From positions 1 through 62,355 of the forward strand of contig CAWGRV010000008.1 of NCBI GenBank assembly GCA_963825095.1: a DNA stretch of 62,355 nucleotides, in the 5' to 3' direction. The translations under genes and the position numbers were made by a program. The stretch is from an uncultured Nitrosopumilaceae archaeon. Its GTDB lineage: Archaea > Thermoproteota > Nitrososphaeria > Nitrososphaerales > Nitrosopumilaceae. The notes beneath the pieces are model-generated. The model did not search any database and was not told where the DNA came from. It was given only the letters and a program-made list of their open reading frames with translations. Positions 1 through 62,355 of this stretch are shown piece by piece. Every line of letters begins with the position of its first letter. Within the stretch, counting starts at the first letter, position 1.

Positions 1-2
1 AT

Positions 3-206
3 TCTTTAATAAATATTATTAAGAGGGGTGGTGATACGGATACGAATTGTGCAATAGCCGGCGGACTTCTTGGTGCTTATTATGGCATTAATGATATGAA
101 ATATTACGCAGATTTCCTGGATAATACAAAATATACGAGAATGGAAAGATATCCCTTCTTAGCAGTTAAAAATATTAGGAAATATCTGAATTGCATTTTC
201 AAATAA
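3..206 (+). CDS. ADP-ribosylglycohydrolase, C-terminal fragment (5' end outside window)
   Basis: Frame 3 is open from the window edge to TAA at 204-206. It contains ...KRGGDTDTNCAIAGGLLGAYYG..., the GGDTDT...AI.G.L.GA..G motif typical of ADP-ribosylglycohydrolase family C-termini. It overlaps the 3' end of the convergent gene 159..896 by about 48 bp. Confidence 0.55.
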   Translation, partial: SLINIIKRGGDTDTNCAIAGGLLGAYYGINDMKYYADFLDNTKYTRMERYPFLAVKNIRKYLNCIFK

Positions 207-896
207 GCGAAATTGTAATAAAGATGGTAAAAACATGGAATCCACGCGGTCAAAGAATCCGCCATGTGGTCCTAGTAGGTTCGAATAGTCTTTTATATCT
301 ATTGATCTCTTAAAAAAAGAAGAAAATAATCCTCCCAAAATACCTAATGTAAATATTTTAATCAGTTTATAAGTTATTTCGATATTAGAACCTCTAAATA
401 ATATACAGTCGACCAAAAGATACCGCCATAAAAAGATTGACACCAGTGTCAAAATAAAACCGCCAACATAACCTTCATAAGTCTTATTTCGACTTAACCA
501 GCCAATTTTTGTTTTTCCGAATACGTAACCACAAAGATACTGAAAGACATCCGAAAGCTGACTAATTATTATTATTTCAATAAGGATTGCTCTATCTTCG
601 AAATATAACTTGCGCAGATAATAGTTAAAAAGAAATATAATAGAACCGAAAATTAGAATTATTGATTTCCTGACATTCGTTTTATTCCACAAATATGTCA
701 AGTCATATAAAACGGCCAGATTTAGACTTATGTATAATAAATTAGTAAACTTATAAATGATACAAATAGCCAAAAATAAAGCCAGGCTAATTGCAACAAA
801 AATTCTCGCTAACATGTTACTTTGATTTATAAAATTAGTAACAAGTATTAACTTTATTTTTTCCATTTCAATTTTCTGAAATTTGAACAACACCAT
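159..896 (-). CDS. phosphatidate cytidylyltransferase (CDP-diacylglycerol synthase)
   Basis: 245 aa with multiple TM segments. The C-terminus SFFKRSIDIKDYSNLLGPHGGFFDRVDSMF matches the CDS signature S-x-[LIVMF]-K-R-x4-K-D-x-[GSA]-x2-[LIF]-[PG]-x-H-G-G-[LIVMF]-x-D-R-[LIVMFT]-D. Confidence 0.8.
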   Translation of the reverse strand: MVLFKFQKIEMEKIKLILVTNFINQSNMLARIFVAISLALFLAICIIYKFTNLLYISLNLAVLYDLTYLWNKTNVRKSIILIFGSIIFLFNYYLRKLYFEDRAILIEIIIISQLSDVFQYLCGYVFGKTKIGWLSRNKTYEGYVGGFILTLVSIFLWRYLLVDCILFRGSNIEITYKLIKIFTLGILGGLFSSFFKRSIDIKDYSNLLGPHGGFFDRVDSMFLPSLLQFRLFENAIQIFPNIFNC

Positions 897-1345
897 CTTT
901 AACTGTCACATTATGGTATCGATCCTTAATGGAAAAAGTACCTGAATGTTGAACTCGAGCGAATTTCTGTCGGAACCAGGACTAGTAAGTTGATAACCAT
1001 ATTCATCTTTGTTTCTGCTGATAATTAATTGAGAATTATGATTCAAACTAAATACATTTTCGCCATTCGATAGATCACTTAAAAGCAATTTTTTCTTTCG
1101 GGGTACATTTTCTCTCTTGTCTTTTCCGAAAAAATTTTTATAATAATATAGACCTAAAGTACTTATTCCAAAGAGACCAAAGAGTTAACCAAATTTTCGT
1201 TTGGAATCCATTCGAATATTCAAATTTATATTTTTTATTGGCACACATTTTTGAATTACAAATATCAAATTTTTTTTTGATATCTTGAAAATGTTGAAAT
1301 AAATTTATTCTTTTTCATTAAAAAATTATAATAATATTAAAAAAA

Positions 1346-2164
1346 ATGTTCAACAACATTATAAATTCCCTTGAAACAATAACTTCTCTATCGAGTAATT
1401 GTAATTTTGATGAAAAGATAAGGGAATTCATGAAAACGATGAGTTTCAGTACTTTCGAAAAATTGTTAATGATGCTTTCGGGTCAAAAAAAATTAAAGAA
1501 TAAACAATACGCTATTTACAAACAGACTTATAAAGAAATGAAATATGAATTGATCGACTACATTACGAATATTTTGGATGATGTATATCCTTTTGTTATT
1601 GACTCTTGTGATGAAAGTCTGATCCTAAATGCAATAGCCCCATTCTGTTTATCAGAATACATAAAGCAAAACTGCAAACAAAAGCGTATATTTTTACCAT
1701 TAAATTATTATACGGGTCTACAATCCACAGGACATCAAGCAGTAATAATGTTTGATAATTCTCGAAAAAAAATTTATGTGATTGATCCGAATGGAAAGCC
1801 AACTTTTTTAAATGAATTATTTGATACAGATTTGAGTTCTGAAATCGAGACTATGTTAACTAAATATTTCAGCGAACTGAAGAATTTTGACTTAAATTAC
1901 AAATATGTTTGCATATCAGAATGGAACAAGAATAACATTTGCATCAATCGTACTTTTAATAATGAACTTATTGGTTCCGGTAATTGCGTAGTGACCACTT
2001 TGTTGATAGTTCAGGTTATTTGTTCGTTATCTTTGACAGCGAAAGAGATTTTTAGATCTTTCGAAAAATTGTCGGATGAAGAACTAATGTTTTTAATCAA
2101 AACATATAGTTCAGGCATTTACAATACTCTGAACCTAGAAACAAATAAAAAAATAGAAAGGTAA
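1346..2164 (+). CDS. hypothetical protein; possible papain-fold cysteine peptidase (His..Asp..Cys order reminiscent of Ulp1/C48)
   Basis: 272-aa intact ORF. TGHQAVIMFDNSRKKIYVIDPNG followed by SGNCVVTTLLIVQ gives an H-D-C arrangement. This is a weak, motif-level call only. Confidence 0.3.
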   Translation: MFNNIINSLETITSLSSNCNFDEKIREFMKTMSFSTFEKLLMMLSGQKKLKNKQYAIYKQTYKEMKYELIDYITNILDDVYPFVIDSCDESLILNAIAPFCLSEYIKQNCKQKRIFLPLNYYTGLQSTGHQAVIMFDNSRKKIYVIDPNGKPTFLNELFDTDLSSEIETMLTKYFSELKNFDLNYKYVCISEWNKNNICINRTFNNELIGSGNCVVTTLLIVQVICSLSLTAKEIFRSFEKLSDEELMFLIKTYSSGIYNTLNLETNKKIER

Positions 2165-2266
2165 TAATCAAAATTTACAAATAACCAGAATGGCAATCCG
2201 TAGTGATTTTGAAATGTTATATTTTAATATAGTTCAAAAATTATCTATACTTTTAATAAGTTATTT

Positions 2267-3880
2267 ATGGAACAAGAAAAGATAAAAGCTGAGAATGAGT
2301 TCATCGACGCTTTGCTTAATTCTTCTGAACGTGAAAGAATCAAAGAAGACGATTTGAAATTGACACAAAAAATTATTGAGACGGCCGGTGACACTTCAGT
2401 AACAAATATATTTTTATTTGGAACTTCAATTTATCTCAATTTAGATGAAATAATGGCTCATGGACTTGATGCAAAAACCATAAAAAAATTAACAAAAAAA
2501 TACGATATAATTTGGCCATGGAGCTTGCTTTATGATGCCAAAAGACAAGGAAATAATAAAAGATGGAACAAATTTCCATTATTAATTGTTTTTCCAAAGA
2601 ATGCCGAGGAAGTATCTTTCTGGATTAAGTTTTGTTCGAAATATAATTTTACTCCGAGTATCCGATCTGGTGGACACAATTATGAATATTTTTCAGGTCA
2701 AAATGAAGCCATCATAGATACAAGTAAATTATTACTCGCTTCAAATAAAAAACAAATGAAAATTAACGATGATGATACAGTCACTGTGACAGCAGGAACG
2801 AGACTCGGACTTTTATATAATAAATTAGCGGAAAAGGATCTAATTATTGCGGGTGGTATTTGTCCAAGTGTTTGTATCGGTGGGTTAATAACGGGTGGTG
2901 GTATAGGTTATATGATTAGAAAATTTGGACTCGCAATGGATAATTTAGTAGAAGCTAAAATAGTATTGGCGAGTGGGCAAATCATAGTTACTTCGAACAA
3001 AAAGAAAAACAAATATCGAGATTTATTCAAAGCAATAAAAGGGGCAGGTGCTGGAAATTTTGGAGTCATCACCAAATATAAAGTCAAAACTCATAAAATC
3101 AAAAAGGTAGTTTATTTTGTTTATACTTTTAATTTGACAGATGGCGTCGGCATCATAACTCAATTCCAAACATTAATTCAAACAGCACCCGATGACCTAG
3201 CCGGTATGGTCATAAATATTCCCACGGGAACAAATACCGTAATAATTAATGGAATTTATTCCGGAGCTCTGGATGACTTCAATAATTTGATTCAGACTGA
3301 ATTCTTGATTCCATTGAGTGATATAAATATTCATCTCGTAGAAACAAGTATACAAGTTTTATCCTTTGTTGAGGCTGAACAAAATATTGCACTCGAAGAA
3401 ACAGCCAGTTTACCGGCTTACAAGAACTATAAGATAAGATCAAATATTTATTTTACGCCAATTGATCAAGCAGGATTAGAATCAATAGTAAATTTTCTAC
3501 AAATTCCGCCAGCATTTTCCGATCCAACTTCAGGTTTTTCGGCTATCCAAATTGCGGCATTCGGCGGCTTCGTCAGCAGGGTACCGCCTTCTTCTTCGGT
3601 TTTCGGAGCAAGGAATAACGGGCCTATTTTAGCTTGGATACAATCTGCGATATATTGGAATGATTTACAGGATAGTCAACTCGCATTTGATTATATAAAT
3701 AGTTTTTACAATCTCGTTTTGCCACTGACCACAGCATTTGCCGATCCTAATGTTACCGATTTGAGTTTATCTAATTATTTAGAATCTTATTACGGAGTCA
3801 ATGTCCCTTTTCTGAGTGAAGTTAAAACAAAATATGATCCAAATAATTTGTTTCAAACATTACAACCGATACCGTTATAA
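2267..3880 (+). CDS. FAD-linked oxidase, PCMH-type FAD_binding_4 plus BBE-like C-terminus
   Basis: 537 aa. RSGGHNY...GG.C.....GG.ITGGGIGYMIRKFGLAMDNLVEAKIV resembles a FAD-binding PCMH domain. The C-terminal YDPNNLFQTLQPIP resembles the berberine-bridge (BBE) domain. Confidence 0.7.
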   Translation: MEQEKIKAENEFIDALLNSSERERIKEDDLKLTQKIIETAGDTSVTNIFLFGTSIYLNLDEIMAHGLDAKTIKKLTKKYDIIWPWSLLYDAKRQGNNKRWNKFPLLIVFPKNAEEVSFWIKFCSKYNFTPSIRSGGHNYEYFSGQNEAIIDTSKLLLASNKKQMKINDDDTVTVTAGTRLGLLYNKLAEKDLIIAGGICPSVCIGGLITGGGIGYMIRKFGLAMDNLVEAKIVLASGQIIVTSNKKKNKYRDLFKAIKGAGAGNFGVITKYKVKTHKIKKVVYFVYTFNLTDGVGIITQFQTLIQTAPDDLAGMVINIPTGTNTVIINGIYSGALDDFNNLIQTEFLIPLSDINIHLVETSIQVLSFVEAEQNIALEETASLPAYKNYKIRSNIYFTPIDQAGLESIVNFLQIPPAFSDPTSGFSAIQIAAFGGFVSRVPPSSSVFGARNNGPILAWIQSAIYWNDLQDSQLAFDYINSFYNLVLPLTTAFADPNVTDLSLSNYLESYYGVNVPFLSEVKTKYDPNNLFQTLQPIPL

Positions 3881-3884
3881 CTGT

Positions 3885-4268
3885 TTATCTCAAGTCAATA
3901 ATGTATTCTGGATTACAATTGATATCTTCATCGGTCACTGAATTGATTTCGTGGTAGGAATATTGCATACTATCTGTTTCTTTATCGTATGAAGAGCCTG
4001 TCATATATTTTATACGCGGAAATCGTTGACGAATTTCAGTGAGTAAATACTTTTTATTTTCTTTACTTAGGCCATAATTGAAACCAAATTTTGCGGTTAC
4101 TGGCCCGGTGTCTGACATTCTTTTCTCTCGATCCATAACTAAATTATAAATTCTATAAAGTTCCGTTTTCAATAAATCATCCTGTATTCTTTGTTGTTTT
4201 CGTTCATCGATCTTGTTAAATGTTTCAATGCGAAAGTCCGAAGGAAATGTTGGTTTATTCTCTGCCAT
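3885..4268 (-). CDS. hypothetical protein
   Basis: 127-aa ORF packed between neighbouring genes; no recognisable motif. Confidence 0.4.
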   Translation of the reverse strand: MAENKPTFPSDFRIETFNKIDERKQQRIQDDLLKTELYRIYNLVMDREKRMSDTGPVTAKFGFNYGLSKENKKYLLTEIRQRFPRIKYMTGSSYDKETDSMQYSYHEINSVTDEDINCNPEYIIDLR

Positions 4269-4404
4269 TATCTTTTTACTCCTAAGAAAATAATGTCCTC
4301 GCCAAAGTCTTTAAAAATCAACTTTTTATTACTTAAAAAGTTGATTTTTAGAAGCGTTAAAAATCTGGACATTATCATTTTCGGGATGAAAAAAACATGG
4401 TCAA

Positions 4405-5064
4405 ATGTTGGGATTTGACGACATATTCGGCGTTGAAATGGATTGCGTCATCTTAAAAGAATTCAATTGCAGTGTCAGGACAAAGGAATATGATTATTTG
4501 TACAACGGCACTTTTGCTTCTTTTAAGAATGATTTAGCATCTTTATTATATTTAGGCGATGCCAAAAGAATTGGTACTTTGTGGGGATGCTCGCAAGTGA
4601 ACGAGTTCCGACATTCGCGTGATCTATTCGAGTGGATGGGAAGTTTAGATATTATTTATGAAAATGATATCAGATTGTTATTACTAGTGTTACTGTTAAT
4701 AAATAAAGAATTCAAGAACTATTTTTTAAAGATGATTATGGGTTATCAGTTAAAACAATTGACAGATGGAAACAAGTTGGTTCTCAAAAAAATCAATGTT
4801 TTTGAGAACGGACAAGATGCTTTTATAACTCCCCATATCTATAAATCTCTGAAGGAAGAACTGAACTCTAAGTCAATTCAACTTATAACACCTGGTGGTA
4901 TCCAAGAAAATATTTGCAAAATGTGTTTTGAAAATGAAATAAATGTGGTTTTAATAAAGTGTGGCCATTTAGTCGTATGTGAAAGGTGCTCCAAAAACAA
5001 ATTAAAAGAATGCCCCATTTGTCGAAAACAAATTGTAGAAATTATGAAAGTTTATAGAACTTGA
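4405..5064 (+). CDS. C-terminal C3HC4 RING finger protein (putative E3 ubiquitin ligase, IAP/MDM2-type RING)
   Basis: ATG at 4405. The C-terminus is CKMCFENEINVVLIKCGHLVVCERCSKNKLKECPICRKQI, a C3HC4 RING at the extreme C-terminus. Confidence 0.65.
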   Translation: MLGFDDIFGVEMDCVILKEFNCSVRTKEYDYLYNGTFASFKNDLASLLYLGDAKRIGTLWGCSQVNEFRHSRDLFEWMGSLDIIYENDIRLLLLVLLLINKEFKNYFLKMIMGYQLKQLTDGNKLVLKKINVFENGQDAFITPHIYKSLKEELNSKSIQLITPGGIQENICKMCFENEINVVLIKCGHLVVCERCSKNKLKECPICRKQIVEIMKVYRT

Positions 5065-5068
5065 GTGA

Positions 5069-6280
5069 CTATCTAATCACATTTATGTGCCCGTTTTTGA
5101 ATTCCATGATTACCGTATTAAATTGCCAAACTTTACCGTTGACTTCTTGGGGGAATTCTAAAATATAATCATCATCACCACACCAAATGCCACCAGAATC
5201 AGCATCATATTCAAGAGGGAACAAACAAAAATACATTGACCCCAATTTATCTGGTAATTTTTCAACATTCCTAACGTCTCTTTCTAAATATTGAAAGTCT
5301 CCCCTTGATAATTCATAGTTCGTGTCCGTAATTTTATTTTTCAGGTTAATGAAATCAATTTTTTTGTCTGTACTCCAAAGCAAAAATTGGCAATAACCAC
5401 GTTTTAGATTGTAGTATGATTTATGTTCGAGAACTGCTTCATTTATTTCTGAAACCACACTCTGATAATTCATGTTTTCAAGTTTTGCTGATTCCATTGC
5501 ATCGACCTCAGAAAAACGAAATTTGAGATAAGTAACCAGGTCTGAATATTTGCTCGATTTTATCTGAACATTTATTTTCTGAGTTGACAAAGATTGAAAG
5601 CATAATTTTGGTTGATGAGATTTCATAAAATATAACGGAATATAATAATAACCATCTATCTTGACAATTTTATGTTTATTGATAAAAGGAGAAACTTCCA
5701 ACGAATACTTTATCGAATACTCATTATTTATAATTATTTGAACTTCAAAAGTGGCTAGGTCGTCCAAATTTATAATTTTTGGAATCAAAAAATAAAGATC
5801 GGATATCAAACCGATTCTTTGGATATCGTAGTCAATAGGCATTGTCGAAAATTGAATGGCTTGCAAATAATAAAGGCAATAGGTCGATCTTCTATAAATT
5901 GTCCGGTGAAAGGTGACATCAGGAGTCGTTTTTATCAATTTATAAAGTCGAGACAAATCCCTATTATAATTTTTATCGAAAGAATCAAAATTGATTTCAC
6001 ATATTGGTTCTTGATTATCTTTTATTTGTTCTTCGATTAAACTATAAAATTTCAATTCTGAATAATATTTGTAAGGATATTCATATTTTGGATTTCTAAG
6101 TAAATTCAAAATATGCCTGAACAATTTTGGATCTCTATCTATAAAATATGGCTCCTCTTTGCTGGTTTTAATAGAACCATTTACATTTTTTATACCACTG
6201 AAATAAGGGGATCTCAGTAGAGTATCTTCGGTTGTTTCGAATATTTGTCCGCCAACATTAAGGTAAACAATTTGCGACAT
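5069..6280 (-). CDS. BTB/POZ (KCTD T1-like) domain protein
   Basis: The N-terminus IVYLNVGGQIFETTEDTLLRSPYFSGI...PYFIDRDPKLFRHILNLLRNPKY is a T1/BTB tetramerisation-like signature. 403 aa. It is a paralog of 7862..8485. Confidence 0.65.
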   Translation of the reverse strand: MSQIVYLNVGGQIFETTEDTLLRSPYFSGIKNVNGSIKTSKEEPYFIDRDPKLFRHILNLLRNPKYEYPYKYYSELKFYSLIEEQIKDNQEPICEINFDSFDKNYNRDLSRLYKLIKTTPDVTFHRTIYRRSTYCLYYLQAIQFSTMPIDYDIQRIGLISDLYFLIPKIINLDDLATFEVQIIINNEYSIKYSLEVSPFINKHKIVKIDGYYYIPLYFMKSHQPKLCFQSLSTQKINVQIKSSKYSDLVTYLKFRFSEVDAMESAKLENMNYQSVVSEINEAVLEHKSYYNLKRGYCQFLLWSTDKKIDFINLKNKITDTNYELSRGDFQYLERDVRNVEKLPDKLGSMYFCLFPLEYDADSGGIWCGDDDYILEFPQEVNGKVWQFNTVIMEFKNGHINVIR

Positions 6281-6403
6281 CTTTGACTTATTCTACTTTT
6301 GATTCACTTATCTTATTTTCATAGCATATCAATTTTTTATAAAAACCAATCTAAAATTTGAAAAGATTATATATTAAATATATATTATCCTTTACATATT
6401 ACA

Positions 6404-7003
6404 ATGATTCCGCCATTAACACTTTTAGCGTGTATTGCTTTTCCCTTAAAAGAAGTTTTGAAAGATAAAAAACAAATTCGAGAATTGATTCAGTATCCAA
6501 TAGAAATAGTCACAGAAGTGTTACACAATTCTCATGATGAGAGAATCAAAACGTATTACGAAACTTATTACGCAATTGACAAAAATTTAAATTTCTTTTT
6601 AGTACAGAAATTGATTCAGAAAATAATTGATGAAACTGGAAAAGAATATGTCCATAAGATGGTTTATAAGGATTTTGAAATCTATCGCTGTTCGAGATGT
6701 GAAGAGAAAAAATCTGCAATTGTAATATTGCCTTGTTTCGATGTAAGGTTCGGTTTTGGAAGTTATTCATGTTATTATTGTTATTTAAGAAATTCTGAAA
6801 TGGACAGAGAACACAGTAAAAAATTAGTAGAGGAAAAATATATGAGAGTGGGGAAGACACTAGAAGATAAACTAAGAAATGGGGAGTTTGAGAGGATTAT
6901 TAAACAAAGGGAATATGTTAAAGAAAAATTAGAATTATTTTTATTGGATAAAGATTTAACAAATTCTTTGCATAATATCGTTACATTGTTTCAAAAAAAT
7001 TGA
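6404..7003 (+). CDS. hypothetical Cys-rich protein
   Basis: 199 aa with a CSRCEEKK...CFDVRFGFGSYSCYYCY cysteine cluster; no confident family assignment. Confidence 0.4.
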   Translation: MIPPLTLLACIAFPLKEVLKDKKQIRELIQYPIEIVTEVLHNSHDERIKTYYETYYAIDKNLNFFLVQKLIQKIIDETGKEYVHKMVYKDFEIYRCSRCEEKKSAIVILPCFDVRFGFGSYSCYYCYLRNSEMDREHSKKLVEEKYMRVGKTLEDKLRNGEFERIIKQREYVKEKLELFLLDKDLTNSLHNIVTLFQKN

Positions 7004-7072
7004 AATTTAAAATCGCTGCTAAGTCCTTTATTGAGGACTTAATTTGCTCTTACTTGAAAGCTTTTCCAACAA

Positions 7073-7345
7073 ATGGCAACAGAGGTGAGAATTCTTTCGA
7101 CCGAAGATATAATCAAGAGTTTCAAGCACTACGGTCCGACCACATTGAAACATATTCCTTGCCACAAGTGCGCAAAAAATTCTTACGTCAATATCACAGG
7201 GCCGGTGAAGTCAAACAGCCTCGACATGCATACGAAGGTGGTGCGAGGACACTTTTATTGCCAAGCATGTGCTCGTGCCCAAATGCTAAAATTTAGCCGC
7301 AATGTGACTTTCAAATCGGAAAGTGACGGAGTAACTTTGTTGTGA
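7073..7345 (+). CDS. small putative zinc-ribbon protein in a locally GC-enriched patch
   Basis: CHKC...(29 aa)...CQAC fits a C-x2-C...C-x2-C zinc-ribbon pattern. It overlaps the alternative-frame ORF 7000..7296, so only one of the two is likely real. The region 7020-7330 is visibly GC-richer than its flanks. Confidence 0.3.
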   Translation: MATEVRILSTEDIIKSFKHYGPTTLKHIPCHKCAKNSYVNITGPVKSNSLDMHTKVVRGHFYCQACARAQMLKFSRNVTFKSESDGVTLL

Positions 7346-7403
7346 AAAAATTTTTTTTGTTTATAAACCAAATTTGTATCATTTTACGTGTTTAGTAAAA
7401 TTT

Positions 7404-7751
7404 TTATTTTTTAGTTAAAAAATTTACAAAACTTTTAAGAAATGGGGAAATGTTAACCAAAAAATGAATAATTAAGAGAGAAAACCAAAACATAAGACTC
7501 GTGTAAATTGCCAATCCGATCGGAAAAACAATAATGATGGCGCTTATGAGAAAATCATTGAATTCGGCATAATAGTAAATTATTGCAGCATTCATACTAC
7601 TCGCTAGAATACCCATAGTGATCGCGATCGTTGTAAAATAGGCAGCAAATTTATAAATTCTAAATCCGAAATATCTACATATAAGTACGATAAAGGTAGT
7701 CACAATAAAAGTTGGATACGGAGAAATCAGAAAATCAATAAACCCTTGCAT
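7404..7751 (-). CDS. hypothetical multi-pass membrane protein
   Basis: 115 aa, almost entirely hydrophobic segments. rc-AAAATTGA (TCAATTTT) lies at 7801-7808, 50 bp upstream. Confidence 0.45.
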   Translation of the reverse strand: MQGFIDFLISPYPTFIVTTFIVLICRYFGFRIYKFAAYFTTIAITMGILASSMNAAIIYYYAEFNDFLISAIIIVFPIGLAIYTSLMFWFSLLIIHFLVNISPFLKSFVNFLTKK

Positions 7752-7800
7752 TCCAGAATTGAAAATCTAGCTATAAAAAAATATTCAAAAATTAAAAAAA

Positions 7801-7808
7801 TCAATTTT
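7801..7808 (-). promoter_or_regulatory. AAAATTGA early-promoter-like octamer (reverse strand) upstream of 7404..7751
   Basis: Exact octamer 50 bp upstream of the minus-strand start codon. This motif is the known Mimivirus early promoter element. Confidence 0.4.
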
Positions 7809-7861
7809 TATATAGAATGTCACTGAGTAATTTCTATCTTTAGCCAATAATAATTACGAAT

Positions 7862-8485
7862 TTAATTATTATTATTTTTATGAACATAACAAAAGTCTAC
7901 GTTACAATCGTTTCCATAAATATGAAAGTCCAATTGTGTTAAATCCGCTAATTTTTCTATAAAATTTTTCTTCAATTTGAAGTACTTAAATTGTCTATCT
8001 GTGTTAAATAATTTAAAGAATAAAAATAATTGCGGCTCCTGTATTTTCATAATATAAGTTCCTTCTGACTTGATTTCAAAACCTGAAAATTCTGATGGAT
8101 CTATTTTTAGGATCAAATCTATAATTGTGAATCTTGTGCCATCTAATGAATTCAATCGCGAATCTCCATAATAACTATTTTGTGTAGTGGAACAATATAT
8201 TGAAACATCAATATTTTTGCGTTCATAGCTTTTGATTGTTATAAAACCAAAATAATCGAACATATTATTTATATTGTTTGTTAAAATTTCATCATCCGGA
8301 TAAAAATAATTAGGATCTCTCATTTTGTTTAGAACATGCGTGAATATTTTAAAATCTAAATCCAGGAAAATTTCTTGGTCATGATCCCAAGATTCAAAAT
8401 AAGTCTTAAAATAAGGCATTTTCATCAATGTCGATTTTAGAGTTTCACACTTTTTTCCGCCAACGTTTAAAGTTATTTTATCCAT
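7862..8485 (-). CDS. BTB/POZ (KCTD T1-like) domain protein
   Basis: MDKITLNVGGKKCETLKSTLMKMPYFKTYFES...EIFLDLDFKIFTHVLNKMRDPNY; paralog of 5069..6280. Confidence 0.65.
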   Translation of the reverse strand: MDKITLNVGGKKCETLKSTLMKMPYFKTYFESWDHDQEIFLDLDFKIFTHVLNKMRDPNYFYPDDEILTNNINNMFDYFGFITIKSYERKNIDVSIYCSTTQNSYYGDSRLNSLDGTRFTIIDLILKIDPSEFSGFEIKSEGTYIMKIQEPQLFLFFKLFNTDRQFKYFKLKKNFIEKLADLTQLDFHIYGNDCNVDFCYVHKNNNN

Positions 8486-8814
8486 CGTTAATGTTCATCT
8501 TTCAAGTAATGGTGATTATGCTGAAATAAAAAAATAATCAAAATTTTTAGCCAACATATTTGATAACTGCCCATCTCTTCCGGTGCTTGAGATTTTTTAT
8601 AAGTGTAATTAAAGCATCGGAAGCAGTGTTTAATTATATTTTTGAGTTCATGTTATGATATCAAAAATGTATAATCGATTAATCGATCCCAGGAAACATA
8701 TATTATCCCCGTCCCCTTTTTGATCAAGAATGGTTTTTTGTATTTTTTGTTGCACAATGTCTTCCATATTTTTTTACCTCAAAAACACGACTTTCTGGTA
8801 GGAATTCATAAAAC

Positions 8815-9555
8815 TTAATCTCTGAATGAATAATTCGACTTTGGGTATTCATAAATATGAGTAATCCATTTTTTAGAATCGAAATTAAAATCAGAAGGGT
8901 AAATGATGCTTCTTCCTTTTTTAATTAAAAAGTCAATGAATTCATGAATATTATTTATAAAATTTATTTTGTAGGAAATTTCATTGATTTTTTTGCCATC
9001 GGACCATTTTGATTTTATAATCGATTTGATTTGAATCCCGTAATCTGATAAGAGACTATTAAAGAAACCTAAAAATGATTTGACACTGATTATATTTCTT
9101 TTATTCAAACCGAATAATGATAAACAAAACTTCGGATTGGTAAACAGGTAAGATAATTTTTTGACCACTTCTATATTACTTTGAAATTGCTTTCTTGCTA
9201 TTCTTTTCGAGTCAGATATGTTATCAAATCCGAGCATATTTATGATTTCCCTAACTATTCTATTCTTCTCCTTTTTCTTTTGAATGTCATAATCTATTTT
9301 AGTACCGATTTTGTCGGAGCCTTCTAGATTTTTATCATCTATGAGTCCTAATAAATTGAACAAAACATCTGTTTTTTGATAAAAACAATCCAAGAAATGA
9401 AAATCTATCTTGTCTATTCCAAAATTATGTTTATACATATACTTTTCTATCTGAACTTTTTCACTTCTTGTTGCTCGATTATTCATTTGCTTATTAAGCA
9501 AGATTCCAAAATCTTCTTTGCTTATATCCGGGGCCTCTAAAATTTCTTTCTTCAT
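8815..9555 (-). CDS. hypothetical protein
   Basis: 246-aa ORF. The adjacent small minus-strand ORFs 9570..9770 and 9791..10015 may be fragments of the same or a neighbouring decayed gene. Confidence 0.4.
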   Translation of the reverse strand: MKKEILEAPDISKEDFGILLNKQMNNRATRSEKVQIEKYMYKHNFGIDKIDFHFLDCFYQKTDVLFNLLGLIDDKNLEGSDKIGTKIDYDIQKKKEKNRIVREIINMLGFDNISDSKRIARKQFQSNIEVVKKLSYLFTNPKFCLSLFGLNKRNIISVKSFLGFFNSLLSDYGIQIKSIIKSKWSDGKKINEISYKINFINNIHEFIDFLIKKGRSIIYPSDFNFDSKKWITHIYEYPKSNYSFRD

Positions 9556-10104
9556 GATTTCAGTTTTATTTATTTCTTCTCTTTTCTTGGTGTGTTTGCG
9601 AGGACCAATGGAATAATATGGCTAAAATTATGACCTTTCTTTTTCAGCAAATTAAGCAAATAAGGAATAAAGTAATTTGCATTCTTATTTACGTTTTCTT
9701 GTTCGTTATAAATAGTTATCATGTCAAATAATTCAATTTCTAATTTAAGAACCATTTTATTCTTCTCCATATTAAAAATCAGGTTTTCTGTTATAATGGA
9801 TGATTATTTAATTCCATAACATAATTCTTTGGTTTCTTAAAAGTATAAAAAGAGGGCAATTCTTTATATCTCAATCCATTCGTACAGAACCATAATATTT
9901 GGTTATCAGAAAATTTTCTGCACTCTGCACACATCTGTAATAGTGATCTGGCGGAACAAGAATTCGCAGATAAGATACAATATAATTTATCAAAATGAAG
10001 AACATCAAAATTCACTCCGGCTTCGATTGTTGGACGAATAAATCACCACTTGATATTCAGACCAAAATTTATTAACATCTTTAAGTTTTTGCTTTAAAGT
10101 ATCG

Positions 10105-12062
10105 TCACTTTTTGCTGTATGGAGAATTGCTTTGATCGTCCATTTCTTTCAATTTATCATAGTATTTATTTCCAATAGTTGAAGACAAAGTAACCAAAAC
10201 AAATTTTTTACCCAAATGAATGTCTTTAAAAAAATGAGCATCAAAATAATCTCGAGCACCAACAAAGATAAAGTTTTTAGAATCAGGTTTATACAAATTT
10301 TCAATGACTTTAACATTGCCAAAATCTTTAAGAAAACTATAAGCTCGATTACAAAAATCACCATCTAAAGCCAACACTTTATTCGAATTCTTGATGATAT
10401 TTTGCAATAATTCAAAAGTATTTCTCTTTTCACTCTTTGAGAGTTGGAGATGAAAAATGATTACATAAGAGATTCGATTTCATCTAATATTATTAAATCA
10501 TAACTTGGGATATCAATTTCTAAGTTATCATCTACTTCTAAAGCAGTCCAATATTTTAGGAAGAGATTCTATTTGACAAATCAGTTTATCTGAACCAAAA
10601 TTTTTATCTAAGATAATTATCAAAACCAAAAATAGAAAAATTATGAAATATATCAAGAGTAAAACTTTGGCGATGAGAAACCCATAAAACTCTTTTGGGC
10701 TTATAAGTGGATATAATTTTCTTCACCATCGTTGTTTTTCCTGTTCCGTAGCAACTCAATATTCCGAGATGATTTGGTGTCTTTTCCTTGATACCAATGA
10801 ACTATGTTATTTATGACTTTAAAATTATCACCATGATTATTGTTAATTGAATTACATCTTGTTTCTCTGATCAAATGCTTTCTTTCTATTTTAATAGTTT
10901 CAAATAATTCCTTGATCTAAATTTTTTGGTAATTTGTTATACTTTTCCGGATTATCCAATTGCGCCAAATATTTTAAAGTCCCCATTTTTAAATTTTTCT
11001 TTTGAAACTTCGCCATTTAATAATACATATCACTTGGATCATATTTATCACTCTTTTTACTCCATTCATCCCACATATCCAAAGCATCACAATTACAATT
11101 AAATAGAATCATTCCTACCTGTAACCAATCATGATAATTGTCAGCTCTTTCAGCAGATAAGCATATCTAACAAATATTTTTGAATTCATCAAGGGGAATC
11201 TCTTTATTGGTATTTTTAAATTGTTCCTTTACTTCTTTTACAATTCTGTTTCTTAGTTTTTTTACCGCTAATAATTTCATTTACTTCATCCACATGAATC
11301 AATTTACTATTCGGTTTTATATAAGTGACTAAACAATCATAATAAAAACTCTTTGGTATCGCCATTGTATTCGTAATTAATAGCATAATCAAATTCTAAT
11401 TTGTTTTGTTTTCCCATTTTAGAATTCCATAACATCCTAAAACAACCATCTTTATAAATGGAGTGATCAAAAATATGTTTATCGACTAATGGATGTTTGA
11501 TTTGTTGCATGAATTCTTTCAGGTGATAAATATTTTCAAAATGTATAAATGGATAGATGATATGAGCTGATAATTTTTTTTTAGGATTATCACTTCTTGA
11601 GAACAATAACCGTTGGGTTTTCAATACCATATTTCAATAATTCAGTATTGATTAATTTAATAATCGCGGAAACCGTAACAGTATATAAAGTTTCTCTATC
11701 TGCATTTTTAGGGATTTTATCATTCGGATAATCCATATCAGCATGCAAAACGACTTGATTATTTTTACGATATTGTTCATAAATATGTTGAGTTTTATTT
11801 TTGATAATAGTATAAATAGTATCATAGTCGGCTAATATATAATATCTTCGCGCCTGATTTAGGCAGTTACATCTTTAGAGAAAAATGGCAGGCTTAAATT
11901 GTTTTCTTTTGCATAATCTAATGCGGGATCTTTTTTGATAAAAACATAAATTCGCGTTTGCTCCGGATTTTTTTTATCTATAGTAATTATGTGAGGAGTT
12001 TTATCTCCTACATCAACTACAGAACAATCTACACTACGAGCAGAGCTAAAGTTTTTAATCAT
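10105..12062 (-). pseudogene. decayed P-loop helicase-like gene (Walker A GYCGTGKTT, motif II IILDEIE) with primase/origin-binding-protein-like N-terminal region, broken by many frameshifts and stops
   Basis: There is no ORF longer than 100 aa across about 2 kb. Manual minus-strand translation, hopping frames, gives consecutive pieces: MIKNFSSARSVDCSVVDVGDKTPHIITIDKK...; ...DYDTIYTIIKNKTQHIYEQYRKNNQVVLHADMDYPNDKIPKNADRETLYTV...; ...HSIYKDGCFRMLWNSKMGKQNKLEFD...; ...CYGTGKTTMVKKIISTYKPKRVLWVSHRQSF...; ...IILDEIESL...; ...NKVLALDGDFCNRAYSFLKDFG.... Together these are consistent with one helicase gene of roughly 650 aa or more. Confidence 0.45.
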
Positions 12063-12878
12063 TTTTGGGTATATATATATATATCCAGAAATAATTTTTT
12101 TGATAGTAAACGTACTGAAAAAATAAAAAACTATATATTTTTATTTGATCGAATAATAAATGTGCGTTTTGCTTAATTTCCTTTTCCATCAGTTGTATCT
12201 TTTTGTATATGAGAAATCAATATAACCCTAAATCCGCACACATATATCTCAAAAAAGTTAATATATAATGTTTAACTTATTTCTTCTGATACCATCCACA
12301 TTTTACTTTATCAAAATATTTAAACAATTTATCTTCCATTCTTTCAAATGTTTCTTTATTGATATCTTTAATAATATCCAGTCGATCTATTCCAATAAAT
12401 TCTGTCAAATCATTTATTTCTTTCTTTCCGATATTTTTCAATATTTCATTAATAAACTTTAGGGCCATTTTATATTTATCCGAAGATTTATCGACACTTG
12501 TTATTATTAATTTTTGACCTTTTTTGATTTTTTTATTCTTATTATCAGAATATATTCTAAAATTATTAGGATGGTCTTGTCATCTAATTCATCAATTTAT
12601 CTTTGATGGTAGAAATCATTTGTTCTTTCTGCTCCATCTTTAATATTATATTAGATAAATTTATTTGTCTTTAGATTGCTTTTTGATAAAAATTAACGTG
12701 TTCAACATGAGTCCTCTTATATTAGACATTGCGTGACTTAAGTACGTCTGAATGTCCCGAAAAAATGGAATTACATTTTCATCATGCTGAAAAAACAGAA
12801 TTCATATCGCCACCACATTTCTTTACCATACTATGAATCTAATCATATATTTCAAAATTATCATTGCGATAGATAAAC

Positions 12879-13949
12879 TTATAAAACACTCTTTAAAATT
12901 CCATATTCATTCAATATTTTCGTCATTTCTTGGTATTGTTCTCGATTGAATGTGATCGAATAATTTGACGGTAATATTCCCTTTCTGAAACAATCTAAAA
13001 GATTACCAAATTGTGGTTCTATTTTTTGTTCCCTAGCTTCTTTCAACAGTTGTTTCATCATTGAACACTGCAAATAACATAGGGCATAGTAAAATCTCTT
13101 AATCGGTTCAATTTTGACAATGCCGGATGATCCAATCAACAGGGCAGGATAAAAATCATCAAACGGGAAAAAGATGGTTTCATCAATACCTATGTCTCCA
13201 AGGCTAGTCATCATTCTCTTTTCATTGATTCTTGAAAAACTATCGCCACATATTTCACAGTTTGTTTTTTGAATAGTTTTCCAACTTAAAAAACATTCAA
13301 TATGCACCGGTGCTGAACAATAGCAAGGACGAACCAATCTGTTTTTGGGAACAGAACATAGGCAATATTTACAAGCTTGGTCGCAAGATGTTTCTCCATA
13401 ATTTCGCAATAATGCGATCATCTCTGAAGCATTATCAATATATTCAAATCCTTCGAATTTACATTTATTGAGTTTTAAGTTAAGCCTTATGGCATTAAAA
13501 TCAAATAAATTTGATGTCATAGCATTCTTTGAATATCTTTCCAAATATTCATCGAAATTTGTTATCTTTAGACTTTTTAATTTATCCAGAAGTAATTTTA
13601 GAACAGCAAGACATTTATTAAAATTCAAACAGTATGGGTAAAATGTTTTACACTTTGTAACAATCGTTATCCCTAAGTCTATAACTTCAGAAGGAAGCAG
13701 ATTAAGTAAATCCTCTATGTCATTTGATTGAAGGAAAATGATAGAGATTAAAAATTTATTTCTAATGAATTTATTATTATTTTTAACCGTGACTGTTTTG
13801 AACTGACCTTGTTCCAAAGATTCTTGATCGATGAAATCTTTAACAAGATACGACCAAGGATAGGTATTATCTTTGAAAATAATTGTTTCAATCGAAGGAG
13901 ACTTCGAATTAATCAGATATTTATCATAAATGATATTTGGTAGTTGCAT
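12879..13949 (-). CDS. RING-CH (MARCH-type C4HC3) zinc finger protein
   Basis: CKYCLCSVPKNRLVRPCYCSAPVHIECFLSWKTIQKTNCEICGD fits C-x2-C-x10-C-x-C-x4-H-x2-C-x(n)-C-x2-C. 356 aa. Confidence 0.6.
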   Translation of the reverse strand: MQLPNIIYDKYLINSKSPSIETIIFKDNTYPWSYLVKDFIDQESLEQGQFKTVTVKNNNKFIRNKFLISIIFLQSNDIEDLLNLLPSEVIDLGITIVTKCKTFYPYCLNFNKCLAVLKLLLDKLKSLKITNFDEYLERYSKNAMTSNLFDFNAIRLNLKLNKCKFEGFEYIDNASEMIALLRNYGETSCDQACKYCLCSVPKNRLVRPCYCSAPVHIECFLSWKTIQKTNCEICGDSFSRINEKRMMTSLGDIGIDETIFFPFDDFYPALLIGSSGIVKIEPIKRFYYALCYLQCSMMKQLLKEAREQKIEPQFGNLLDCFRKGILPSNYSITFNREQYQEMTKILNEYGILKSVL

Positions 13950-14029
13950 TCTTCAAGTACTAGTAGAAATATAAAGAAAGAATAAGAATATCTAATTTCA
14001 AATTTTAAAATCTTGAACGAACATCGAAA

Positions 14030-15646
14030 TCAATCCAAAAAAAACTTATATTCTTCATTTGATAAAGTATCAATGACTCTCAACAAATCATATCCGAATG
14101 AAATAATAATTTTATTCAGAGTTCTGATTGATACTGAGATATTCTTAATGTCTTTCATTATCGGATCTATGTCTGAAATATATTTTGGTGTATTTTCAAA
14201 TTTACTATTATAAAACCTGATTATGTTCATGATTTCACTCTTATCTAATTGTTTGAAATCGAATTTGACAAATCTTGTTTTTAGTGATTTGAATGTTTCT
14301 TCATTTCCTTTCAAAATATTATCGAAATTATTACAACAATAGACGTAAATACATTTATATTTATTGTCTGTATCTACTAATTTAGTTAAATCACATAAAA
14401 ATTCTTTCATCAATGATATTTTTCGCTGTTCGATTTCGGAATTCATTTTTGGTTTAATTATCTTGATAGTTTGTTTTTTACCTTCGTTCTGTTCATTTTC
14501 TGCTTGAGAATTATTTTTTGATTCTAGAGAAACTTGAGTTTCAATGAATGTTTCGATATATTTATCTAATTCATCAATTATTATTAAATTAGGATTTTTA
14601 GGCATTTTAGTCTCAAAATTTTCTAAAATTAAGCTGTAAATTTTAGAAAATGGTATATCTGTGTACATCAACATATCTATAATGATAACAGACTCAAAGT
14701 AGTTCTGGTTATAACAATAATCAGCGAATCTTGTTTTCCCTAATCCTGGTTCGCCATTCAAAAGTATTGAAATTGGATAGTAATAATTTAATAATTCGGA
14801 AGTCCGGCAATATTCTTTTATTATATTAAATAGCTCAACAAAATTTTTAGTTGCATATAATATTTTATTTGCTTCTCTTTCTTTAAAAAGTATATTATTA
14901 TTATGCGAAACTTTCTTTGTGATGTTGTCGGTTATTAATAACTTGTTATTTTTGTTAATATTATCATTATCATGTAGTACCTTCTCGAAAATTGAATTGA
15001 AAAAATTATCATGAATACACTTTATGTATCTTATTCTAAAGACATAAATTCCTTTATTATCCGAATTATTCGATAACGAATAACTTGTCTTCTTTTCGGC
15101 ACACTCCAAAGAAATTTCGATCGGGAAAAACACTCCTCTATATTTTTTACTTTCAAATTGAGCGAGTGTGAAATCCTGAACGGCTCCCTTCTTGAAAAAA
15201 CTATAAGTCGTAAAAGTTAAATCAGAACCCGTCAACTCTTTACTTAATTGAATCAAAAGTTTAGTTGAAGAGACTAAGTGATTTTTGTAGCAGAAGTTCT
15301 TGTCATCTAAAGAATTTTCATTTACGATTAAATAATGTTCTGTGCTAATCATGCTGGAAATTTTATTTACTATGAATCGGAAAAACGATGTCAAGAATTC
15401 TCGGGGTGATGTTGTAAAATAAATAAGTGATAATATTCCGAACACTTGTAAGATTCCAAATGAAACAGAGTTGAAAGATATTCCAGCTTTTGAAACTTCT
15501 TCAAAAATTGCGAATATCCTTTGAAATATTATGTTATTTGTAAATAAGGTTCCCAATTCCATTTGAGTTAAATTTAATAATTTATTTACTTTATTTGGTA
15601 TTTTGTTCAAATTTTTGGGAAAAATATTTAGGCCAGAAAAAATCAA
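14030..15646 (-). CDS. P-loop NTPase (AAA+-like ATPase)
   Basis: Walker A LLNGEPGLGKTRF and Walker B NLIIIDELDKY within a 538-aa ORF. Confidence 0.6.
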   Translation of the reverse strand: MIFSGLNIFPKNLNKIPNKVNKLLNLTQMELGTLFTNNIIFQRIFAIFEEVSKAGISFNSVSFGILQVFGILSLIYFTTSPREFLTSFFRFIVNKISSMISTEHYLIVNENSLDDKNFCYKNHLVSSTKLLIQLSKELTGSDLTFTTYSFFKKGAVQDFTLAQFESKKYRGVFFPIEISLECAEKKTSYSLSNNSDNKGIYVFRIRYIKCIHDNFFNSIFEKVLHDNDNINKNNKLLITDNITKKVSHNNNILFKEREANKILYATKNFVELFNIIKEYCRTSELLNYYYPISILLNGEPGLGKTRFADYCYNQNYFESVIIIDMLMYTDIPFSKIYSLILENFETKMPKNPNLIIIDELDKYIETFIETQVSLESKNNSQAENEQNEGKKQTIKIIKPKMNSEIEQRKISLMKEFLCDLTKLVDTDNKYKCIYVYCCNNFDNILKGNEETFKSLKTRFVKFDFKQLDKSEIMNIIRFYNSKFENTPKYISDIDPIMKDIKNISVSIRTLNKIIISFGYDLLRVIDTLSNEEYKFFLD

Positions 15647-15715
15647 CTCAAAATATTGAAAAAATTATACAATAAATCGAGCGTATAAATAAATTACAAT
15701 ACTTGAGTATGAATC

Positions 15716-17335
15716 ATGGAGAACTATGTCACCGATCAAATACTCGGAATATACTTCATCCCGGAACTAGAATACCAAATTTTTGAGTACTTATCTCCAA
15801 TTGATGATTATAAAATCTTAGCTACAGTGAATAAATATTACAGAGATTTAATAACGAGTGATGAATTGTATAAACAATTAAAATATGTGTATGAAAAAAG
15901 GATAATCATTTCAAAAAAGGCACATTTATTACATTTAAAAGAAAATGATAATCGGGATTTCATTTTATCTTGTGCCGAAGGATATAAAGCAGCCGCAAAG
16001 TATTTTCTGAGTAAATCGACTACGAATATTCATGCTTTTGATGACCTGAGTTTTGTTTTGAGTTGTGAAAATGGATATTTAGAATTGTCTAAATTGTTAT
16101 ATGAATTTAGTGTGGAAAAAAAATCACTAATCAATATTCATACTACCGGAGGTTCTTATTTTTGGGCAGACGAAGCTCCGTTTCGGGCGTGCTGTAAAAA
16201 CGGACATTTTAAAGTAGCTAAATGGCTATGGGATCTTGGTAATAAACTCAAAGATCCGATAAATTTGCGTGCTGAATCCAGTTATGCTTTTAAATATGCC
16301 TGCGGGGAGGGACACTTAGAAATAGCTCAATGGCTATGGGACCTAAGTGATAAATTGAAGAATCCGACAGATATTCATGGTGGTTTTATAAACGCTTGTA
16401 GCAAAGGGTATTCAATGATTATCAAATGGTTATGGGAATTAAGCAATGAATTGAAATCACCGATACGGTTGGATTATAATCCTGAAGATCCAAATCGAAT
16501 TGGAATATTCGAAATTACATGTGGAAGCGGTGAACTAGAAGCAGCTCAATTATTATGGGAACTAAGCAATCATTCCATCAATATTCATGCTGGTTCTGAT
16601 GGCGCATTCGTACAAAGTATGAGTAACGGACATCTAGAACTAGGAAAATGGTTATTAAAAATTAGTCTGGAAACTAAGAGGCCCATCGATTTCCAACTAT
16701 ACTGTGATGATATATTTGCTACGAATTGCAAAAAGGGAAATATAGATGTACTTAAATGGATGTGGAAAGTGAATAGAAAAAAAAAATTATCCATAGATAT
16801 TCACTATCAATGTGAGAAACCTTTTCGGATGGCCTGTTCATATGGTCATAAAGCAGTCGTAGAATGGTTATTAAAGATTGAATCTGAAATAAAATCAAAA
16901 ATAGATATTCATGAAGTCGATGAATACGCATTTAGACACGGCTGCGGAAATGGGCATTTTCAAATTGTGAAATTGCTTATCAAAATATCGGAAAAAAGGA
17001 ATTCATTGATAAATATCCACATTTGGAACGAACATGCTTTTCGTGATGTTTGTGACCGCGGATATTTAAATATTGCAAAATATCTTTTGGAATACAGTAT
17101 AAAGATAGAATCTCTAATTAATATTCATCAAGAGCATGATTATGCTTTTCGTGTGAGTTGCCAGAATGGTCACCTAGAGATTGCTAAATGGTTATGGCAA
17201 CTAAGTGATGAAATTCATTCTCCTATTAAAATCGACCATGGACGAGATTATATCTTTTGGAGAAGTTTAATCCAAAGAACGGATGATGTTAGTGAATGGT
17301 TACAGTTAATCATTGAGAATCATGAAAAAAATTAA
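15716..17335 (+). CDS. F-box-like plus ankyrin-repeat protein
   Basis: N-terminal ILGIYFIPELEYQIFEYLSPIDDYKILATVNKYY (F-box-like), followed by at least 10 repeats of about 33 aa of the form xCxNGHLEIAKWLWxLSxxxxxPIxIH (ANK-like). Confidence 0.65.
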   Translation: MENYVTDQILGIYFIPELEYQIFEYLSPIDDYKILATVNKYYRDLITSDELYKQLKYVYEKRIIISKKAHLLHLKENDNRDFILSCAEGYKAAAKYFLSKSTTNIHAFDDLSFVLSCENGYLELSKLLYEFSVEKKSLINIHTTGGSYFWADEAPFRACCKNGHFKVAKWLWDLGNKLKDPINLRAESSYAFKYACGEGHLEIAQWLWDLSDKLKNPTDIHGGFINACSKGYSMIIKWLWELSNELKSPIRLDYNPEDPNRIGIFEITCGSGELEAAQLLWELSNHSINIHAGSDGAFVQSMSNGHLELGKWLLKISLETKRPIDFQLYCDDIFATNCKKGNIDVLKWMWKVNRKKKLSIDIHYQCEKPFRMACSYGHKAVVEWLLKIESEIKSKIDIHEVDEYAFRHGCGNGHFQIVKLLIKISEKRNSLINIHIWNEHAFRDVCDRGYLNIAKYLLEYSIKIESLINIHQEHDYAFRVSCQNGHLEIAKWLWQLSDEIHSPIKIDHGRDYIFWRSLIQRTDDVSEWLQLIIENHEKN

Positions 17336-17447
17336 CGCCCAGTATGCATGCGTGGAATTATTAATAAAAGAATGAAGGCGCTTAGACAGTGCATTGAGAT
17401 ATGAACATTGTATGCAAACCAATGCTCGGAACCATCGCCGCCGAGCA

Positions 17448-18953
17448 CAATGCTAGTAACTTAAGTAAATTTATTCATATTTTTTTTGATAATTTTAACA
17501 TTTTAATGGAAATGATTTCCTAAAATTTCATTTTTATAAATTTCAGAAAATTTCGCAAGAATTCTAAATTATTCATTTGGTCGGCTGTTGTACTTTCTTT
17601 CTGCAAAACATGAATACCTCCGGTAATCCGGCTGCCCATAAATTGATCATCTTATTACATTTTTATAAAAATGATAATGCATACCAATTTATGGGAAAAT
17701 AAAGATTATTTTTTTTCCACAGTGCAATACATGCGACCCTTACTACCCCATTTTGACCCCTTTGGTTTTTTCCTAATTCTCTTATGATGTCTGTTTTTTT
17801 GTATCAATGTAACGGTATCTTCTATTATTGATAATATTCTTAGGATTTTATTTATTCCCGTTTTGCGAGTATTGCCATAAAATAATGCATATAAGAGCTT
17901 CTTTACAAATTTCAGAGTATTCTTCCTGTTTATTTTATATTTATCGCAATTTATATTTTTCATAGCAATGTTTTCGAAAAAGCTATCAATAATAAAAATG
18001 AAATTATGTATAGCTATGTCCTGTTTAACTTTTCCAATTTCTTTTGATTCAATATCTTTCAAAGATAAATCATATTTAGCGTGTCTAAAATTTGTTTCGA
18101 TTTTCCATCGTTTCCAATATAAATCCATTAAAAAATTCATATCTTTATCTATCAATGTTGTTCCCAAAAAATAATCATTTCCATTAAGTTGGTATTTAAT
18201 TAGTTTCAACTTTATTAATGTTCCATCTATATTGATGTTTATTATTTTCTCTGAACAGTTACCATTTAGATGTTTTTTTACAATTGTCAGCGTTGAAACT
18301 AATCGAAATACAACATTTATGCCCTTTCCAATAAGTGTTCTAAATAATTCCTTACTAAAATAACCTCTATCCATTAATAAAACATCGCCAGGTCGAATAT
18401 ATTTTAATTGTCTTTTCAATATGAATCTTTCATCGGAAGAATCACTAATGGTATAATTGATGACCATTTCTTTATCGACATCATATAAACAACTTAACAA
18501 AGCGGTACAGTAATTTTGATTTTTGTCCAATTTAAATCCATTTTCACTAAGGGTAGCATTTAAGTTAATACCACTACCATCAACGGCAATATATCTTTTT
18601 TTATTATCTGCATATATAAAATCAATAAGTGATTGATTAAATATTTCAAAATGGGAATGATCAATATTAGATCGTTTATTAATAATGGCCGTTTTAGTTA
18701 CATTTAAAACATTCTTATATTTTAAAGACGAATTAACGATATCATAACTTAATTTCTCATTATTCTTACGGGAGAGAATATACACGATATCCTTAAAAAA
18801 AACCTTTCTCTTCCGTATCGAAGTGTAAAAATTCAAATCAGATAAAACTCGATTAATATAAATTTTAAAATTTTTAATGATTTTTATAGGGTCCATTAAA
18901 AATAATATATATAAAAAAATTAAAATTATAAAAAACTTAAGTTACCAGCATTG
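17448..18953 (-). mobile_element. IS4-family insertion sequence, copy 1 (1506 bp; 18-bp imperfect TIR CAATGCT[A/G]GTAACTTAAG)
   Basis: Left end caatgctagtaacttaag at 17448-17465; right end cttaagttaccagcattg at 18936-18953. The interior is about 99% identical to copy 2 at 40090..41595. No clean TSD here: the flanks cgccgagca and tgctgagcg are imperfect inverted GC-rich hairpin sequences. Confidence 0.8.
17706..18896 (-). CDS. IS4-family DDE transposase
   Basis: 396 aa. DDE residues lie in AVDGSG, LLMDRGY and KIETNF. LYWKRWKIETNFRHAK matches the IS4-family Y-(2)-R-(3)-E-(6)-K signature exactly. Confidence 0.85.
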   Translation of the reverse strand: MDPIKIIKNFKIYINRVLSDLNFYTSIRKRKVFFKDIVYILSRKNNEKLSYDIVNSSLKYKNVLNVTKTAIINKRSNIDHSHFEIFNQSLIDFIYADNKKRYIAVDGSGINLNATLSENGFKLDKNQNYCTALLSCLYDVDKEMVINYTISDSSDERFILKRQLKYIRPGDVLLMDRGYFSKELFRTLIGKGINVVFRLVSTLTIVKKHLNGNCSEKIININIDGTLIKLKLIKYQLNGNDYFLGTTLIDKDMNFLMDLYWKRWKIETNFRHAKYDLSLKDIESKEIGKVKQDIAIHNFIFIIDSFFENIAMKNINCDKYKINRKNTLKFVKKLLYALFYGNTRKTGINKILRILSIIEDTVTLIQKNRHHKRIRKKPKGSKWGSKGRMYCTVEKK

Positions 18954-19191
18954 TGCTGAGCGTAGGCTCAGTGAACGGAGTTCACTGGCTCCCCGAGCAA
19001 ACGAATGCAAAGTGAGCTTCAGCTCACCTTGCTGGCGCTCGATAATGCTGCGCATTCTCAAACTCCCAAAAAAGTTCGGGGAAGTTTGGCAAAAGCGAAG
19101 CTTTTGCTGAGCCGAAGGCTCAGTGAACTCCGTTCACTTGCTCGCAGAGCGAACGAATGCAAAGTGAGCTGAAGCTCACCTCGCTGGCGCT
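18954..19191. repeat. GC-rich palindromic repeat element (two partial tandem units) abutting the IS right end
   Basis: About 58% GC in a roughly 27% GC genome. Hairpins gctgagcgtaggctcagtgaacggagttcactg and gtgagcttcagctcac; a 44-bp direct repeat at 18997-19040 and 19149-19192. Related copies occur at 19757-19982, 35964-36156, 48021-48146 and 56620-56780. Confidence 0.7.
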
Positions 19192-19756
19192 CAATGCTGG
19201 TACCTTAAGGAAAAAGTATGTCAGTCTCCGAAAATATAATTGTTGTCTTCAACGACGAAAAGATCATCTCCGTCATATAAATCCGTTTCCTATCACACAT
19301 GAGTGCCACGCGATAGTACCATGCGATGGATGAATTGCATCAATTTGAATGATTCCACGCAAATAATTCCAACGCATGGTTCCTTCGCGTGAAATTCATA
19401 TTTTACTTTCTGTGACTTCCCAAAGCACTTCTGCCCTCGCCGCCATTCCTTCTTAATTTATTGTGAGGCCATTATTTGCAGTACTTTAAAGCCTCACATA
19501 AATCGCCCGCGCCAAAGGCGCATTAAGTATTTAATCCTTTTCCTATCACACATTAGTGCCGCGCGATAGTACCGTGCTTGAGATAAATTGCATAAATCCC
19601 AAGTGTTCTATGCAAAGAATTCCAATGCATGGTTCCTTCGCGCAAAATAAAAGAAAAGAACCGCTTAAAATAATGTTCATGTGTATCACTTTTAAAATGG
19701 AAAATTTCAAAAATTATTGGGCGTTTATCATACTTTTCCTTAAGGTACCAGCATTG
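19192..19756. mobile_element. MITE-like non-autonomous element (565 bp) with 19-bp perfect TIRs CAATGCTGGTACCTTAAGG and 10-bp TSD CGCTGGCGCT
   Basis: The left TIR at 19192-19210 is the exact reverse complement of 19738-19756. The flanks 19182-19191 and 19757-19766 are both cgctggcgct. The TIR differs from the IS TIR only at AAC versus ACC. The interior has no long ORF, a roughly 110-bp direct repeat (19279-19390 versus 19540-19650) and a hairpin tgtgaggc...gcctcaca. It is inserted inside a GC-rich repeat unit; the uninterrupted homologous unit is at 19021-19060. Confidence 0.65.
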
Positions 19757-19982
19757 CGCTGGCGCTCGATAATGCTGCGCATTCTCAAACTCCCAAAAAA
19801 GTTCGGGGAAGTTTGGCAAAAGCTTTGCTTTTGCTGAGCCTTCGGCTCTGTGAACTTCGTTCACTTGCTCGTAGAGCAAACGAATGCAATTCGTCGAACG
19901 GAGCGAGATAATACGCAGTATTATTATGAGTCGAGCATTAGCGAGGCGACCTTCGGTTCGCTGAAAAATTGACTCTCAGGAG
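19757..19982. repeat. GC-rich palindromic repeat element
   Basis: gcgctggcgctcgataatgctgcgcattctcaaactcccaaaaaagttcggggaagtttggcaaaagc... is nearly identical to 19030-19095. It continues with the ...gagcaaacgaatgcaa... and gagtcgagc...gagataatacgcagtattatt modules shared with the 48021 and 56620 copies. Confidence 0.65.
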
Positions 19983-20019
19983 CAATTTATTATTTCGCTC
20001 GTTAATTTTCGCAAAATAA

Positions 20020-20027
20020 AAAATTGA
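20020..20027 (+). promoter_or_regulatory. AAAATTGA early-promoter-like octamer upstream of the P450 gene
   Basis: Exact octamer 53 bp upstream of the ATG at 20080. Confidence 0.4.
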
Positions 20028-20079
20028 ATTCTAAAATTTAAAAATATACTATTTAATTATATAATAAAAATTCGAGACT

Positions 20080-21723
20080 ATGGGCTTTTATACAGTACTG
20101 TTAGTTACGATACCGGTCATCTTTTTAGTTTCACTTTTATTCAGAAAACGGCGATCCACGCCTTACGAAAAGTATCCTGGTCTCCATGGACGTTCAGGAA
20201 AAATGCTTTCCATGTATTACGTTATGACGAAGGGAGTTTGGAACTTTGTTATGTATCTTTACGAGAAATACAAATCATCCGATTACAGACCTATTCATTT
20301 TACTACGATGATGGGAAACCCGGCCCTATTTATCTACAATCCAGATCACATAATACAAGCGCTAACTGATATTGATCATTTTGAATGGACCAGTGAACGC
20401 GAAACGGTCGAACACGTTGGACGACTTCTCCCCGATGCAATTATAACGACATGGGATTACAAAGAGTGGCATCCAAAGAGAGCCCGGATAGTTTATTACT
20501 TGAGTGGTCGTGCGCTTGAAAAGGCAAAAGAATTCTCGATCCGGTGTGCACGCGAAAATTTTCTTCCCGAATTGAAGAAAATTGCGGACGGCAGGGCAGT
20601 GGATTTAGGACCTATCATTTTCAGGTACGCGACTTTGTCTACGTTGATGGAAATGTTCGATCTAAAACGCGAAGATATTCCGGATCAGACTTTGGATCAC
20701 ATCACAAAACTTTTCTCTTACATTTGGAAACGTATATTTAACCCCCTGATTCTCTTAAGAATGAAAATGGATAATATGATGCCTTTTCTTGGTTTGGAAA
20801 AAGAATACAAAGAAGATGTGCGAGCATTTTATGATTTATTAGCACCTCACCAAGAGCGTCTGAGATATGCGGATACATTGGGCGGATCAACGGTTCGAGG
20901 TCATACTAAATTTAATCCGAACTTTAAGAGCGCAGCAGTTTTTGCAAAATCGATCTTGAATATAGAAGAAGCCGAACTTGAACAACAGATGAAAGATCAT
21001 TATGCTGGATTAGAAAAAGAACGAGATGATCTTCACCATGTCTCATTCTATCTAGCCGGTAAACTGAAACTACCCGAAGATCAATTAGGGAAATTTGCAG
21101 GTCATCTGAGCGACGGTAATCCCATTGATTTACAAAAAGTGGTCAACGAAACATTGACCCTCATGTTAGGAGGCGCAGAAACGAATGCTATATTCTTCCA
21201 ATGGATTCTTCTACACATGTCTGCCACTCCTGCCACTCAACAACGCGTTTATGAAGAATTAAAAGACAAAGAACTGGTACCGATGCCCGAACGAAAGGGG
21301 CTTATCAATAATATTGTTCAAGAAGTATTCAGATTATCAGGTCCAACTTATTACAGTCAACGGGGTTGCCATACAAAAACAATACTTCAACCGGGAAATT
21401 TCGAAGTTCCAGCTGGCACAATCATGACCTTTTCACAATTACTACAAAGTACACTGGAAGAGAATTTTCCAGATGCACTAAAATTTGATCCGGATAGATG
21501 GGCACAAGAAATGAAGCCCAAAGCTGGTACTTTCCTACCATTTGTGAAGGGAAGAAGAACATGTCCTGGAGCGGAACAAGCCCAGTTCGAGGCGGCCTTA
21601 TTCATAACAGTTCTTTTCCAGAATTTTAGAATAGAACGCGCTGATGATAAAGAAATAGGAAAGCTTTGTGGGCTTACAGTCATGCCGGATCCACCCATTA
21701 TGTTAAAAATAAAGGCCGTGTAA
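20080..21723 (+). CDS. cytochrome P450 monooxygenase with N-terminal membrane anchor
   Basis: 547 aa. TM segment LLVTIPVIFLVSLLF, EVFR (ExxR), FDPDRW (PERF-like), and heme-binding loop FLPFVKGRRTCPGAEQA (FxxGxRxCxG). The gene is noticeably GC-richer than its surroundings. Confidence 0.85.
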   Translation: MGFYTVLLVTIPVIFLVSLLFRKRRSTPYEKYPGLHGRSGKMLSMYYVMTKGVWNFVMYLYEKYKSSDYRPIHFTTMMGNPALFIYNPDHIIQALTDIDHFEWTSERETVEHVGRLLPDAIITTWDYKEWHPKRARIVYYLSGRALEKAKEFSIRCARENFLPELKKIADGRAVDLGPIIFRYATLSTLMEMFDLKREDIPDQTLDHITKLFSYIWKRIFNPLILLRMKMDNMMPFLGLEKEYKEDVRAFYDLLAPHQERLRYADTLGGSTVRGHTKFNPNFKSAAVFAKSILNIEEAELEQQMKDHYAGLEKERDDLHHVSFYLAGKLKLPEDQLGKFAGHLSDGNPIDLQKVVNETLTLMLGGAETNAIFFQWILLHMSATPATQQRVYEELKDKELVPMPERKGLINNIVQEVFRLSGPTYYSQRGCHTKTILQPGNFEVPAGTIMTFSQLLQSTLEENFPDALKFDPDRWAQEMKPKAGTFLPFVKGRRTCPGAEQAQFEAALFITVLFQNFRIERADDKEIGKLCGLTVMPDPPIMLKIKAV

Positions 21724-21879
21724 AATTTTTTTATATCAAAATCTAAAAAAAGTTTTTCTAATTCACGGCAACCAAATTGACTGCCCTATAGAATTGCAGC
21801 AAAAATTAGATTAAGGACTAAGTATCCAAAAATCCAATTTTATTTTGAAATTCAGTTTTTTATTTGTAAATCCAAATTG

Positions 21880-22401
21880 CTAATTTACTTCAAGTAACCT
21901 GTAATGCTCAATATATTTATCAACAATAGTATAAACATATTTTATTTTATTTTTTTCTTTACTAATTCGACATTTACTAAATTTTATCATTTTCAAAAGA
22001 TAATCCATACATTTCGTTCTTTCGGGTGTATACTTATCCAAAGTGGAGACTAGTAAGCCATCATTGGCATTGGGCTGATGAATTATTGGAGCATCTAACG
22101 TAAATACTTTTTCATTAGTTTCTCTTGTCGTAGAATTGTAAAACTTAAAGTACTCGTTTATAACGTCATGAATTTGTAAAGATAATTTTAATTTGCAATA
22201 ACAAAACGAAACAATTGTAATCAAACCGTAATGAAAACCAAAATGACATAAACCTTCGGGCTCATTTCTTGACTTTTTGTAGATGTCCATTATGTCGTTT
22301 TCCTTAATAAAATTGCAAATTTCATAGAAATGATTTTGACCATAAACTTCGATGAATAACTTTTCATATTTGTTTAGATTCTCCTCATCCATGATTTTCA
22401 C
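21880..22401 (-). CDS. hypothetical protein
   Basis: 173-aa intact ORF; no motif recognised. Confidence 0.4.
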   Translation of the reverse strand: MKIMDEENLNKYEKLFIEVYGQNHFYEICNFIKENDIMDIYKKSRNEPEGLCHFGFHYGLITIVSFCYCKLKLSLQIHDVINEYFKFYNSTTRETNEKVFTLDAPIIHQPNANDGLLVSTLDKYTPERTKCMDYLLKMIKFSKCRISKEKNKIKYVYTIVDKYIEHYRLLEVN

Positions 22402-22592
22402 TTATAATTATCGATATAAATATTTTTTTAGACTGAAATAATTTAATGGAAAAGTGTTTGTCGAGAAAGTGGAGCGCTGGTTCGATGGTGGTCAGGTATC
22501 GGCCAGTAAATAGAAAGATCTATTTTTTGTTCGAAAAATTGAACCAATAAGTATAAGATTATACTTTTACACATTTCTGTTGTAGATGAAAC

Positions 22593-22835
22593 ATGATGTA
22601 CGAAACGATGGACTTAGAAGAAACGAAGGACGACCCGGCGTTCGCAATAGATAAGTTATCAGATTTTATTCGGTCAGTTGCCGAATGCAAAATTTGTTAT
22701 GGCATCTTGAAAAATGCCAAAGAAACGAACTGTTGTCATACTGTCTTTTGCGAAGCATGTATATCTCAATGGGTAAATGTGAGTCGCGGAACATGTCCGA
22801 TATGTCGCGTATTTTTATACCTATTCCAAACCTAA
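22593..22835 (+). CDS. small C3HC4 RING finger protein
   Basis: CKICYGILKNAKETNCCHTVFCEACISQWVNVSRGTCPICR. Confidence 0.5.
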   Translation: MMYETMDLEETKDDPAFAIDKLSDFIRSVAECKICYGILKNAKETNCCHTVFCEACISQWVNVSRGTCPICRVFLYLFQT

Positions 22836-22944
22836 TTTGGAGACTGAGCTCAAAAAATTTGTTTTCTTAGTCGATGAGTATTATCAACAAAAATTTGGCA
22901 TACTTTCCGTCCTCTCCATTTTCCTTTTTGTCACCTTATTACAT

Positions 22945-23460
22945 TTAAATCGCTAAACTCTTTCTGTAAAAATTCTCCAAATCTTTTTCTTTTATTTTTC
23001 TTAGTCCATTTTTTATATTCCTCATCAATTTTTCCTCTTTGTAATTATTTTCTTTCCTTCTCACCATTGATTTCAACTTCGAAAATACTTTTTCTATTGG
23101 ATTATATTCTGGCGAATATGGTACGTTGTATATTATATTGTGATTATTTTTCGCCACATATTCTTTTAATCGTTTCGTGTGATGTATTCTCGCGTTGTCC
23201 ATCAATAAATATTTATTTTCGTCAATTTTGCTTATTAACTCTTCTATGAACTTTAGAAATGTCTCGCCATTTGCCGAATCTTTTATTATCTTTGTATGCA
23301 ATATTTTTCTGTTTGAAATCGCACATATCAGAGTGTATCTTTTGAAGTGTTTAAAGTATTTTTTTAATATCATTTTTTTGCCTTTTTCCGACCAACCGTA
23401 ATTATTTGCAATTCTATTATCAAAATGCGTTTCATCTATTGATATTATATTTCCCTGCAC
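22945..23460 (-). pseudogene. Tc1/mariner (IS630-like, DDE_3) transposase, catalytic-domain-only fragment
   Basis: 171 aa: DETHF...GWSEKG...LICAIS...LLMDNARIHH...YNVPYSPEYNPIEKVFSKLK is the classic DD(34)E catalytic core. The N-terminal HTH DNA-binding domain is missing, because upstream is occupied by an HNH gene. Confidence 0.7.
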
Positions 23461-23505
23461 TCCTTTCAGGAGTTTCGCTGAGCGAAGCGAACGAGTTCGC
23501 CTAAA

Positions 23506-23961
23506 TTATTTAAAATTCGAATAATTTCTCTTATTATATTTTGCTCTATTCTCTATTTTCCATAAAGGTTGTAAATTTCGAAAATTGAAACACTCAAAAA
23601 TATTTTGTTTTATAGAGAAATCAAATGAAGAAACAGGAATAATATGGTCTATTTCCCATTCTCCATAATTTTTAAAATTCATACCTTCGATAAGCAAATC
23701 AAAAATGTGTTTTTCTAATTCCTGAATAGAACAACCAATTATTTCCTGATAGGAATTGTTGAGGATTAAATTGTTATCCTTGTATATCTTATAGATCCTA
23801 TTTTTAATATTATCATAGATTTTAAAAAATCCGCCTTTATTTCTCTGATTTTTTGCTTTTTGAATAAGTTTCTTTTTAATTCTTTTTTGTTTATATTAGT
23901 CTTTATAAAAGAGTGTTATTTTTTCAGAAATGTATGCCTGTTTATTGAATTCTTCACTCAT
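23506..23961 (-). pseudogene. HNH endonuclease, apparently frameshifted
   Basis: The C-terminal reading frame ...GMNFKNYGEWEIDHIIPVSSFDFSIKQNIFECFNFRNLQPLWKIENRAKYNK carries an HNH motif. That frame extends upstream without an ATG, to a TAA at about 23890. An ATG at 23961 opens a different frame, MSEEFNKQAYISEKITLFYKD*, so an N-terminal piece and a C-terminal piece sit in different frames. Confidence 0.5.
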
Positions 23962-23978
23962 ATAAGTTTAAATATTAG

Positions 23979-24254
23979 CTTTTATTTAAATATAAAGAAA
24001 ATTTCAAATTTATAGCGAAGTTTACTTCGCCGAGCAAAGCGAGACGCCAGAGGCGTGCATGGAAAGCAGAAGAAATTTGTTTAAGACATGGCTTGCTACG
24101 TTGCGAAAACGTTCATAATGGCGAACCAAAAAAACAAATTTTAATGAACCGAGATTTCAATGCGGCAATGAATATATTAAGAAAAGCAAAATGCATATTG
24201 AAGAATTTGCCAATACCAGAATATTTGCAAAGGAAAAAAGAAAGAAAAGATTAA
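23979..24254 (+). pseudogene. TnpB/Fanzor-like (IS200/IS605 OrfB) C-terminal relic
   Basis: An open frame with no start codon encodes ...AWKAEEICLRHGLLRCENVHNGEPKKQILMNRDFNAAMNILRKAKC.... The (D/N)RDxNAAxNIL motif is characteristic of TnpB/Fanzor RuvC-III C-termini. Only about 90 codons remain. It overlaps a GC-rich hairpin at 24005-24060. Confidence 0.5.
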
Positions 24255-24588
24255 AAAATCAGTCCAGTTTCATCGACTAGGACATAGGCAAAAAGGCGAA
24301 ACCAAATAAACCGATACAGAAAAGACGCGCCCGAGTAGCTCTTTTACAGTATGAAAAAACTAACCATTCCAAAAATACTCAAAAAAAATGCTCAAAAAAA
24401 AAATTTGAAAATTTCTACAAATAAAAAATGGAATGGGTATAAAATTTTCTGAGAGTAAATGAATAGATCATCACTCGGAGTCTTAAAATTGGACATATTA
24501 AAGATGCATTGGAGTGTTATCAAAGAAGGTCAGGTGACAATAAAAAAGCTGAGTGTGAAACCTATTTGGCTATATTGGAAAACAAATT

Positions 24589-25722
24589 TTAAATTTTTTT
24601 CTTTATCCTAATATATTTTTTTCCACCTCTTTGGGTCATTTTATGTGTCTCCGTAAGATTCATATTTAGACTTCTGATCTTTTCAAAATAAGTTTCTATG
24701 TCTATGTTTTGGCCTTTTGCTATTTTACTAAGCATTGACACCATAAAAATGAGAATGCTGTTAATAGTGCTAGTAATTTTTTCAAAATTTGGTATTTTGT
24801 TTTCTTCGAGTTTTTGTTTTACTTTATTTGTCGAATCCAATATTTTGTGACCCAATCTATTAAAAATGTCTTTATCACTTTTGATACTATCGTAAAAATG
24901 TAAAGGGAAATAATTAGCCGATTGTCTACCATATAAAATTTCTCTAATTTTCTCCTGGCCGAACCACATTTCTAAAATAACAAGTGCTATTGCCCACCAA
25001 TCGGAGGTTTGAATTACTTGTATTGATACTTCTTTATTTAGTGAGTCATTCAACTGTGGAGAGGCATAAAGTGGTGTGATATCAGTTACTTTACATATAT
25101 TAGTACTAGAATGAAAACAAAACGTGTCGAAATCAGTAATTGCTAGTGAATTATCATGCAAATTGACTAGTATGTTATTCGGTTTTATATCTCCATGGGC
25201 TGCTCCTTCCTTGTGTAAATAATGGACTGCCTCGAATAATTCTTTTACCCATTTAATAAATTGATCAAAAAAATATTGAGGATTTAATGTTATATTTTTC
25301 TCAAAAGAGCCCTTTTTTTCTATTTCTCGTAACAGATCGGTATTAAAATACTTCATTAAAATATAACCACAAATATTGTCTTTATTTTCAATACCTAAAT
25401 AGCAATTAATGTTATCATGTTTGCATACCGTTTCAGTGGATAAAGATAGAAATCCCTTTTTGGAAAATTCGTTAAAGATTTCCATTTCATTTTTAAATTT
25501 TTCTTTATTTTCTTCATCGTTCAATAGCTCAATTACTTTCAGTGCATAACTCGACTCTTGAGTTTTCGGATCTTGTAATAGCAGTAAATAGACTTTGCCG
25601 TAAGCTCCCTGCCCTAAAACACGAGTCACCCTAAATCCTCGGAGTAATTTTACTTTCAGCTCCTTTCCCAAATCGACATTTTGGTTTATATATTTTGATA
25701 AATCACAAGACTGTTCAGTCAT
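24589..25722 (-). CDS. Ser/Thr protein kinase
   Basis: VLGQGAYGKVY (Gly loop), YALKVI (VAIK), HGDIKPNNILV (catalytic loop) and ITDFDT (DFG-like) within a 377-aa ORF. Confidence 0.8.
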   Translation of the reverse strand: MTEQSCDLSKYINQNVDLGKELKVKLLRGFRVTRVLGQGAYGKVYLLLLQDPKTQESSYALKVIELLNDEENKEKFKNEMEIFNEFSKKGFLSLSTETVCKHDNINCYLGIENKDNICGYILMKYFNTDLLREIEKKGSFEKNITLNPQYFFDQFIKWVKELFEAVHYLHKEGAAHGDIKPNNILVNLHDNSLAITDFDTFCFHSSTNICKVTDITPLYASPQLNDSLNKEVSIQVIQTSDWWAIALVILEMWFGQEKIREILYGRQSANYFPLHFYDSIKSDKDIFNRLGHKILDSTNKVKQKLEENKIPNFEKITSTINSILIFMVSMLSKIAKGQNIDIETYFEKIRSLNMNLTETHKMTQRGGKKYIRIKKKI

Positions 25723-25798
25723 TTTATTTTTTCTATAATATTAAAGATGACAAAAGAATGAGAATTTAAGGAGTTTCGAAATCAAATTGATGCATCTA

Positions 25799-25806
25799 AA
25801 AAATTG
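25799..25806 (+). promoter_or_regulatory. AAAATTGA early-promoter-like octamer upstream of the Rieske oxygenase gene
   Basis: Exact octamer 51 bp upstream of the ATG at 25857. Confidence 0.4.
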
Positions 25807-25856
25807 AAAAGTTTTAGTAATTCAATATAAAATATGATAGATAATCAATAATAATC

Positions 25857-27044
25857 ATGTTGTCTATAAATGCCGATTATTTTTTATACTTATTTTTGAT
25901 AATAACGATAGGGGTTAGCGGTTTCCTGGTCAAACGTTTGTATACCATTTTATTTTTACCCTATGAAATAAATGAACCAAAAATTGAAATTGAAATTGCC
26001 AGATCAAAAAATCCATTTTCGAGGAAATTCGGGAAATTACCTCCGCCATTCCCGAATTCCTGGTTCAGGATAGCATTCTCGAAAGAGATTCCAGTTGGGA
26101 CTGTAAAAAAAGTCGATGTCCTTGGACACCAATTGGCCATTTTCCGGGGCGAAAATGAAAGAGTATGTGCCTTGGATGCTTACTGTCCTCATTTAGGTGC
26201 CAATTTGGGTGATGGTACGGTTACGGGAAATTGTATACAATGTCCTTTTCATGGGTGGGAATTCAATGGTTCAGATGGAAAATGCATGCGCATACCTTAT
26301 AATGAGAATGTACCTGATTTTGCACGTGCCAAGACATATACTGTCCTAGAATCAAATAATATGATATTGCTTTGGCATGATGCTGAAAATAGAGATATTC
26401 AATGGTATCCACCTTTTGAAATTAAAGCCGATGATATTTCAAACGGCGAATTTCTATTTCACGGATCATCGGAACATTTTATCACCTGCCATATTCAAGA
26501 CATACCCGAGAATGGACCAGATCGAGCCCATTTAAATTTTCTGCATAAAAAACTAATTTTAGAATGGATTCCAATGGCAGAACATAAATGGGATGCAACC
26601 TGGCAACCTGGAAACGAGAAAGGAAAAGATGAACATTTAGCCTATATAAATTTGACACAAGAAATGGTGATCGCCGGATTTAGAATTCCTGGTACTTTTA
26701 TTTCTGTTAAAATCATTCAAATTGGACCTGGACTTGTTCAACTAATTTTCAATACATTTCTTGGAAGAATAGTGGTAATAGAAAGTGTTACACCAATAGA
26801 ACCGTTATTACAAAAGGCGGGTCATGTCGTATTCGCAGAAAAGAAAGTGCCACGCTTCATCGCCAAATTTGTTCTCTGGGGTCTATTAAAACAATTCGAG
26901 AGAGATGTACCCATATGGAATAAAAAAACTTTTATCTCTCAACCACTTGTAGTTAAAAACGATGGACCGTTATTAGTTTATCGTCGCTGGATGGCCAAAT
27001 TCTATTCAGAAAATTCTTTTAGGATAGAAGCGAAGGATTGGTGA
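25857..27044 (+). CDS. Rieske [2Fe-2S] non-heme iron oxygenase, Neverland/DAF-36 (cholesterol 7-desaturase)-like or KshA-like
   Basis: N-terminal TM segment. Rieske motif CPHLGANLGDGTVTGNCIQCPFHGWEF (CxH-x17-CxxH). Mononuclear-iron motif DIPENGPDRAHLNFLH (D-x3-D-x2-H-x4-H). Confidence 0.8.
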   Translation: MLSINADYFLYLFLIITIGVSGFLVKRLYTILFLPYEINEPKIEIEIARSKNPFSRKFGKLPPPFPNSWFRIAFSKEIPVGTVKKVDVLGHQLAIFRGENERVCALDAYCPHLGANLGDGTVTGNCIQCPFHGWEFNGSDGKCMRIPYNENVPDFARAKTYTVLESNNMILLWHDAENRDIQWYPPFEIKADDISNGEFLFHGSSEHFITCHIQDIPENGPDRAHLNFLHKKLILEWIPMAEHKWDATWQPGNEKGKDEHLAYINLTQEMVIAGFRIPGTFISVKIIQIGPGLVQLIFNTFLGRIVVIESVTPIEPLLQKAGHVVFAEKKVPRFIAKFVLWGLLKQFERDVPIWNKKTFISQPLVVKNDGPLLVYRRWMAKFYSENSFRIEAKDW

Positions 27045-27114
27045 ATAAAAAATTTGAAAATGAATTGCAAACATTTCTTTATTTAATCAATAGATACCCA
27101 GATAAGACAAGACA

Positions 27115-28593
27115 ATGGAGCAATATCTAAACAAAACATTATCGGTAACTCATAATTTATTGGATTATCCAGAATTCGAGATAAAAAATTTTTGTTCCGA
27201 ATTTTTAGACAGCCAAATTGAATGCAGTGACATAATGGTCTATTCGGCTGTTTTGGAATTGTCTCTGGACTTCTTATTTCAGACCAGAGTTTACGAGCAA
27301 TTAGTTTCTTTCTTTCAGCAGAGTCCCTACCCGTATAATGAAATATATATCAGTCAATTAAAATTTGCTAACTACCAAAGCCTGATACTGCAGTTGAAAC
27401 GGGATATACTTTTAAAAAGGATCGAACTAAGTTATGATTTTTTACGGAGCAAAAATTTTTACATTGTCAGTTTTCAAGAAGATAGGAATTCTCTTTGCCC
27501 GATCATGGAACTGTGGAATGTCAAATTAGACAATAATAATCGCGTTTTAAAAGTAATTAGGTTAGAAGAAGATGAGAAATATAAATTCGATTATTCTCAT
27601 ATACTTTGTGAATCTATCATCGCTAAAAAAATTTTAACAAAATACAAAATCGAAGGCGTTTTGGCCCTACTAATAATTTATTTTCACGAAATGTATGACA
27701 TATTTCTTAAAGGAGATGGACCCGAGTCTTTAATTCTAAAACGACAGGTAGAGCCGTTCAATACCGCATATATCAAAATAAAGAATGCGATGAAACAGAA
27801 TCTAGACAGAGCCGATAAAATAATTTTACCGGCGCAAAATTTATTGGGCAAAAGAAATTTTGTGCAGTACTCATTCGAAAATACCAATTTATTTGCCATC
27901 ATATATGTATTTATGAAACAATCCTTATATCGATGGATTACTTTTTTGGAAAGATTTATAGAATTTGATTCTTTAGAAAAGCAATTGAACTCTTGGCATT
28001 TAAAAAAGAAAATTCAATATGTATTTTTCAAAAGAATCCAAAAGAACGGCAAAGATAAATTATTATTCCGCAATCAAGATATTTGGACATCTTTCTATAA
28101 AAATTATGACTCCATTTGTGATCAAGAATATGAGAAATTATCAGAACAATACAACTATAAACCAGAATTTGAGGAATTGAAGAGAATATTATCGGCAACC
28201 ACAAGACAAGAATGGTTAATGGTGTTGAAAAATCTCATCAAATACAATGCAACGAGTTTATGGAAACTAGTTTTTGCACTGGATCCAGGATTCAACCAAG
28301 TTTTATTTGGGCACGATTTTTCTTGCGAATATTCGCCGTTTAAACTTTTAGTATCTTCGAAAATAAATTTTATCAACATCGAAGGTGGGAAATATTATTC
28401 CGAATGTATTGAATATCCTATTCAAGCTACCACTTACGAAGAAACCGATGAGTGGGATAACATTTATAGTTCACATCATTATTACGAGTATGATCACCGG
28501 AACACTACTCTGATGATCAGACATAAGCAAAGGAATCAGGACGAAGTAAACAATTTATTGGCCGAAAAAAATAAAAGAAAAAAATGTAATTAA
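27115..28593 (+). CDS. hypothetical protein
   Basis: 492-aa intact ORF; no recognisable motif. Confidence 0.45.
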   Translation: MEQYLNKTLSVTHNLLDYPEFEIKNFCSEFLDSQIECSDIMVYSAVLELSLDFLFQTRVYEQLVSFFQQSPYPYNEIYISQLKFANYQSLILQLKRDILLKRIELSYDFLRSKNFYIVSFQEDRNSLCPIMELWNVKLDNNNRVLKVIRLEEDEKYKFDYSHILCESIIAKKILTKYKIEGVLALLIIYFHEMYDIFLKGDGPESLILKRQVEPFNTAYIKIKNAMKQNLDRADKIILPAQNLLGKRNFVQYSFENTNLFAIIYVFMKQSLYRWITFLERFIEFDSLEKQLNSWHLKKKIQYVFFKRIQKNGKDKLLFRNQDIWTSFYKNYDSICDQEYEKLSEQYNYKPEFEELKRILSATTRQEWLMVLKNLIKYNATSLWKLVFALDPGFNQVLFGHDFSCEYSPFKLLVSSKINFINIEGGKYYSECIEYPIQATTYEETDEWDNIYSSHHYYEYDHRNTTLMIRHKQRNQDEVNNLLAEKNKRKKCN

Positions 28594-28596
28594 AAC

Positions 28597-29763
28597 TTAC
28601 TTTTTTTGGCACTTTGCAGTATCCAATGAATCTAACCAATTTTTAACTCCATCGTGATTTCTTTTTTCACTCGCTCGGAAGGCGAAATTTTCTATTCTGG
28701 AAGGCATCGCACCTCTGGAACTGTATCTCACAAGTATATAATTGTGAGTGTGAATATTTATCGGGGAGTCAATTTCATTACCTAAATTGTGAAGCCATTT
28801 TGCTACATCAAGATGACCATTTGCACAACTCCATGCAAATGAAAAATCATCCTTGGCGTGAATATCAATGGGCGAACCAATAATATTACTAAGATCATGC
28901 AACCAAGTCGCAATTTCCAAATGCCCATGTTGACAACTTTTCCTAAATGCAGCTTCTTGTTGATCATGCATATCGATCGGAAAACCGAGTTGATTTCCAG
29001 TTTCGAAGAACCATTTTGCTATGTCTAAATGGCCATACTGACAACTATCGATGAATGCAATGGTCGCTCTATAACGACAACCTGTACTATCCGAAAAAAT
29101 AGTATTAAGAACAGTTTTATCTTTTTCGCACAGTAGTTTTACTATTTCGAGATATCCAAATTGGATGGTCAATTGTAACGCTTCATAATTCATATAATTG
29201 AGGCGAATGGGTGGTTTTAATTTATCTTTATGATCAAGTAAAAATTGTACTATTTCCGTATGTCCTCTACTGCAAGAACAATTTAGCGTGTGATTGTTTT
29301 CATTGAATCCGAACGGTAAACTTTCATTTGGAGATCGATTTTTAATGTTCCAATCTGCTAGCCATTTTACTATGTTTAATTTGTTGCTAATACTGGCTTG
29401 GATCATCGCATTCGGAAATATCTCGAGTTTATTTATCACGTGTTTTTCGTAATAACGCGCAACATTAAGAAGACCAAAAGCGCATGCTTTTATAAAAAGC
29501 CATTCCCTCGTCTCAATTTTATCTAAATTTTTAATCCGAACAGAAAAATGCAAAACATTGTAATTTTTACAATCGCCGCTCAAAAAAAATTGTTTGAATT
29601 CTTTGAAAATTGGAAGGTCATCAATTAAATAATAATAGTATCTATTCAGAAGAGCCATATTTCGTAAATCGAGAAATGGATCCAAATAATCAATAACCAT
29701 ATATTCTAATTCCAGAGGACCGATAATAGAATTCGTCATTTTGATTTTTAAAAAATCTAGCAT
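28597..29763 (-). CDS. F-box-like plus ankyrin-repeat protein
   Basis: N-terminal IIGPLELEYMVIDYLDPFLDLRNMALLNRYYY, then ANK-like repeats (SCQHGHLEIATWLHDLSNIIGSPIDIH...). Paralog of 15716..17335. Confidence 0.6.
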   Translation of the reverse strand: MLDFLKIKMTNSIIGPLELEYMVIDYLDPFLDLRNMALLNRYYYYLIDDLPIFKEFKQFFLSGDCKNYNVLHFSVRIKNLDKIETREWLFIKACAFGLLNVARYYEKHVINKLEIFPNAMIQASISNKLNIVKWLADWNIKNRSPNESLPFGFNENNHTLNCSCSRGHTEIVQFLLDHKDKLKPPIRLNYMNYEALQLTIQFGYLEIVKLLCEKDKTVLNTIFSDSTGCRYRATIAFIDSCQYGHLDIAKWFFETGNQLGFPIDMHDQQEAAFRKSCQHGHLEIATWLHDLSNIIGSPIDIHAKDDFSFAWSCANGHLDVAKWLHNLGNEIDSPINIHTHNYILVRYSSRGAMPSRIENFAFRASEKRNHDGVKNWLDSLDTAKCQKK

Positions 29764-29806
29764 TTATATACTTAATAAAAAAATATCAATATTTTTTAAT
29801 CTTTTC

Positions 29807-30484
29807 CTAGAGACAGTAAATGTACGTTTCATCGGGTGTACAAGTTGTTCCCGATCTGCAGTTTTGTTCTCGATCCCAATAAGTTGTTCCATTTTGAAAC
29901 ACATTACAGGTTTGATAAATTTTGTCTGTTAAGCATCTCATTGATCTGTAAATGCATACTTGATTCGTGTTGGTATTTACACAATTCGAACCCTGTGTGT
30001 CCGTTATCGACAGAGTAAATGTCAAAGCAGTAATTACTTCCGCGTCGGCCTTTGCCTTAATTGTGAAAACGGTCGGCGGAAGTATTTCAGAAGGAATACC
30101 TGTTAGATAAAGTAATCCTTCTTCACTTATATTCATACTTAAACCATTCGGCAACGCCGGTTGAATGCACGGAGGATACCATAAATAATTATCCGATGAA
30201 CTTTCAACAAAATATTGGCCGATGTTTTCATTAAAGTTAAAAGTTGAAGGCAAATTTGGAGAAAAATACGCATCATAATTTGTGCTTAGAGATGCACAAC
30301 CGCCAAACAACTGATTACACGTATTGCAAACCGGACAACAATCGCATACGCCTTCTATGGTGCAAAAAGAAATAATAGATTGAGTGTTACAACTGGCCGG
30401 TCCATAACACCCGCATCCTTTCACATTATAGATGTAAAAGAATACAAAACAACAAATAGATAATAAGCAACTCACAGTTCTCAT
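29807..30484 (-). CDS. secreted cysteine-rich protein (possible carbohydrate-binding module)
   Basis: Signal peptide MRTVSCLLSICCFVFFYIYNVKG. Cys clusters are at both ends, the C-terminal one being C-x8-C-x6-C-x8-C-x15-C-x5-C-x8-C. rc-AAAATTGA lies at 30532-30539, 48 bp upstream. Confidence 0.45.
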   Translation of the reverse strand: MRTVSCLLSICCFVFFYIYNVKGCGCYGPASCNTQSIISFCTIEGVCDCCPVCNTCNQLFGGCASLSTNYDAYFSPNLPSTFNFNENIGQYFVESSSDNYLWYPPCIQPALPNGLSMNISEEGLLYLTGIPSEILPPTVFTIKAKADAEVITALTFTLSITDTQGSNCVNTNTNQVCIYRSMRCLTDKIYQTCNVFQNGTTYWDREQNCRSGTTCTPDETYIYCL

Positions 30485-30575
30485 TTTCTCAATGACGAAT
30501 GTGAATTATCAATTAATTTTTATATTCAATTTCAATTTTTTTCGATTTTATAAATTTGACACTTACCGAATGTGA

Positions 30576-30583
30576 AAAATTGA
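30576..30583 (+). promoter_or_regulatory. AAAATTGA octamer upstream of 30628..31137; a divergent partner, TCAATTTT at 30532-30539, serves 29807..30484
   Basis: Exact octamers on both strands within a 143-bp divergent intergenic region. Confidence 0.4.
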
Positions 30584-30627
30584 ATAATATTTTGCCTATT
30601 CTGTTTGATTAAAGTAAGATTTAGAAA

Positions 30628-31137
30628 ATGTTGGATTTTTTCGAATCGATAAAATCGCGTAAGAATAAGTGTGAGACTGCAAATTATGAGATAATTTTTA
30701 CACCTCTTGACAAACTGAGATATGGTCCAGAAATATATTTGCAATGTTTATCAGATAAGGAAATAGCTAAGAAATATATCGATGCCATTAAAAAAGAAGA
30801 TATTGCTTTCTTCAAAAATACGAATGTGAAAATACCGACAATAAAAGATAACATTTGTCAAGAAGAAAAATCAATATTTCAAATTGCCGGCGATTATAAA
30901 GTACGAAAATATTCACAGAGGAATAATCAAAAAATTAGTAAAATGACGGGCAATGCTATGTGGGAACTTTTTAAGGAAGAAAAAGCTGGCCACATTTATA
31001 AAGTTACCTTTGGAAAAAACGAAAAGATGGAGAAATTATGGACTGAAACCTCAAACAAACAGCAAAGGGTTAGAATTGAGTATGATGTAACGGAAGAAAA
31101 TTCTGTGCTGAAGATTGTGAAATTCGAAATCACGTAA
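30628..31137 (+). CDS. hypothetical protein
   Basis: 169-aa ORF preceded by the promoter-like octamer. Confidence 0.45.
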   Translation: MLDFFESIKSRKNKCETANYEIIFTPLDKLRYGPEIYLQCLSDKEIAKKYIDAIKKEDIAFFKNTNVKIPTIKDNICQEEKSIFQIAGDYKVRKYSQRNNQKISKMTGNAMWELFKEEKAGHIYKVTFGKNEKMEKLWTETSNKQQRVRIEYDVTEENSVLKIVKFEIT

Positions 31138-31231
31138 TGTTTGATAAAAATTGCGAGATATAGTTTATTTATATGGCTAAAAAAATTGATTTCATCCAAG
31201 AATAAAATATTAAACTATACAAATTTTAAAA

Positions 31232-32908
31232 ATGAATCTGGACATTGATTCTCTGGAAATAAAAGCCACTTATAATGGGGTATTATTTAGGAAAAAAAAT
31301 ACCGACGAGTGGTTTTGTTTCGGAAGTAATTATCATGGGGAATTCGGTTTAGGATATTTTTCTTCTGTTTATATCAAGAAATCAAATCCCATTAAAGTTC
31401 CCTGGAAAGCCGACGAAGTAATCACAGACGGAGGTTACCACCTATTTTTTAGAAAAGAATCAGAATGGTTTGTTATGGGTGATAACAATTGTGGTCAATT
31501 GGGACTCGGCGAAAACATGCCTGGCAAGATTTTTAACCCCATAAGATCGTCAATTCAGAACATCGTTAAAGTATTTACACATCCAAATAAAACTTATATA
31601 GTAGTACAAGAAAATCAGAAAGAAGTTTGTTATGTCGCCGGAAATAATCACTATGGAGAACTTGGATTAGGAGAGAATAGTCCAATGATGGTTTTCTCTT
31701 TCACCAAAGTCGATTGGATTCCGAAAAAAATATTACACGAAAATCTCTACACAATTATTTTGATGAATGATGGAAAATGGTACGAATTAGGAGCCAATTA
31801 TGATGAACAACAAGGATTAATGAGAAAAATCGATGGTGGATATCCAAACAACATTTTGTACCCAACTCTGTGTCAGCGACCGTATACAAATCCATTCAGT
31901 GACGACGAAGTTTCTATCATTTGTCAGGAATGCAAATTTTCGATAGTTGAGAAGTCTTACCATAATAAAAAGTTTTGTGATGATTGCTTATTCAGGTCCA
32001 GTAAATTAGATGGTAAAGATCTTGAAAATTATAATAGAAAAAAACTATTAGAAGAAGACATAAATTTGCCCGATTTGGGATCTTTGTTAATAAACAAATA
32101 TGAGCCCTTAAAGCAATATTTTGAGAATTTGCGCACGGCAGATCTTACTAATTTGAATTCAGATGATTTGGTGAATTATGTCATCCCGGAACATAAAGTG
32201 TTGATGAAACTATTTATAAAAGAACATTTATGGAGCATATTGCGGTGTAATTTCGACCATTTAGATACAGATTATGATGCCAAATTTCAAGAATTTAGTC
32301 TTGATCCGAACGAAGAAGGATTTCTGGATTTGCGAAGGAAAGTTCATACGAATTCCTTTGCGACGTACAGTGATCCAATCTCATTAGTTACTTTATGTTC
32401 TTCAATAAAGCATAACGATAAAATTCAGATTCTTGATATTTCTGACTGTAATTTGTGGGACCAAGATGTTAAACTAATTCGAGAGTTAGTAGCAAATCTG
32501 CCTAATTTAAGAATACTCAAGTTGGGTAAAAATCATTTTAATGGACGAGATAGTGGAGGACTAATCAAAACAAGGATGATCCAAATTGATGATGATTTTA
32601 AGGCAATGTTAAATTTGGAAAATATAGAATATGTAGATATTACTGGTACCTGTCTGGCGAGCATAACAAGAAAAGATTTCTTGAACAAACTAAATTTGAA
32701 GCAAATATCAAAATTGATTTGGATCGCAGTAGAATGGTTGTATAAAGGAAACTGGAATACTATTATAAATGACAAAAATTTAATCGAAATTATTTTGAAA
32801 CAACACGAGAAATATCATAAAGATAAACTAACTAAAAAGGAAACAAAAGGAGAAAAGAAAAATAGAACAGTTTGGCATAAACCAAGTAAATATGATCTTA
32901 ACAAATAA
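31232..32908 (+). CDS. RCC1-repeat (N-terminal) plus leucine-rich-repeat (C-terminal) protein
   Basis: Repeated GxNxxGQLGLG-type motifs (GSNYHGEFGLG, GDNNCGQLGLGEN, GNNHYGELGLGEN) are typical of RCC1 blades. The C-terminus ILDISDCNLWDQDVKLIRELVANLPNLRILKLGKNHF is LRR-like. AAAATTGA lies at 31182-31189. Confidence 0.6.
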   Translation: MNLDIDSLEIKATYNGVLFRKKNTDEWFCFGSNYHGEFGLGYFSSVYIKKSNPIKVPWKADEVITDGGYHLFFRKESEWFVMGDNNCGQLGLGENMPGKIFNPIRSSIQNIVKVFTHPNKTYIVVQENQKEVCYVAGNNHYGELGLGENSPMMVFSFTKVDWIPKKILHENLYTIILMNDGKWYELGANYDEQQGLMRKIDGGYPNNILYPTLCQRPYTNPFSDDEVSIICQECKFSIVEKSYHNKKFCDDCLFRSSKLDGKDLENYNRKKLLEEDINLPDLGSLLINKYEPLKQYFENLRTADLTNLNSDDLVNYVIPEHKVLMKLFIKEHLWSILRCNFDHLDTDYDAKFQEFSLDPNEEGFLDLRRKVHTNSFATYSDPISLVTLCSSIKHNDKIQILDISDCNLWDQDVKLIRELVANLPNLRILKLGKNHFNGRDSGGLIKTRMIQIDDDFKAMLNLENIEYVDITGTCLASITRKDFLNKLNLKQISKLIWIAVEWLYKGNWNTIINDKNLIEIILKQHEKYHKDKLTKKETKGEKKNRTVWHKPSKYDLNK

Positions 32909-33219
32909 ATGTATGTTAAGAAAAAATTTGAAATCTAATTCGAAAATGAATCTCGTTAAAAAACGAATAAAGAAACAAGCACAGTCAAATATAATGCCGA
33001 ACAGTCTTCCCCTCAATTCTCAGGATCCTTTTAAGATGGCATGCACACATGTTCATGTTCATACGATGAGGCGGCTATTTGAAATGATTAGTGATCCAGA
33101 TTCAAATGAATCATTGATTCAAACCAAGCAAGATGTGTATATTTTTTTATTAAAGGACGAAAAATTGATATTGGGACTTTTTAATTTACTTTTTTTATAT
33201 AATTAATTAAGTATTTAAC

Positions 33220-34706
33220 ATGCAGTCTATTTATTGCCTATTTTTTCTTGCATTCGTTTTGGTTTCTTATGCCTCCAAAAAGCCAAACATAATTTTCATT
33301 CTCACCGATGACCAAGATTACATGTTGGCTGGTTGGAATGATAAAAGTTACGAACTGATCGGAAAAAAAGGTATTGAATTTTATAGTTATTACGCACATT
33401 CACCGATATGCTGTGTTTCAAGAAGTGCCATCTTAACAGGGAGATACATGCATAATATCCGAGAAACTTCATTTCCAGGAATTTGTTCTGAAAATCGTGA
33501 TTGCGGCTGCATGTATATAAATACTGATTCAGACTTCGAAATGCATAACATTGCTGTTTACATGCAAGATCTTGGTTACGCGACAGGTTATTTTGGCAAA
33601 TATTTAAATAGTGAGGCACTCACTCCCTATTGTTCCACCAAAGGACAAAACAATACCGCAGCACCTTCGTGGGATCACTTCAGTATACAATGCGATATCA
33701 CTTATTTCAATGATACTTGGAGTGTAAATGGGAAAGTGTCCAAGTTTCCGGACTACACGATCGCAAAAATAGGAAATGATAGCGTAAAATGGTTAAATAA
33801 CATTTTGTCTAATCCGAATCACAAACCGGTTTTCGCGATCCTTGCACCACATGCCCCACACGCACCGTACACGCCGGCTCCGTGGTATGTCAATGCTACT
33901 ATTCCTGGTAGCAATCCGGTCTTACCGTCCTACAATTATTCAGCCATGGATCACCCAGAATTCATTGCTGATATTCCTCCCCTGAATCAAGTTTTGGAAA
34001 CAGAGTTAGAATTCATTTTTAAGCAGAGAGCAAGAACAATTTTGTCAGTCGATGATGTTACAACGGCGGTTTTAGATGTACTTAAAGAGTATGAAGAACT
34101 AGATAATACTTATATATTTTTTTCTTCAGATAACGGATATCATTTGGGTGAGTTTCGTTTGAATGCGGCAAAAACCCATCCTTACGAATTTGATATAAGA
34201 GTACCATTTGGGGTTAGAGGACCAAATATCATACCCGAGACGAAAGGATTTCTCCAATCTCGGGGATAGATTTAGCTCCAACTTGGCTTGAATTGGCTGG
34301 ACGAAAAGAAAAGCCCCGATTTATGGATGGAATATCTTTTGCGTCCTTATTAACTAACAATACTAGTAATTTTACTCAAAATGTAATCTTGATCGAATAT
34401 TACTCCATTAATAATGGGAGCAAAAATCTGTGGGATAATGGTAATCAGGCTTCAAATAACACACATAGATCCATAAGAATCATAGATCCAATCATGGGAA
34501 ATTTGTCTTACATGGAATACGCCGAAGTATCCGATTGGTCCTTTAGTGATATAATATTCTATGAACTATATGACTTAGCTGAAGATCCCTATCAGTTAAA
34601 CAATTTATACTCTACGATTTCGCCGAAAATGAAAACATTCTTGCATGATTCTCTGTTGAGGCTATGGAATTGCGGTGACGCGTATACTTGGAATAAAACT
34701 TCTTGA
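33220..34706 (+). pseudogene. sulfatase (N-acetylglucosamine-6-sulfatase-like) interrupted by a 1-bp frameshift
   Basis: ORF 33220..34269 (signal peptide, IIFILTDDQDY, SPICCVSRSAILTGRYMHN) and ORF 34293..34706 together align along the intact paralog 52440..54149. Comparison with the paralog (KVFVPISGVDLAPTWIELAGG) shows that a single missing C in the run ctcc[c]aatc near 34255 restores ...GFLPISGIDLAPTWLELAGRKEKPRFMDG.... Confidence 0.7.
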
Positions 34707-34989
34707 TTGTCCGAAATTGACTTATCTCAAACCGCCATTTGTCCTGCATTTATGATGAATCGAAGAATGCTTGTTTCTTGTGCTAATAATTATTTAGCTC
34801 TAGAAGTTTACTACAGTATCTTTTCGCTTGCTTTCCTTTTTATTTTAACCTACATCGTCGATTATTGCAGAAACTCTTGAAAAATCACTTATAAGTCCAA
34901 TTATTTGTATTACGATCAATGCATCACAATTCAAATCAAAAAAATGATAATACTTTCGCATCAAATTTTTTTATGCGTGTAGCTCGGAA

Positions 34990-34997
34990 AAAATTGA
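34990..34997 (+). promoter_or_regulatory. AAAATTGA octamer upstream of 35064..35819
   Basis: Exact octamer 67 bp upstream of the start. Confidence 0.35.
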
Positions 34998-35063
34998 AAG
35001 AATAAATTGTTGTATTGCTCTATTAAGTTAATTCCGGATCGAACTCAAACCATTTAATCCGAC

Positions 35064-35819
35064 ATGAGTCAAATTGAAGAGCAAAAAAACGAAAATCCTC
35101 AAGATGTAAGTCATGAGACCTACCGAGAATACGAAATTCCTGATCCAGAACCTATGGAAAATTGGTCTGACAATTTTCTGAGAAAGTTTCCGCTGTGGCT
35201 TGATACAATAAACGATGAGTCATGGTGGAAATGTTATTTTCCGGATATTCCCTATAAGCAGACTGATCTAGTCAAGAAATGGATTTTCAATTGTCTTGAA
35301 ATGACAGTCTCACCAGTTAAAATCTTCGTTCCAAGAGTGGCAAAAGATGAATGGGCAATACCAATTCCCTGGGCCATCATTGTACATATGTATGTTTTAC
35401 CGTTGAATGTTTCGGGAAATACTCCAATATTTATCAGAATCAGAGAGAATCCAGATTCGAGAAAACTCAAAGAGTACTTAAATTCATTTTGGAACAATTA
35501 TCAGAAGGGATATATATGCCATATCAACTTCTTCGGGAAAAAATGTGCCGAAAACATGCAAAAAATATCGCCTAGGGACCAAATCGAATGCGAAATCCTA
35601 AGGTTTAATGATGTGATCCGACCAGTTCAAATAAATCCTGCAACGAAAGTCAATCAAAATTTGGAAGTATATACGTTCCAAGTCGAATTGTCTGGAAAAT
35701 TTAATGGAGAAACCGTTAAGTTATTTTCTTCTTCTCTGAATGAACACACGGAAGAAGCCAGGAAACTTATGGTGTCGATTGGAATCTGTTACAACGATTT
35801 GTACGATGATTCAAAATAA
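35064..35819 (+). CDS. hypothetical protein
   Basis: 251-aa intact ORF. Confidence 0.45.
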   Translation: MSQIEEQKNENPQDVSHETYREYEIPDPEPMENWSDNFLRKFPLWLDTINDESWWKCYFPDIPYKQTDLVKKWIFNCLEMTVSPVKIFVPRVAKDEWAIPIPWAIIVHMYVLPLNVSGNTPIFIRIRENPDSRKLKEYLNSFWNNYQKGYICHINFFGKKCAENMQKISPRDQIECEILRFNDVIRPVQINPATKVNQNLEVYTFQVELSGKFNGETVKLFSSSLNEHTEEARKLMVSIGICYNDLYDDSK

Positions 35820-35963
35820 GAACTCTTCCGAGTACTATTTAATAAATGAAAAAATTTATAACTACTTGTTTGAGTGGTATTTCAGCCACGCGAATGCCTT
35901 TTTGACGATATTGACATCGCGTTTTGAAAACTTTTGTCTATATGTTTTTCCTTGTGTTTCACT

Positions 35964-36156
35964 ATCGCTCGGCAAAAGCTTTGCTTTCGCCCGCGTAAAG
36001 CGAGGTAAGCAGTTGCTGCTTGACGAACTTTGTTCGCTTATCAAGATGTTAGTTTCTTTACCAAGCAGCACCGTCGGTGATCTCGCTCTGTTCGGCAGCT
36101 ACGCTGCATTTCAGGATTTTATTTGACCAGCATTGTGCTCGGCGAACATAATTCGC
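35964..36156. repeat. GC-rich palindromic repeat element with solo IS-end-like motif
   Basis: cgctcggcaaaagctttgctttcgcc (compare gctcagcaaaagctttgcttttgc elsewhere), ...accagcattgtgctcggcgaacataattcgccg at 36126-36156. The motif accagcattg|tgctSRgcg is the same junction seen at the IS copy 1 right end (18944-18962). Confidence 0.5.
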
Positions 36157-36220
36157 CGTTTAGTTTCTTTATTAAATTCAAAATCCACTAAATAATTTTC
36201 AGTATATAAATATAATAAAA

Positions 36221-37984
36221 ATGAGTGGCTCGAAGGAGTTATGTAAGAAAAATGATTTTAAAAATGAGGAAATTAAAGATGAAATAGAAGTTGTGCCATT
36301 ACAAACATACGAAACAGACGAATCAAGTAAAAAAGAAAAAAGATCTAAGGAACATAAACATCATAAGAAACATAAAAGTCATAAGCAATCCAAAAGCTCG
36401 AGGGAAGGAAAAAATTTGATTGGGCCAACAGGCCATACTGGTCCTACTGGACCAACAGGTCCTACTGGACCAACAGGTCCTACTGGACCAACAGGTCCTA
36501 CTGGTCTGGGAATTACTGGCCCAACAGGTTCTACAGGTTCCAATGGTCTGGGAATTACTGGTCCAACTGGAGTTCCTGGTCCAACTGGATCCATCGGGCC
36601 GGGCGCGAGCACTGTAGAAACAATTGCAGATTTAAGATTAACACAACCTTCATCAAACGTCGATTCAGTCACAGTTGAAGGTTATTATAACATCGGTGAT
36701 TTAGGCGGCGGGGAATTTGTTTATAATCCAAACGATACTACAAGCGCTGATAATGGAGGCACTATTATTGTGGCGAATGGTTTGTATCGTTGGTATCGGT
36801 TGAGTGATGGTGTTGTGACCGTGAAGCAATTTGGGGCCCAGGGCAATGGGATAAATGACGACACAACCGCCATTCAAAATGCTATAAATTTTGGTTCTGG
36901 CACGATTTATGTACCAAAAGGTAACTATTTAATAAGCCAATCAATTGTTTTCAATAATCCCGTAAACATAATCGGTGATGTACCAACAAGTTTTTTAAAT
37001 TCAGGAATGACGCCAACTAGTCCATATGCCTCTTGCCTAAAACTTGCGAACAACGCAAACTGCCCAATGTTTCTAATTAATACTTCTGAATCTCCGTATG
37101 GTGGTATTATTCAAAATCTAGAATTTAATGGCAATGATGCAAATCAAACTGGTGGCACAAATGTTTATGGCCTTTATTTTGCAAATGGCACCAGTGGTAC
37201 TATCGGCAGTCAATGGAAGATAGAAAAATGCTATATACATAATATTTATGATCACGGAATATTGATTGATACAGATCATATAGGGGTGAAACTCTTATAT
37301 GTTCAAGTATTTCGTGTGGGTACCGGCAGTTTAAGTGGATCTGGAATAGTTGCAAATGGAAGTAATGCAACGTTTTTCAATTGTAATATCGGGGAATGTT
37401 GGTACAATGGATTCTTGCTCCAAACCGGAAATAGTAACCTTTCCCAATGTAGTATATTTAGTTCTGGACGGTCATTTACTGGAACTGTCGGAACAGCAGC
37501 CGGTCGTGCCATTAATGTAGCTTCGAATGGTTCAAATAATATGATAATTGGTTGTACAATATCAGGAAATTATGGTGGTGGAATTTATCTGGACGGAGAC
37601 TACAACACTATTACGGGATGTTTATTTGCTGGAAATAACGGTGCTGAATTAACAGGTGTTCATGGATCTGATATTTATGTTGCCGATACTTCCGGTACGC
37701 AAACGATAGCAGCAAATGTGTTTGCTCAGCCTTCAGCGAACTATACAAGTCAATATGGCGTTCAATTCGCATCAAACGCAGCGGCCAGAATGAATAGCAA
37801 TACATTCGATAATACTAATTTTACGGTCTCTTTTACAAATCAAACGGCTTATATATTAGACGCCACGACTTCGGTGGCTGCAAGTACAGGATCAGCTATT
37901 TTACCATCAAATCCAGTTGGTTTTATAGAGGTGAATTTAAACGGCACCGGTACCTTATATAAAATACCGTATTACAATGTGTGA
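36221..37984 (+). CDS. collagen-like protein with pectate-lyase-fold (PF12708-like) right-handed beta-helix domain
   Basis: His/Lys-rich N-terminal leader ([16 protein letters not shown]). A G-P-T-G tandem array sits at about 36418-36600, built from 18-bp units. Then comes ...[31 protein letters not shown]...[39 protein letters not shown], typical of pectate-lyase-superfamily, tailspike or depolymerase N-termini. Parallel beta-helix repeats follow. Confidence 0.8.
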
Positions 37985-38050
37985 AAACGACAAAAATAGA
38001 AAATCAAAACTTGATTGTTATGCGATAATTAGAAACTATGTTCAAAATCC

Positions 38051-40089
38051 ATGAAATATTTCGCTTATATAAATATAATCAAAATGGATGAATCAGAGGA
38101 ATCCCAGAGAAATGATTTCAAAAATGATCAAATCGAAAATGAAATAGAAATTACGCCGTTGCAAATATACCGTAAATATGAGGTGAATAAAAAAGAAAAG
38201 GGATCCAAAAAACACAAACATCATAAAATGTGCAAAAGTGAGAAAAAATCCGGAGACTCGAGAAAAAAAAAATATTTAATTGGGCCAACTGGTCCTAGCG
38301 GCCCAACAGGCCACATTGGTCCAACCGGTCCAACTGGTAAAAACGGTCTGGGAATTACTGGCGCGACTGGATCGATCGGACCAACCGGTACAGAGTTAAC
38401 CTTGCCGAATATAGCATCCCTCAGGGCAACTGCTCCTAATTCGAGTTTGGAATCACTTGTTGTCGAAGGATATTACATTCCCGGGGATGGAGGTGGTGGT
38501 ACATTTTTTTATGATTCTACTGATGTAATAACCCCGGATAACGGGGGAACAGTAATCGTCGCATCTGGCTCATCTGACCCAACTGCAAGATGGAAAAGAA
38601 TTTATGTTCCGAGAAACATATCAGCAAAATGGTTTGGTGCAAAAGGAGACGGAGCCACAGATGACACCATCGCTTTGACAAATTGTTTAGATCTGGCTCA
38701 GAACCTGAATGGAGCCTCCATATATCTGCCTTCTGGAATTTATGTTATTTCGGAGACATTGAATGTAACAGTTTCGAATGTAAGCATTAAAGGTGATGGG
38801 CATCCCGTATGGACAGACGTCAATCCAGATCAAGACTATACTTGTATCAGTTGGAATGGGGCGAGCGGAGCAGCGATGCTTTCAGTATCGGCAATAGAAG
38901 GGCCGAGTAATGATGTTATAAGCTGCGTCGATGTAATCGGAGTGGGATTCTTGGGCAATGGAACAGCTGCCTACGGAATTGCAATTGGCTCGCAATGGTA
39001 TGGTAAATATGATGTTTATATAGAAAATTGTACGATAGCCCTCTTTTATACTTATTGCCTCGCCCAATTAGCCAAACATTGTGATGTACAAATGTTGGAT
39101 GTTTTATTAAATGGTAAACAGATTAGTGGAACAGGTGCGGGATTATTGTTGACCGGGAATGCTGAAAGTTTGCCGGCAGGCTCGGACACTTCGCTTTGTA
39201 TTTTCAGGCATGTGAGTGTGTTAATCGGCGAAAATAATACCGGAGTGATTTTAGGTAACACCGATCACAATTTATTTTTAATTCTAGCGACGCCACCAAA
39301 GACAGCCACAACCGGTCCAAGTGTTGTCTTTCAAGCGGCTGCAACGGGCCAAGAACCGGCGCGTTACAATCTCATAATTGAATTGGCTAGCGGAAAGGGA
39401 CAAGTAGTAGCTCAGGGAACGGAAACACAAGTCAATCCCTCTAATGGAAATATTATTCAATATATCAACTTCGTAGGAGCCGCATTGCCCTCTATTGGCA
39501 CCGGGGCCGACTTAGCTTGGGGTTCAGATAATAATATTTTCGGTCCGCGCGGATTTTTCGGAGTAGCGATTGCGGATCAATTCGGCACTGCGAGAACGGC
39601 TTACGATGCATTAACTACTGAATCTTTGAGAGTGGCTAATGGAATGAGTAACCATATTATCTTATCGAATCCGCCAAATACCGTAAATTGGAGTGTGAAT
39701 ATAGAAAATTCCAATGGTGAAATGAGAATGTACAGTACAACTAACCCAACTGAACCATTAGTCGTGAGTAATCCAATGGCCGCGGCATCACCAGTCGTTT
39801 TCGCGTCATCCGCTGATCTTTCTCATGAAATATCAGCCGCCGGTACTGAAACATTACGCCTAAATAATTCATCTAGTAATCATTTATTGTTGACAGCTAA
39901 TACGCACGATGCGGATCAATGGGGAATGAATATCGACGGATCAGGAAATTTAAATTTCACTCATCCGGCCGGGACGGGTACTGGAAGTTTTACCGGGGAT
40001 ATGACATTTAACAATCAATTAACAGTTACTGATAATTTCAATCCGCAGAGTAAAACCATATTTGGTGCCACTGCAAGTCCAGCACCGCA
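38051..40089 (+). pseudogene. collagen-like/beta-helix fibre protein, 5' part, disrupted by IS4-family insertion
   Basis: Same architecture as 36221..37984: K/H-rich leader, GPTG repeats, LRATAPNSSLESLVVEGYYIPGDGGGGTFFY...AKWFGAKGDGATDDTIAL. The native frame runs into the IS at 40090. The annotated ORF end (40165, ...HNASNLSKFIHIFFDNFNILMEMIS) is IS-encoded read-through. Confidence 0.75.
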
Positions 40090-41595
40090 CAATGCTAGTA
40101 ACTTAAGTAAATTTATTCATATTTTTTTTGATAATTTTAACATTTTAATGGAAATGATTTCCTAAAATTTCATTTTTATAAATTTCAGAAAATTTCGCAC
40201 GAATTCTAAATTATTCATTTGGTCGGCTGTTGTACTTTCTTTCTGCAAAACATGAATACCTCCGGTAATCCGGCTGCCCATAAATTGATCATCTTATTAC
40301 ATTTTTATAAAAATGATAATGCATACCAATTTATGGGAAAATAAAGATTATTTTTTTTCCACAGTGCAATACATGCGACCCTTACTACCCCATTTTGACC
40401 CCTTTGGTTTTTTCCTAATTCTCTTATGATGTCTGTTTTTTTGTATCAATGTAACGGTATCTTCTATTATTGATAATATTCTTAGGATTTTATTTATTCC
40501 CGTTTTGCGAGTATTGCCATAAAATAATGCATATAAGAGCTTCTTTACAAATTTCAGACTATTCTTCCTGTTTATTTTATATTTATCGCAATTTATATTT
40601 TTCATAGCAATGTTTTCGAAAAAGCTATCAATAATAAAAATGAAATTATGTATAGCTATATCCTGTTTAACTTTTCCAATTTCTTTTGATTCAATATCTT
40701 TCAAAGATAAATCATATTTAGCGTGTCTAAAATTTGTTTCGATTTTCCATCGTTTCCAATATAAATCCATTAAAAAATTCATATCTTTATCTATCAATGT
40801 TGTTCCCAAAAAATAATCATTTCCATTAAGTTGGTATTTAATTAGTTTCAACTTTATTAATGTTCCATCTATATTAATGTTTATTATTTTCTCCGAACAG
40901 TTACCATTTAGATGTTTTTTTACAATTGTTAGCGTTGAAACTAATCGAAATACAACATTTATGCCCTTTCCAATAAGTGTTCTAAATAATTCCTTACTAA
41001 AATAACCTCTATCCATTAATAAAACATCGCCAGGTCGAATATATTTTAATTGTCTTTTCAATATGAATCTTTCATCGGAAGAATCACTAATGGTATAATT
41101 GATGACCATTTCTTTATCAACATCATATAAACAACTTAACAAAGCGGTACAGTAATTTTGATTTTTGTCCAATTTAAATCCATTTTCACTAAGGGTCGCA
41201 TTTAAGTTAATACCACTACCATCAACGGCAATATATCTTTTTTTATTATCTGCATATATAAAATCAAGAAGTGATTGATTAAATATTTCAAAATGGGAAT
41301 GATCAATATTAGATCGTTTATTAATAATGGCCGTTTTAGTTACATTCAAAACATTCTTATATTTTAAAGACGAATTAACGATATCATAACTTAATTTCTC
41401 ATTATTCTTACGGGAGAGAATATACACGATATCCTTAAAAGAAACCTTTCTCTTCCGTATCGAAGTGTAAAAATTCAAATCAGATAAAACTCGATTAATA
41501 TAAATTTTAAAATTTTTAATGATTTTTATAGGGTCCATTAAAAATAATATATATAAAAAAATTAAAATTATAAAAAACTTAAGTTACCAGCATTG
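40090..41595 (-). mobile_element. IS4-family insertion sequence, copy 2, with 9-bp target-site duplication AGCACCGCA
   Basis: TIRs at 40090-40107 and 41578-41595. The direct repeat agcaccgca lies at 40081-40089 and 41596-41604. It is inserted inside the collagen/beta-helix gene. Confidence 0.85.
40348..41538 (-). CDS. IS4-family DDE transposase (copy 2)
   Basis: 396 aa, differing from copy 1 at 3 residues (F33S, I-to-L, T-to-S); same YREK signature. Confidence 0.85.
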   Translation of the reverse strand: MDPIKIIKNFKIYINRVLSDLNFYTSIRKRKVSFKDIVYILSRKNNEKLSYDIVNSSLKYKNVLNVTKTAIINKRSNIDHSHFEIFNQSLLDFIYADNKKRYIAVDGSGINLNATLSENGFKLDKNQNYCTALLSCLYDVDKEMVINYTISDSSDERFILKRQLKYIRPGDVLLMDRGYFSKELFRTLIGKGINVVFRLVSTLTIVKKHLNGNCSEKIININIDGTLIKLKLIKYQLNGNDYFLGTTLIDKDMNFLMDLYWKRWKIETNFRHAKYDLSLKDIESKEIGKVKQDIAIHNFIFIIDSFFENIAMKNINCDKYKINRKNSLKFVKKLLYALFYGNTRKTGINKILRILSIIEDTVTLIQKNRHHKRIRKKPKGSKWGSKGRMYCTVEKK

Positions 41596-41893
41596 AGCAC
41601 CGCAAGCTTTTGGAAATATAACAGCAAATGGCGTAATTGGAGTTTTGACTTTCAACGGTCTAAATCAGGCAGCCGGGTCAACAACATCAGCCACTGTCAC
41701 AAATTCATTTGCTGATGCAAATAGTTTTATCTTTTTGACAATACAGAGTTACACAGGAACATATTTTATAAATGGTTATCCTAAGTTTGAAATAGGCGGT
41801 AAGAGTGCGGGCAGCTTTACACTTATCTTAAACAATACTGGAACAACAGCATTAAGCGGCACAGTTGAAGTCGCTTATCAATTATTGAATTAA
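41596..41893 (+). pseudogene. 3' part of the IS-disrupted collagen/beta-helix gene
   Basis: Reading in the 38051 frame, across one copy of the TSD, gives ...SPAP-QAFGNITANGVIGVLTFNGLNQAAGSTTSATV...AYQLLN* with no frameshift. The track ORF 41645..41893 begins at an in-frame TTG. Confidence 0.7.
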
Positions 41894-42258
41894 TTCTCGG
41901 TTCCGCATGATTGTGGAATATTTTGGAATTGAGAAGTCAAAAATAGCATTTTTCTTTTCTGCTTAAAAAATTGGCATACTTTTAGTCCTTTCTATTTTAT
42001 TTTTTTAATGCTCTATCACTTTTTTTAGAATGATAATGAAGTTTGACAATAATTTTACAACCTTTAAGGGTACTGATGAAAGGCTCCTGAGGGCCCAAAT
42101 TATAACCCTTAATTGGATATACATGTACGGTTACGCAAACCAATATTGAAAATATATAAAGGCAAATTTCAAAGACAAATCCGAAGAAAAAAATATTTAA
42201 TGCAGATGTGATTGAAATAAAAAATGATATGTTTGCCGGTTATATGAAAAATTAAGGT

Positions 42259-43599
42259 TTAAGACGGAGTATAGGAGAGACTCGCGCTAAATGAAAGTTG
42301 AGTAATATCAGCGGCAGCTGCATCCGACGACGCATTCGCAGGTCTTATTCTGATACCAATTCGATCTCCGACACTAACCACTAATGGTCCGACGCTGAAG
42401 TTAGTAGCAGCGTAAAAAGTACCGGCAACAATACCGGGACCAGCAAATGTGACTGAACAATTCAATGGGGTAGTAACATATGACGATGCGACATGATTCG
42501 TCCCATCATTCGGGCTGGATGGTGCGCGAAAAACGGTAAATATATACGTCAACGGATTTGTATTAATGAAAGCGACAGATGCAACAAGTAAATCTACGCT
42601 GACCTGAAGGTTCTGCACGGTACCATTGAACGGTATCGGAAACGCAAATCCGGCAGCTTGTGGCGGCATTGTCGATTCACCACTGCCATTAATAGTTTCG
42701 ACTGTATTATTACCAAAACCCATTAGAATTGGAGCGGCTTGAACAACTGTTGCCCCGCTAATAATAATTCCAGTTGAAAAAGGGATTATTCCTGCCGAGC
42801 CGGCGATCCCCTGCGGTCCCGTCGGGCCAATTAATCCCTGTAAGCCCTGTATTCCTTGAATGCCTTGTGGTCCGGCAATACCTTGCGGACCAGTTGGCCC
42901 AATAGGTCCTTGCGGACCAACTGGACCGGCAGGACCAACGGAACCTGTACCGCCTGTACCCCCACCCGCAGCACCAGTCGGACCCAGAGGGCCTGCAACG
43001 CCCTGAATACCCTGGATACCCTGAATGCCTTGAGTGCCGGTAGGACCAATGGGTCCCTGGAGACCGGTAACACCCTGCAAACCTTGAATTCCTTGGATGC
43101 CCTGTATCCCCGGTATTCCCGGTATTCCTATCGGACCGGTGGGACCGGTGATTCCGGAAGAACCCGCGCCAGTCGGGCCAGTTGGACCAGTTGGACCAGT
43201 CGGGCCAGTTGGGCCAGTTGGACCGATAAATCCATTCAAACCTTGTTTACCTCTTCTGCCTCTTTTTCCCCTACTACCCTTCTTGCCCCTTTCACCCCGG
43301 GTACATTTTTCAGAATGATGCTTTTTATGATGAACTTTTTTGCTACAAGATTCTTTTGAATGATGCTCCTTACCATGGGATCTTTTGCTGCTCGCTTTTT
43401 TAGAATGATGGTCCTTACTGTGAGATTTTGTGCTACAGGATTCTTTTGAATGATGCTGTTGCCTGTGAGATTTTTTCCGGTAGCTACTTTTTTTTTTTAA
43501 TCCATCACGATGCCCATATTTTTTGCCTAGGCGATCAATGGCCTTTAGCCCGAAAAACCGTTTCACTTGACGACGATCTTTGTCATTTCTTTTTTTCAT
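42259..43599 (-). CDS. collagen-like protein with His-rich N-terminal leader and C-terminal globular domain
   Basis: The leader has repeated HHSKESCS/KKxHH units. About 200 residues of G-x-y (GPTGPTG..., GIQGIQG...) follow. The C-terminal roughly 150-aa domain is possibly C1q/BclA-like, by inference only. Confidence 0.75.
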
Positions 43600-43812
43600 A
43601 GATATAATTTTAATAGAGAAATTAGAAAAATTATTACTATAGATAATTTGGTAAATATATCCCGTTTATGATATTTAGCCAAATTATTTGCTGTCGAAGA
43701 ACATTTTGAGGTTATTCATTCACGCTGTGTGTGATTACCAAAACGTCAAAAGACTTAGAATTTAATTCTTTTGATTGCTAAAAAAAACATAATTCAGACG
43801 GATATGTACAGA

Positions 43813-46311
<2,499 letters not shown>

Positions 46312-46638
46312 TTATGTGTTTTTTTATGACTCTTTGAGTGTCGGCGTTTTCCACTACCGAAAGATTTTATTTTGGACTTTTTATGTGACGTTTCTATTTT
46401 TTTCAGAAGTCTCTTTTTTTTAGCACTTTTTTTACCCATGATTGTATAACATTTCTTGCTATATTTTTTTGCCAACAGCAAGATATTATTTTACTTGTTA
46501 AATGATGATTATTGGTTATACCAACTGAAATAATATAATTTTCTAAAAATGACAAGATTTTATTTTTATTATTTGCTTAACCGGTAAATAATAAATTTAA
46601 TAATACAAAATAAATTTCTTGGTTGGTTATTTCACAAC

Positions 46639-47967
46639 TTAAAATTTATAGACGTAAGTTGTTCCATTATTAAAGGTGGTCGGGGTCGGAACATCAAAAT
46701 AGGGCAAATAGTAGGCAAAATTTGTATTTTCACCAATTACGAGTCTTCTTTCGGACGAAGATAAGGCAGCCCCGAAGAAATCCAGCTGATGGGGATTTGG
46801 ATTCAATAGCGTGGTTAGGTATGTCCATTGATTGTGGCAAAGTTTATAAATCTCGACGCTTCCAACGTGTTTCATTGTCCCATCCAATGAACTGTTATTA
46901 TTTGTAATGAAGATATATTCTTCGTGTAGAACCAAGTTCGTTCCAAATGCTCCTTGAAGAGCTGGAACTTGCGGATAAATCTTTGTAACAAATTGCCAAT
47001 TTCTGACACCATTATTCTCATAGGCACTGTAAATATATACTGCACCGGCCAAGAAAACGGCTTGTGGATTTGTACTGTCGAGCGGAGCGCCAATTATAGC
47101 CCAATCCTTATTGAATTCGATCCTGAATCCGAACAAATCACCAATACCCTCCGGGCTGGGCGGCGGAGGGCTATTTCCCCTTAATAATTCGACAAATTCC
47201 CATTGACCGCTATAATCATTTAATTTATAGAAATAGGCGTAACCATTATCTGGCGGGTTGGACCCAAATTGTGTGTAATTACCTTCGGCCGTGATGAAGG
47301 CATACTTACCGCGAACGAAGCAAGCACCACCAATTGCCTGATTGAAAATCGGACCAGTGGGACTCGTAATTTTTTGGGTTAATGTCCAAAGGCTACCTAT
47401 TAAGCGGAAGACGTAAACGTTCCCAGCCAAGGGAACCCCTTCTATTTGATTCTGAGGAGCCCCGATAAAGGCCCACTCATCATTGAAATCCATATATTGA
47501 CCACCAAATTCGATTCCATAAGTTACGCTGTCGTAAACATAAGTAGGGGGATCGTTGGGTAGCAAAGTTTGTTTTAAATTCCATTGTCCGTTGCAAAGAT
47601 AAAAGACTAAAACAGCACCACCAGGATGCGGGTCGGGGCCCGGACCTCCAGATACTTTAGAGCCAAAAGAGCACATCGCCCATTTGTCGTCGATTTTGAG
47701 CGAATTGAATGCCCCAGGGACATCGCTAGACAATAGCTCTGAAAAAGGAGCTTGTGATTCAATAAATTGATCATGATGCTCATTGTAAAAGATTAGAGCA
47801 CCGGCATTGGAGACTGAATCAACCGTGGCATTTTGGGCCGTAATGGCAAGATTATGCGAATCTACAGATACGGCTGCCCCAAAACCATCTCCCAAAGTGG
47901 TATCGCCAACAACACTTCCCGGTAAAGGTGAAGCCATCGTTTGAATTAGTGTAAATTGTTCAGACAT
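46639..47967 (-). CDS. FG-GAP repeat (integrin-alpha-like beta-propeller) protein
   Basis: Repeated FG-x(n)-D-x-IGAP-x(n)-G-x-VY motifs (FGGQYMDFNDEWAFIGAPQN...GNVYVF, FGFRIEFNKDWAIIGAPLDS...GAVYIYS). Paralog of 48162..49511. Confidence 0.6.
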   Translation of the reverse strand: MSEQFTLIQTMASPLPGSVVGDTTLGDGFGAAVSVDSHNLAITAQNATVDSVSNAGALIFYNEHHDQFIESQAPFSELLSSDVPGAFNSLKIDDKWAMCSFGSKVSGGPGPDPHPGGAVLVFYLCNGQWNLKQTLLPNDPPTYVYDSVTYGIEFGGQYMDFNDEWAFIGAPQNQIEGVPLAGNVYVFRLIGSLWTLTQKITSPTGPIFNQAIGGACFVRGKYAFITAEGNYTQFGSNPPDNGYAYFYKLNDYSGQWEFVELLRGNSPPPPSPEGIGDLFGFRIEFNKDWAIIGAPLDSTNPQAVFLAGAVYIYSAYENNGVRNWQFVTKIYPQVPALQGAFGTNLVLHEEYIFITNNNSSLDGTMKHVGSVEIYKLCHNQWTYLTTLLNPNPHQLDFFGAALSSSERRLVIGENTNFAYYLPYFDVPTPTTFNNGTTYVYKF

Positions 47968-48020
47968 TACTATAGTAGTAAATAAGATTTTTATTCAATT
48001 TGTGGATGTGAAATTTCAAT

Positions 48021-48146
48021 AATATTGCGTATTATCTCGCTTCGCTCGACTCATTACATTCGTTTTCTCGGAGAGCAAGTGAACAGAGTTCACTGAGCCT
48101 ACGGCTCAGCAAAAGCTTTGCTTTTGCGCAATGCTTAGCATTGCCG
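48021..48146. repeat. GC-rich palindromic repeat element (reverse orientation) between the FG-GAP paralogs
   Basis: Reverse complement of the 19822-19930 and 56700-56780 modules (gagtcgagcgaagcgagataatacgcaatatt; ctcagtgaactctgttcacttgctc; gctcagcaaaagctttgcttttgc). It ends with the mini-palindrome caatgcttagcattg at 48120-48134. Confidence 0.65.
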
Positions 48147-48161
48147 AACATGTTGACTTAT

Positions 48162-49511
48162 TTAATATTTGTAAACATAGGTGTTTCCATTATTAAAAGT
48201 AGTCGGTACGGGCACGTCAGTATACGGCAGATAATAAGAGAAATTGGGATTCTCACCAATTACAAGTCTATTCTGGGACGCAGATAAGTCTCCGCCGAAG
48301 AAATCTAATTGATGAGGATTAGGGTTTAATATGGTGGTAAGATAGGTCCATTGGCCATTGCAAAGCTTATAAACTTCAACGGATCCGACATGTTTCATGG
48401 TACCATCTGATGAACTGTTGTTATTTGTAATGAAGATATAGTCTTCGTATAGAACCAAATTTGTTCCAAATGCTCCTTGAACGGCTGGATTTTGAGGATA
48501 CAGCTTTGTGACAAATTGCCAATTAGTGACTCCTTTATTATTATACGCACTGTAAATATACACTGCACCGGCGATAAAAACACCTTGCGGGTTTGTATTG
48601 TCGAGTGGGGCTCCGATAACGGCCCAATTGTTATTAAATTCAATTCTGAATCCAAATAAATCACCAATGCCATTTGGGCTGGGCGGCAGAGGACTGTTTC
48701 CTCTCAATAGTTCGACGAATTCCCACTGATTTGTGTGTTGGTTTAATTGATAGAAGTAAGCATAACCGTTATCGGGAGGATTAGAACCGAATTGTGTATA
48801 GTTACCTTCCGCGGTAATAAAGGCATAATTACCATTTATATAAGAAGCCCCTCCGATAGATTGATTGAAAATCGGCCCAGTTGGACTTGTGATCTTTTGG
48901 GTTAATTGCCATTTTTCGTTCTCCAGATGAAAAACGGATACATTTCCAGCCAAGGGTACACCGTCTATCTGATTTTGTGGAGCGCCTATAAAAGCCCAAT
49001 CACCATCAAAATCCAAATATTGACCTCCGAATTCAATTCCGTAAGTGAAATTATTATAAACATAAGTGGGAGGATCACTTGGTAATAGAGTTTGAACCAA
49101 ATTCCACTGATTACCTTCGAGTTTAAAAACCAGTACGCAACCGCCCGGATGTGCAGCGGGGCCGGGACCTCCAGAGACTTTTGCACCAAATCCTCCCATC
49201 GCCAGACATCCTTGAATTTTAAGGGCGTTAAATGCGCCCGGGACATCGCTAGTAAGTAATTCTGAGAATGGCGGCTGAGACTGTGAAAACTGATTGTGCT
49301 TCTGAGTGTAGAAGAGTAAAGCCCCAGTATTGGAAATAGAATCAACAGTGGCATTCTGAGCAGAGACAACTAACTGATCACCGTCTATGGAGACAGCGGA
49401 GCCGAAACCGTCGCCCAAGGTTGTGGTACCCACAACGCTACCCGGCAAAGGAGAACTAAGAGTTTGAAGGAGTACGAATTGTTCAGACATTTCTATAATG
49501 TTAGGGAACAA
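48162..49511 (-). CDS. FG-GAP repeat (integrin-alpha-like beta-propeller) protein
   Basis: 449 aa, about 75% identical to 46639..47967. Confidence 0.6.
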   Translation of the reverse strand: MFPNIIEMSEQFVLLQTLSSPLPGSVVGTTTLGDGFGSAVSIDGDQLVVSAQNATVDSISNTGALLFYTQKHNQFSQSQPPFSELLTSDVPGAFNALKIQGCLAMGGFGAKVSGGPGPAAHPGGCVLVFKLEGNQWNLVQTLLPSDPPTYVYNNFTYGIEFGGQYLDFDGDWAFIGAPQNQIDGVPLAGNVSVFHLENEKWQLTQKITSPTGPIFNQSIGGASYINGNYAFITAEGNYTQFGSNPPDNGYAYFYQLNQHTNQWEFVELLRGNSPLPPSPNGIGDLFGFRIEFNNNWAVIGAPLDNTNPQGVFIAGAVYIYSAYNNKGVTNWQFVTKLYPQNPAVQGAFGTNLVLYEDYIFITNNNSSSDGTMKHVGSVEVYKLCNGQWTYLTTILNPNPHQLDFFGGDLSASQNRLVIGENPNFSYYLPYTDVPVPTTFNNGNTYVYKY

Positions 49512-49698
49512 AAATTTTTTTCAGTAGGGGGAGAAAATACGAAAAAAAAATTATGCAGGGAAATTTCATTCATTTTCTACCTCAAAACTTAGTCCAAAAA
49601 ATCCAATATATCTTAGGATTTTTCTATATCCAATACAAAAAATTGAATTTCAAAGTGCTTGAAAATAGAATGTTTAATCAAAGTTTAAATTCCATCTA

Positions 49699-50283
49699 GT
49701 GCTACCAATGTATCGTCTCTTTACGCTCGTTATTGCCGTTTGTCTGCTCGGAATGTGCTCCGCAACATGTTCCAGCGATAGTGTCTCCACCCTCAATGAA
49801 TTCTTTGAGGCAACAAGCACGACCAGCGGATTCGCGGTAGTGTCTTTGGCTTGGACGACTGCAGGAACCAAGGTCGGATCTGCTGTCTCGCCCGTCGGAT
49901 CCAGCGGTAATTACACTGGCCTTAAAGTTCAGACCTCTGGTTCAGGAAACTCCGCTGATGTTACCATTTCGTTCAGTTACACGTTGTCAGGTTTAGGCTG
50001 CAGATATGGCGGTCCATTTTACGGTCCTCCTGCCGTTGTCTGGTTCACTCAAAACGGAGTTAGACAATGGTCGAGCCATATCCAGCCGATCAGCCTGAGT
50101 CAGGAAACCAACCCCACCGCTTTCTCCGGAGGATGGACTGATATTACTCTCACTGCCAGCAGTGATGATACTTATGGTATTGAAGTTGTCGTCGCTACAG
50201 CCATAAATAGTAGCACTTGCACAATTGAAATCTCGGACGTCGATTCGTCTTCATTCCGTATTGGCAATCCCACGACATGTTAA
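49699..50283 (+). CDS. secreted protein encoded in a GC-rich island
   Basis: Signal peptide MLPMYRLFTLVIAVCLLGMCSA, a Ser/Thr/Gly-rich mature part and terminal cysteines. The ORF is about 50% GC, strikingly above the local background. Confidence 0.5.
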   Translation: MLPMYRLFTLVIAVCLLGMCSATCSSDSVSTLNEFFEATSTTSGFAVVSLAWTTAGTKVGSAVSPVGSSGNYTGLKVQTSGSGNSADVTISFSYTLSGLGCRYGGPFYGPPAVVWFTQNGVRQWSSHIQPISLSQETNPTAFSGGWTDITLTASSDDTYGIEVVVATAINSSTCTIEISDVDSSSFRIGNPTTC

Positions 50284-50343
50284 TTGAAATATAAGTTTTA
50301 TTTATTCACTTATTTGAAATAATATGAAATTAAAAAAAATCAA

Positions 50344-50489
50344 TTTTCAGATTATTATCGCAATCCTCAATCCTATTTTGAATCTTTCTCGTAAACTCGC
50401 AAGATTAAAAATTGAATTTTCAGATTATTATCTTAATCCTCAATCCTATTTTGAATCTTTCTCGTAAACTCGCAAGATTAAAAATTGAA
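50344..50489. repeat. 73-bp perfect-ish tandem duplication (2 units), each carrying AAAATTGA
   Basis: Units are 50344-50416 and 50417-50489: ttttcagattattatc[g/t][c/t]aatcctcaatcctattttgaatctttctcgtaaactcgcaagattaaaaattgaa. They lie immediately upstream of the small ORF 50538..50723. Confidence 0.8.
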
Positions 50490-51286
50490 ATGGAAAATTC
50501 TAATTTAGTTTATTTTATATTTTGAAAAAACTCAACAATGGAACAAATTATGCGGGAGAAACTGTGCATGTTATCAAAAATGAAGGCCGAAAGAACTTCT
50601 TATTTGAGGAGGTCTGATTTCGAAGATGCCAACAATAATGGTTGGATGGCAAGTCGCGCATTAAATAATGTTCATGAATCAAGCCAAAGTTATACAAACC
50701 TTACGAAGAAATTAAGGTTTTAGCAGAAAAAATGGATCCAGAAATTTTTAAGAAAATGGCGATCGAAACTTATTTTATGTACAAGAATTGAATCATGGCT
50801 CATCCACAATCACAATTTCCATGATTTATTTTTTTATTTTAGACGCACTAAAATAAAAAATCAAACCTGGATTTAGATGTGCCCTGAATCCCGTATGGAG
50901 TACCCCCCGAACAATCATAATCACCAAATGACGAAAAAATTGAAAATAAAAAAAATTTTTTATAATGTGTTAAGAATATACCGAAAGATGAATCTCTTGA
51001 AACCCAACCCATTACAAGGGAAAGAAGAATTTTTTGTGATATTTGTACCTGATGATAAAAAAAGATTCGGAAGATACAATATTTTACGGCAATTTTCAAA
51101 TAAAAAAGATGCAGCAAATTATAGTTACGCCATCAATATGGATAATATTGTCTATTTTCAAAATAATAATATAGAAATACCGAAAATAAGGGATTTAATT
51201 TCGAATGAAATGGTAATCGTATTTTCAATCAAGGGGAATAGCGAAATAAGCAGAAGAATCAGTTCTTTATAGAGAAAAATTTTATA

Positions 51287-51733
51287 TTAATGCACCACGC
51301 AACACAAATATAGTCTGAAAAACAAAAGCCAGCCAGCGCAAATTAAATATAGCAACCATCCGAAAATGAGATTGGCCAAAGTACAAAAATACAGGCTGGG
51401 ATCTTGAGTCTTACAAACTGGAGAATATCGGAATAAAGCGAATGATCCTATTATATTGAAAATGATTAAGAACACAAATCCAATTACAGTTCCCAATATC
51501 AGAACGTAAATGTGCTTGTAGTCCCGCCAAAACAGAATCAAAAGTAACTCAAAGATAATTAGAAAAATGATGTTAAATGTAGCATTAAGACATAACCAAC
51601 TCGACAGTGGAAGAAAACTCTGATCATCACAAGTGCTCTTTCTTTCAAGCCATCCTACGGTGATAGAAGCAATCGCACTCCCCACGACGCTTGCTATAAG
51701 AATCGAGAATAAAACGATATGTATTTTTCTCAT
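51287..51733 (-). CDS. hypothetical 4-TM membrane protein
   Basis: 148 aa with four long hydrophobic segments. Confidence 0.45.
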   Translation of the reverse strand: MRKIHIVLFSILIASVVGSAIASITVGWLERKSTCDDQSFLPLSSWLCLNATFNIIFLIIFELLLILFWRDYKHIYVLILGTVIGFVFLIIFNIIGSFALFRYSPVCKTQDPSLYFCTLANLIFGWLLYLICAGWLLFFRLYLCCVVH

Positions 51734-51887
51734 TCCGAAACGTGATCATGATAAAATAATTTAGAATGAATAGATATTTCAAACTTCAATTTTTTTTATT
51801 TGGCTTATTGAGACTCCAAAATGACGACCCAGAAATTTGAAATATTAACCTCATAAATTAAACCGACTCATTTATACTGTTCTAAAA

Positions 51888-52413
51888 ATGTCGCACGATC
51901 CAATTTGCCAAGATAATTTATGCATACTTGGAAAATATTTTGTAATAGAAATTGAATATTTGATTTTAGAATTTTTGGACCCCATCAAAGATTACAAAAA
52001 TTTAGTTTTGGTCAATAAATATTACAATGATTTAGTACAACAAGATCAAACTTTCATTCAAAAATTTTAAAAAAGCGAATTTTGCTTTGCCAAAATTTGT
52101 GGTAGAAAGTTGCTATCGAGTATTTAGTAACCGAGATCGAAACTTTATTGGTGTGTGTAGTCTTGGTCACTTTAATCTTGCAAAATATCTATACAAAAAA
52201 AATAAGCCAAAAATAGAAGGTTTCGTTTCATCTATTTTCTATGCCGCAGCATTAGAACATAAACCTGCGATGATGCTATGGTTATTAGAAATGCAAACTC
52301 TTTGTGAAATAATTGAAGTAACTAAATGCAGTGATAGAATGGAATATTTTTGGCGGAATAGAGAAGCAATTATTAAAAAAATCAAACGACAAACTGATGT
52401 CGAAAAAAATTGA
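51888..52413 (+). pseudogene. truncated, frameshifted F-box/ankyrin paralog
   Basis: ORF 51888..52070 (ILGKYFVIEIEYLILEFLDPIKDYKNLVLVNKYYNDL, F-box-like) and ORF 52087..52413 (VCSLGHFNLAKYLY..., ANK-like) are in different frames. Together they align with the N-terminal roughly 170 aa of 28597..29763. Confidence 0.4.
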
Positions 52414-52439
52414 TTTTTCTATTTTAAGATTTATTATTT

Positions 52440-54149
52440 TTGTTAATTTTTTTATCCCCAATGCGCAGGTTATCTATTCTAGAAAACCTAGCAATTATTT
52501 CTATCGTAATCGTTTCCATCGTTGCCAAAAAACCAAACATTATTTTTATCATAACCGATGATCAAGATTACATGCTCGCCGGATGGAATGATCAGAGTTA
52601 TAAATTGATAGGAGATCAAGGTATGGAATTTTATGGCTACTATACTCATTCACCCATTTGTTGTATATCGAGAAGTGCCATCTTAACAGGAAGATATATG
52701 CACAATATTCGAGAATCTTCTTTTCCGGGAATTTGTGACGACAATGCCACAGATTGTGGCTGCATGTACATAAATACCGACGCGGCTTTTGAACAACATA
52801 GTGTGGCCATGAATATGCAAGAATTAGGCTACACAACCGGTTACTTCGGAAAATACCTTAATACCCAAGCATTGGTACCATATTGTTTTAGTGGTTCAAG
52901 TAATAGGATTGCGCCGGGATGGGATCAATTTAATATACAATGCTATCAAACTTATTTCAACGACACGTGGAGTATAAATGGAAACGTGTCAATGTTCCCA
53001 GATTACACTATTTCAAAAATAGGAAATGATAGTATAGCTTGGTTAGCATCAATACTATCCCAATCTGATCATAAGCCCATTTTCACAATGTTGGGTCCGC
53101 GTGCGCCGCATCCACCCTACACTCCAGCTCCATGGTATGCTAATGCAAATATATCGGCTCAAAATCCAACTTTCCCATCTTTTGATTACGCAGCAACGGA
53201 TCATCCACCTTTCATAGCGAATATTCCGGCCTTGACTTCAAAATGGACAGAAGAATTGGCTTTTGATTTCGTACAAAGAGCAAGAACCATGTTATCGGTT
53301 CATGATCTGACATTAGCAATTTTAAATATTCTGGAACATTATCAGGAAATAAATAATACGTATCTTTTTTTCGGTTCGGACAACGGTTTCCACTTAGGCG
53401 AATTTAGATTATCGGATGACAAAACACACCCGTATGAATTCGATGTGCGAGTACCCTTTAGTATTCGAGGTCCCAATATTCAATCTGGAACCAAAGTATT
53501 TGTGCCGATTTCGGGAGTTGATTTAGCTCCAACATGGATTGAATTAGCAGGAGGCCAACAAAAACCAGCGTACATGGATGGGAGATCTTTTGCTTCATTA
53601 TTAACTAACAGTTCAAGTAATTTCAAGCAGAATGTCGTTTTGATAGAATATTATTCTACAAATAATGGGAGTACCGATCCGTGGAAAAATGGTAATGATG
53701 ATACAAATAACACTCATAGATCTATCAGGATAATAGATCCAGTTATAGGGAATCTATCCTATATAGAATACGCCCAGGTTTTTGATTGGTATTTTAGCAA
53801 TATTATATTTTATGAGTTATACGATCTGATTAAAGATCCCTATCAGCTAGATAATATTTATTCTAAACAGTCTTCGGACATGAAAGATTGGTTGCATATA
53901 TCACTTTTAAATTTATGGACTTGCGGTCCTGCATATGTCTGGAATGAGACTTCGATGTGTCCAGAATTATCTTATCTCAAGCCACCAACATTTACAATAA
54001 ATAAAGCATCAAACTTTTCTTACTTTAATATGATTCTATGTTTCGACTTATTTCTATTGCTGTTAACTGTCATTATAATCTTTAATTTCATGAGAATATA
54101 CAACATGATTTGGATCTCGAAGCAAGAAATTTATCGACAAAAATTATAG
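52440..54149 (+). CDS. sulfatase (N-acetylglucosamine-6-sulfatase-like) with signal peptide and C-terminal TM anchor
   Basis: 569 aa. IIFIITDDQDY, SPICCISRSAILTGRYMHN (sulfatase signature region, with Ile in place of the canonical Pro), GPRAPHPPYTPAPWY. C-terminal hydrophobic segment FNMILCFDLFLLLLTVIIIFNFM. Intact paralog of the frameshifted 33220..34706. Confidence 0.8.
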   Translation: MLIFLSPMRRLSILENLAIISIVIVSIVAKKPNIIFIITDDQDYMLAGWNDQSYKLIGDQGMEFYGYYTHSPICCISRSAILTGRYMHNIRESSFPGICDDNATDCGCMYINTDAAFEQHSVAMNMQELGYTTGYFGKYLNTQALVPYCFSGSSNRIAPGWDQFNIQCYQTYFNDTWSINGNVSMFPDYTISKIGNDSIAWLASILSQSDHKPIFTMLGPRAPHPPYTPAPWYANANISAQNPTFPSFDYAATDHPPFIANIPALTSKWTEELAFDFVQRARTMLSVHDLTLAILNILEHYQEINNTYLFFGSDNGFHLGEFRLSDDKTHPYEFDVRVPFSIRGPNIQSGTKVFVPISGVDLAPTWIELAGGQQKPAYMDGRSFASLLTNSSSNFKQNVVLIEYYSTNNGSTDPWKNGNDDTNNTHRSIRIIDPVIGNLSYIEYAQVFDWYFSNIIFYELYDLIKDPYQLDNIYSKQSSDMKDWLHISLLNLWTCGPAYVWNETSMCPELSYLKPPTFTINKASNFSYFNMILCFDLFLLLLTVIIIFNFMRIYNMIWISKQEIYRQKL

Positions 54150-54689
54150 TCGTTCAAATTCAGAATGTCTATTTTCCAAAATTTTTTTATCGCGCAATTC
54201 CAAGAAAATAAATATTAATAACGGTATCAATAACAATGCTCCGGTTAACGAAAGTAACACTATTATAACTATCGTCAGTGGGGATACACTGGAGGGCACC
54301 AATGTCAAACTAGAAAGAATTGCTTTTGGATCATAGTAGCATTTGACAATATATTGTAATATTGTATCATTCAGAGAACAAATTTGCGGATTATCACTAT
54401 AAGTGTAACTGAAATTCTGAAAGTAATCTGTTGAATTCAGTTCAAATTCAAGAAGAACTGTTAATTTATAGCAAGTATAGTCCGCACAATAATGTACGGG
54501 TGCGAGAAATCTCTGAGAATTGCAATTACATTCTTTTTCAATCAAAGAACAATTTAAGACCGTACAATTCGAGGGCAATAAATGTGATATTTCATCAAAA
54601 TACCAGAATTTTAAAACAAGACCCAAAAGGACCGTCACGACAGCTAAAACTATCACGTTAAAAAGTAAAGCTTTGAAATTTGACTTCAT
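54144..54689 (-). CDS. hypothetical membrane glycoprotein-like protein (N- and C-terminal TM segments, Cys-rich ectodomain)
   Basis: 181 aa; hydrophobic N- and C-termini; NCTVLNCSLIEKECNCNSQRF... between them. Confidence 0.4.
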   Translation of the reverse strand: MKSNFKALLFNVIVLAVVTVLLGLVLKFWYFDEISHLLPSNCTVLNCSLIEKECNCNSQRFLAPVHYCADYTCYKLTVLLEFELNSTDYFQNFSYTYSDNPQICSLNDTILQYIVKCYYDPKAILSSLTLVPSSVSPLTIVIIVLLSLTGALLLIPLLIFIFLELRDKKILENRHSEFERL

Positions 54690-54776
54690 TTTTCAAATCA
54701 ACTTTCACTAAAGAATACTATTTTTCGATTGGAAATCAATTTTTTTTAAAAATATTTATATTAGTATAAAATATAT

Positions 54777-55028
54777 ATGGATAAGAATACAGTTTTTATT
54801 GTAGCAATAGTGGTTATAGTTTTGATTATTTTGTTTTTCATTTTCACAGGCTCGATAAATGAAGGTATGGTGGCGTTACCGCAAATGAGAGGACCGAAAT
54901 GTCCAGATAGACAATGTTTTAGTCCAAATCAAAACAGGTGTGTGCTTATCGGTTCCCGATGCCCCTTACAACATAGAGGGGAATTCGGTCACATTGGGGC
55001 AGGTTGTAAGTGTCAACCTGGATTTTAA
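54777..55028 (+). CDS. small Cys-rich membrane-anchored protein
   Basis: 83 aa. N-terminal TM segment, then CPDRQCFSPNQNRCVLIGSRCPLQHRGEFGHIGAGCKCQPGF. Confidence 0.35.
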   Translation: MDKNTVFIVAIVVIVLIILFFIFTGSINEGMVALPQMRGPKCPDRQCFSPNQNRCVLIGSRCPLQHRGEFGHIGAGCKCQPGF

Positions 55029-55058
55029 TAATACATTTCAATCAAACTAAAAATTGAG

Positions 55059-55286
55059 ATGGAATTAGTCTGTCCGATCACACATGAGGAAATAAAGGAA
55101 ATAGGTATCACTTGTTTCGGATCGATTTATGAATATGACGCTATAAAATCATGGTTTCAGAATCACAGTATCGATCCATCAACAAATCTGCATGTGCCGA
55201 CAAAAGTTATTATAAAAGTACCAGAACACCTCAAATATAGGGTCAGTGAAATTGCAGCTGAGTACAAACGATCAACAAAATTATGA
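55059..55286 (+). CDS. small U-box domain protein
   Basis: MELVCPITHEEIKEIGITCFGSIYEYDAIKSWFQNHSIDPSTNLHV fits the U-box pattern (CPIT.E.M...G.....I..W......P.T...L). Confidence 0.5.
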   Translation: MELVCPITHEEIKEIGITCFGSIYEYDAIKSWFQNHSIDPSTNLHVPTKVIIKVPEHLKYRVSEIAAEYKRSTKL

Positions 55287-55397
55287 TGTTCTGGTCTCTT
55301 CTTATTTGAAGAAGCCCCGAGCGAATACGAAAAATTATGCAAGATAAAGAAAAATGTCGACAATATCGATAAAATTTATTGGCGAAAGTACAATGAT

Positions 55398-55853
55398 ATG
55401 AAGAGAAATTATTTTCAAAATAATGATAATCTTGCTTTATATTTTGCCTGTGGGGGCACCAATCCAAACGAAAATGATAAGATAAAAAGACCGGATAACA
55501 CCGGAATTTTATCTCAATTTATCAACCTTTCAGATATTTCTCTAACAAATAAAAATTTCAAATGTGAGAAATTCGATTTCGCAAATTTAGAAAATTGTAA
55601 ATTTACGAAATGCCATTTTGATAGAGCTACTTTTTATGGAACTAATTTGACAAATACAACCTTTATAGCATGCAGATTTGACGGTGAGGAAGTCTGTTTC
55701 TATAAAGCTTTCGGAGAAAAAACTAAGTTCATCAATTGTATATTTGAATATCCCGATAAATGGGTGGCCACCGCTGATCGAGTTGAAGCGACTAAAATTT
55801 TAAAATCAAGAGTGTTAGAAAATAGTCCCCATGTAGTAGCTCTTTCCGGATGA
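55398..55853 (+). CDS. pentapeptide-repeat-like protein
   Basis: FDFANLENCKFTKCHFDRATFYGTNLTNTTFIACRFDG shows A(D/N)LxX-type quasi-repeats. Confidence 0.45.
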   Translation: MKRNYFQNNDNLALYFACGGTNPNENDKIKRPDNTGILSQFINLSDISLTNKNFKCEKFDFANLENCKFTKCHFDRATFYGTNLTNTTFIACRFDGEEVCFYKAFGEKTKFINCIFEYPDKWVATADRVEATKILKSRVLENSPHVVALSG

Positions 55854-55857
55854 TGAT

Positions 55858-56547
55858 TCAGAAAGTATCATATATGGGAACCGCAGGTGAAGAATTATTC
55901 TCTCGTTGGGCTTTTTTAGCTGCGTGTCTCTTCATAATCAATTTAATTTGCTCTCCAAATTCAGTTTCGAACAATTTATCTTGTAATTCTTTAAATTTTT
56001 CTTCTTGATCATTTTCATTTTCCATTGCCGCAATTACTAACAAATCATTAATTAGTTTTTTCTTTTCTTTATAATCAGTTATTAATTCATCGAATTGCCT
56101 TTCTAACAGTTCGTGTTTGTGAGCCAATTTATCAAATTTATTTTCTACATCTTTCGTTAGTTTCTCAAATTTTTGGTTCATTCTTGCTTCGAAGGATATT
56201 TTCTCATCTGAAAGTACAATTATTATCGGTTCAGTTTTGATATAGGCGGATTTCATCCGAATTTCAATGATCAAATCTTGATAGGGGTCATAAGTTTTCG
56301 GGAAATTAATTGTTATATTGTCTTTGTCCGATAATTTCTGATTTGCTAGGTCGCTAAACATTTCATAGATGTTAATGGGGCTAAATTTGACATTTGTTGA
56401 TTTCATATTGGTCGGTGCCTTTTCCGTAATTTTATTACTCCAAACTAAAAATTCCGATTTATGAGTTGCTCTGATAGTGAGAGTATCTTCCAAAAGAGAT
56501 ACTGCATATTTAAAGGGCTCAATTTCGAATTCTAGTGTTCGATGCAT
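55858..56547 (-). CDS. hypothetical protein with coiled-coil C-terminus
   Basis: 229-aa intact ORF. Confidence 0.45.
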   Translation of the reverse strand: MHRTLEFEIEPFKYAVSLLEDTLTIRATHKSEFLVWSNKITEKAPTNMKSTNVKFSPINIYEMFSDLANQKLSDKDNITINFPKTYDPYQDLIIEIRMKSAYIKTEPIIIVLSDEKISFEARMNQKFEKLTKDVENKFDKLAHKHELLERQFDELITDYKEKKKLINDLLVIAAMENENDQEEKFKELQDKLFETEFGEQIKLIMKRHAAKKAQRENNSSPAVPIYDTF

Positions 56548-56619
56548 TTTTAGAAATCAGCTATTGTGAATGAACAATTGTGAATGAAATTATTTTAGAC
56601 AAAAGGAATTTCAATATTT

Positions 56620-56780
56620 CAGTGAGCTTCAGCTCACCTCGCGTATGCTCGACTCACGATGTTCGTTTGCTCAGGAAGCCAGTGAATGTTGTTCACTGAG
56701 CGATAGCGAAACGCACGAAGTGTGTGCCGAGTAAACGAATGTAATGAGTCGAGCGGAGCGAGATAATGCGCAGCATTATT
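56620..56780. repeat. GC-rich palindromic repeat element
   Basis: cagtgagcttcagctcacctcgc; cagtgaatgttgttcactgagcg; gtaaacgaatgtaatgagtcgagcggagcgagataatgcgcagcattatt. The same modules occur at 18954-19190, 19757-19982 and 48021-48146. Confidence 0.65.
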
Positions 56781-56782
56781 GA

Positions 56783-56790
56783 AAAATTGA
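56783..56790 (+). promoter_or_regulatory. AAAATTGA octamer upstream of 56844
   Basis: Exact octamer 54 bp upstream of the ATG at 56844, directly after the GC-rich repeat. Confidence 0.4.
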
Positions 56791-56843
56791 AGAATTTAAT
56801 CATTGTTTTTATTGTTCAAATTTAGAACAAATTGGACTATTAA

Positions 56844-58665
56844 ATGGGGCCCTTTGTAGTTTTCTTTTTAATATTCACCACGGTAGCGACATCCTCTCAA
56901 TGGATCAAGATAGAAAATTACAATATTAAAAAAACAAATGATGGTTCGAAATGTTCTATTATTGTTCGTGAATCAGAATTGATTGGAAGAAACAACATTT
57001 GCTCGTCGAAAATTACTTTTCACATCGCCCTTAAGCAAAATGAAATTGGTGTTCGACAATTGGAAAATTATATTTTGAATTCTGCGAGCAACATTGACTC
57101 GGAATATTATGGTCAATATTTATCAATTAGCGCCATCAGTGATTTAGTATCGCCCCCAAAGAGAGAAGCTGATTTGGTACTTCAGTGGCTTAATAAGAAT
57201 AACATTTTCGATTGCCAGAATTTCGGTGATTCCATAAAATGTTCAGGGAGAAATCAAAGATGTGGAACTTTTATTCGAAAATCAGGTTAATTTATACCTG
57301 AATGTTAATAAAAAAATATTAATCTATAAATCTGATCAAAATTACGTATTCCCGAAGCATTTGGAAAACATTATAGAATTCGTTGATGGCATTTCGAATC
57401 CTTTAATAGATTTTCCCGTCAAAAATTAAATGTCAAATCCACTTCTGAACCTGACCCCGGCGCCTTCACGAGAGAAGTCATGCAAAGGCTTTATAATATG
57501 ACAGATACTTATGTCTATGTGAACTCGAGTGTTGGAGCGATGGAATTTATGGGCCCCGAAGGATTTTCCAACAGAGATTTATCAAAAAGTCAACAGGCAA
57601 ATGGAATAACCATAAACAAAATTCGGAATATTATAGGTTACAATAATCCATTTCCTGATACTGAAAGTGAATTAGATGTGCAAGTGATGTGTTGGGCGGC
57701 GACGAATGCGAGTTTGTGGTACGATCATGAAAATGGTTGGATATATGCTTGGGCCATTAGTACGTTTAACAGAGAAACAATTCCGGAGGTACTTTCTTAG
57801 TTGGGGCTGGGATGAAACGCAACAGTGTAGCCTTTTTAATTGTTCAGGAAATATTAATAATACAATGTCATATGTAAAAAGATGCGATGTCGAATTATTA
57901 AAAATCACCGCACGGGGAAGTACAATTTTAGTTGCTTCAGGAGATGCTGGTTCTCCGGATAGAACTAATGAAATGTGTTAAATAAGAAAAAGGTCCATAT
58001 GGGTGGACTGCCATGAATCCTATATTTCCGGGAGATTCCCGTATGTCCTGAGCGTCGGAGCAACTTATATAGTTGAAGGAAGAAGCATCATCGTTCAATT
58101 ACTCGACGCCAATTTGTACTCATGTTTTTGGTTGTGCGAACGGAACCCAGGAAAATGGCGTTGAATATGACGTTGTAAACTGGACGACAGGTGGAGGTTT
58201 CGCGCATTGGAATGAAAGGCCAACATGGCAAGAGAAACAAGTTAATATTTATTTAGAATCAGGAATAGCATTACCGAATTGCACGTATTTCAATGCGTCC
58301 AATAGAGCATATCCTGATGTTTCAGCAGTTGGACACAATTGCGCGATTTATGAATTAGGTTGGGAATTTGTCGATGGTACATCGTGTTCAACTCCCGTTT
58401 TTGCAGGTATTATCACTAATTTGAATAGTTTCCAGAAACAAAGAGGAAAACCGATATTGGGGTTTGCCAATCCTTTATTGTATAAATGTATCTAGAAAGT
58501 CCCAATACATTTAATGATGTGACGCTAGGAACTACAGCCTGCACAGAATTCAAATGTTGTGGACAAGATTTTGGTTTTTTGGCGAATCAAGCATGGGATC
58601 CGGTTGGCGGTTTAGGCACACCGAATGTAGAGAATATGAAGAATTATTTGGTCCAAAATACCTAA
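56844..58665 (+). pseudogene. sedolisin / tripeptidyl-peptidase (S53) family gene broken into 5 or more pieces
   Basis: The pro-domain piece is 56844..57290: signal peptide, ...YYGQYLSISAISDLVSPPKREADLVLQWLNKNNIF. The catalytic pieces are: 57480..57800 (ESELDVQ); 57706..57981 (SWGWDETQQC...VASGDAGS); 58073..58495 (GGGFAHWNERPTWQ...PDVSAVG...DGTSCSTPVFAGI); and 58510..58665 (FNDVTLG...GFLANQAWDPVGGLGTPN). The pieces lie in frames 0, 0, 1, 2 and 1, with an in-frame stop between the first two. Confidence 0.65.
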
Positions 58666-58805
58666 ATTGAGACTTCGAATATTGCATATTCTGCATCCTA
58701 ATTCTTTATTTATTCACTCGGTTCATAAATAAAAAATTGAGACTTCGAATATTGCATATTCTGCATCCTAATTCTTTATTTATTCACTCGGTTCATAAAT
58801 AAAAA
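58666..58805. repeat. 70-bp tandem duplication (2 units)
   Basis: attgagacttcgaatattgcatattctgcatcctaattctttatttattcactcggttcataaataaaaa at 58666-58735 and again at 58736-58805, immediately after the sedolisin pseudogene stop. Confidence 0.8.
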
Positions 58806-58915
58806 AGAAATCAAAGAAAAAATCAGTCCAATTTGGATTCATCGAGAAACTCTTTCCACAGAATGAAAATATCCGGACTATTTAAAAAAATTGAAAATTT
58901 CTTTTAATGCCTTAG

Positions 58916-60417
58916 TTGATTAAGATAAAACGAACTAGTAATTTATTCACCATGTTGAGAAGCTCAACTCGAACATTTAGGAACAATTCTTATCAGAAAT
59001 CTTATACCTGTGTTAGTTTGAATAAAATCTCACGCCGGAATATGGTCGATTTTAGTTATGTACAAAATTTGGCAACTAATTATTATGCATCTTTGACTGT
59101 AGCCGCTGGTCTAGGATTATGTGCATTTGCAGCAACCCGCTATAAGGTGGCAGGCGCCGATAGTTACCTCGTGCGAACTGGTCTTGGTATTAAGGATATC
59201 AAAATCACTAAAAACAAGGTTTTCTTTGGCCTTTCCAAAAGTATAAGTTTATAAATATGCATCCAAAACCCTATTCATTCACTCTCCAATCAATGTCTTT
59301 AGAAAAAATCCAATTCAAATTGCCTGCTATATTTATCATAGGTCCAAAAAACGATATGGAAGCATTGACGAAATATGTTCGAACAGTAGAGGCATTAGAG
59401 AGTGACAAAACAATTGATTCGATTATCTTAGGAATTTTAGAGGGCGAAACGAGATTGCATTCTTCAACGATGAGTATCGAAGAGATTTTTAACAATAGAC
59501 AAGCCTTCAAAGATAAGCTTTTAAAAAATATCCAACAGGAGCTGGACGAAATAGGATTATTAGCATTTTCACCAAATCTCAAGGATTTAGATGATGATCC
59601 GCATAGTGATTCAAAGTATTTCTATAATATGAGACAAAAGACTCTGTCTTATGCGGAAAATCAAGCTAGAATAGATATTGCCGAAAATAAAAAGAAAGGA
59701 GAAATTGGAGAGAAAGAAAGAACATCCTTAATCCGGCAACAAGTGGCCCAATATGAATCAGAAACGGTTCAAAAGGAAAATGAGCGATTCCAAGAAATAG
59801 AAAAATCCAAAGCAGCCCTCGAAGTAGTTCGAGCAGAAGCATACAGGTTACAAGAAATAGCGAAAATAGAGTCAGCAAATGCAACCCACAAAAGAGCTGC
59901 AGAATTAGAACAGGAGGTCGAACAAAAGAGAATCGCCACACAGACTGAAAGAACGAGGGTATCGGAAATGTCAAAAGCACAAGTTCAAGCAGAAGTAATA
60001 ATGAAAGAAACCGAAGGACAGGCAAATGCCCTCAGAATGAAGTCGGACGCAGAATTATATGCAGCCCAGCAACACGCCAAAGGTATTTATGCCCTTTATG
60101 AAGCCCAAGCGAATGGAGTTAATAAACTGATTGAATCTTTCGGAAGTAATTCAGAAACATTACTTAAATATTTAATGATGGAAAAAGGAATACTTGAAAA
60201 ATTACTCGCGACAAGCGCAGATGCTATCCGAGGTCTCAATCCAAAGATCACAATTTGGAATACTTCTTCCGATTCTAAAAATAATACAAATTATACGGAC
60301 GTCATAAGAGATATTTTCAAAACTATTCCAATTTCCACTCAAATAATTCAAGATCAAACCGGAATCAAAATTGCCGATAATATAATCAAAGTGCCTAGTG
60401 AAGAATCCAGAAATTGA
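58916..60417 (+). pseudogene. flotillin-like SPFH/band-7 protein with one frameshift near 59225-59255
   Basis: ORF 59257..60417 aligns by eye with flotillin. ...ALTKYVRTVEALESDKTIDSIILGILEGETRLHSSTMSIEEIFNNRQAF matches [34 protein letters not shown]. It also has Glu/Ala/Gln-rich flotillin repeats and a C-terminal ...KITIWNTSSD... segment. The N-terminal hydrophobic hairpin part (ORF 58916..59254, ...TNYYASLTVAAGLGLCAFAATRYKVAGADSYLVRTG...) is in another frame. Confidence 0.65.
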
Positions 60418-60624
60418 ACTAGTACGTGCCTATGAGATATGTTATTTACTCACACGGATGCCAAATTTAAAAATTTGTTTTATTTGTTGTAAAGACTTTC
60501 TATTAAAATTGCACATACTATCATATCTCAAGAAAAAATATATTCAGAAAATTGAAATATTAAAATTCGGAATAGGCCATCATAATAGGAACCATTATAA
60601 ATACTTTTACAAGCTTTTCGTTCA

Positions 60625-60957
60625 ATGAGTAAATTGAAGTATGGCTCCTGCACAAATATCATCAAGACTAATTTAATCGTTAGAAATCTCAACGATCCTT
60701 CAATTATCTATGGACGAAACCTAAACAATCACAAACAAGCGTTTGATCTCATGAGCAGTTTCTTAAAAAAAGACACAGAGTATGCAGATATAAATTTCGA
60801 GATCTTTAACGAAGACACCAAGAAAACAGAATGGTTCGGAGATTCGTGGAAACTAGGATATGAATTCAAAAAATTGGGTGATATTGATAAACAAACACAA
60901 ATGTCTGAAGTTAATGGAAAAAGAATCATCCCCGAAACAATTTATGCTCTTCTGTAG
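60625..60957 (+). CDS. hypothetical protein
   Basis: 110-aa ORF; AAAATTGA at 60548-60555, 70 bp upstream. Confidence 0.4.
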   Translation: MSKLKYGSCTNIIKTNLIVRNLNDPSIIYGRNLNNHKQAFDLMSSFLKKDTEYADINFEIFNEDTKKTEWFGDSWKLGYEFKKLGDIDKQTQMSEVNGKRIIPETIYALL

Positions 60958-61095
60958 GTATTTAGATTGTTTCAATTATTAGGCACTATTATGACTTTTT
61001 TATTTTTTTTATAACTAGAGCAATCGAAAATTTCGAAAAAATATCATAATTAACAAAGAGCTATATTCAAAAAAAGCAGTTAATGAGAGAGGCAA

Positions 61096-62248
61096 ATGAC
61101 TGATAATTTGAATAGTCTAATAGACAACTATTTCAATTCATATACCGATAAAAGCCGATGTTACTGTGCTTCAGAACAAGACATTAAATTTCAACCATCA
61201 CATATCGAATTATTTCGTCTTCATGATGATATCCCAAAGGTTCAATTCCTATTAGCATACTACAATCAGACAAAAAAGAATTTAGACGAGACAAAGAAAT
61301 ACATTGATCTCGCTATTCGCAGCGGTATTGGGTTAGCCCATAATATATCAGGGGATGTTTGGACGATTCTACCGCAGCTGAGCAATAGAATATTTCTCAC
61401 AAGCCATCGAGCATGGTTCCGTTAGAGCTTACTCTAATCTGGCGCGGCAATTTTTCGATCAGGGAAATAAAGAATTGGCTGTCAAATATTTTGAAGCCGG
61501 AATAAAACAAAATATAATATGTTGTAAATTTTTGTATCTTTATTCATTCGACAGGGATAAAGAAAATTACATTGAAGAAGTATCGTACTGTGCTAAAAAC
61601 GGTTGCCGAGGTGCATTAAATGTGGTTTATCGTCATGAGACTGATGAAAATAAGAAAAAAGAGTGGATAAAATTAGGAGCAAAAAAGGGTTTTGATACCT
61701 ACATTTTGAAACTAATTGATTATTATGAAAATCATAATCAATTTAAATTTTGGAGATTACTGAGAGAATCTAAAAATAACATTAATGCCGATGTTTTATT
61801 GCATGTCGGCAAAAAATATTTGCAGTGGAATTTGGCTTCCGAATGCATGGATACGCTTTATAGAGGCTTACAAGCCGACTATTATGAATGTTACGATTTT
61901 TTAAGGACAAATCTTGATACCGTTTATGAAAAACCGGAACAATTAGAAACAATGCTTAAATTTTTAGAAAAAAATAAAAAAGACATAATAGACGAATTGA
62001 ATCTAACTCTTGCCTATAATCTGGTTGGAAAATGGAACAACTCAAAAGAAATATTAGAAAAAATAAAAGACGAATATTATCAGAATCTTGGATATTTTAG
62101 ATACTATTATAATATGCGTAAATACGACAAATCGTTTGAACATCTAATAAAAGCCTATGAACTGAACAAAGAAAAATTCTCTGGCTATGCCGACTTAGGA
62201 GTAATGTATTTTAGGAATGGCCAGAATGAAAAAGCATTGAAAATATAG
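61096..62248 (+). pseudogene. Sel1-like repeat protein, apparently frameshifted near 61370 (3' end may extend beyond the annotated stop)
   Basis: ORF 61096..61425 (...KKYIDLAIRSGIGLAHNISGDVW...) and ORF 61475..62248 are in different frames. The latter's frame is open from 61375 (AIEYFSQAIEHGSVRAYSNLARQFFDQGNKELAVKYFEAG..., classic Sel1 spacing; it starts at TTG in the track). Both carry Sel1/TPR-like repeats. Confidence 0.45.
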
Positions 62249-62355
62249 ATGAGGGTATTATACTGAATCACCAGAATTGTTATACAGTTCTGGCGGACTA
62301 TTGCAGAGAAGGGCAGTATTACGAATCCGTTCAAGGTTTAATACAACCCCTGAAA

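What the first reader, a model, noticed from the sequence alone, without database searches (positions are those of the whole stretch)
33220..34706. Two sulfatase paralogs with non-canonical C-C-[V/I]-S-R formylglycine motif; one inactivated by a single-base homopolymer deletion, the other carrying a C-terminal TM anchor
Both copies (33220.. and 52440..) are N-acetylglucosamine-6-sulfatase-like, with a signal peptide, TDDQDY metal site and the sulfatase signature region. However the obligatory Pro of the C-x-P-x-R FGly motif is Val in one copy (CCVSRS) and Ile in the other (CCISRS). Canonical FGE requires that Pro, so these enzymes may be unmodified, modified by another system, or catalytically repurposed. 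Copy 1 is split by a 1-bp deletion in ctcc[c]aatc near 34255. Copy 2 is intact and ends in a hydrophobic tail anchor. No FGE gene is visible in the window.
Basis: partly seen in the sequence, partly recalled or inferred. Interest (0 to 1): 0.55.

Follow-up and report, generated by a model that had tools for sequence, protein, structure and literature searches.

The report
Giant-virus sulfatase pair with odd motif
Two copies of a sugar-sulfatase gene in a mimivirus-like giant-virus contig carry valine or isoleucine where sulfatases almost always have a proline next to the catalytic cysteine; this is a rare variant that recurs in unrelated organisms, and one copy is a recently broken pseudogene.

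Summary
33220..34706 and 52461..54149 are paralogous type-I (formylglycine-dependent) sulfatases resembling N-acetylglucosamine-6-sulfatase, 68% identical in protein. The motifs are C-C-V-S-R in copy 1 and C-C-I-S-R in copy 2, aligned to C-x-P-x-R of solved and animal sulfatases. All other catalytic residues are intact.

The proline is a consensus, not an obligation. SulfAtlas reports Pro 87%, Ala 9%, and every other residue under 1%. In my census of 264 relatives, Val arose independently in at least six lineages, including a nematode, a foraminifer and a bacterial MAG. All of them keep the full catalytic set.

The viral lineage (both copies plus one metagenomic ortholog at 60% identity) is under strong purifying selection. 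The enzymes are therefore most likely still matured and active. This is inferred, not shown.

Copy 1 is broken at two places: the 1-nt deletion at 34256 and an out-of-frame stretch with TGA at 34704. A TPP1-like gene nearby is shattered, so gene decay here is real. Copy 2 is a type-I membrane protein, not a tail-anchored one. No FGE gene lies in the window.

The context is a Mimiviridae-like virus, shown by the AAAATTGA early-promoter motif. Interest is modest.

The parts
33161..33168 (+). AAAATTGA early-promoter-type motif, 59 nt upstream of the copy-1 ATG
   Evidence: The motif is enriched in the window: 37 found against 21.6+-4.5 expected. In 13 of 40 ORFs it lies 50-74 nt upstream in the correct orientation.
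33220..34269 (+). Sulfatase copy 1, 5' part (349-aa ORF). It carries a signal-like N-terminus, TDDQDY at 33304..33321 and CCVSR at 33409..33423, and ends at a TAG created by the frameshift.
   Evidence: Exactly this 349-aa product is also called on an independent Logan assembly of run ERR12036782.
34254..34257 (+). Site of the 1-nt deletion in copy 1 (CC where the ancestral reading needs CCC)
   Evidence: DNA alignment with copy 2. The repaired translation matches copy 2 and ortholog P0002. Frame 0 is open from 34218, across the site.
34257..34706 (+). Sulfatase copy 1, 3' part in the -1 frame (SGSH_C-like C-terminal subdomain), ending at TGA 34704..34706
34698..34745 (+). Second lesion of copy 1. 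A net +1 indel, then a +8 indel relative to copy 2, put about 13 codons out of register. The homologous peptide DCPKLTYLKPP is readable only in the +1 frame, and the in-frame reading hits TGA.
   Evidence: The outgroup P0002 shares the copy-2 frame (SNCPQFINLKED).
34707..34880 (+). Possible remnant of a copy-1 C-terminal tail with a hydrophobic stretch (YYSIFSLAFLFILTYIV), in the same frame as 34257..34703
   Evidence: Hydropathy. tblastn of copy 2 extends to 34841. DNA similarity to the copy-2 tail is weak here.
52406..52413 (+). AAAATTGA motif, 55 nt upstream of the copy-2 ATG at 52461; this supports that ATG as the start
   Evidence: The database product P0001 (562 aa) starts at this ATG.
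52461..54149 (+). Sulfatase copy 2, intact (562 aa). Signal-like N-terminus aa 1-22, TDDQDY at 52554..52571, CCISR at 52659..52673, 12 N-x-S/T sequons.
   Evidence: AlphaFold2 model with mean pLDDT 91. Best structural matches are S1_11 6-O-sulfatases.
54021..54092 (+). Copy-2 C-terminal transmembrane helix (about aa 521-544), followed by an 18-aa tail RIYNMIWISKQEIYRQKL
   Evidence: Hydropathy maximum 2.68. The model has a single helix over 521-561. Ortholog P0002 lacks it.

Best explanation
What it is. These are two paralogous genes of a Mimiviridae-like giant virus. They encode secretory-pathway type-I (formylglycine-dependent, family S1) sulfatases of the GlcNAc/Gal-6-O-sulfatase kind. They were most likely captured from a eukaryote and then duplicated.

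The motif. In this small viral lineage the residue two positions after the catalytic cysteine is Val (ancestral) or Ile (copy 2) instead of Pro. Everything else needed for catalysis is kept.

Likely mechanism (inferred).
- The signal peptide takes the protein into the host ER.
- There Cys67 (copy-2 numbering) is oxidised to formylglycine by an FGE. This would be the host's ER enzyme or a viral one outside this contig. The Val/Ile variant is probably accepted, perhaps less efficiently.
- The hydrated aldehyde, with Ca2+ held by D33/D34/D307/N308 and with R71, K131, H217 and K321, removes 6-O-sulfate from sulfated glycans.

The two copies. Copy 2 is held in the membrane as a type-I protein with its catalytic domain lumenal or extracellular. 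Copy 1 is a recent pseudogene, with a 1-nt deletion plus an out-of-frame stretch carrying a stop. It sits in a genome region where other genes are also decaying.
For: Shown:
- Family and fold.
- The nine catalytic and metal residues are invariant in both copies and in ortholog P0002.
- The lineage is conserved. Copy 1, copy 2 and P0002 (60% identity, on a separate JGI contig next to an RCC1 gene, as in the window) all carry V/I.
- Selection is purifying. dN is 0.22 with synonymous sites saturated; omega is about 0.09-0.12 where it can be estimated.
- Val at this position recurs independently in Plectus (nematode), Bolivina (foraminifer), a 'Ca. Moranbacteria' MAG clade (two subclades 67-70% identical, both Val), a CAVSR/CAASR clade and others. 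All of these keep the catalytic set.
- One 58%-GC contig carries a CAVSR sulfatase next to a canonical CSPSR one.
- Viral context: the AAAATTGA motif lies 50-74 nt upstream of 13 of 40 ORFs, including both copies. The gene content is Ank/F-box, BTB, collagen, P450 and RCC1.
- Pseudogene status: two lesions, and the same truncated product in a second assembly. A10 and T11 runs elsewhere are in frame inside long ORFs. A TPP1-like gene at 56844..58665 is split into at least six pieces.
- Copy 1 shows no rate acceleration: 32 against 45 lineage-specific amino-acid changes. The break is therefore recent.

Inferred: ER entry, FGly formation, substrate class and topology.
Against: - No experiment or paper found here shows that any FGE converts C-x-V-x-R or C-x-I-x-R.
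- PMC2459300 assigns CXPXR to FGE and CXAXR to anaerobic maturases.
- Ile occurs in 1 of 264 sequences.
- No FGE lies in the window, and the rest of the genome and the host are unknown.
- No NCLDV core gene lies in the window, so the viral assignment rests on promoter motif and gene content.
- A Logan gene call reads through the TGA at 34704, so that stop may be polymorphic.
Confidence: 0.68

Rival explanations
1. The Val/Ile change blocks formylglycine formation. The proteins would then be non-catalytic, for example binders of sulfated glycans or decoys, rather than enzymes.
For: - Pro is the consensus in 87% of S1 sulfatases, and Val/Ile are each under 1%.
- From memory, not verified here: Dierks et al. 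1999 (EMBO J 18:2084) reported that Pro71 and Arg73 of arylsulfatase A matter for FGly formation.
- One copy has been allowed to decay.
Against: - All nine catalytic and metal-binding residues are kept in both copies, in the ortholog, and in every independent Val lineage. A binding-only protein would not be expected to preserve the full set under omega of about 0.1.
- Val alternates with Ala, an accepted motif residue, inside one clade at 65-69% identity.
Confidence: 0.14
2. The enzymes are active but are matured by something other than a canonical FGE. This could be a virus-encoded or specialised FGE, or a radical-SAM maturase. Alternatively they use the unmodified cysteine as the nucleophile.
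For: - CXAXR sulfatases are attributed to anaerobic radical-SAM maturases rather than FGE (PMC2459300), so non-Pro motifs can go with another maturation route.
- The rest of the viral genome is unseen.
Against: - No such gene is present in 62 kb.
- Val variants occur in animals and a foraminifer, where only ER FGE is known.
- A canonical CSPSR sulfatase sits beside a CAVSR one on a single contig, which suggests one shared system.
- No cysteine-nucleophile S1 sulfatase is known to me (own knowledge).
Confidence: 0.08
3. Copy 1 is really intact, and the frameshift is a sequencing or assembly error.
For: - The lesion is a length change in a short C run.
- Copy 1 shows no excess of amino-acid change.
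- A second assembly appears to lack the TGA at 34704.
Against: - The same truncated 349-aa product comes from an independent k-mer assembly of the reads.
- The run is only 2-3 bases long, while A10 and T11 runs in the same contig are in frame.
- A second, independent frame disruption lies 450 nt downstream.
- A neighbouring TPP1-like gene is broken at least five times while 2-kb ORFs nearby are intact. The breaks are therefore local decay, not uniform error.
Confidence: 0.1

Closest known systems
N-acetylglucosamine-6-sulfatase (GNS) and SULF1/2, SulfAtlas subfamily S1_6
   Same: - Best-scoring named homologs are animal GNS at 32-35% identity.
- Shared C-C dipeptide at the catalytic site, GKYLN in place of GKWH, SDNG, and the SGSH_C-type C-terminal subdomain.
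- Secretory signal and many N-glycosylation sequons.
   Different: - Val/Ile instead of Pro in C-C-P-S-R.
- Encoded by a virus.
- Copy 2 has a C-terminal transmembrane helix, which is absent from every other sequence in the 15-sequence alignment, including a fish GNS ortholog.
- Substrate was not tested, and SulfAtlas subfamily HMMs were not available.
Bacterial S1_11 6-O-sulfatases (BuS1_11 7lha, BT3177 7p24, BT4656 5g2v, Akkermansia 7ebp)
   Same: - Closest solved structures to the AlphaFold2 model (Foldseek E about 2e-27, TM 0.61-0.71).
- Closest PDB sequences.
- The catalytic motif aligns residue for residue.
   Different: - Only 20-23% identity.
- The bacterial enzymes carry the canonical C/S-x-P-x-R.
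Giant-virus sulfatases such as TetV-1 TetV_008 and TetV_050
   Same: Virus-encoded sulfatases are already reported in a Mimiviridae-related alga virus. One of them is detected in the virion proteome and is proposed to remodel host surface glycans (PMC12126595).
   Different: Sequence relationship to the window proteins was not tested here. No relative was found in IMG/VR with the single-protein scan.
CX[P/A]XR / SXPXR sulfatase maturation systems (FGE; anaerobic sulfatase-maturing enzymes)
   Same: The Cys and the Arg of the core motif, and the downstream xxxLTGR auxiliary stretch, are all present.
   Different: The middle residue is neither Pro nor Ala. Which maturase, if any, accepts it is unknown.

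Membership tests
Family S1 (formylglycine-dependent, type I) sulfatases | Sulfatase domain (Pfam PF00884) above the gathering score | tested here: met
   119.6 and 105.9 bits against a cut-off of 25.
Family S1 (formylglycine-dependent, type I) sulfatases | Catalytic Cys/Ser, and Arg four residues later, at the start of the active-site helix | tested here: met
   C67 and R71 are invariant in the alignments. The helix starts at residue 67 in the model.
Family S1 (formylglycine-dependent, type I) sulfatases | Pro or Ala at position +2 of the motif (updated PROSITE/SulfAtlas pattern [CS]-x-[PA]-x-R) | tested here: not met
   Val in copy 1 and Ile in copy 2. This is a consensus position, not an absolute one: about 4% of the 4058 accepted S1 sequences carry other residues, each under 1% (PMC5066984). 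I do not treat it as excluding membership.
Family S1 (formylglycine-dependent, type I) sulfatases | Ca2+ ligands (D-D near the N-terminus, D-N/H later) and catalytic Lys/His/Lys | tested here: met
   D33, D34, K131, H217, D307, N308 and K321 are all present.
Family S1 (formylglycine-dependent, type I) sulfatases | Alkaline-phosphatase-like fold with a C-terminal subdomain | tested here: met
   Model pLDDT 91 and pTM 0.87. The top 50 Foldseek PDB hits are S1 sulfatases, plus one closely related phosphonate monoester hydrolase (4uph).
Family S1 (formylglycine-dependent, type I) sulfatases | The cysteine is actually converted to formylglycine | not testable with these tools
   Needs mass spectrometry of the expressed protein.
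GNS-like 6-O-sulfatases (S1_6 / S1_11 neighbourhood) | Closest homologs and closest structures are 6-O-sulfatases; C-C dipeptide and GKYLN motif | tested here: met
GNS-like 6-O-sulfatases (S1_6 / S1_11 neighbourhood) | Hydrolysis of GlcNAc-6-sulfate or Gal-6-sulfate | not testable with these tools
   Needs an enzyme assay.
Mimiviridae-like giant virus genome | AAAATTGA early-promoter motif about 50-60 nt upstream of many start codons (Suhre et al. 2005, from own knowledge) | tested here: met
   37 occurrences against 21.6+-4.5 expected, with 0 of 100 shuffles reaching 37. 13 of 40 ORFs have it 50-74 nt upstream in the right orientation.
Mimiviridae-like giant virus genome | Nucleocytoviricota core genes (major capsid protein, PolB, A32 ATPase, VLTF3) | tested here: not met
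   None among the ORFs of 120 aa or more scanned with Pfam. The window looks like a variable, accessory region, so this is uninformative rather than contrary.
Tail-anchored membrane proteins | A single C-terminal TM segment and no N-terminal signal sequence | tested here: not met
   Copy 2 also has an N-terminal hydrophobic signal-like segment (hydropathy; helix 2-18). Type-I topology fits better.
Pseudogene (copy 1) | Reading frame disrupted relative to the paralog and an outgroup ortholog | tested here: met
   A -1 shift at 34256/7 and an out-of-register segment with TGA at about 34700-34745.
Pseudogene (copy 1) | Relaxed selection (excess amino-acid change on its branch) | tested here: not met
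   32 changes in copy 1 against 45 in copy 2, with P0002 as outgroup. This is consistent only with a very recent inactivation.

The most novel reading that the evidence does not exclude
A beta-branched residue (Val/Ile) at +2 of the formylglycine motif marks a functionally distinct class of S1 sulfatases. Maturation of this class would depend on an FGE with altered specificity, or on no FGE at all. A giant virus would then use it to make its sulfatase independent of, or selectively dependent on, the host maturation machinery.
Probability: 0.08. Interest if true: 0.6.

Novelty: new member of a known kind. Interest (0 to 1): 0.3.

Why it matters
If the Val/Ile enzymes prove active, they widen the accepted substrate motif of formylglycine-generating enzymes beyond C-x-[P/A]-x-R. 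That matters for annotating sulfatases, since pattern-based rules would miss them, and for designing aldehyde tags. They would also add a membrane-anchored glycan 6-O-sulfatase to the host-glycan tools carried by giant viruses. As it stands, this is a rare but recurrent natural variant in an otherwise ordinary sulfatase, plus an ordinary recent pseudogene.

Tried and rejected
- IMG/VR scan with copy 2: no relatives found.
- HMMER against 1.84 billion representatives: only one further member of the viral clade, P0002.
- Literature searches for C-x-V-x-R motifs, LCTASR, or formylglycine together with mimivirus: nothing relevant.
- Papers I wanted were not held: Dierks 1999, Roeser 2006, Rush and Bertozzi 2008, Appel and Bertozzi 2015. 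What I say about them is from memory.
- Programmed -1 ribosomal frameshifting at 34256: rejected. No X-XXY-YYZ slippery heptamer is visible in acgaaaggatttctccaatc, and a second lesion lies downstream.
- Genetic code 4 as the reason for the Logan gene call that spans TGA 34704: rejected. The same contig's genes stop at TGA elsewhere.
- Guessing the Logan 185-aa product as a single substitution of the TGA: none of six variants is in the collection. A search with the 127-aa fragment returned only itself.
- Pfam on the separate pieces at 57480..58665: no hits. The concatenated pieces did match TPP1 in the PDB.
- Homology of the copy-1 hydrophobic tail to the copy-2 TM helix: could not be established at DNA level.

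Full report
**Observation.** The window holds two sulfatase genes on the + strand. Copy 1 is an ORF of 349 aa at 33220..34269 that continues in another frame to 34706. Copy 2 is intact at 52461..54149, giving 562 aa from the ATG; the ORF listing starts it at TTG 52440. All parts hit Pfam Sulfatase (PF00884) and the SGSH_C C-terminal domain. The copies are 71% identical in DNA over 1486 nt. They are 68% identical in protein once copy 1 is frame-repaired. TDDQDY is present in both.

**The motif.** It is C-C-V-S-R in copy 1 (33409..33423, Val codon GTT) and C-C-I-S-R in copy 2 (52659..52673, Ile codon ATA). HMMER aligns '...SPICCISRSAILTGR' to '...NSLCGPSRACILTGR' of the solved Akkermansia sulfatase 7ebp. 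MAFFT aligns it to CCPSR of fish GNS and other relatives. The cysteine is therefore the formylglycine cysteine, and the consensus proline really is replaced. There is no alternative intact CxPxR elsewhere in the protein.

**Context.**
- The window is a whole 62,355-bp contig held by NCBI and ENA. It has about 33% GC and is densely packed with intronless ORFs on both strands.
- Gene content is typical of the accessory regions of giant viruses: ankyrin/F-box, BTB, RING, collagen plus beta-helix proteins, RCC1, kinase, cytochrome P450, a KshA-like Rieske oxygenase and transposases.
- The octamer AAAATTGA is known to me as the Mimiviridae early-promoter motif (Suhre et al. 2005, own knowledge). 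It is enriched: 37 occurrences against 21.6+-4.5 expected, with none of 100 shuffles reaching 37.
- It lies 50-74 nt upstream of 13 of 40 start codons in the right orientation. This includes both sulfatase copies, at 59 and 55 nt.
- The P450 has a 67%-identical homolog on a 460-kb metagenomic contig with HNH endonucleases and Ank/F-box genes. That homolog also turns up in the sequencing run that carries the window's sulfatase genes.
- No Nucleocytoviricota core gene is in the window, so the assignment 'Mimiviridae-like virus' rests on motif and gene content.

**How unusual is Val/Ile?** In the SulfAtlas analysis of 4058 S1 sulfatases, the proline is conserved in 87%. It is replaced mainly by alanine (369 sequences), and every other residue is under 1% (PMC5066984). 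The updated signature therefore reads [PA].

I took the motif from 264 GNS-like proteins returned by the two large searches and the cluster look-ups. The counts are Pro 241, Val 16, Ala 4, Ser 2 and Ile 1. Nearest-neighbour comparison shows the Val forms are not one clade. For each lineage below, the closest relatives outside it carry Pro.
- The viral lineage: closest Pro relatives at about 44%.
- Bolivina argentea, a foraminifer.
- Plectus sambesii, a nematode: closest are animal GNS at 46-49%.
- A CAVSR clade whose sisters are CAASR at 65-69% identity.
- A CCVAR clade that includes a 'Candidatus Moranbacteria' MAG protein. Its two subclades, 67-70% identical, both carry Val.
- Two further singletons.

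Every one of these proteins keeps D33, D34, C67, R71, K131, H217, D307, N/H308 and K321. On one 58%-GC contig a CAVSR sulfatase sits beside a canonical CSPSR sulfatase. Val at +2 is thus a rare but recurrent and conserved natural state. Ile is a one-off.

**The viral lineage.** Across 1.84 billion cluster representatives, the only other member is P0002, at 60% identity to copy 2 with motif CCVSR. Its 3.8-kb, 31%-GC JGI contig has an RCC1-repeat gene next to the sulfatase, as the window has upstream of copy 1. Between any two of the three genes dN is 0.22-0.33. Synonymous sites are saturated. Where dS can be estimated, omega is 0.09-0.12. The proteins have therefore been under strong purifying selection while carrying Val/Ile.

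**Structure.** AlphaFold2 with a 69-sequence alignment gives mean pLDDT 91 and pTM 0.87. The active-site helix begins at C67, as in solved sulfatases. The best Foldseek matches in the PDB are 6-O-sulfatases of subfamily S1_11: 7lha, 7p24, 5g2v and 7ebp, with E about 2e-27. Named sequence homologs are animal N-acetylglucosamine-6-sulfatases. GNS belongs to S1_6.

**Most likely function.** These steps are inferred. The signal-like N-termini and 12 N-x-S/T sequons point to entry into the host ER. Eukaryotic FGE acts on nascent sulfatases there (PMC2459300). The conserved catalytic set argues that formylglycine is still made and that the enzymes remove 6-O-sulfate from sulfated glycans.

I found no experiment on C-x-V/I-x-R. 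From memory, Pro-to-Ala changes lower but do not abolish conversion (Dierks 1999), and bacterial FGEs accept some non-canonical tags (Rush and Bertozzi 2008). I could not retrieve these papers.

No FGE or radical-SAM maturase is encoded in the window, so the maturase would be the host's or lie elsewhere in the viral genome. Giant-virus sulfatases as such are already reported, for example TetV_008 in the TetV-1 virion (PMC12126595).

**Copy 2 topology.** A strongly hydrophobic stretch at about aa 521-544 is followed by an 18-residue tail. Together with the signal peptide this makes a type-I membrane protein, not a tail-anchored one. P0002 and all other relatives in the alignment lack this extension.

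**Copy 1 first lesion.**
- One base is missing at 34256/34257 relative to copy 2. Adding a C restores FLPISGIDLAPTW.
- The downstream frame is open from 34218, across the site.
- The same 349-aa truncated product is called on an independent Logan assembly of run ERR12036782.
- The affected run is only CC. A10 and T11 runs lie in frame inside long ORFs of the same contig. A homopolymer error is therefore unlikely.

**Copy 1 second lesion.**
- About 450 nt downstream, copy 1 differs from copy 2 by a net +1 indel and then a +8 indel.
- Between them about 13 codons are out of register. The conserved peptide DCPKLTYLKPP (copy 2 MCPELSYLKPP, P0002 NCPQFINLKED) can be read only in the +1 frame.
- The running frame hits TGA at 34704..34706. 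This removes a cysteine that is conserved in at least 90% of the 69-sequence alignment.

**Timing and neighbourhood of the copy 1 break.**
- With P0002 as outgroup, copy 1 has 32 lineage-specific amino-acid changes and copy 2 has 45. The inactivation is therefore recent.
- Decay is not isolated. A tripeptidyl-peptidase-1-like sedolisin gene at 56844..58665 is split into at least six pieces in different frames. The concatenated pieces match TPP1 (PDB 3edy) at E = 2e-39.
- Neighbouring 2-kb ORFs are intact.

**Open point.** The Logan assembly calls a 185-aa gene equivalent to 34323..34880, which spans the TGA. The caller uses TGA as a stop elsewhere on that contig. The two assemblies must therefore differ there. 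I could not recover that sequence. The stop at 34704 may be polymorphic. If so, copy 1 recently had its own hydrophobic tail at 34707..34880.

**Verdict.** The finding is a new member of a known enzyme family with a rare motif variant, plus an ordinary recent pseudogene. Whether FGE converts C-x-V/I-x-R is a small, cleanly testable biochemical question.

Noticed in passing
window 56844..58665 (+): A tripeptidyl-peptidase-1-like sedolisin (S53) gene is shattered into at least six ORF pieces in different frames. It still carries an AAAATTGA motif 61 nt upstream. The concatenated pieces match human TPP1 (3edy) at E = 2e-39. Like GNS, TPP1 is a lysosomal hydrolase (own knowledge).
   Followed up: partly
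window 17445..18953 and 40087..41595: A 1509-bp repeat, 99.3% identical, each copy carrying a 396-aa DDE_Tnp_1 transposase on the minus strand: an IS-like element in two copies. The second copy overlaps the last 79 nt of ORF 38051..40165, so that ORF's C-terminus comes from the element.
   Followed up: partly
window 22945..23460 (-): A 171-aa ORF with a DDE_3 (IS630/Tc1-like) endonuclease domain and a GTG start. It is probably a transposase fragment.
   Followed up: no
window, 13 sites including 20020, 25800, 30576, 31182, 33161, 49639, 52406, 56783 (+) and 6329, 30532, 51786, 54736 (-): AAAATTGA lies 50-74 nt upstream of 13 of 40 ORF starts, the Mimiviridae early-promoter pattern. It is also contained in short tandem duplications at 50334..50489 (83-bp unit, 95% identity) and 58664..58806 (73-bp unit, 100% identity).
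   Followed up: partly
window 34323..34880 against the Logan contig of ERR12036782: The independent assembly calls a 185-aa gene across the TGA at 34704..34706, although it uses TGA as a stop elsewhere. The two assemblies must differ here. The sequence could not be retrieved.
   Followed up: partly
window 20080..21723, 25857..27044, 2267..3880, 159..896; locus L003: A cluster of oxidative and lipid-type enzymes: cytochrome P450, a KshA-like Rieske oxygenase, a BBE/FAD oxidase and a CTP_transf_1 cytidylyltransferase. The P450 has a 67% homolog on a 460-kb contig, next to a second P450 and a short-chain dehydrogenase.
   Followed up: no
window 46639..47967 / 48162..49490; 36221..37984 / 38051..40165; 42259..43599; 43813..46023: Tandem paralog pairs: FG-GAP proteins 77.6% identical, and collagen-repeat plus pectate-lyase-like beta-helix proteins. 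There are also further collagen-repeat proteins in a local GC-rich (about 43%) stretch.
   Followed up: no
window 58916..59254 and 59257..60417 (+): An SPFH/Band-7 gene is preceded by a 112-aa ORF in another frame, with hydrophobic content. This may be another frameshifted N-terminus. The piece has no Pfam hit.
   Followed up: no
window 9556..12878: About 3.3 kb without any ORF of 120 aa or more, in an otherwise densely coding contig. Not examined.
   Followed up: no
L002 5597..7261 and 7371..8981: A 58%-GC marine metagenome contig carries a CAVSR sulfatase adjacent to a canonical CSPSR sulfatase. Both motif types therefore coexist in one genome.
   Followed up: partly

Follow-up and report, generated by a model that had tools for sequence, protein, structure and literature searches.

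Two adjacent open reading frames (ORFs) that lie in different frames of an archaeon-labelled contig raise the question of whether they are the halves of a single gene and, if so, whose gene it is and whether the break between them is real. The window analyzed here is the whole contig, 62,355 nucleotides long. A first-pass annotation, made from the letters alone, described both ORFs, 58916-59254 and 59257-60417, as they are indeed found, and read them as a flotillin-like SPFH protein encoded in a viral-type genome and interrupted by an N-terminal frameshift. Joining the two frames gives a 487-aa protein, the product of one flotillin-family SPFH gene, and the locus is almost certainly a viral member of that family. 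The full statement, that a viral flotillin gene on a Mimiviridae-type contig has undergone a real and recent inactivation, is the account that we favor, with a confidence well short of the one attached to family membership.

One flotillin-family gene in two reading frames

The elements of the locus, all on the forward strand, are as follows.

58887..58894, + strand: AAAATTGA motif, similar to the Mimiviridae early promoter, 58 nt upstream of ATG 58952
58916-59254, + strand: upstream ORF, TTG start, 112 aa, coordinate mod 3 = 2
58952..59214, + strand: 5' part of the gene in the upstream frame, encoding the leader and a predicted transmembrane helix, then RYKVAGADSYLVRTGLGIKDIKITK, the SPFH start
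59210..59214, + strand: A5 run, the site of the frame break, in the context ATC ACT AAAAA CAA GGT TTT; a -1 shift is needed
59252..59254, + strand: premature TAA of the upstream frame, which ends the product from ATG 58952 at 100 aa
59215..60417, + strand: 3' part of the gene in the downstream frame, encoding the rest of the SPFH domain, a helix of ~174 residues and the C-terminal helices; TGA at 60415-60417
59257-60417, + strand: downstream ORF, ATG start, 386 aa, mod 3 = 1

The frameshift itself holds, in that the two frames make up one gene, but its position does not: placed earlier at 59225-59255, the break sits in the A5 run at 59210-59214, because homology in the downstream frame already begins at 59215. 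The segment encoded from there, QGFLWPFQKYKFINM, fits the family consensus KQGFQWPFQxYxFIxM, which is free of gaps in the 29 relatives printed; at the break site, a single residue (K) separates [S/T] from the Q/K/T before G in all 29, again with no gaps. The 14 codons 5' of ATG 59257 agree with the family consensus, and this ATG encodes an internal Met that is conserved in relatives. The gene thus has no uninterrupted frame from start to stop: it is broken at codon 88, in the A5 run, and the upstream frame closes at the TAA at 59252-59254. The true start codon is likely ATG 58952 rather than TTG 58916, since AAAATTGA lies 58 nt upstream of the former, a spacing shared with 15 other ORFs in the window. 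The 100-aa product of this ATG would comprise the leader, the membrane helix and two β-strands, and the remaining 400 codons have neither a promoter nor a start of their own. The shift aside, the 1.47-kb gene contains no stop and no second indel. For annotation, the two ORFs become one frameshifted flotillin gene or pseudogene. A single lesion of the one-base type in a homopolymer has exactly the look of an assembly error.

That ORF 59257-60417 belongs to the flotillin-family SPFH proteins, proposed by eye in the first-pass annotation, is confirmed by three lines of evidence: the Pfam Band_7 profile (PF01145), sequence searches of the PDB, and Foldseek. The downstream ORF alone scores 46.3 bits against Band_7 (E 6.6e-12) and covers only profile positions 45-175, whereas the joined protein reaches 60.5 bits (cut-off 23.6; E 2.7e-16) and covers positions 5-175 of 176. 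Because coverage grows from 45-175 to 5/6-175 upon addition of the upstream frame (E 4.4e-16 / 2.7e-16), the N-terminal part of the SPFH domain that the downstream ORF lacks is encoded by the upstream ORF. In a single-sequence search of the PDB, only flotillin-1 is found (E 1.4e-11, alignment over residues 153-474). A family profile compared with all PDB sequences finds flotillin-1 at 1.1e-14 and flotillin-2 at 3e-13 (range for flotillin-1/2, 1e-14 to 4e-13), with stomatin, the next subfamily, at just 1.7e-3.

The fold leads to the same family. An AF2 model of the joined protein has a mean pLDDT of 78.9, exceeding 90 in the SPFH domain; pLDDT is low over residues 1-35, a helix spans 36-63, the SPFH strands and helices occupy 64-209, and a single helix of ~174 residues rich in Glu/Ala/Lys/Gln (222-395) is followed by helices 400-427 and 448-469. 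In a Foldseek search of the PDB with this model, the four best matches are chains of flotillin complexes (9l3g/9bq2) over 431-446 columns; prohibitin, stomatin, HflK/C and erlin rank after them. The model and Foldseek both yield the flotillin architecture, i.e., an SPFH domain, a long Glu/Ala-rich helix and a C-terminal segment. Human flotillin-1/flotillin-2 (PDB 9bq2, 9l3g) is the best match among solved structures by sequence and family profile, and its complex is matched by Foldseek at E 1.8e-14 over 442 columns, a match that spans the SPFH domain, the long helix and the C-terminal region even though the identity to the joined protein is only ~20%.

The profile search proposed earlier as a check has a split outcome, with a clear Band_7 match and no match of the joined protein to the Pfam Flot C-terminal model (PF15975) at E of 1 or less. 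PF15975, presumably built mainly from animal and bacterial sequences, is matched by 18 of 57 aligned sequences (the window protein and 56 relatives; best E 3.7e-6); the window protein is not among the 18, and the viral family is thus borderline for this model. The joined protein also falls below the cut-off of the bacterial FloT equivalog (NCBIfam NF058507; 33.3 bits vs 700): by sequence, it is related to FloT and is not a member of that equivalog. The outcome that would have overturned the flotillin reading, a generic coiled-coil protein not truly related to SPFH proteins or flotillins, could draw on these two weak scores, PF15975 and FloT, yet it is refuted by 60 bits against Band_7, by the lead of flotillin-1/2 among PDB matches by sequence, family profile and fold, and by the PF15975 matches in the aligned set, and its probability is negligible.

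A known viral family in a giant-virus setting

A search for orthologs, also suggested with the first-pass annotation, returns 86 relatives, including an annotated Fadolivirus flotillin. The best are intact, full-length and 52-58% identical, with the nearest, in a search of 5.8 billion clusters, at 58%. The relatives align over 96-100% of the joined protein, upstream part included; the intact ones on giant-virus contigs are 460-600 aa long and lie in dense giant-virus gene contexts. The Fadolivirus algeromassiliense flotillin domain-containing protein (QKF94097.1 / YP_010803522.1, 487 aa) is 52% identical along 99% of the joined protein's length (E 9.6e-143), and metagenomic contigs of giant viruses encode unnamed relatives with identities of up to 56-58%. 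These proteins share with the window a layout of basic leader, one membrane helix, SPFH domain, long helix and C-terminal segment, as well as a giant-virus-type genomic setting. They differ in being single intact ORFs, whereas the window gene is split at codon 88, and in their gene neighbors: in the three related viral contigs compared, the genes flanking flotillin have nothing in common with those of the window.

A virus-encoded flotillin is thus not new, given the annotated Fadolivirus protein and the commonness of SPFH proteins in giant viruses, and the window gene is an ordinary member of a known viral flotillin family, in all likelihood one inactivated recently. Flotillin-type scaffolds are widespread in Mimiviridae-like viruses, and our literature search found no paper that discusses them or that pairs flotillin with Mimiviridae, Klosneuvirus, Fadolivirus or NCLDV; the sole mention of SPFH proteins found is in a Pandoravirus structure-annotation preprint. 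Searches of IMG/VR with peptide patterns and with the exact 33-mer spanning the break site found no second copy of the virus, and a contig look-up returned no record of the 386-aa product.

The window is dense and AT-rich and encodes ankyrin, BTB, F-box, collagen, kinase and P450 genes. The AAAATTGA motif, which we take to be the Mimiviridae early promoter, occurs 37 times against 21.6 +/- 4.5 expected, a count reached in none of 100 shuffles. It is also positioned: 16 occurrences precede by 43-70 nt the first ATG of an ORF of 100 aa or longer, where ~1.6 would be expected with 4.3% of positions eligible. The flotillin gene, with its own copy of the motif, would accordingly be placed among genes driven by the standard viral early-promoter element. 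A Pfam scan of the 30 largest ORFs and fragments found no core genes (major capsid protein, family B polymerase, A32 ATPase, etc.), and the window is an accessory-gene region. Because core giant-virus genes are absent from it, the lineage rests on the promoter motif, the gene content and the best matches, and a free virus and an endogenous viral element are therefore not separable from the window. It looks like a Mimiviridae-type giant-virus contig, and the earlier view of a viral-type genome agrees with the gene content and with the enrichment and positioning of AAAATTGA. The idea that this is freshly captured host DNA was rejected: in both the flotillin gene and its sedolisin neighbor, the viral promoter motif stands at the usual distance.

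A probable inactivation and its alternatives

Two features, both on the forward strand, occupy the DNA upstream of the flotillin promoter.

56844..58662, + strand: TPP1/sedolisin (peptidase S53) pseudogene, in seven pieces and three frames, with five frameshifts and an in-frame TAA at 57979-57981
58664..58803, + strand: perfect 70-bp tandem duplication, two copies 100% identical, within the spacer that separates the sedolisin pseudogene from the flotillin promoter

The sedolisin pseudogene lies immediately upstream of the flotillin locus and has its own AAAATTGA at 56783. Because a word-based search retrieved nothing longer than short fragments, its lesions were mapped by Pfam profile coordinates and human TPP1: two frames share the Pro-kuma_activ profile between them (13-93 / 89-142), and the joined product has an E of 2.5e-19, and of 2.6e-48 against human TPP1 (3edy). 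One of the frameshifts falls outside any homopolymer of 4 or more, and the combined load of five frameshifts and an in-frame stop has P ~5e-6 under a uniform error rate. What would be annotated as neighboring fragments is one decayed TPP1/sedolisin gene. Elsewhere in the window, a sulfatase paralogue has two indels relative to its own intact copy, neither in a long homopolymer; two further stretches that may be fragmented, 35064-36126 and 9570-12470, have no Pfam matches. Each copy of the 70-bp duplication contains the palindrome TTTATTTAT...ATAAATAAA. The locus shows a part of the genome that is shedding cell-derived accessory genes, which fits the gain-and-loss picture of giant-virus genome evolution.

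Real inactivation is favored over an assembly indel because the sedolisin neighbor is heavily decayed and because 35 kb of ORFs are free of homopolymer breaks: the 28 intact ORFs contain 283 homopolymers of at least 5 nt and zero frame breaks, an argument biased by the fact that these ORFs were picked for being intact. The inactivating mutation would have arisen in an accessory region of the genome in which neighboring genes also decay, and the locus presumably makes no functional scaffold.

The strongest competitor, still unlikely but by some way the hardest to set aside, is that the virus carries an intact gene and that the A5 run acquired an indel during sequencing or assembly. The break does lie inside a homopolymer, the rest of the gene is undamaged (52-58% identity over its full length), and the promoter motif is at the usual distance from the ATG. 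Conserved sites tell the same story: the window protein departs from the consensus at 16-17 of 107 columns that are at least 85% conserved, as compared with 0-7 in most close relatives, yet its intact neighbor-joining (NJ) sister, P0005, has 18-19 departures, six of them common to both proteins. Since the intact sister departs equally, there is no clear sign of relaxed selection. Opposing an indel, the absence of breaks in 283 homopolymers sets an upper bound of ~10% on at least one such error in the flotillin gene, and real multi-lesion pseudogenes adjoin the gene and occur elsewhere in the contig. Furthermore, because the relatives have one Lys codon at the break site, the simplest change is a gain of two A residues (A3 to A5), which is less typical of a consensus error than +/-1.

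It is improbable that the contig is a giant-virus-derived insertion decaying in a eukaryotic genome, with the flotillin break a part of the general decay. Several broken genes in 62 kb (sedolisin, sulfatase A and flotillin) and the absence of core virion or replication genes from the window would suit such an insertion, as would the closest cellular-labelled relative, an Amoeba proteus transcript that is 47% identical. Most genes (28 ORFs, 35 kb) are, however, undamaged and closely spaced, and they retain their viral promoter motifs; the window, which is the whole contig, shows neither introns nor flanks resembling host DNA; and two near-identical copies of a transposase suggest recent activity rather than fossil DNA.

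Far less credible still is a deliberate bypass of the break, by -1 ribosomal frameshifting on U AAA AAC or by polymerase slippage, that would produce a short anchored peptide along with some full-length flotillin. The shift needed is indeed -1, and AAA AAC is the 3' part of the classical slippery heptamer, A AAA AAC. The base that precedes the run is U, however, which makes the heptamer imperfect, and the A5 run is shorter than any that, to our knowledge, cause transcriptional slippage. Programmed frameshifting was rejected on two further grounds: the RNA over the next 85 nt is no more stably folded than shuffled sequences (MFE -6.4 kcal/mol, z -0.04), and no aligned relative is split, all having a plain K-Q at the site.

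Membrane anchoring and the N-terminal leader

If the frameshift is a real inactivation, the scaffold that was lost can be outlined from its parts. The leader is basic and acid-free (about residues 1-31) and is followed by a predicted transmembrane helix, the hydrophobic core of which comprises residues 46-62 (nt 59087-59137) in a hydropathy scan. The upstream ORF was said to supply the hydrophobic hairpin by which flotillin is anchored: a membrane-anchoring part is supplied, as a single predicted transmembrane helix, but the hairpin is not. The upstream half consists of the leader, one transmembrane helix and the first SPFH strands rather than a metazoan-type re-entrant hairpin. By homology, the intact protein would sit in the membrane via this one N-terminal helix, with the SPFH domain placed on the membrane surface; a membrane location of the viral flotillin is thus a prediction from homology. 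If it behaves like human flotillin, whose cage structure is solved, the viral protein would use its long helix and C-terminal segment to oligomerize into a ring or dome that fences off a membrane patch, and cage assembly is to be expected by this analogy.

This arrangement sets the viral family apart from other SPFH proteins. Animal flotillins bind membranes by hydrophobic stretches and acylation, and we know of none with an N-terminal leader or a spanning helix; the viral family, unlike them, has a predicted transmembrane helix after 20-60 basic residues. Flotillin-like Band 7 proteins of the fungal/plant type, e.g., Neoarthrinium moseri JX265_004981 (P0077; 33% identity with 90% of the protein aligned, E 5e-62), share the SPFH start motif with the window protein (...YLAITGMGI...WPFQ) but begin at the SPFH domain and lack both the leader and the membrane helix. 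Prohibitin 1/2 and stomatin-like protein 2 have the SPFH fold (Foldseek to the prohibitin complex 8rrh, E 3e-11) and, as in the viral family, an N-terminal anchor followed by the SPFH domain. The viral family is nonetheless nearer to flotillin than to prohibitin or stomatin by both sequence and fold, and its helix of ~174 residues is much longer than that of prohibitin or stomatin-like protein 2.

The leader is conserved and, judged by its composition, suggests a specific organelle target. It points to mitochondria rather than to the conjectural role in entry or factory formation put forward in the first-pass annotation. The N-terminus of the viral family is acid-free, basic and hydroxylated, with a putative R-x-(F/Y) processing motif, and in these sequence features looks like a cleavable mitochondrial presequence. 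Of the 42 relatives whose N-termini are basic and free of acidic residues, 30 carry R-x-[FY] no more than 30 residues ahead of the membrane helix (shuffles: mean 7.5, maximum 15 in 500), and in the leader relatives the density of acidic residues rises from 0.015 per residue ahead of the motif to 0.153 beyond it. Roughly 15 other relatives, the P0050-P0068 group, lack a leader. In cells, the SPFH scaffolds of the mitochondrial inner membrane are normally prohibitin or SLP-2. A tentative and rather doubtful scheme is that a cleavable presequence (ML[R/S/T]..., acid-free, ending in R-x-F/Y) would carry the viral flotillin into mitochondria, where an Ala/Gly-rich stop-transfer helix would hold it within the inner membrane, so that Mimiviridae-type giant viruses might build a flotillin-type cage there, with the window copy representing a lineage that has just lost the function. 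Were such targeting true, it would give a tangible starting point for understanding the manipulation of host mitochondria or membranes by giant viruses. For Pandoravirus, too, a mitochondrial location of SPFH proteins has been predicted (bioRxiv 10.1101/2023.12.02.569716). The leader of the window copy ends in RRNM|VD, at a position where R-x-F/Y predominates among relatives.

One flotillin gene in two reading frames

Two ORFs described in the first-pass annotation are present in different frames:

58916-59254, + strand: ORF with TTG start, 112 aa
59257-60417, + strand: ORF with ATG start, 386 aa

By itself, the second ORF matches the Pfam SPFH family Band_7 with E 6.6e-12, only from profile position 45 on; joining the upstream frame improves the match to E 4.4e-16 / 2.7e-16 over profile positions 5/6-175 of 176. 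Alignments of relatives cover 96-100% of the joined protein and, together with the longer Band_7 match, show that ORF 58916-59254 supplies the 5' end missing from ORF 59257-60417, the two being parts of one gene. The motif AAAATTGA, known as an early-promoter element of Mimivirus, has 37 occurrences in the window (21.6 +/- 4.5 expected; none of 100 shuffles reaches 37), with 16 sites located 43-70 nt 5' of the first ATG of ORFs of at least 100 aa (eligible positions, 4.3%). Its occurrence at 58887, 58 nt ahead of an ATG, places the gene start most likely at ATG 58952, with the protein beginning MLRSSTRTF…; the Met at 59257, conserved in relatives, is an internal residue and not a start codon.

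The proposed flotillin identity is borne out by the Band_7 match and by searches of the PDB with sequence and fold. Among all PDB sequences, the joined protein matches only human flotillin-1 (E 1.4e-11, residues 153-474 vs 94-416); a family profile of 57 sequences, built from the joined protein and 56 relatives, finds flotillin-1 at 1.1e-14 and flotillin-2 at 3e-13, with stomatin only at 1.7e-3. The AlphaFold model (mean pLDDT 78.9; SPFH domain >90) has the following layout:

Residues 1-35: disordered
Residues 36-63: helix
Residues 64-209: SPFH strands and helices
Residues 222-395: single unbroken helix
C-terminal: helices

The top four Foldseek matches in the PDB are chains of the flotillin complex (9l3g, 9bq2; 431-446 columns), followed by prohibitin, stomatin, vault, HflK/C and erlin. 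The joined protein has no match to the Pfam Flot model (PF15975), which 18 of the 57 aligned sequences do match, and scores far under the cut-off of the bacterial FloT equivalog model. A generic coiled coil, the alternative considered at first pass, is rejected on the Band_7, flotillin sequence and fold matches.

The first-pass annotation had proposed to look for orthologs; a large protein search returned 86 relatives, including intact ones in giant-virus contexts, the best being unbroken proteins of 460-600 aa with 52-58% identity. They include QKF94097.1 of Fadolivirus algeromassiliense, annotated as a 'flotillin domain-containing protein', and proteins on contigs of 156 kb, 911 kb, 205 kb (204,815 nt) and 277 kb. 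The three gene contexts inspected are dense giant-virus arrays encoding BTB proteins, ribonucleotide reductase, thymidylate synthase with an intein-type insert, topoisomerase IA and RNA ligase; the window itself carries intronless genes for ankyrin, F-box, BTB, collagen-like, kinase, P450, Rieske, sulfatase and transposase proteins. BFVD lists SPFH proteins of Catovirus, Tupanvirus, Pandoravirus, Fadolivirus, Harvfovirus, Bodo saltans virus, Mimivirus and many phages; given these entries and the annotated Fadolivirus relative, flotillins and other SPFH proteins encoded by viruses are nothing new. Papers on flotillin-type proteins of Mimiviridae-like viruses were absent from the literature searched. 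The locus adds a damaged new member to an already annotated giant-virus flotillin family. In a rough NJ tree, the window protein groups with the relatives P0002 and P0005, and P0031, an Amoeba proteus transcript (EukProt EP01126) encoding a leader-bearing flotillin 47% identical to the window protein, nests among viral sequences; the transcript may come from the host's own genes, from an endogenised viral gene or from an infecting virus.

Position and origin of the frame break

In three-frame translation the downstream frame already codes KQGFLWPFQKYKFINMHPKPYSF, 14 codons ahead of ATG 59257, in agreement with the family consensus KQGFQWPFQxYxFIxMxPxNYxF. In each of the 29 relatives inspected at this segment, the alignment has no gap and a single Lys separates [S/T] from the following residue. 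Since the DNA reads ATC ACT AAAAA CAA GGT, the break falls within the A5 run at 59210-59214, where a -1 shift restores the frame, and not at 59225-59255 as first proposed, which is too far downstream. The frame is lost at codon 88, and translation would meet a stop after another 13 codons. Expansion of A3 to A5 is the simplest history of the run; gain of a Lys codon followed by loss of one A is possible.

The two explanations offered at first pass, a recent pseudogene or a sequencing indel, are the right ones to weigh. We lean towards a real, recent inactivation. Two other broken genes, one with an intact paralogue, bear on this choice:

56844-58662, + strand: TPP1/sedolisin (peptidase S53) pseudogene, seven pieces in three frames, directly upstream of the flotillin gene
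33220-34706, + strand: sulfatase paralogue, split into two ORFs of 349 and 137 aa
52440-54149, + strand: sulfatase paralogue, intact, 569 aa (Pfam Sulfatase E 3e-30)

Five frameshifts plus a TAA in frame (57979-57981) disrupt the sedolisin homologue; five shifts in 1.8 kb have P about 5e-6 under a uniform indel rate, and one lies at a site without a homopolymer of at least 4. Relative to its intact paralogue, the split sulfatase has lost 1 nt near 34253 and gained 1 nt near 34703; both indels lie outside long homopolymers. Across 28 intact ORFs (35 kb), no frame break interrupts the 283 homopolymers of at least 5 nt; on this basis, the flotillin gene would carry one or more such errors with a probability of about 10% at most. 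That figure is biased, the ORFs having been picked as intact, and the flotillin lesion is the only one in an otherwise undamaged gene and lies within a homopolymer; an assembly artefact in an intact gene is accordingly the less likely but still plausible reading. A conserved-site test of the window protein does not discriminate between mutation and error, and the searched collections contain neither reads nor a second assembly. Programmed -1 frameshifting at the A5 run is very improbable, because the slippery heptamer is imperfect, downstream RNA structure is absent (z -0.04) and the site is not conserved.

The leader and its possible destination

The upstream half, first read as a flotillin membrane 'hairpin', instead comprises a leader, a predicted single helix segment and the first SPFH strands (RYKVAGADSYLVRTGLGIKDIKITK). 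The leader spans ~30-45 residues, the first 20 of which include four basic and no acidic residues; the moderately hydrophobic, Ala/Gly-rich ASLTVAAGLGLCAFAAT is part of predicted helix 36-63. Unlike the window protein, fungal-type relatives begin right at the SPFH domain, and animal flotillins are not known to have such a leader.

Acid-free basic N-termini are found in 42 relatives, 26 of which start with ML. R-x-[F/Y] occurs no more than 30 residues ahead of the membrane helix in 30 of the 42 (shuffled leaders: mean 7.5, maximum 15 in 500 trials), and acidic residues are tenfold rarer before this motif than between it and the helix (0.015 vs 0.153 per residue). In textbook terms, such features are typical of a mitochondrial presequence that is cleaved at an R-3 processing site and precedes a stop-transfer anchor, an arrangement found in SLP-2 and other inner-membrane proteins. 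Judged from the leader sequence, the target may be the mitochondrial inner membrane; alternatively, leader and helix may act as a type II signal anchor and direct the protein to the ER. Pandoravirus SPFH proteins have been predicted to be mitochondrial (bioRxiv 10.1101/2023.12.02.569716). A second clade of ~15 relatives on giant-virus-like contigs has the helix only. Its lack of leader and R-x-F/Y suggests that members of this one viral flotillin family go to two different membranes. This clade (P0050-P0068) includes the protein at 10001-11344 of L004 (GCA_013558435.1, contig JACCDI010091531.1), without basic leader or R-x-F/Y; its contigs carry topoisomerase IA and RNA ligase, and the N-terminal membrane helix is kept. 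The presequence-like leader common to the viral flotillin family is the point worth pursuing at this locus.

A single gene occupies the locus: it has a viral promoter motif, belongs to the flotillin family by sequence and by fold, and is interrupted by a break in frame. By homology, the intact protein would be held in the membrane by its N-terminal helix, with the SPFH domain lying on the membrane and the 174-residue helix and C-terminal segment building a ring or dome around a membrane patch, in the manner of the human flotillin complex. From its promoter, the gene in this genome could give only a 100-residue stub, and very probably no scaffold is made.

Neighbouring genes and repeats

The joined sedolisin product matches human TPP1 with E 2.6e-48, and its Pro-kuma_activ match is divided over two frames. 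The pseudogene keeps AAAATTGA 54 nt 5' of its ATG, and the catalytic-motif regions ESELDVQ and DGTSCSTP are still discernible. In a global DNA alignment the sulfatase pair is 68% identical overall, and its best ungapped blocks reach 75-79%. Further features of the window are:

58664-58803, + strand: perfect 70-bp tandem duplication between sedolisin pseudogene and flotillin promoter
50334-50479, + strand: second tandem duplication, 73 bp, 95% identical
17445-18896 and 40087-41538, - strand: IS4-like element in two copies, both with a 396-aa DDE_Tnp_1 transposase (E 1.6e-15)
18961-19925 and 48018-48127, direct and inverted: GC-rich short repeats, 74-132 nt, 81-92% identical
36221-40165 (+ strand) and 42259-49511 (- strand): higher-GC block, 39-44% vs about 30% elsewhere
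20080-21723, + strand: cytochrome P450 (E 1e-34)
25857-27044, + strand: Rieske/KshA-type oxygenase (Rieske E 9e-24, KshA_C E 2e-20)

Each 70-bp copy holds an AT-rich palindrome, TTTATTTAT(N11)ATAAATAAA, a candidate 3'-end hairpin signal, and the copy junction creates an additional AAAATTGA at 58733. The 73-bp copies start with promoter-like sequence of the AAAAATTGA / AAAAAATCAATT type. Over the first 472 nt that were compared, the IS4-like copies do not differ. An insertion sequence of bacterial type seems to have been recently active in this giant-virus-type contig. The GC-rich repeats contain internal palindromes, e.g., GTGAACGGAGTTCAC, and resemble miniature mobile elements; they adjoin one IS copy and recur 28 kb off. 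Runs of short or overlapping same-strand ORFs at 9570-12470 (- strand) and 35064-36126 (+ strand), which have no Pfam matches, are possible further fragmented genes. The higher-GC block codes for collagen-repeat plus pectate-lyase/beta-helix proteins and two FG-GAP paralogues. GGN/CCN repeats give rise to the long overlapping ORFs in alternative frames around 45875-46481. The P450 and the Rieske/KshA oxygenase, ~4 kb apart, may be a sterol- or steroid-modifying pair.
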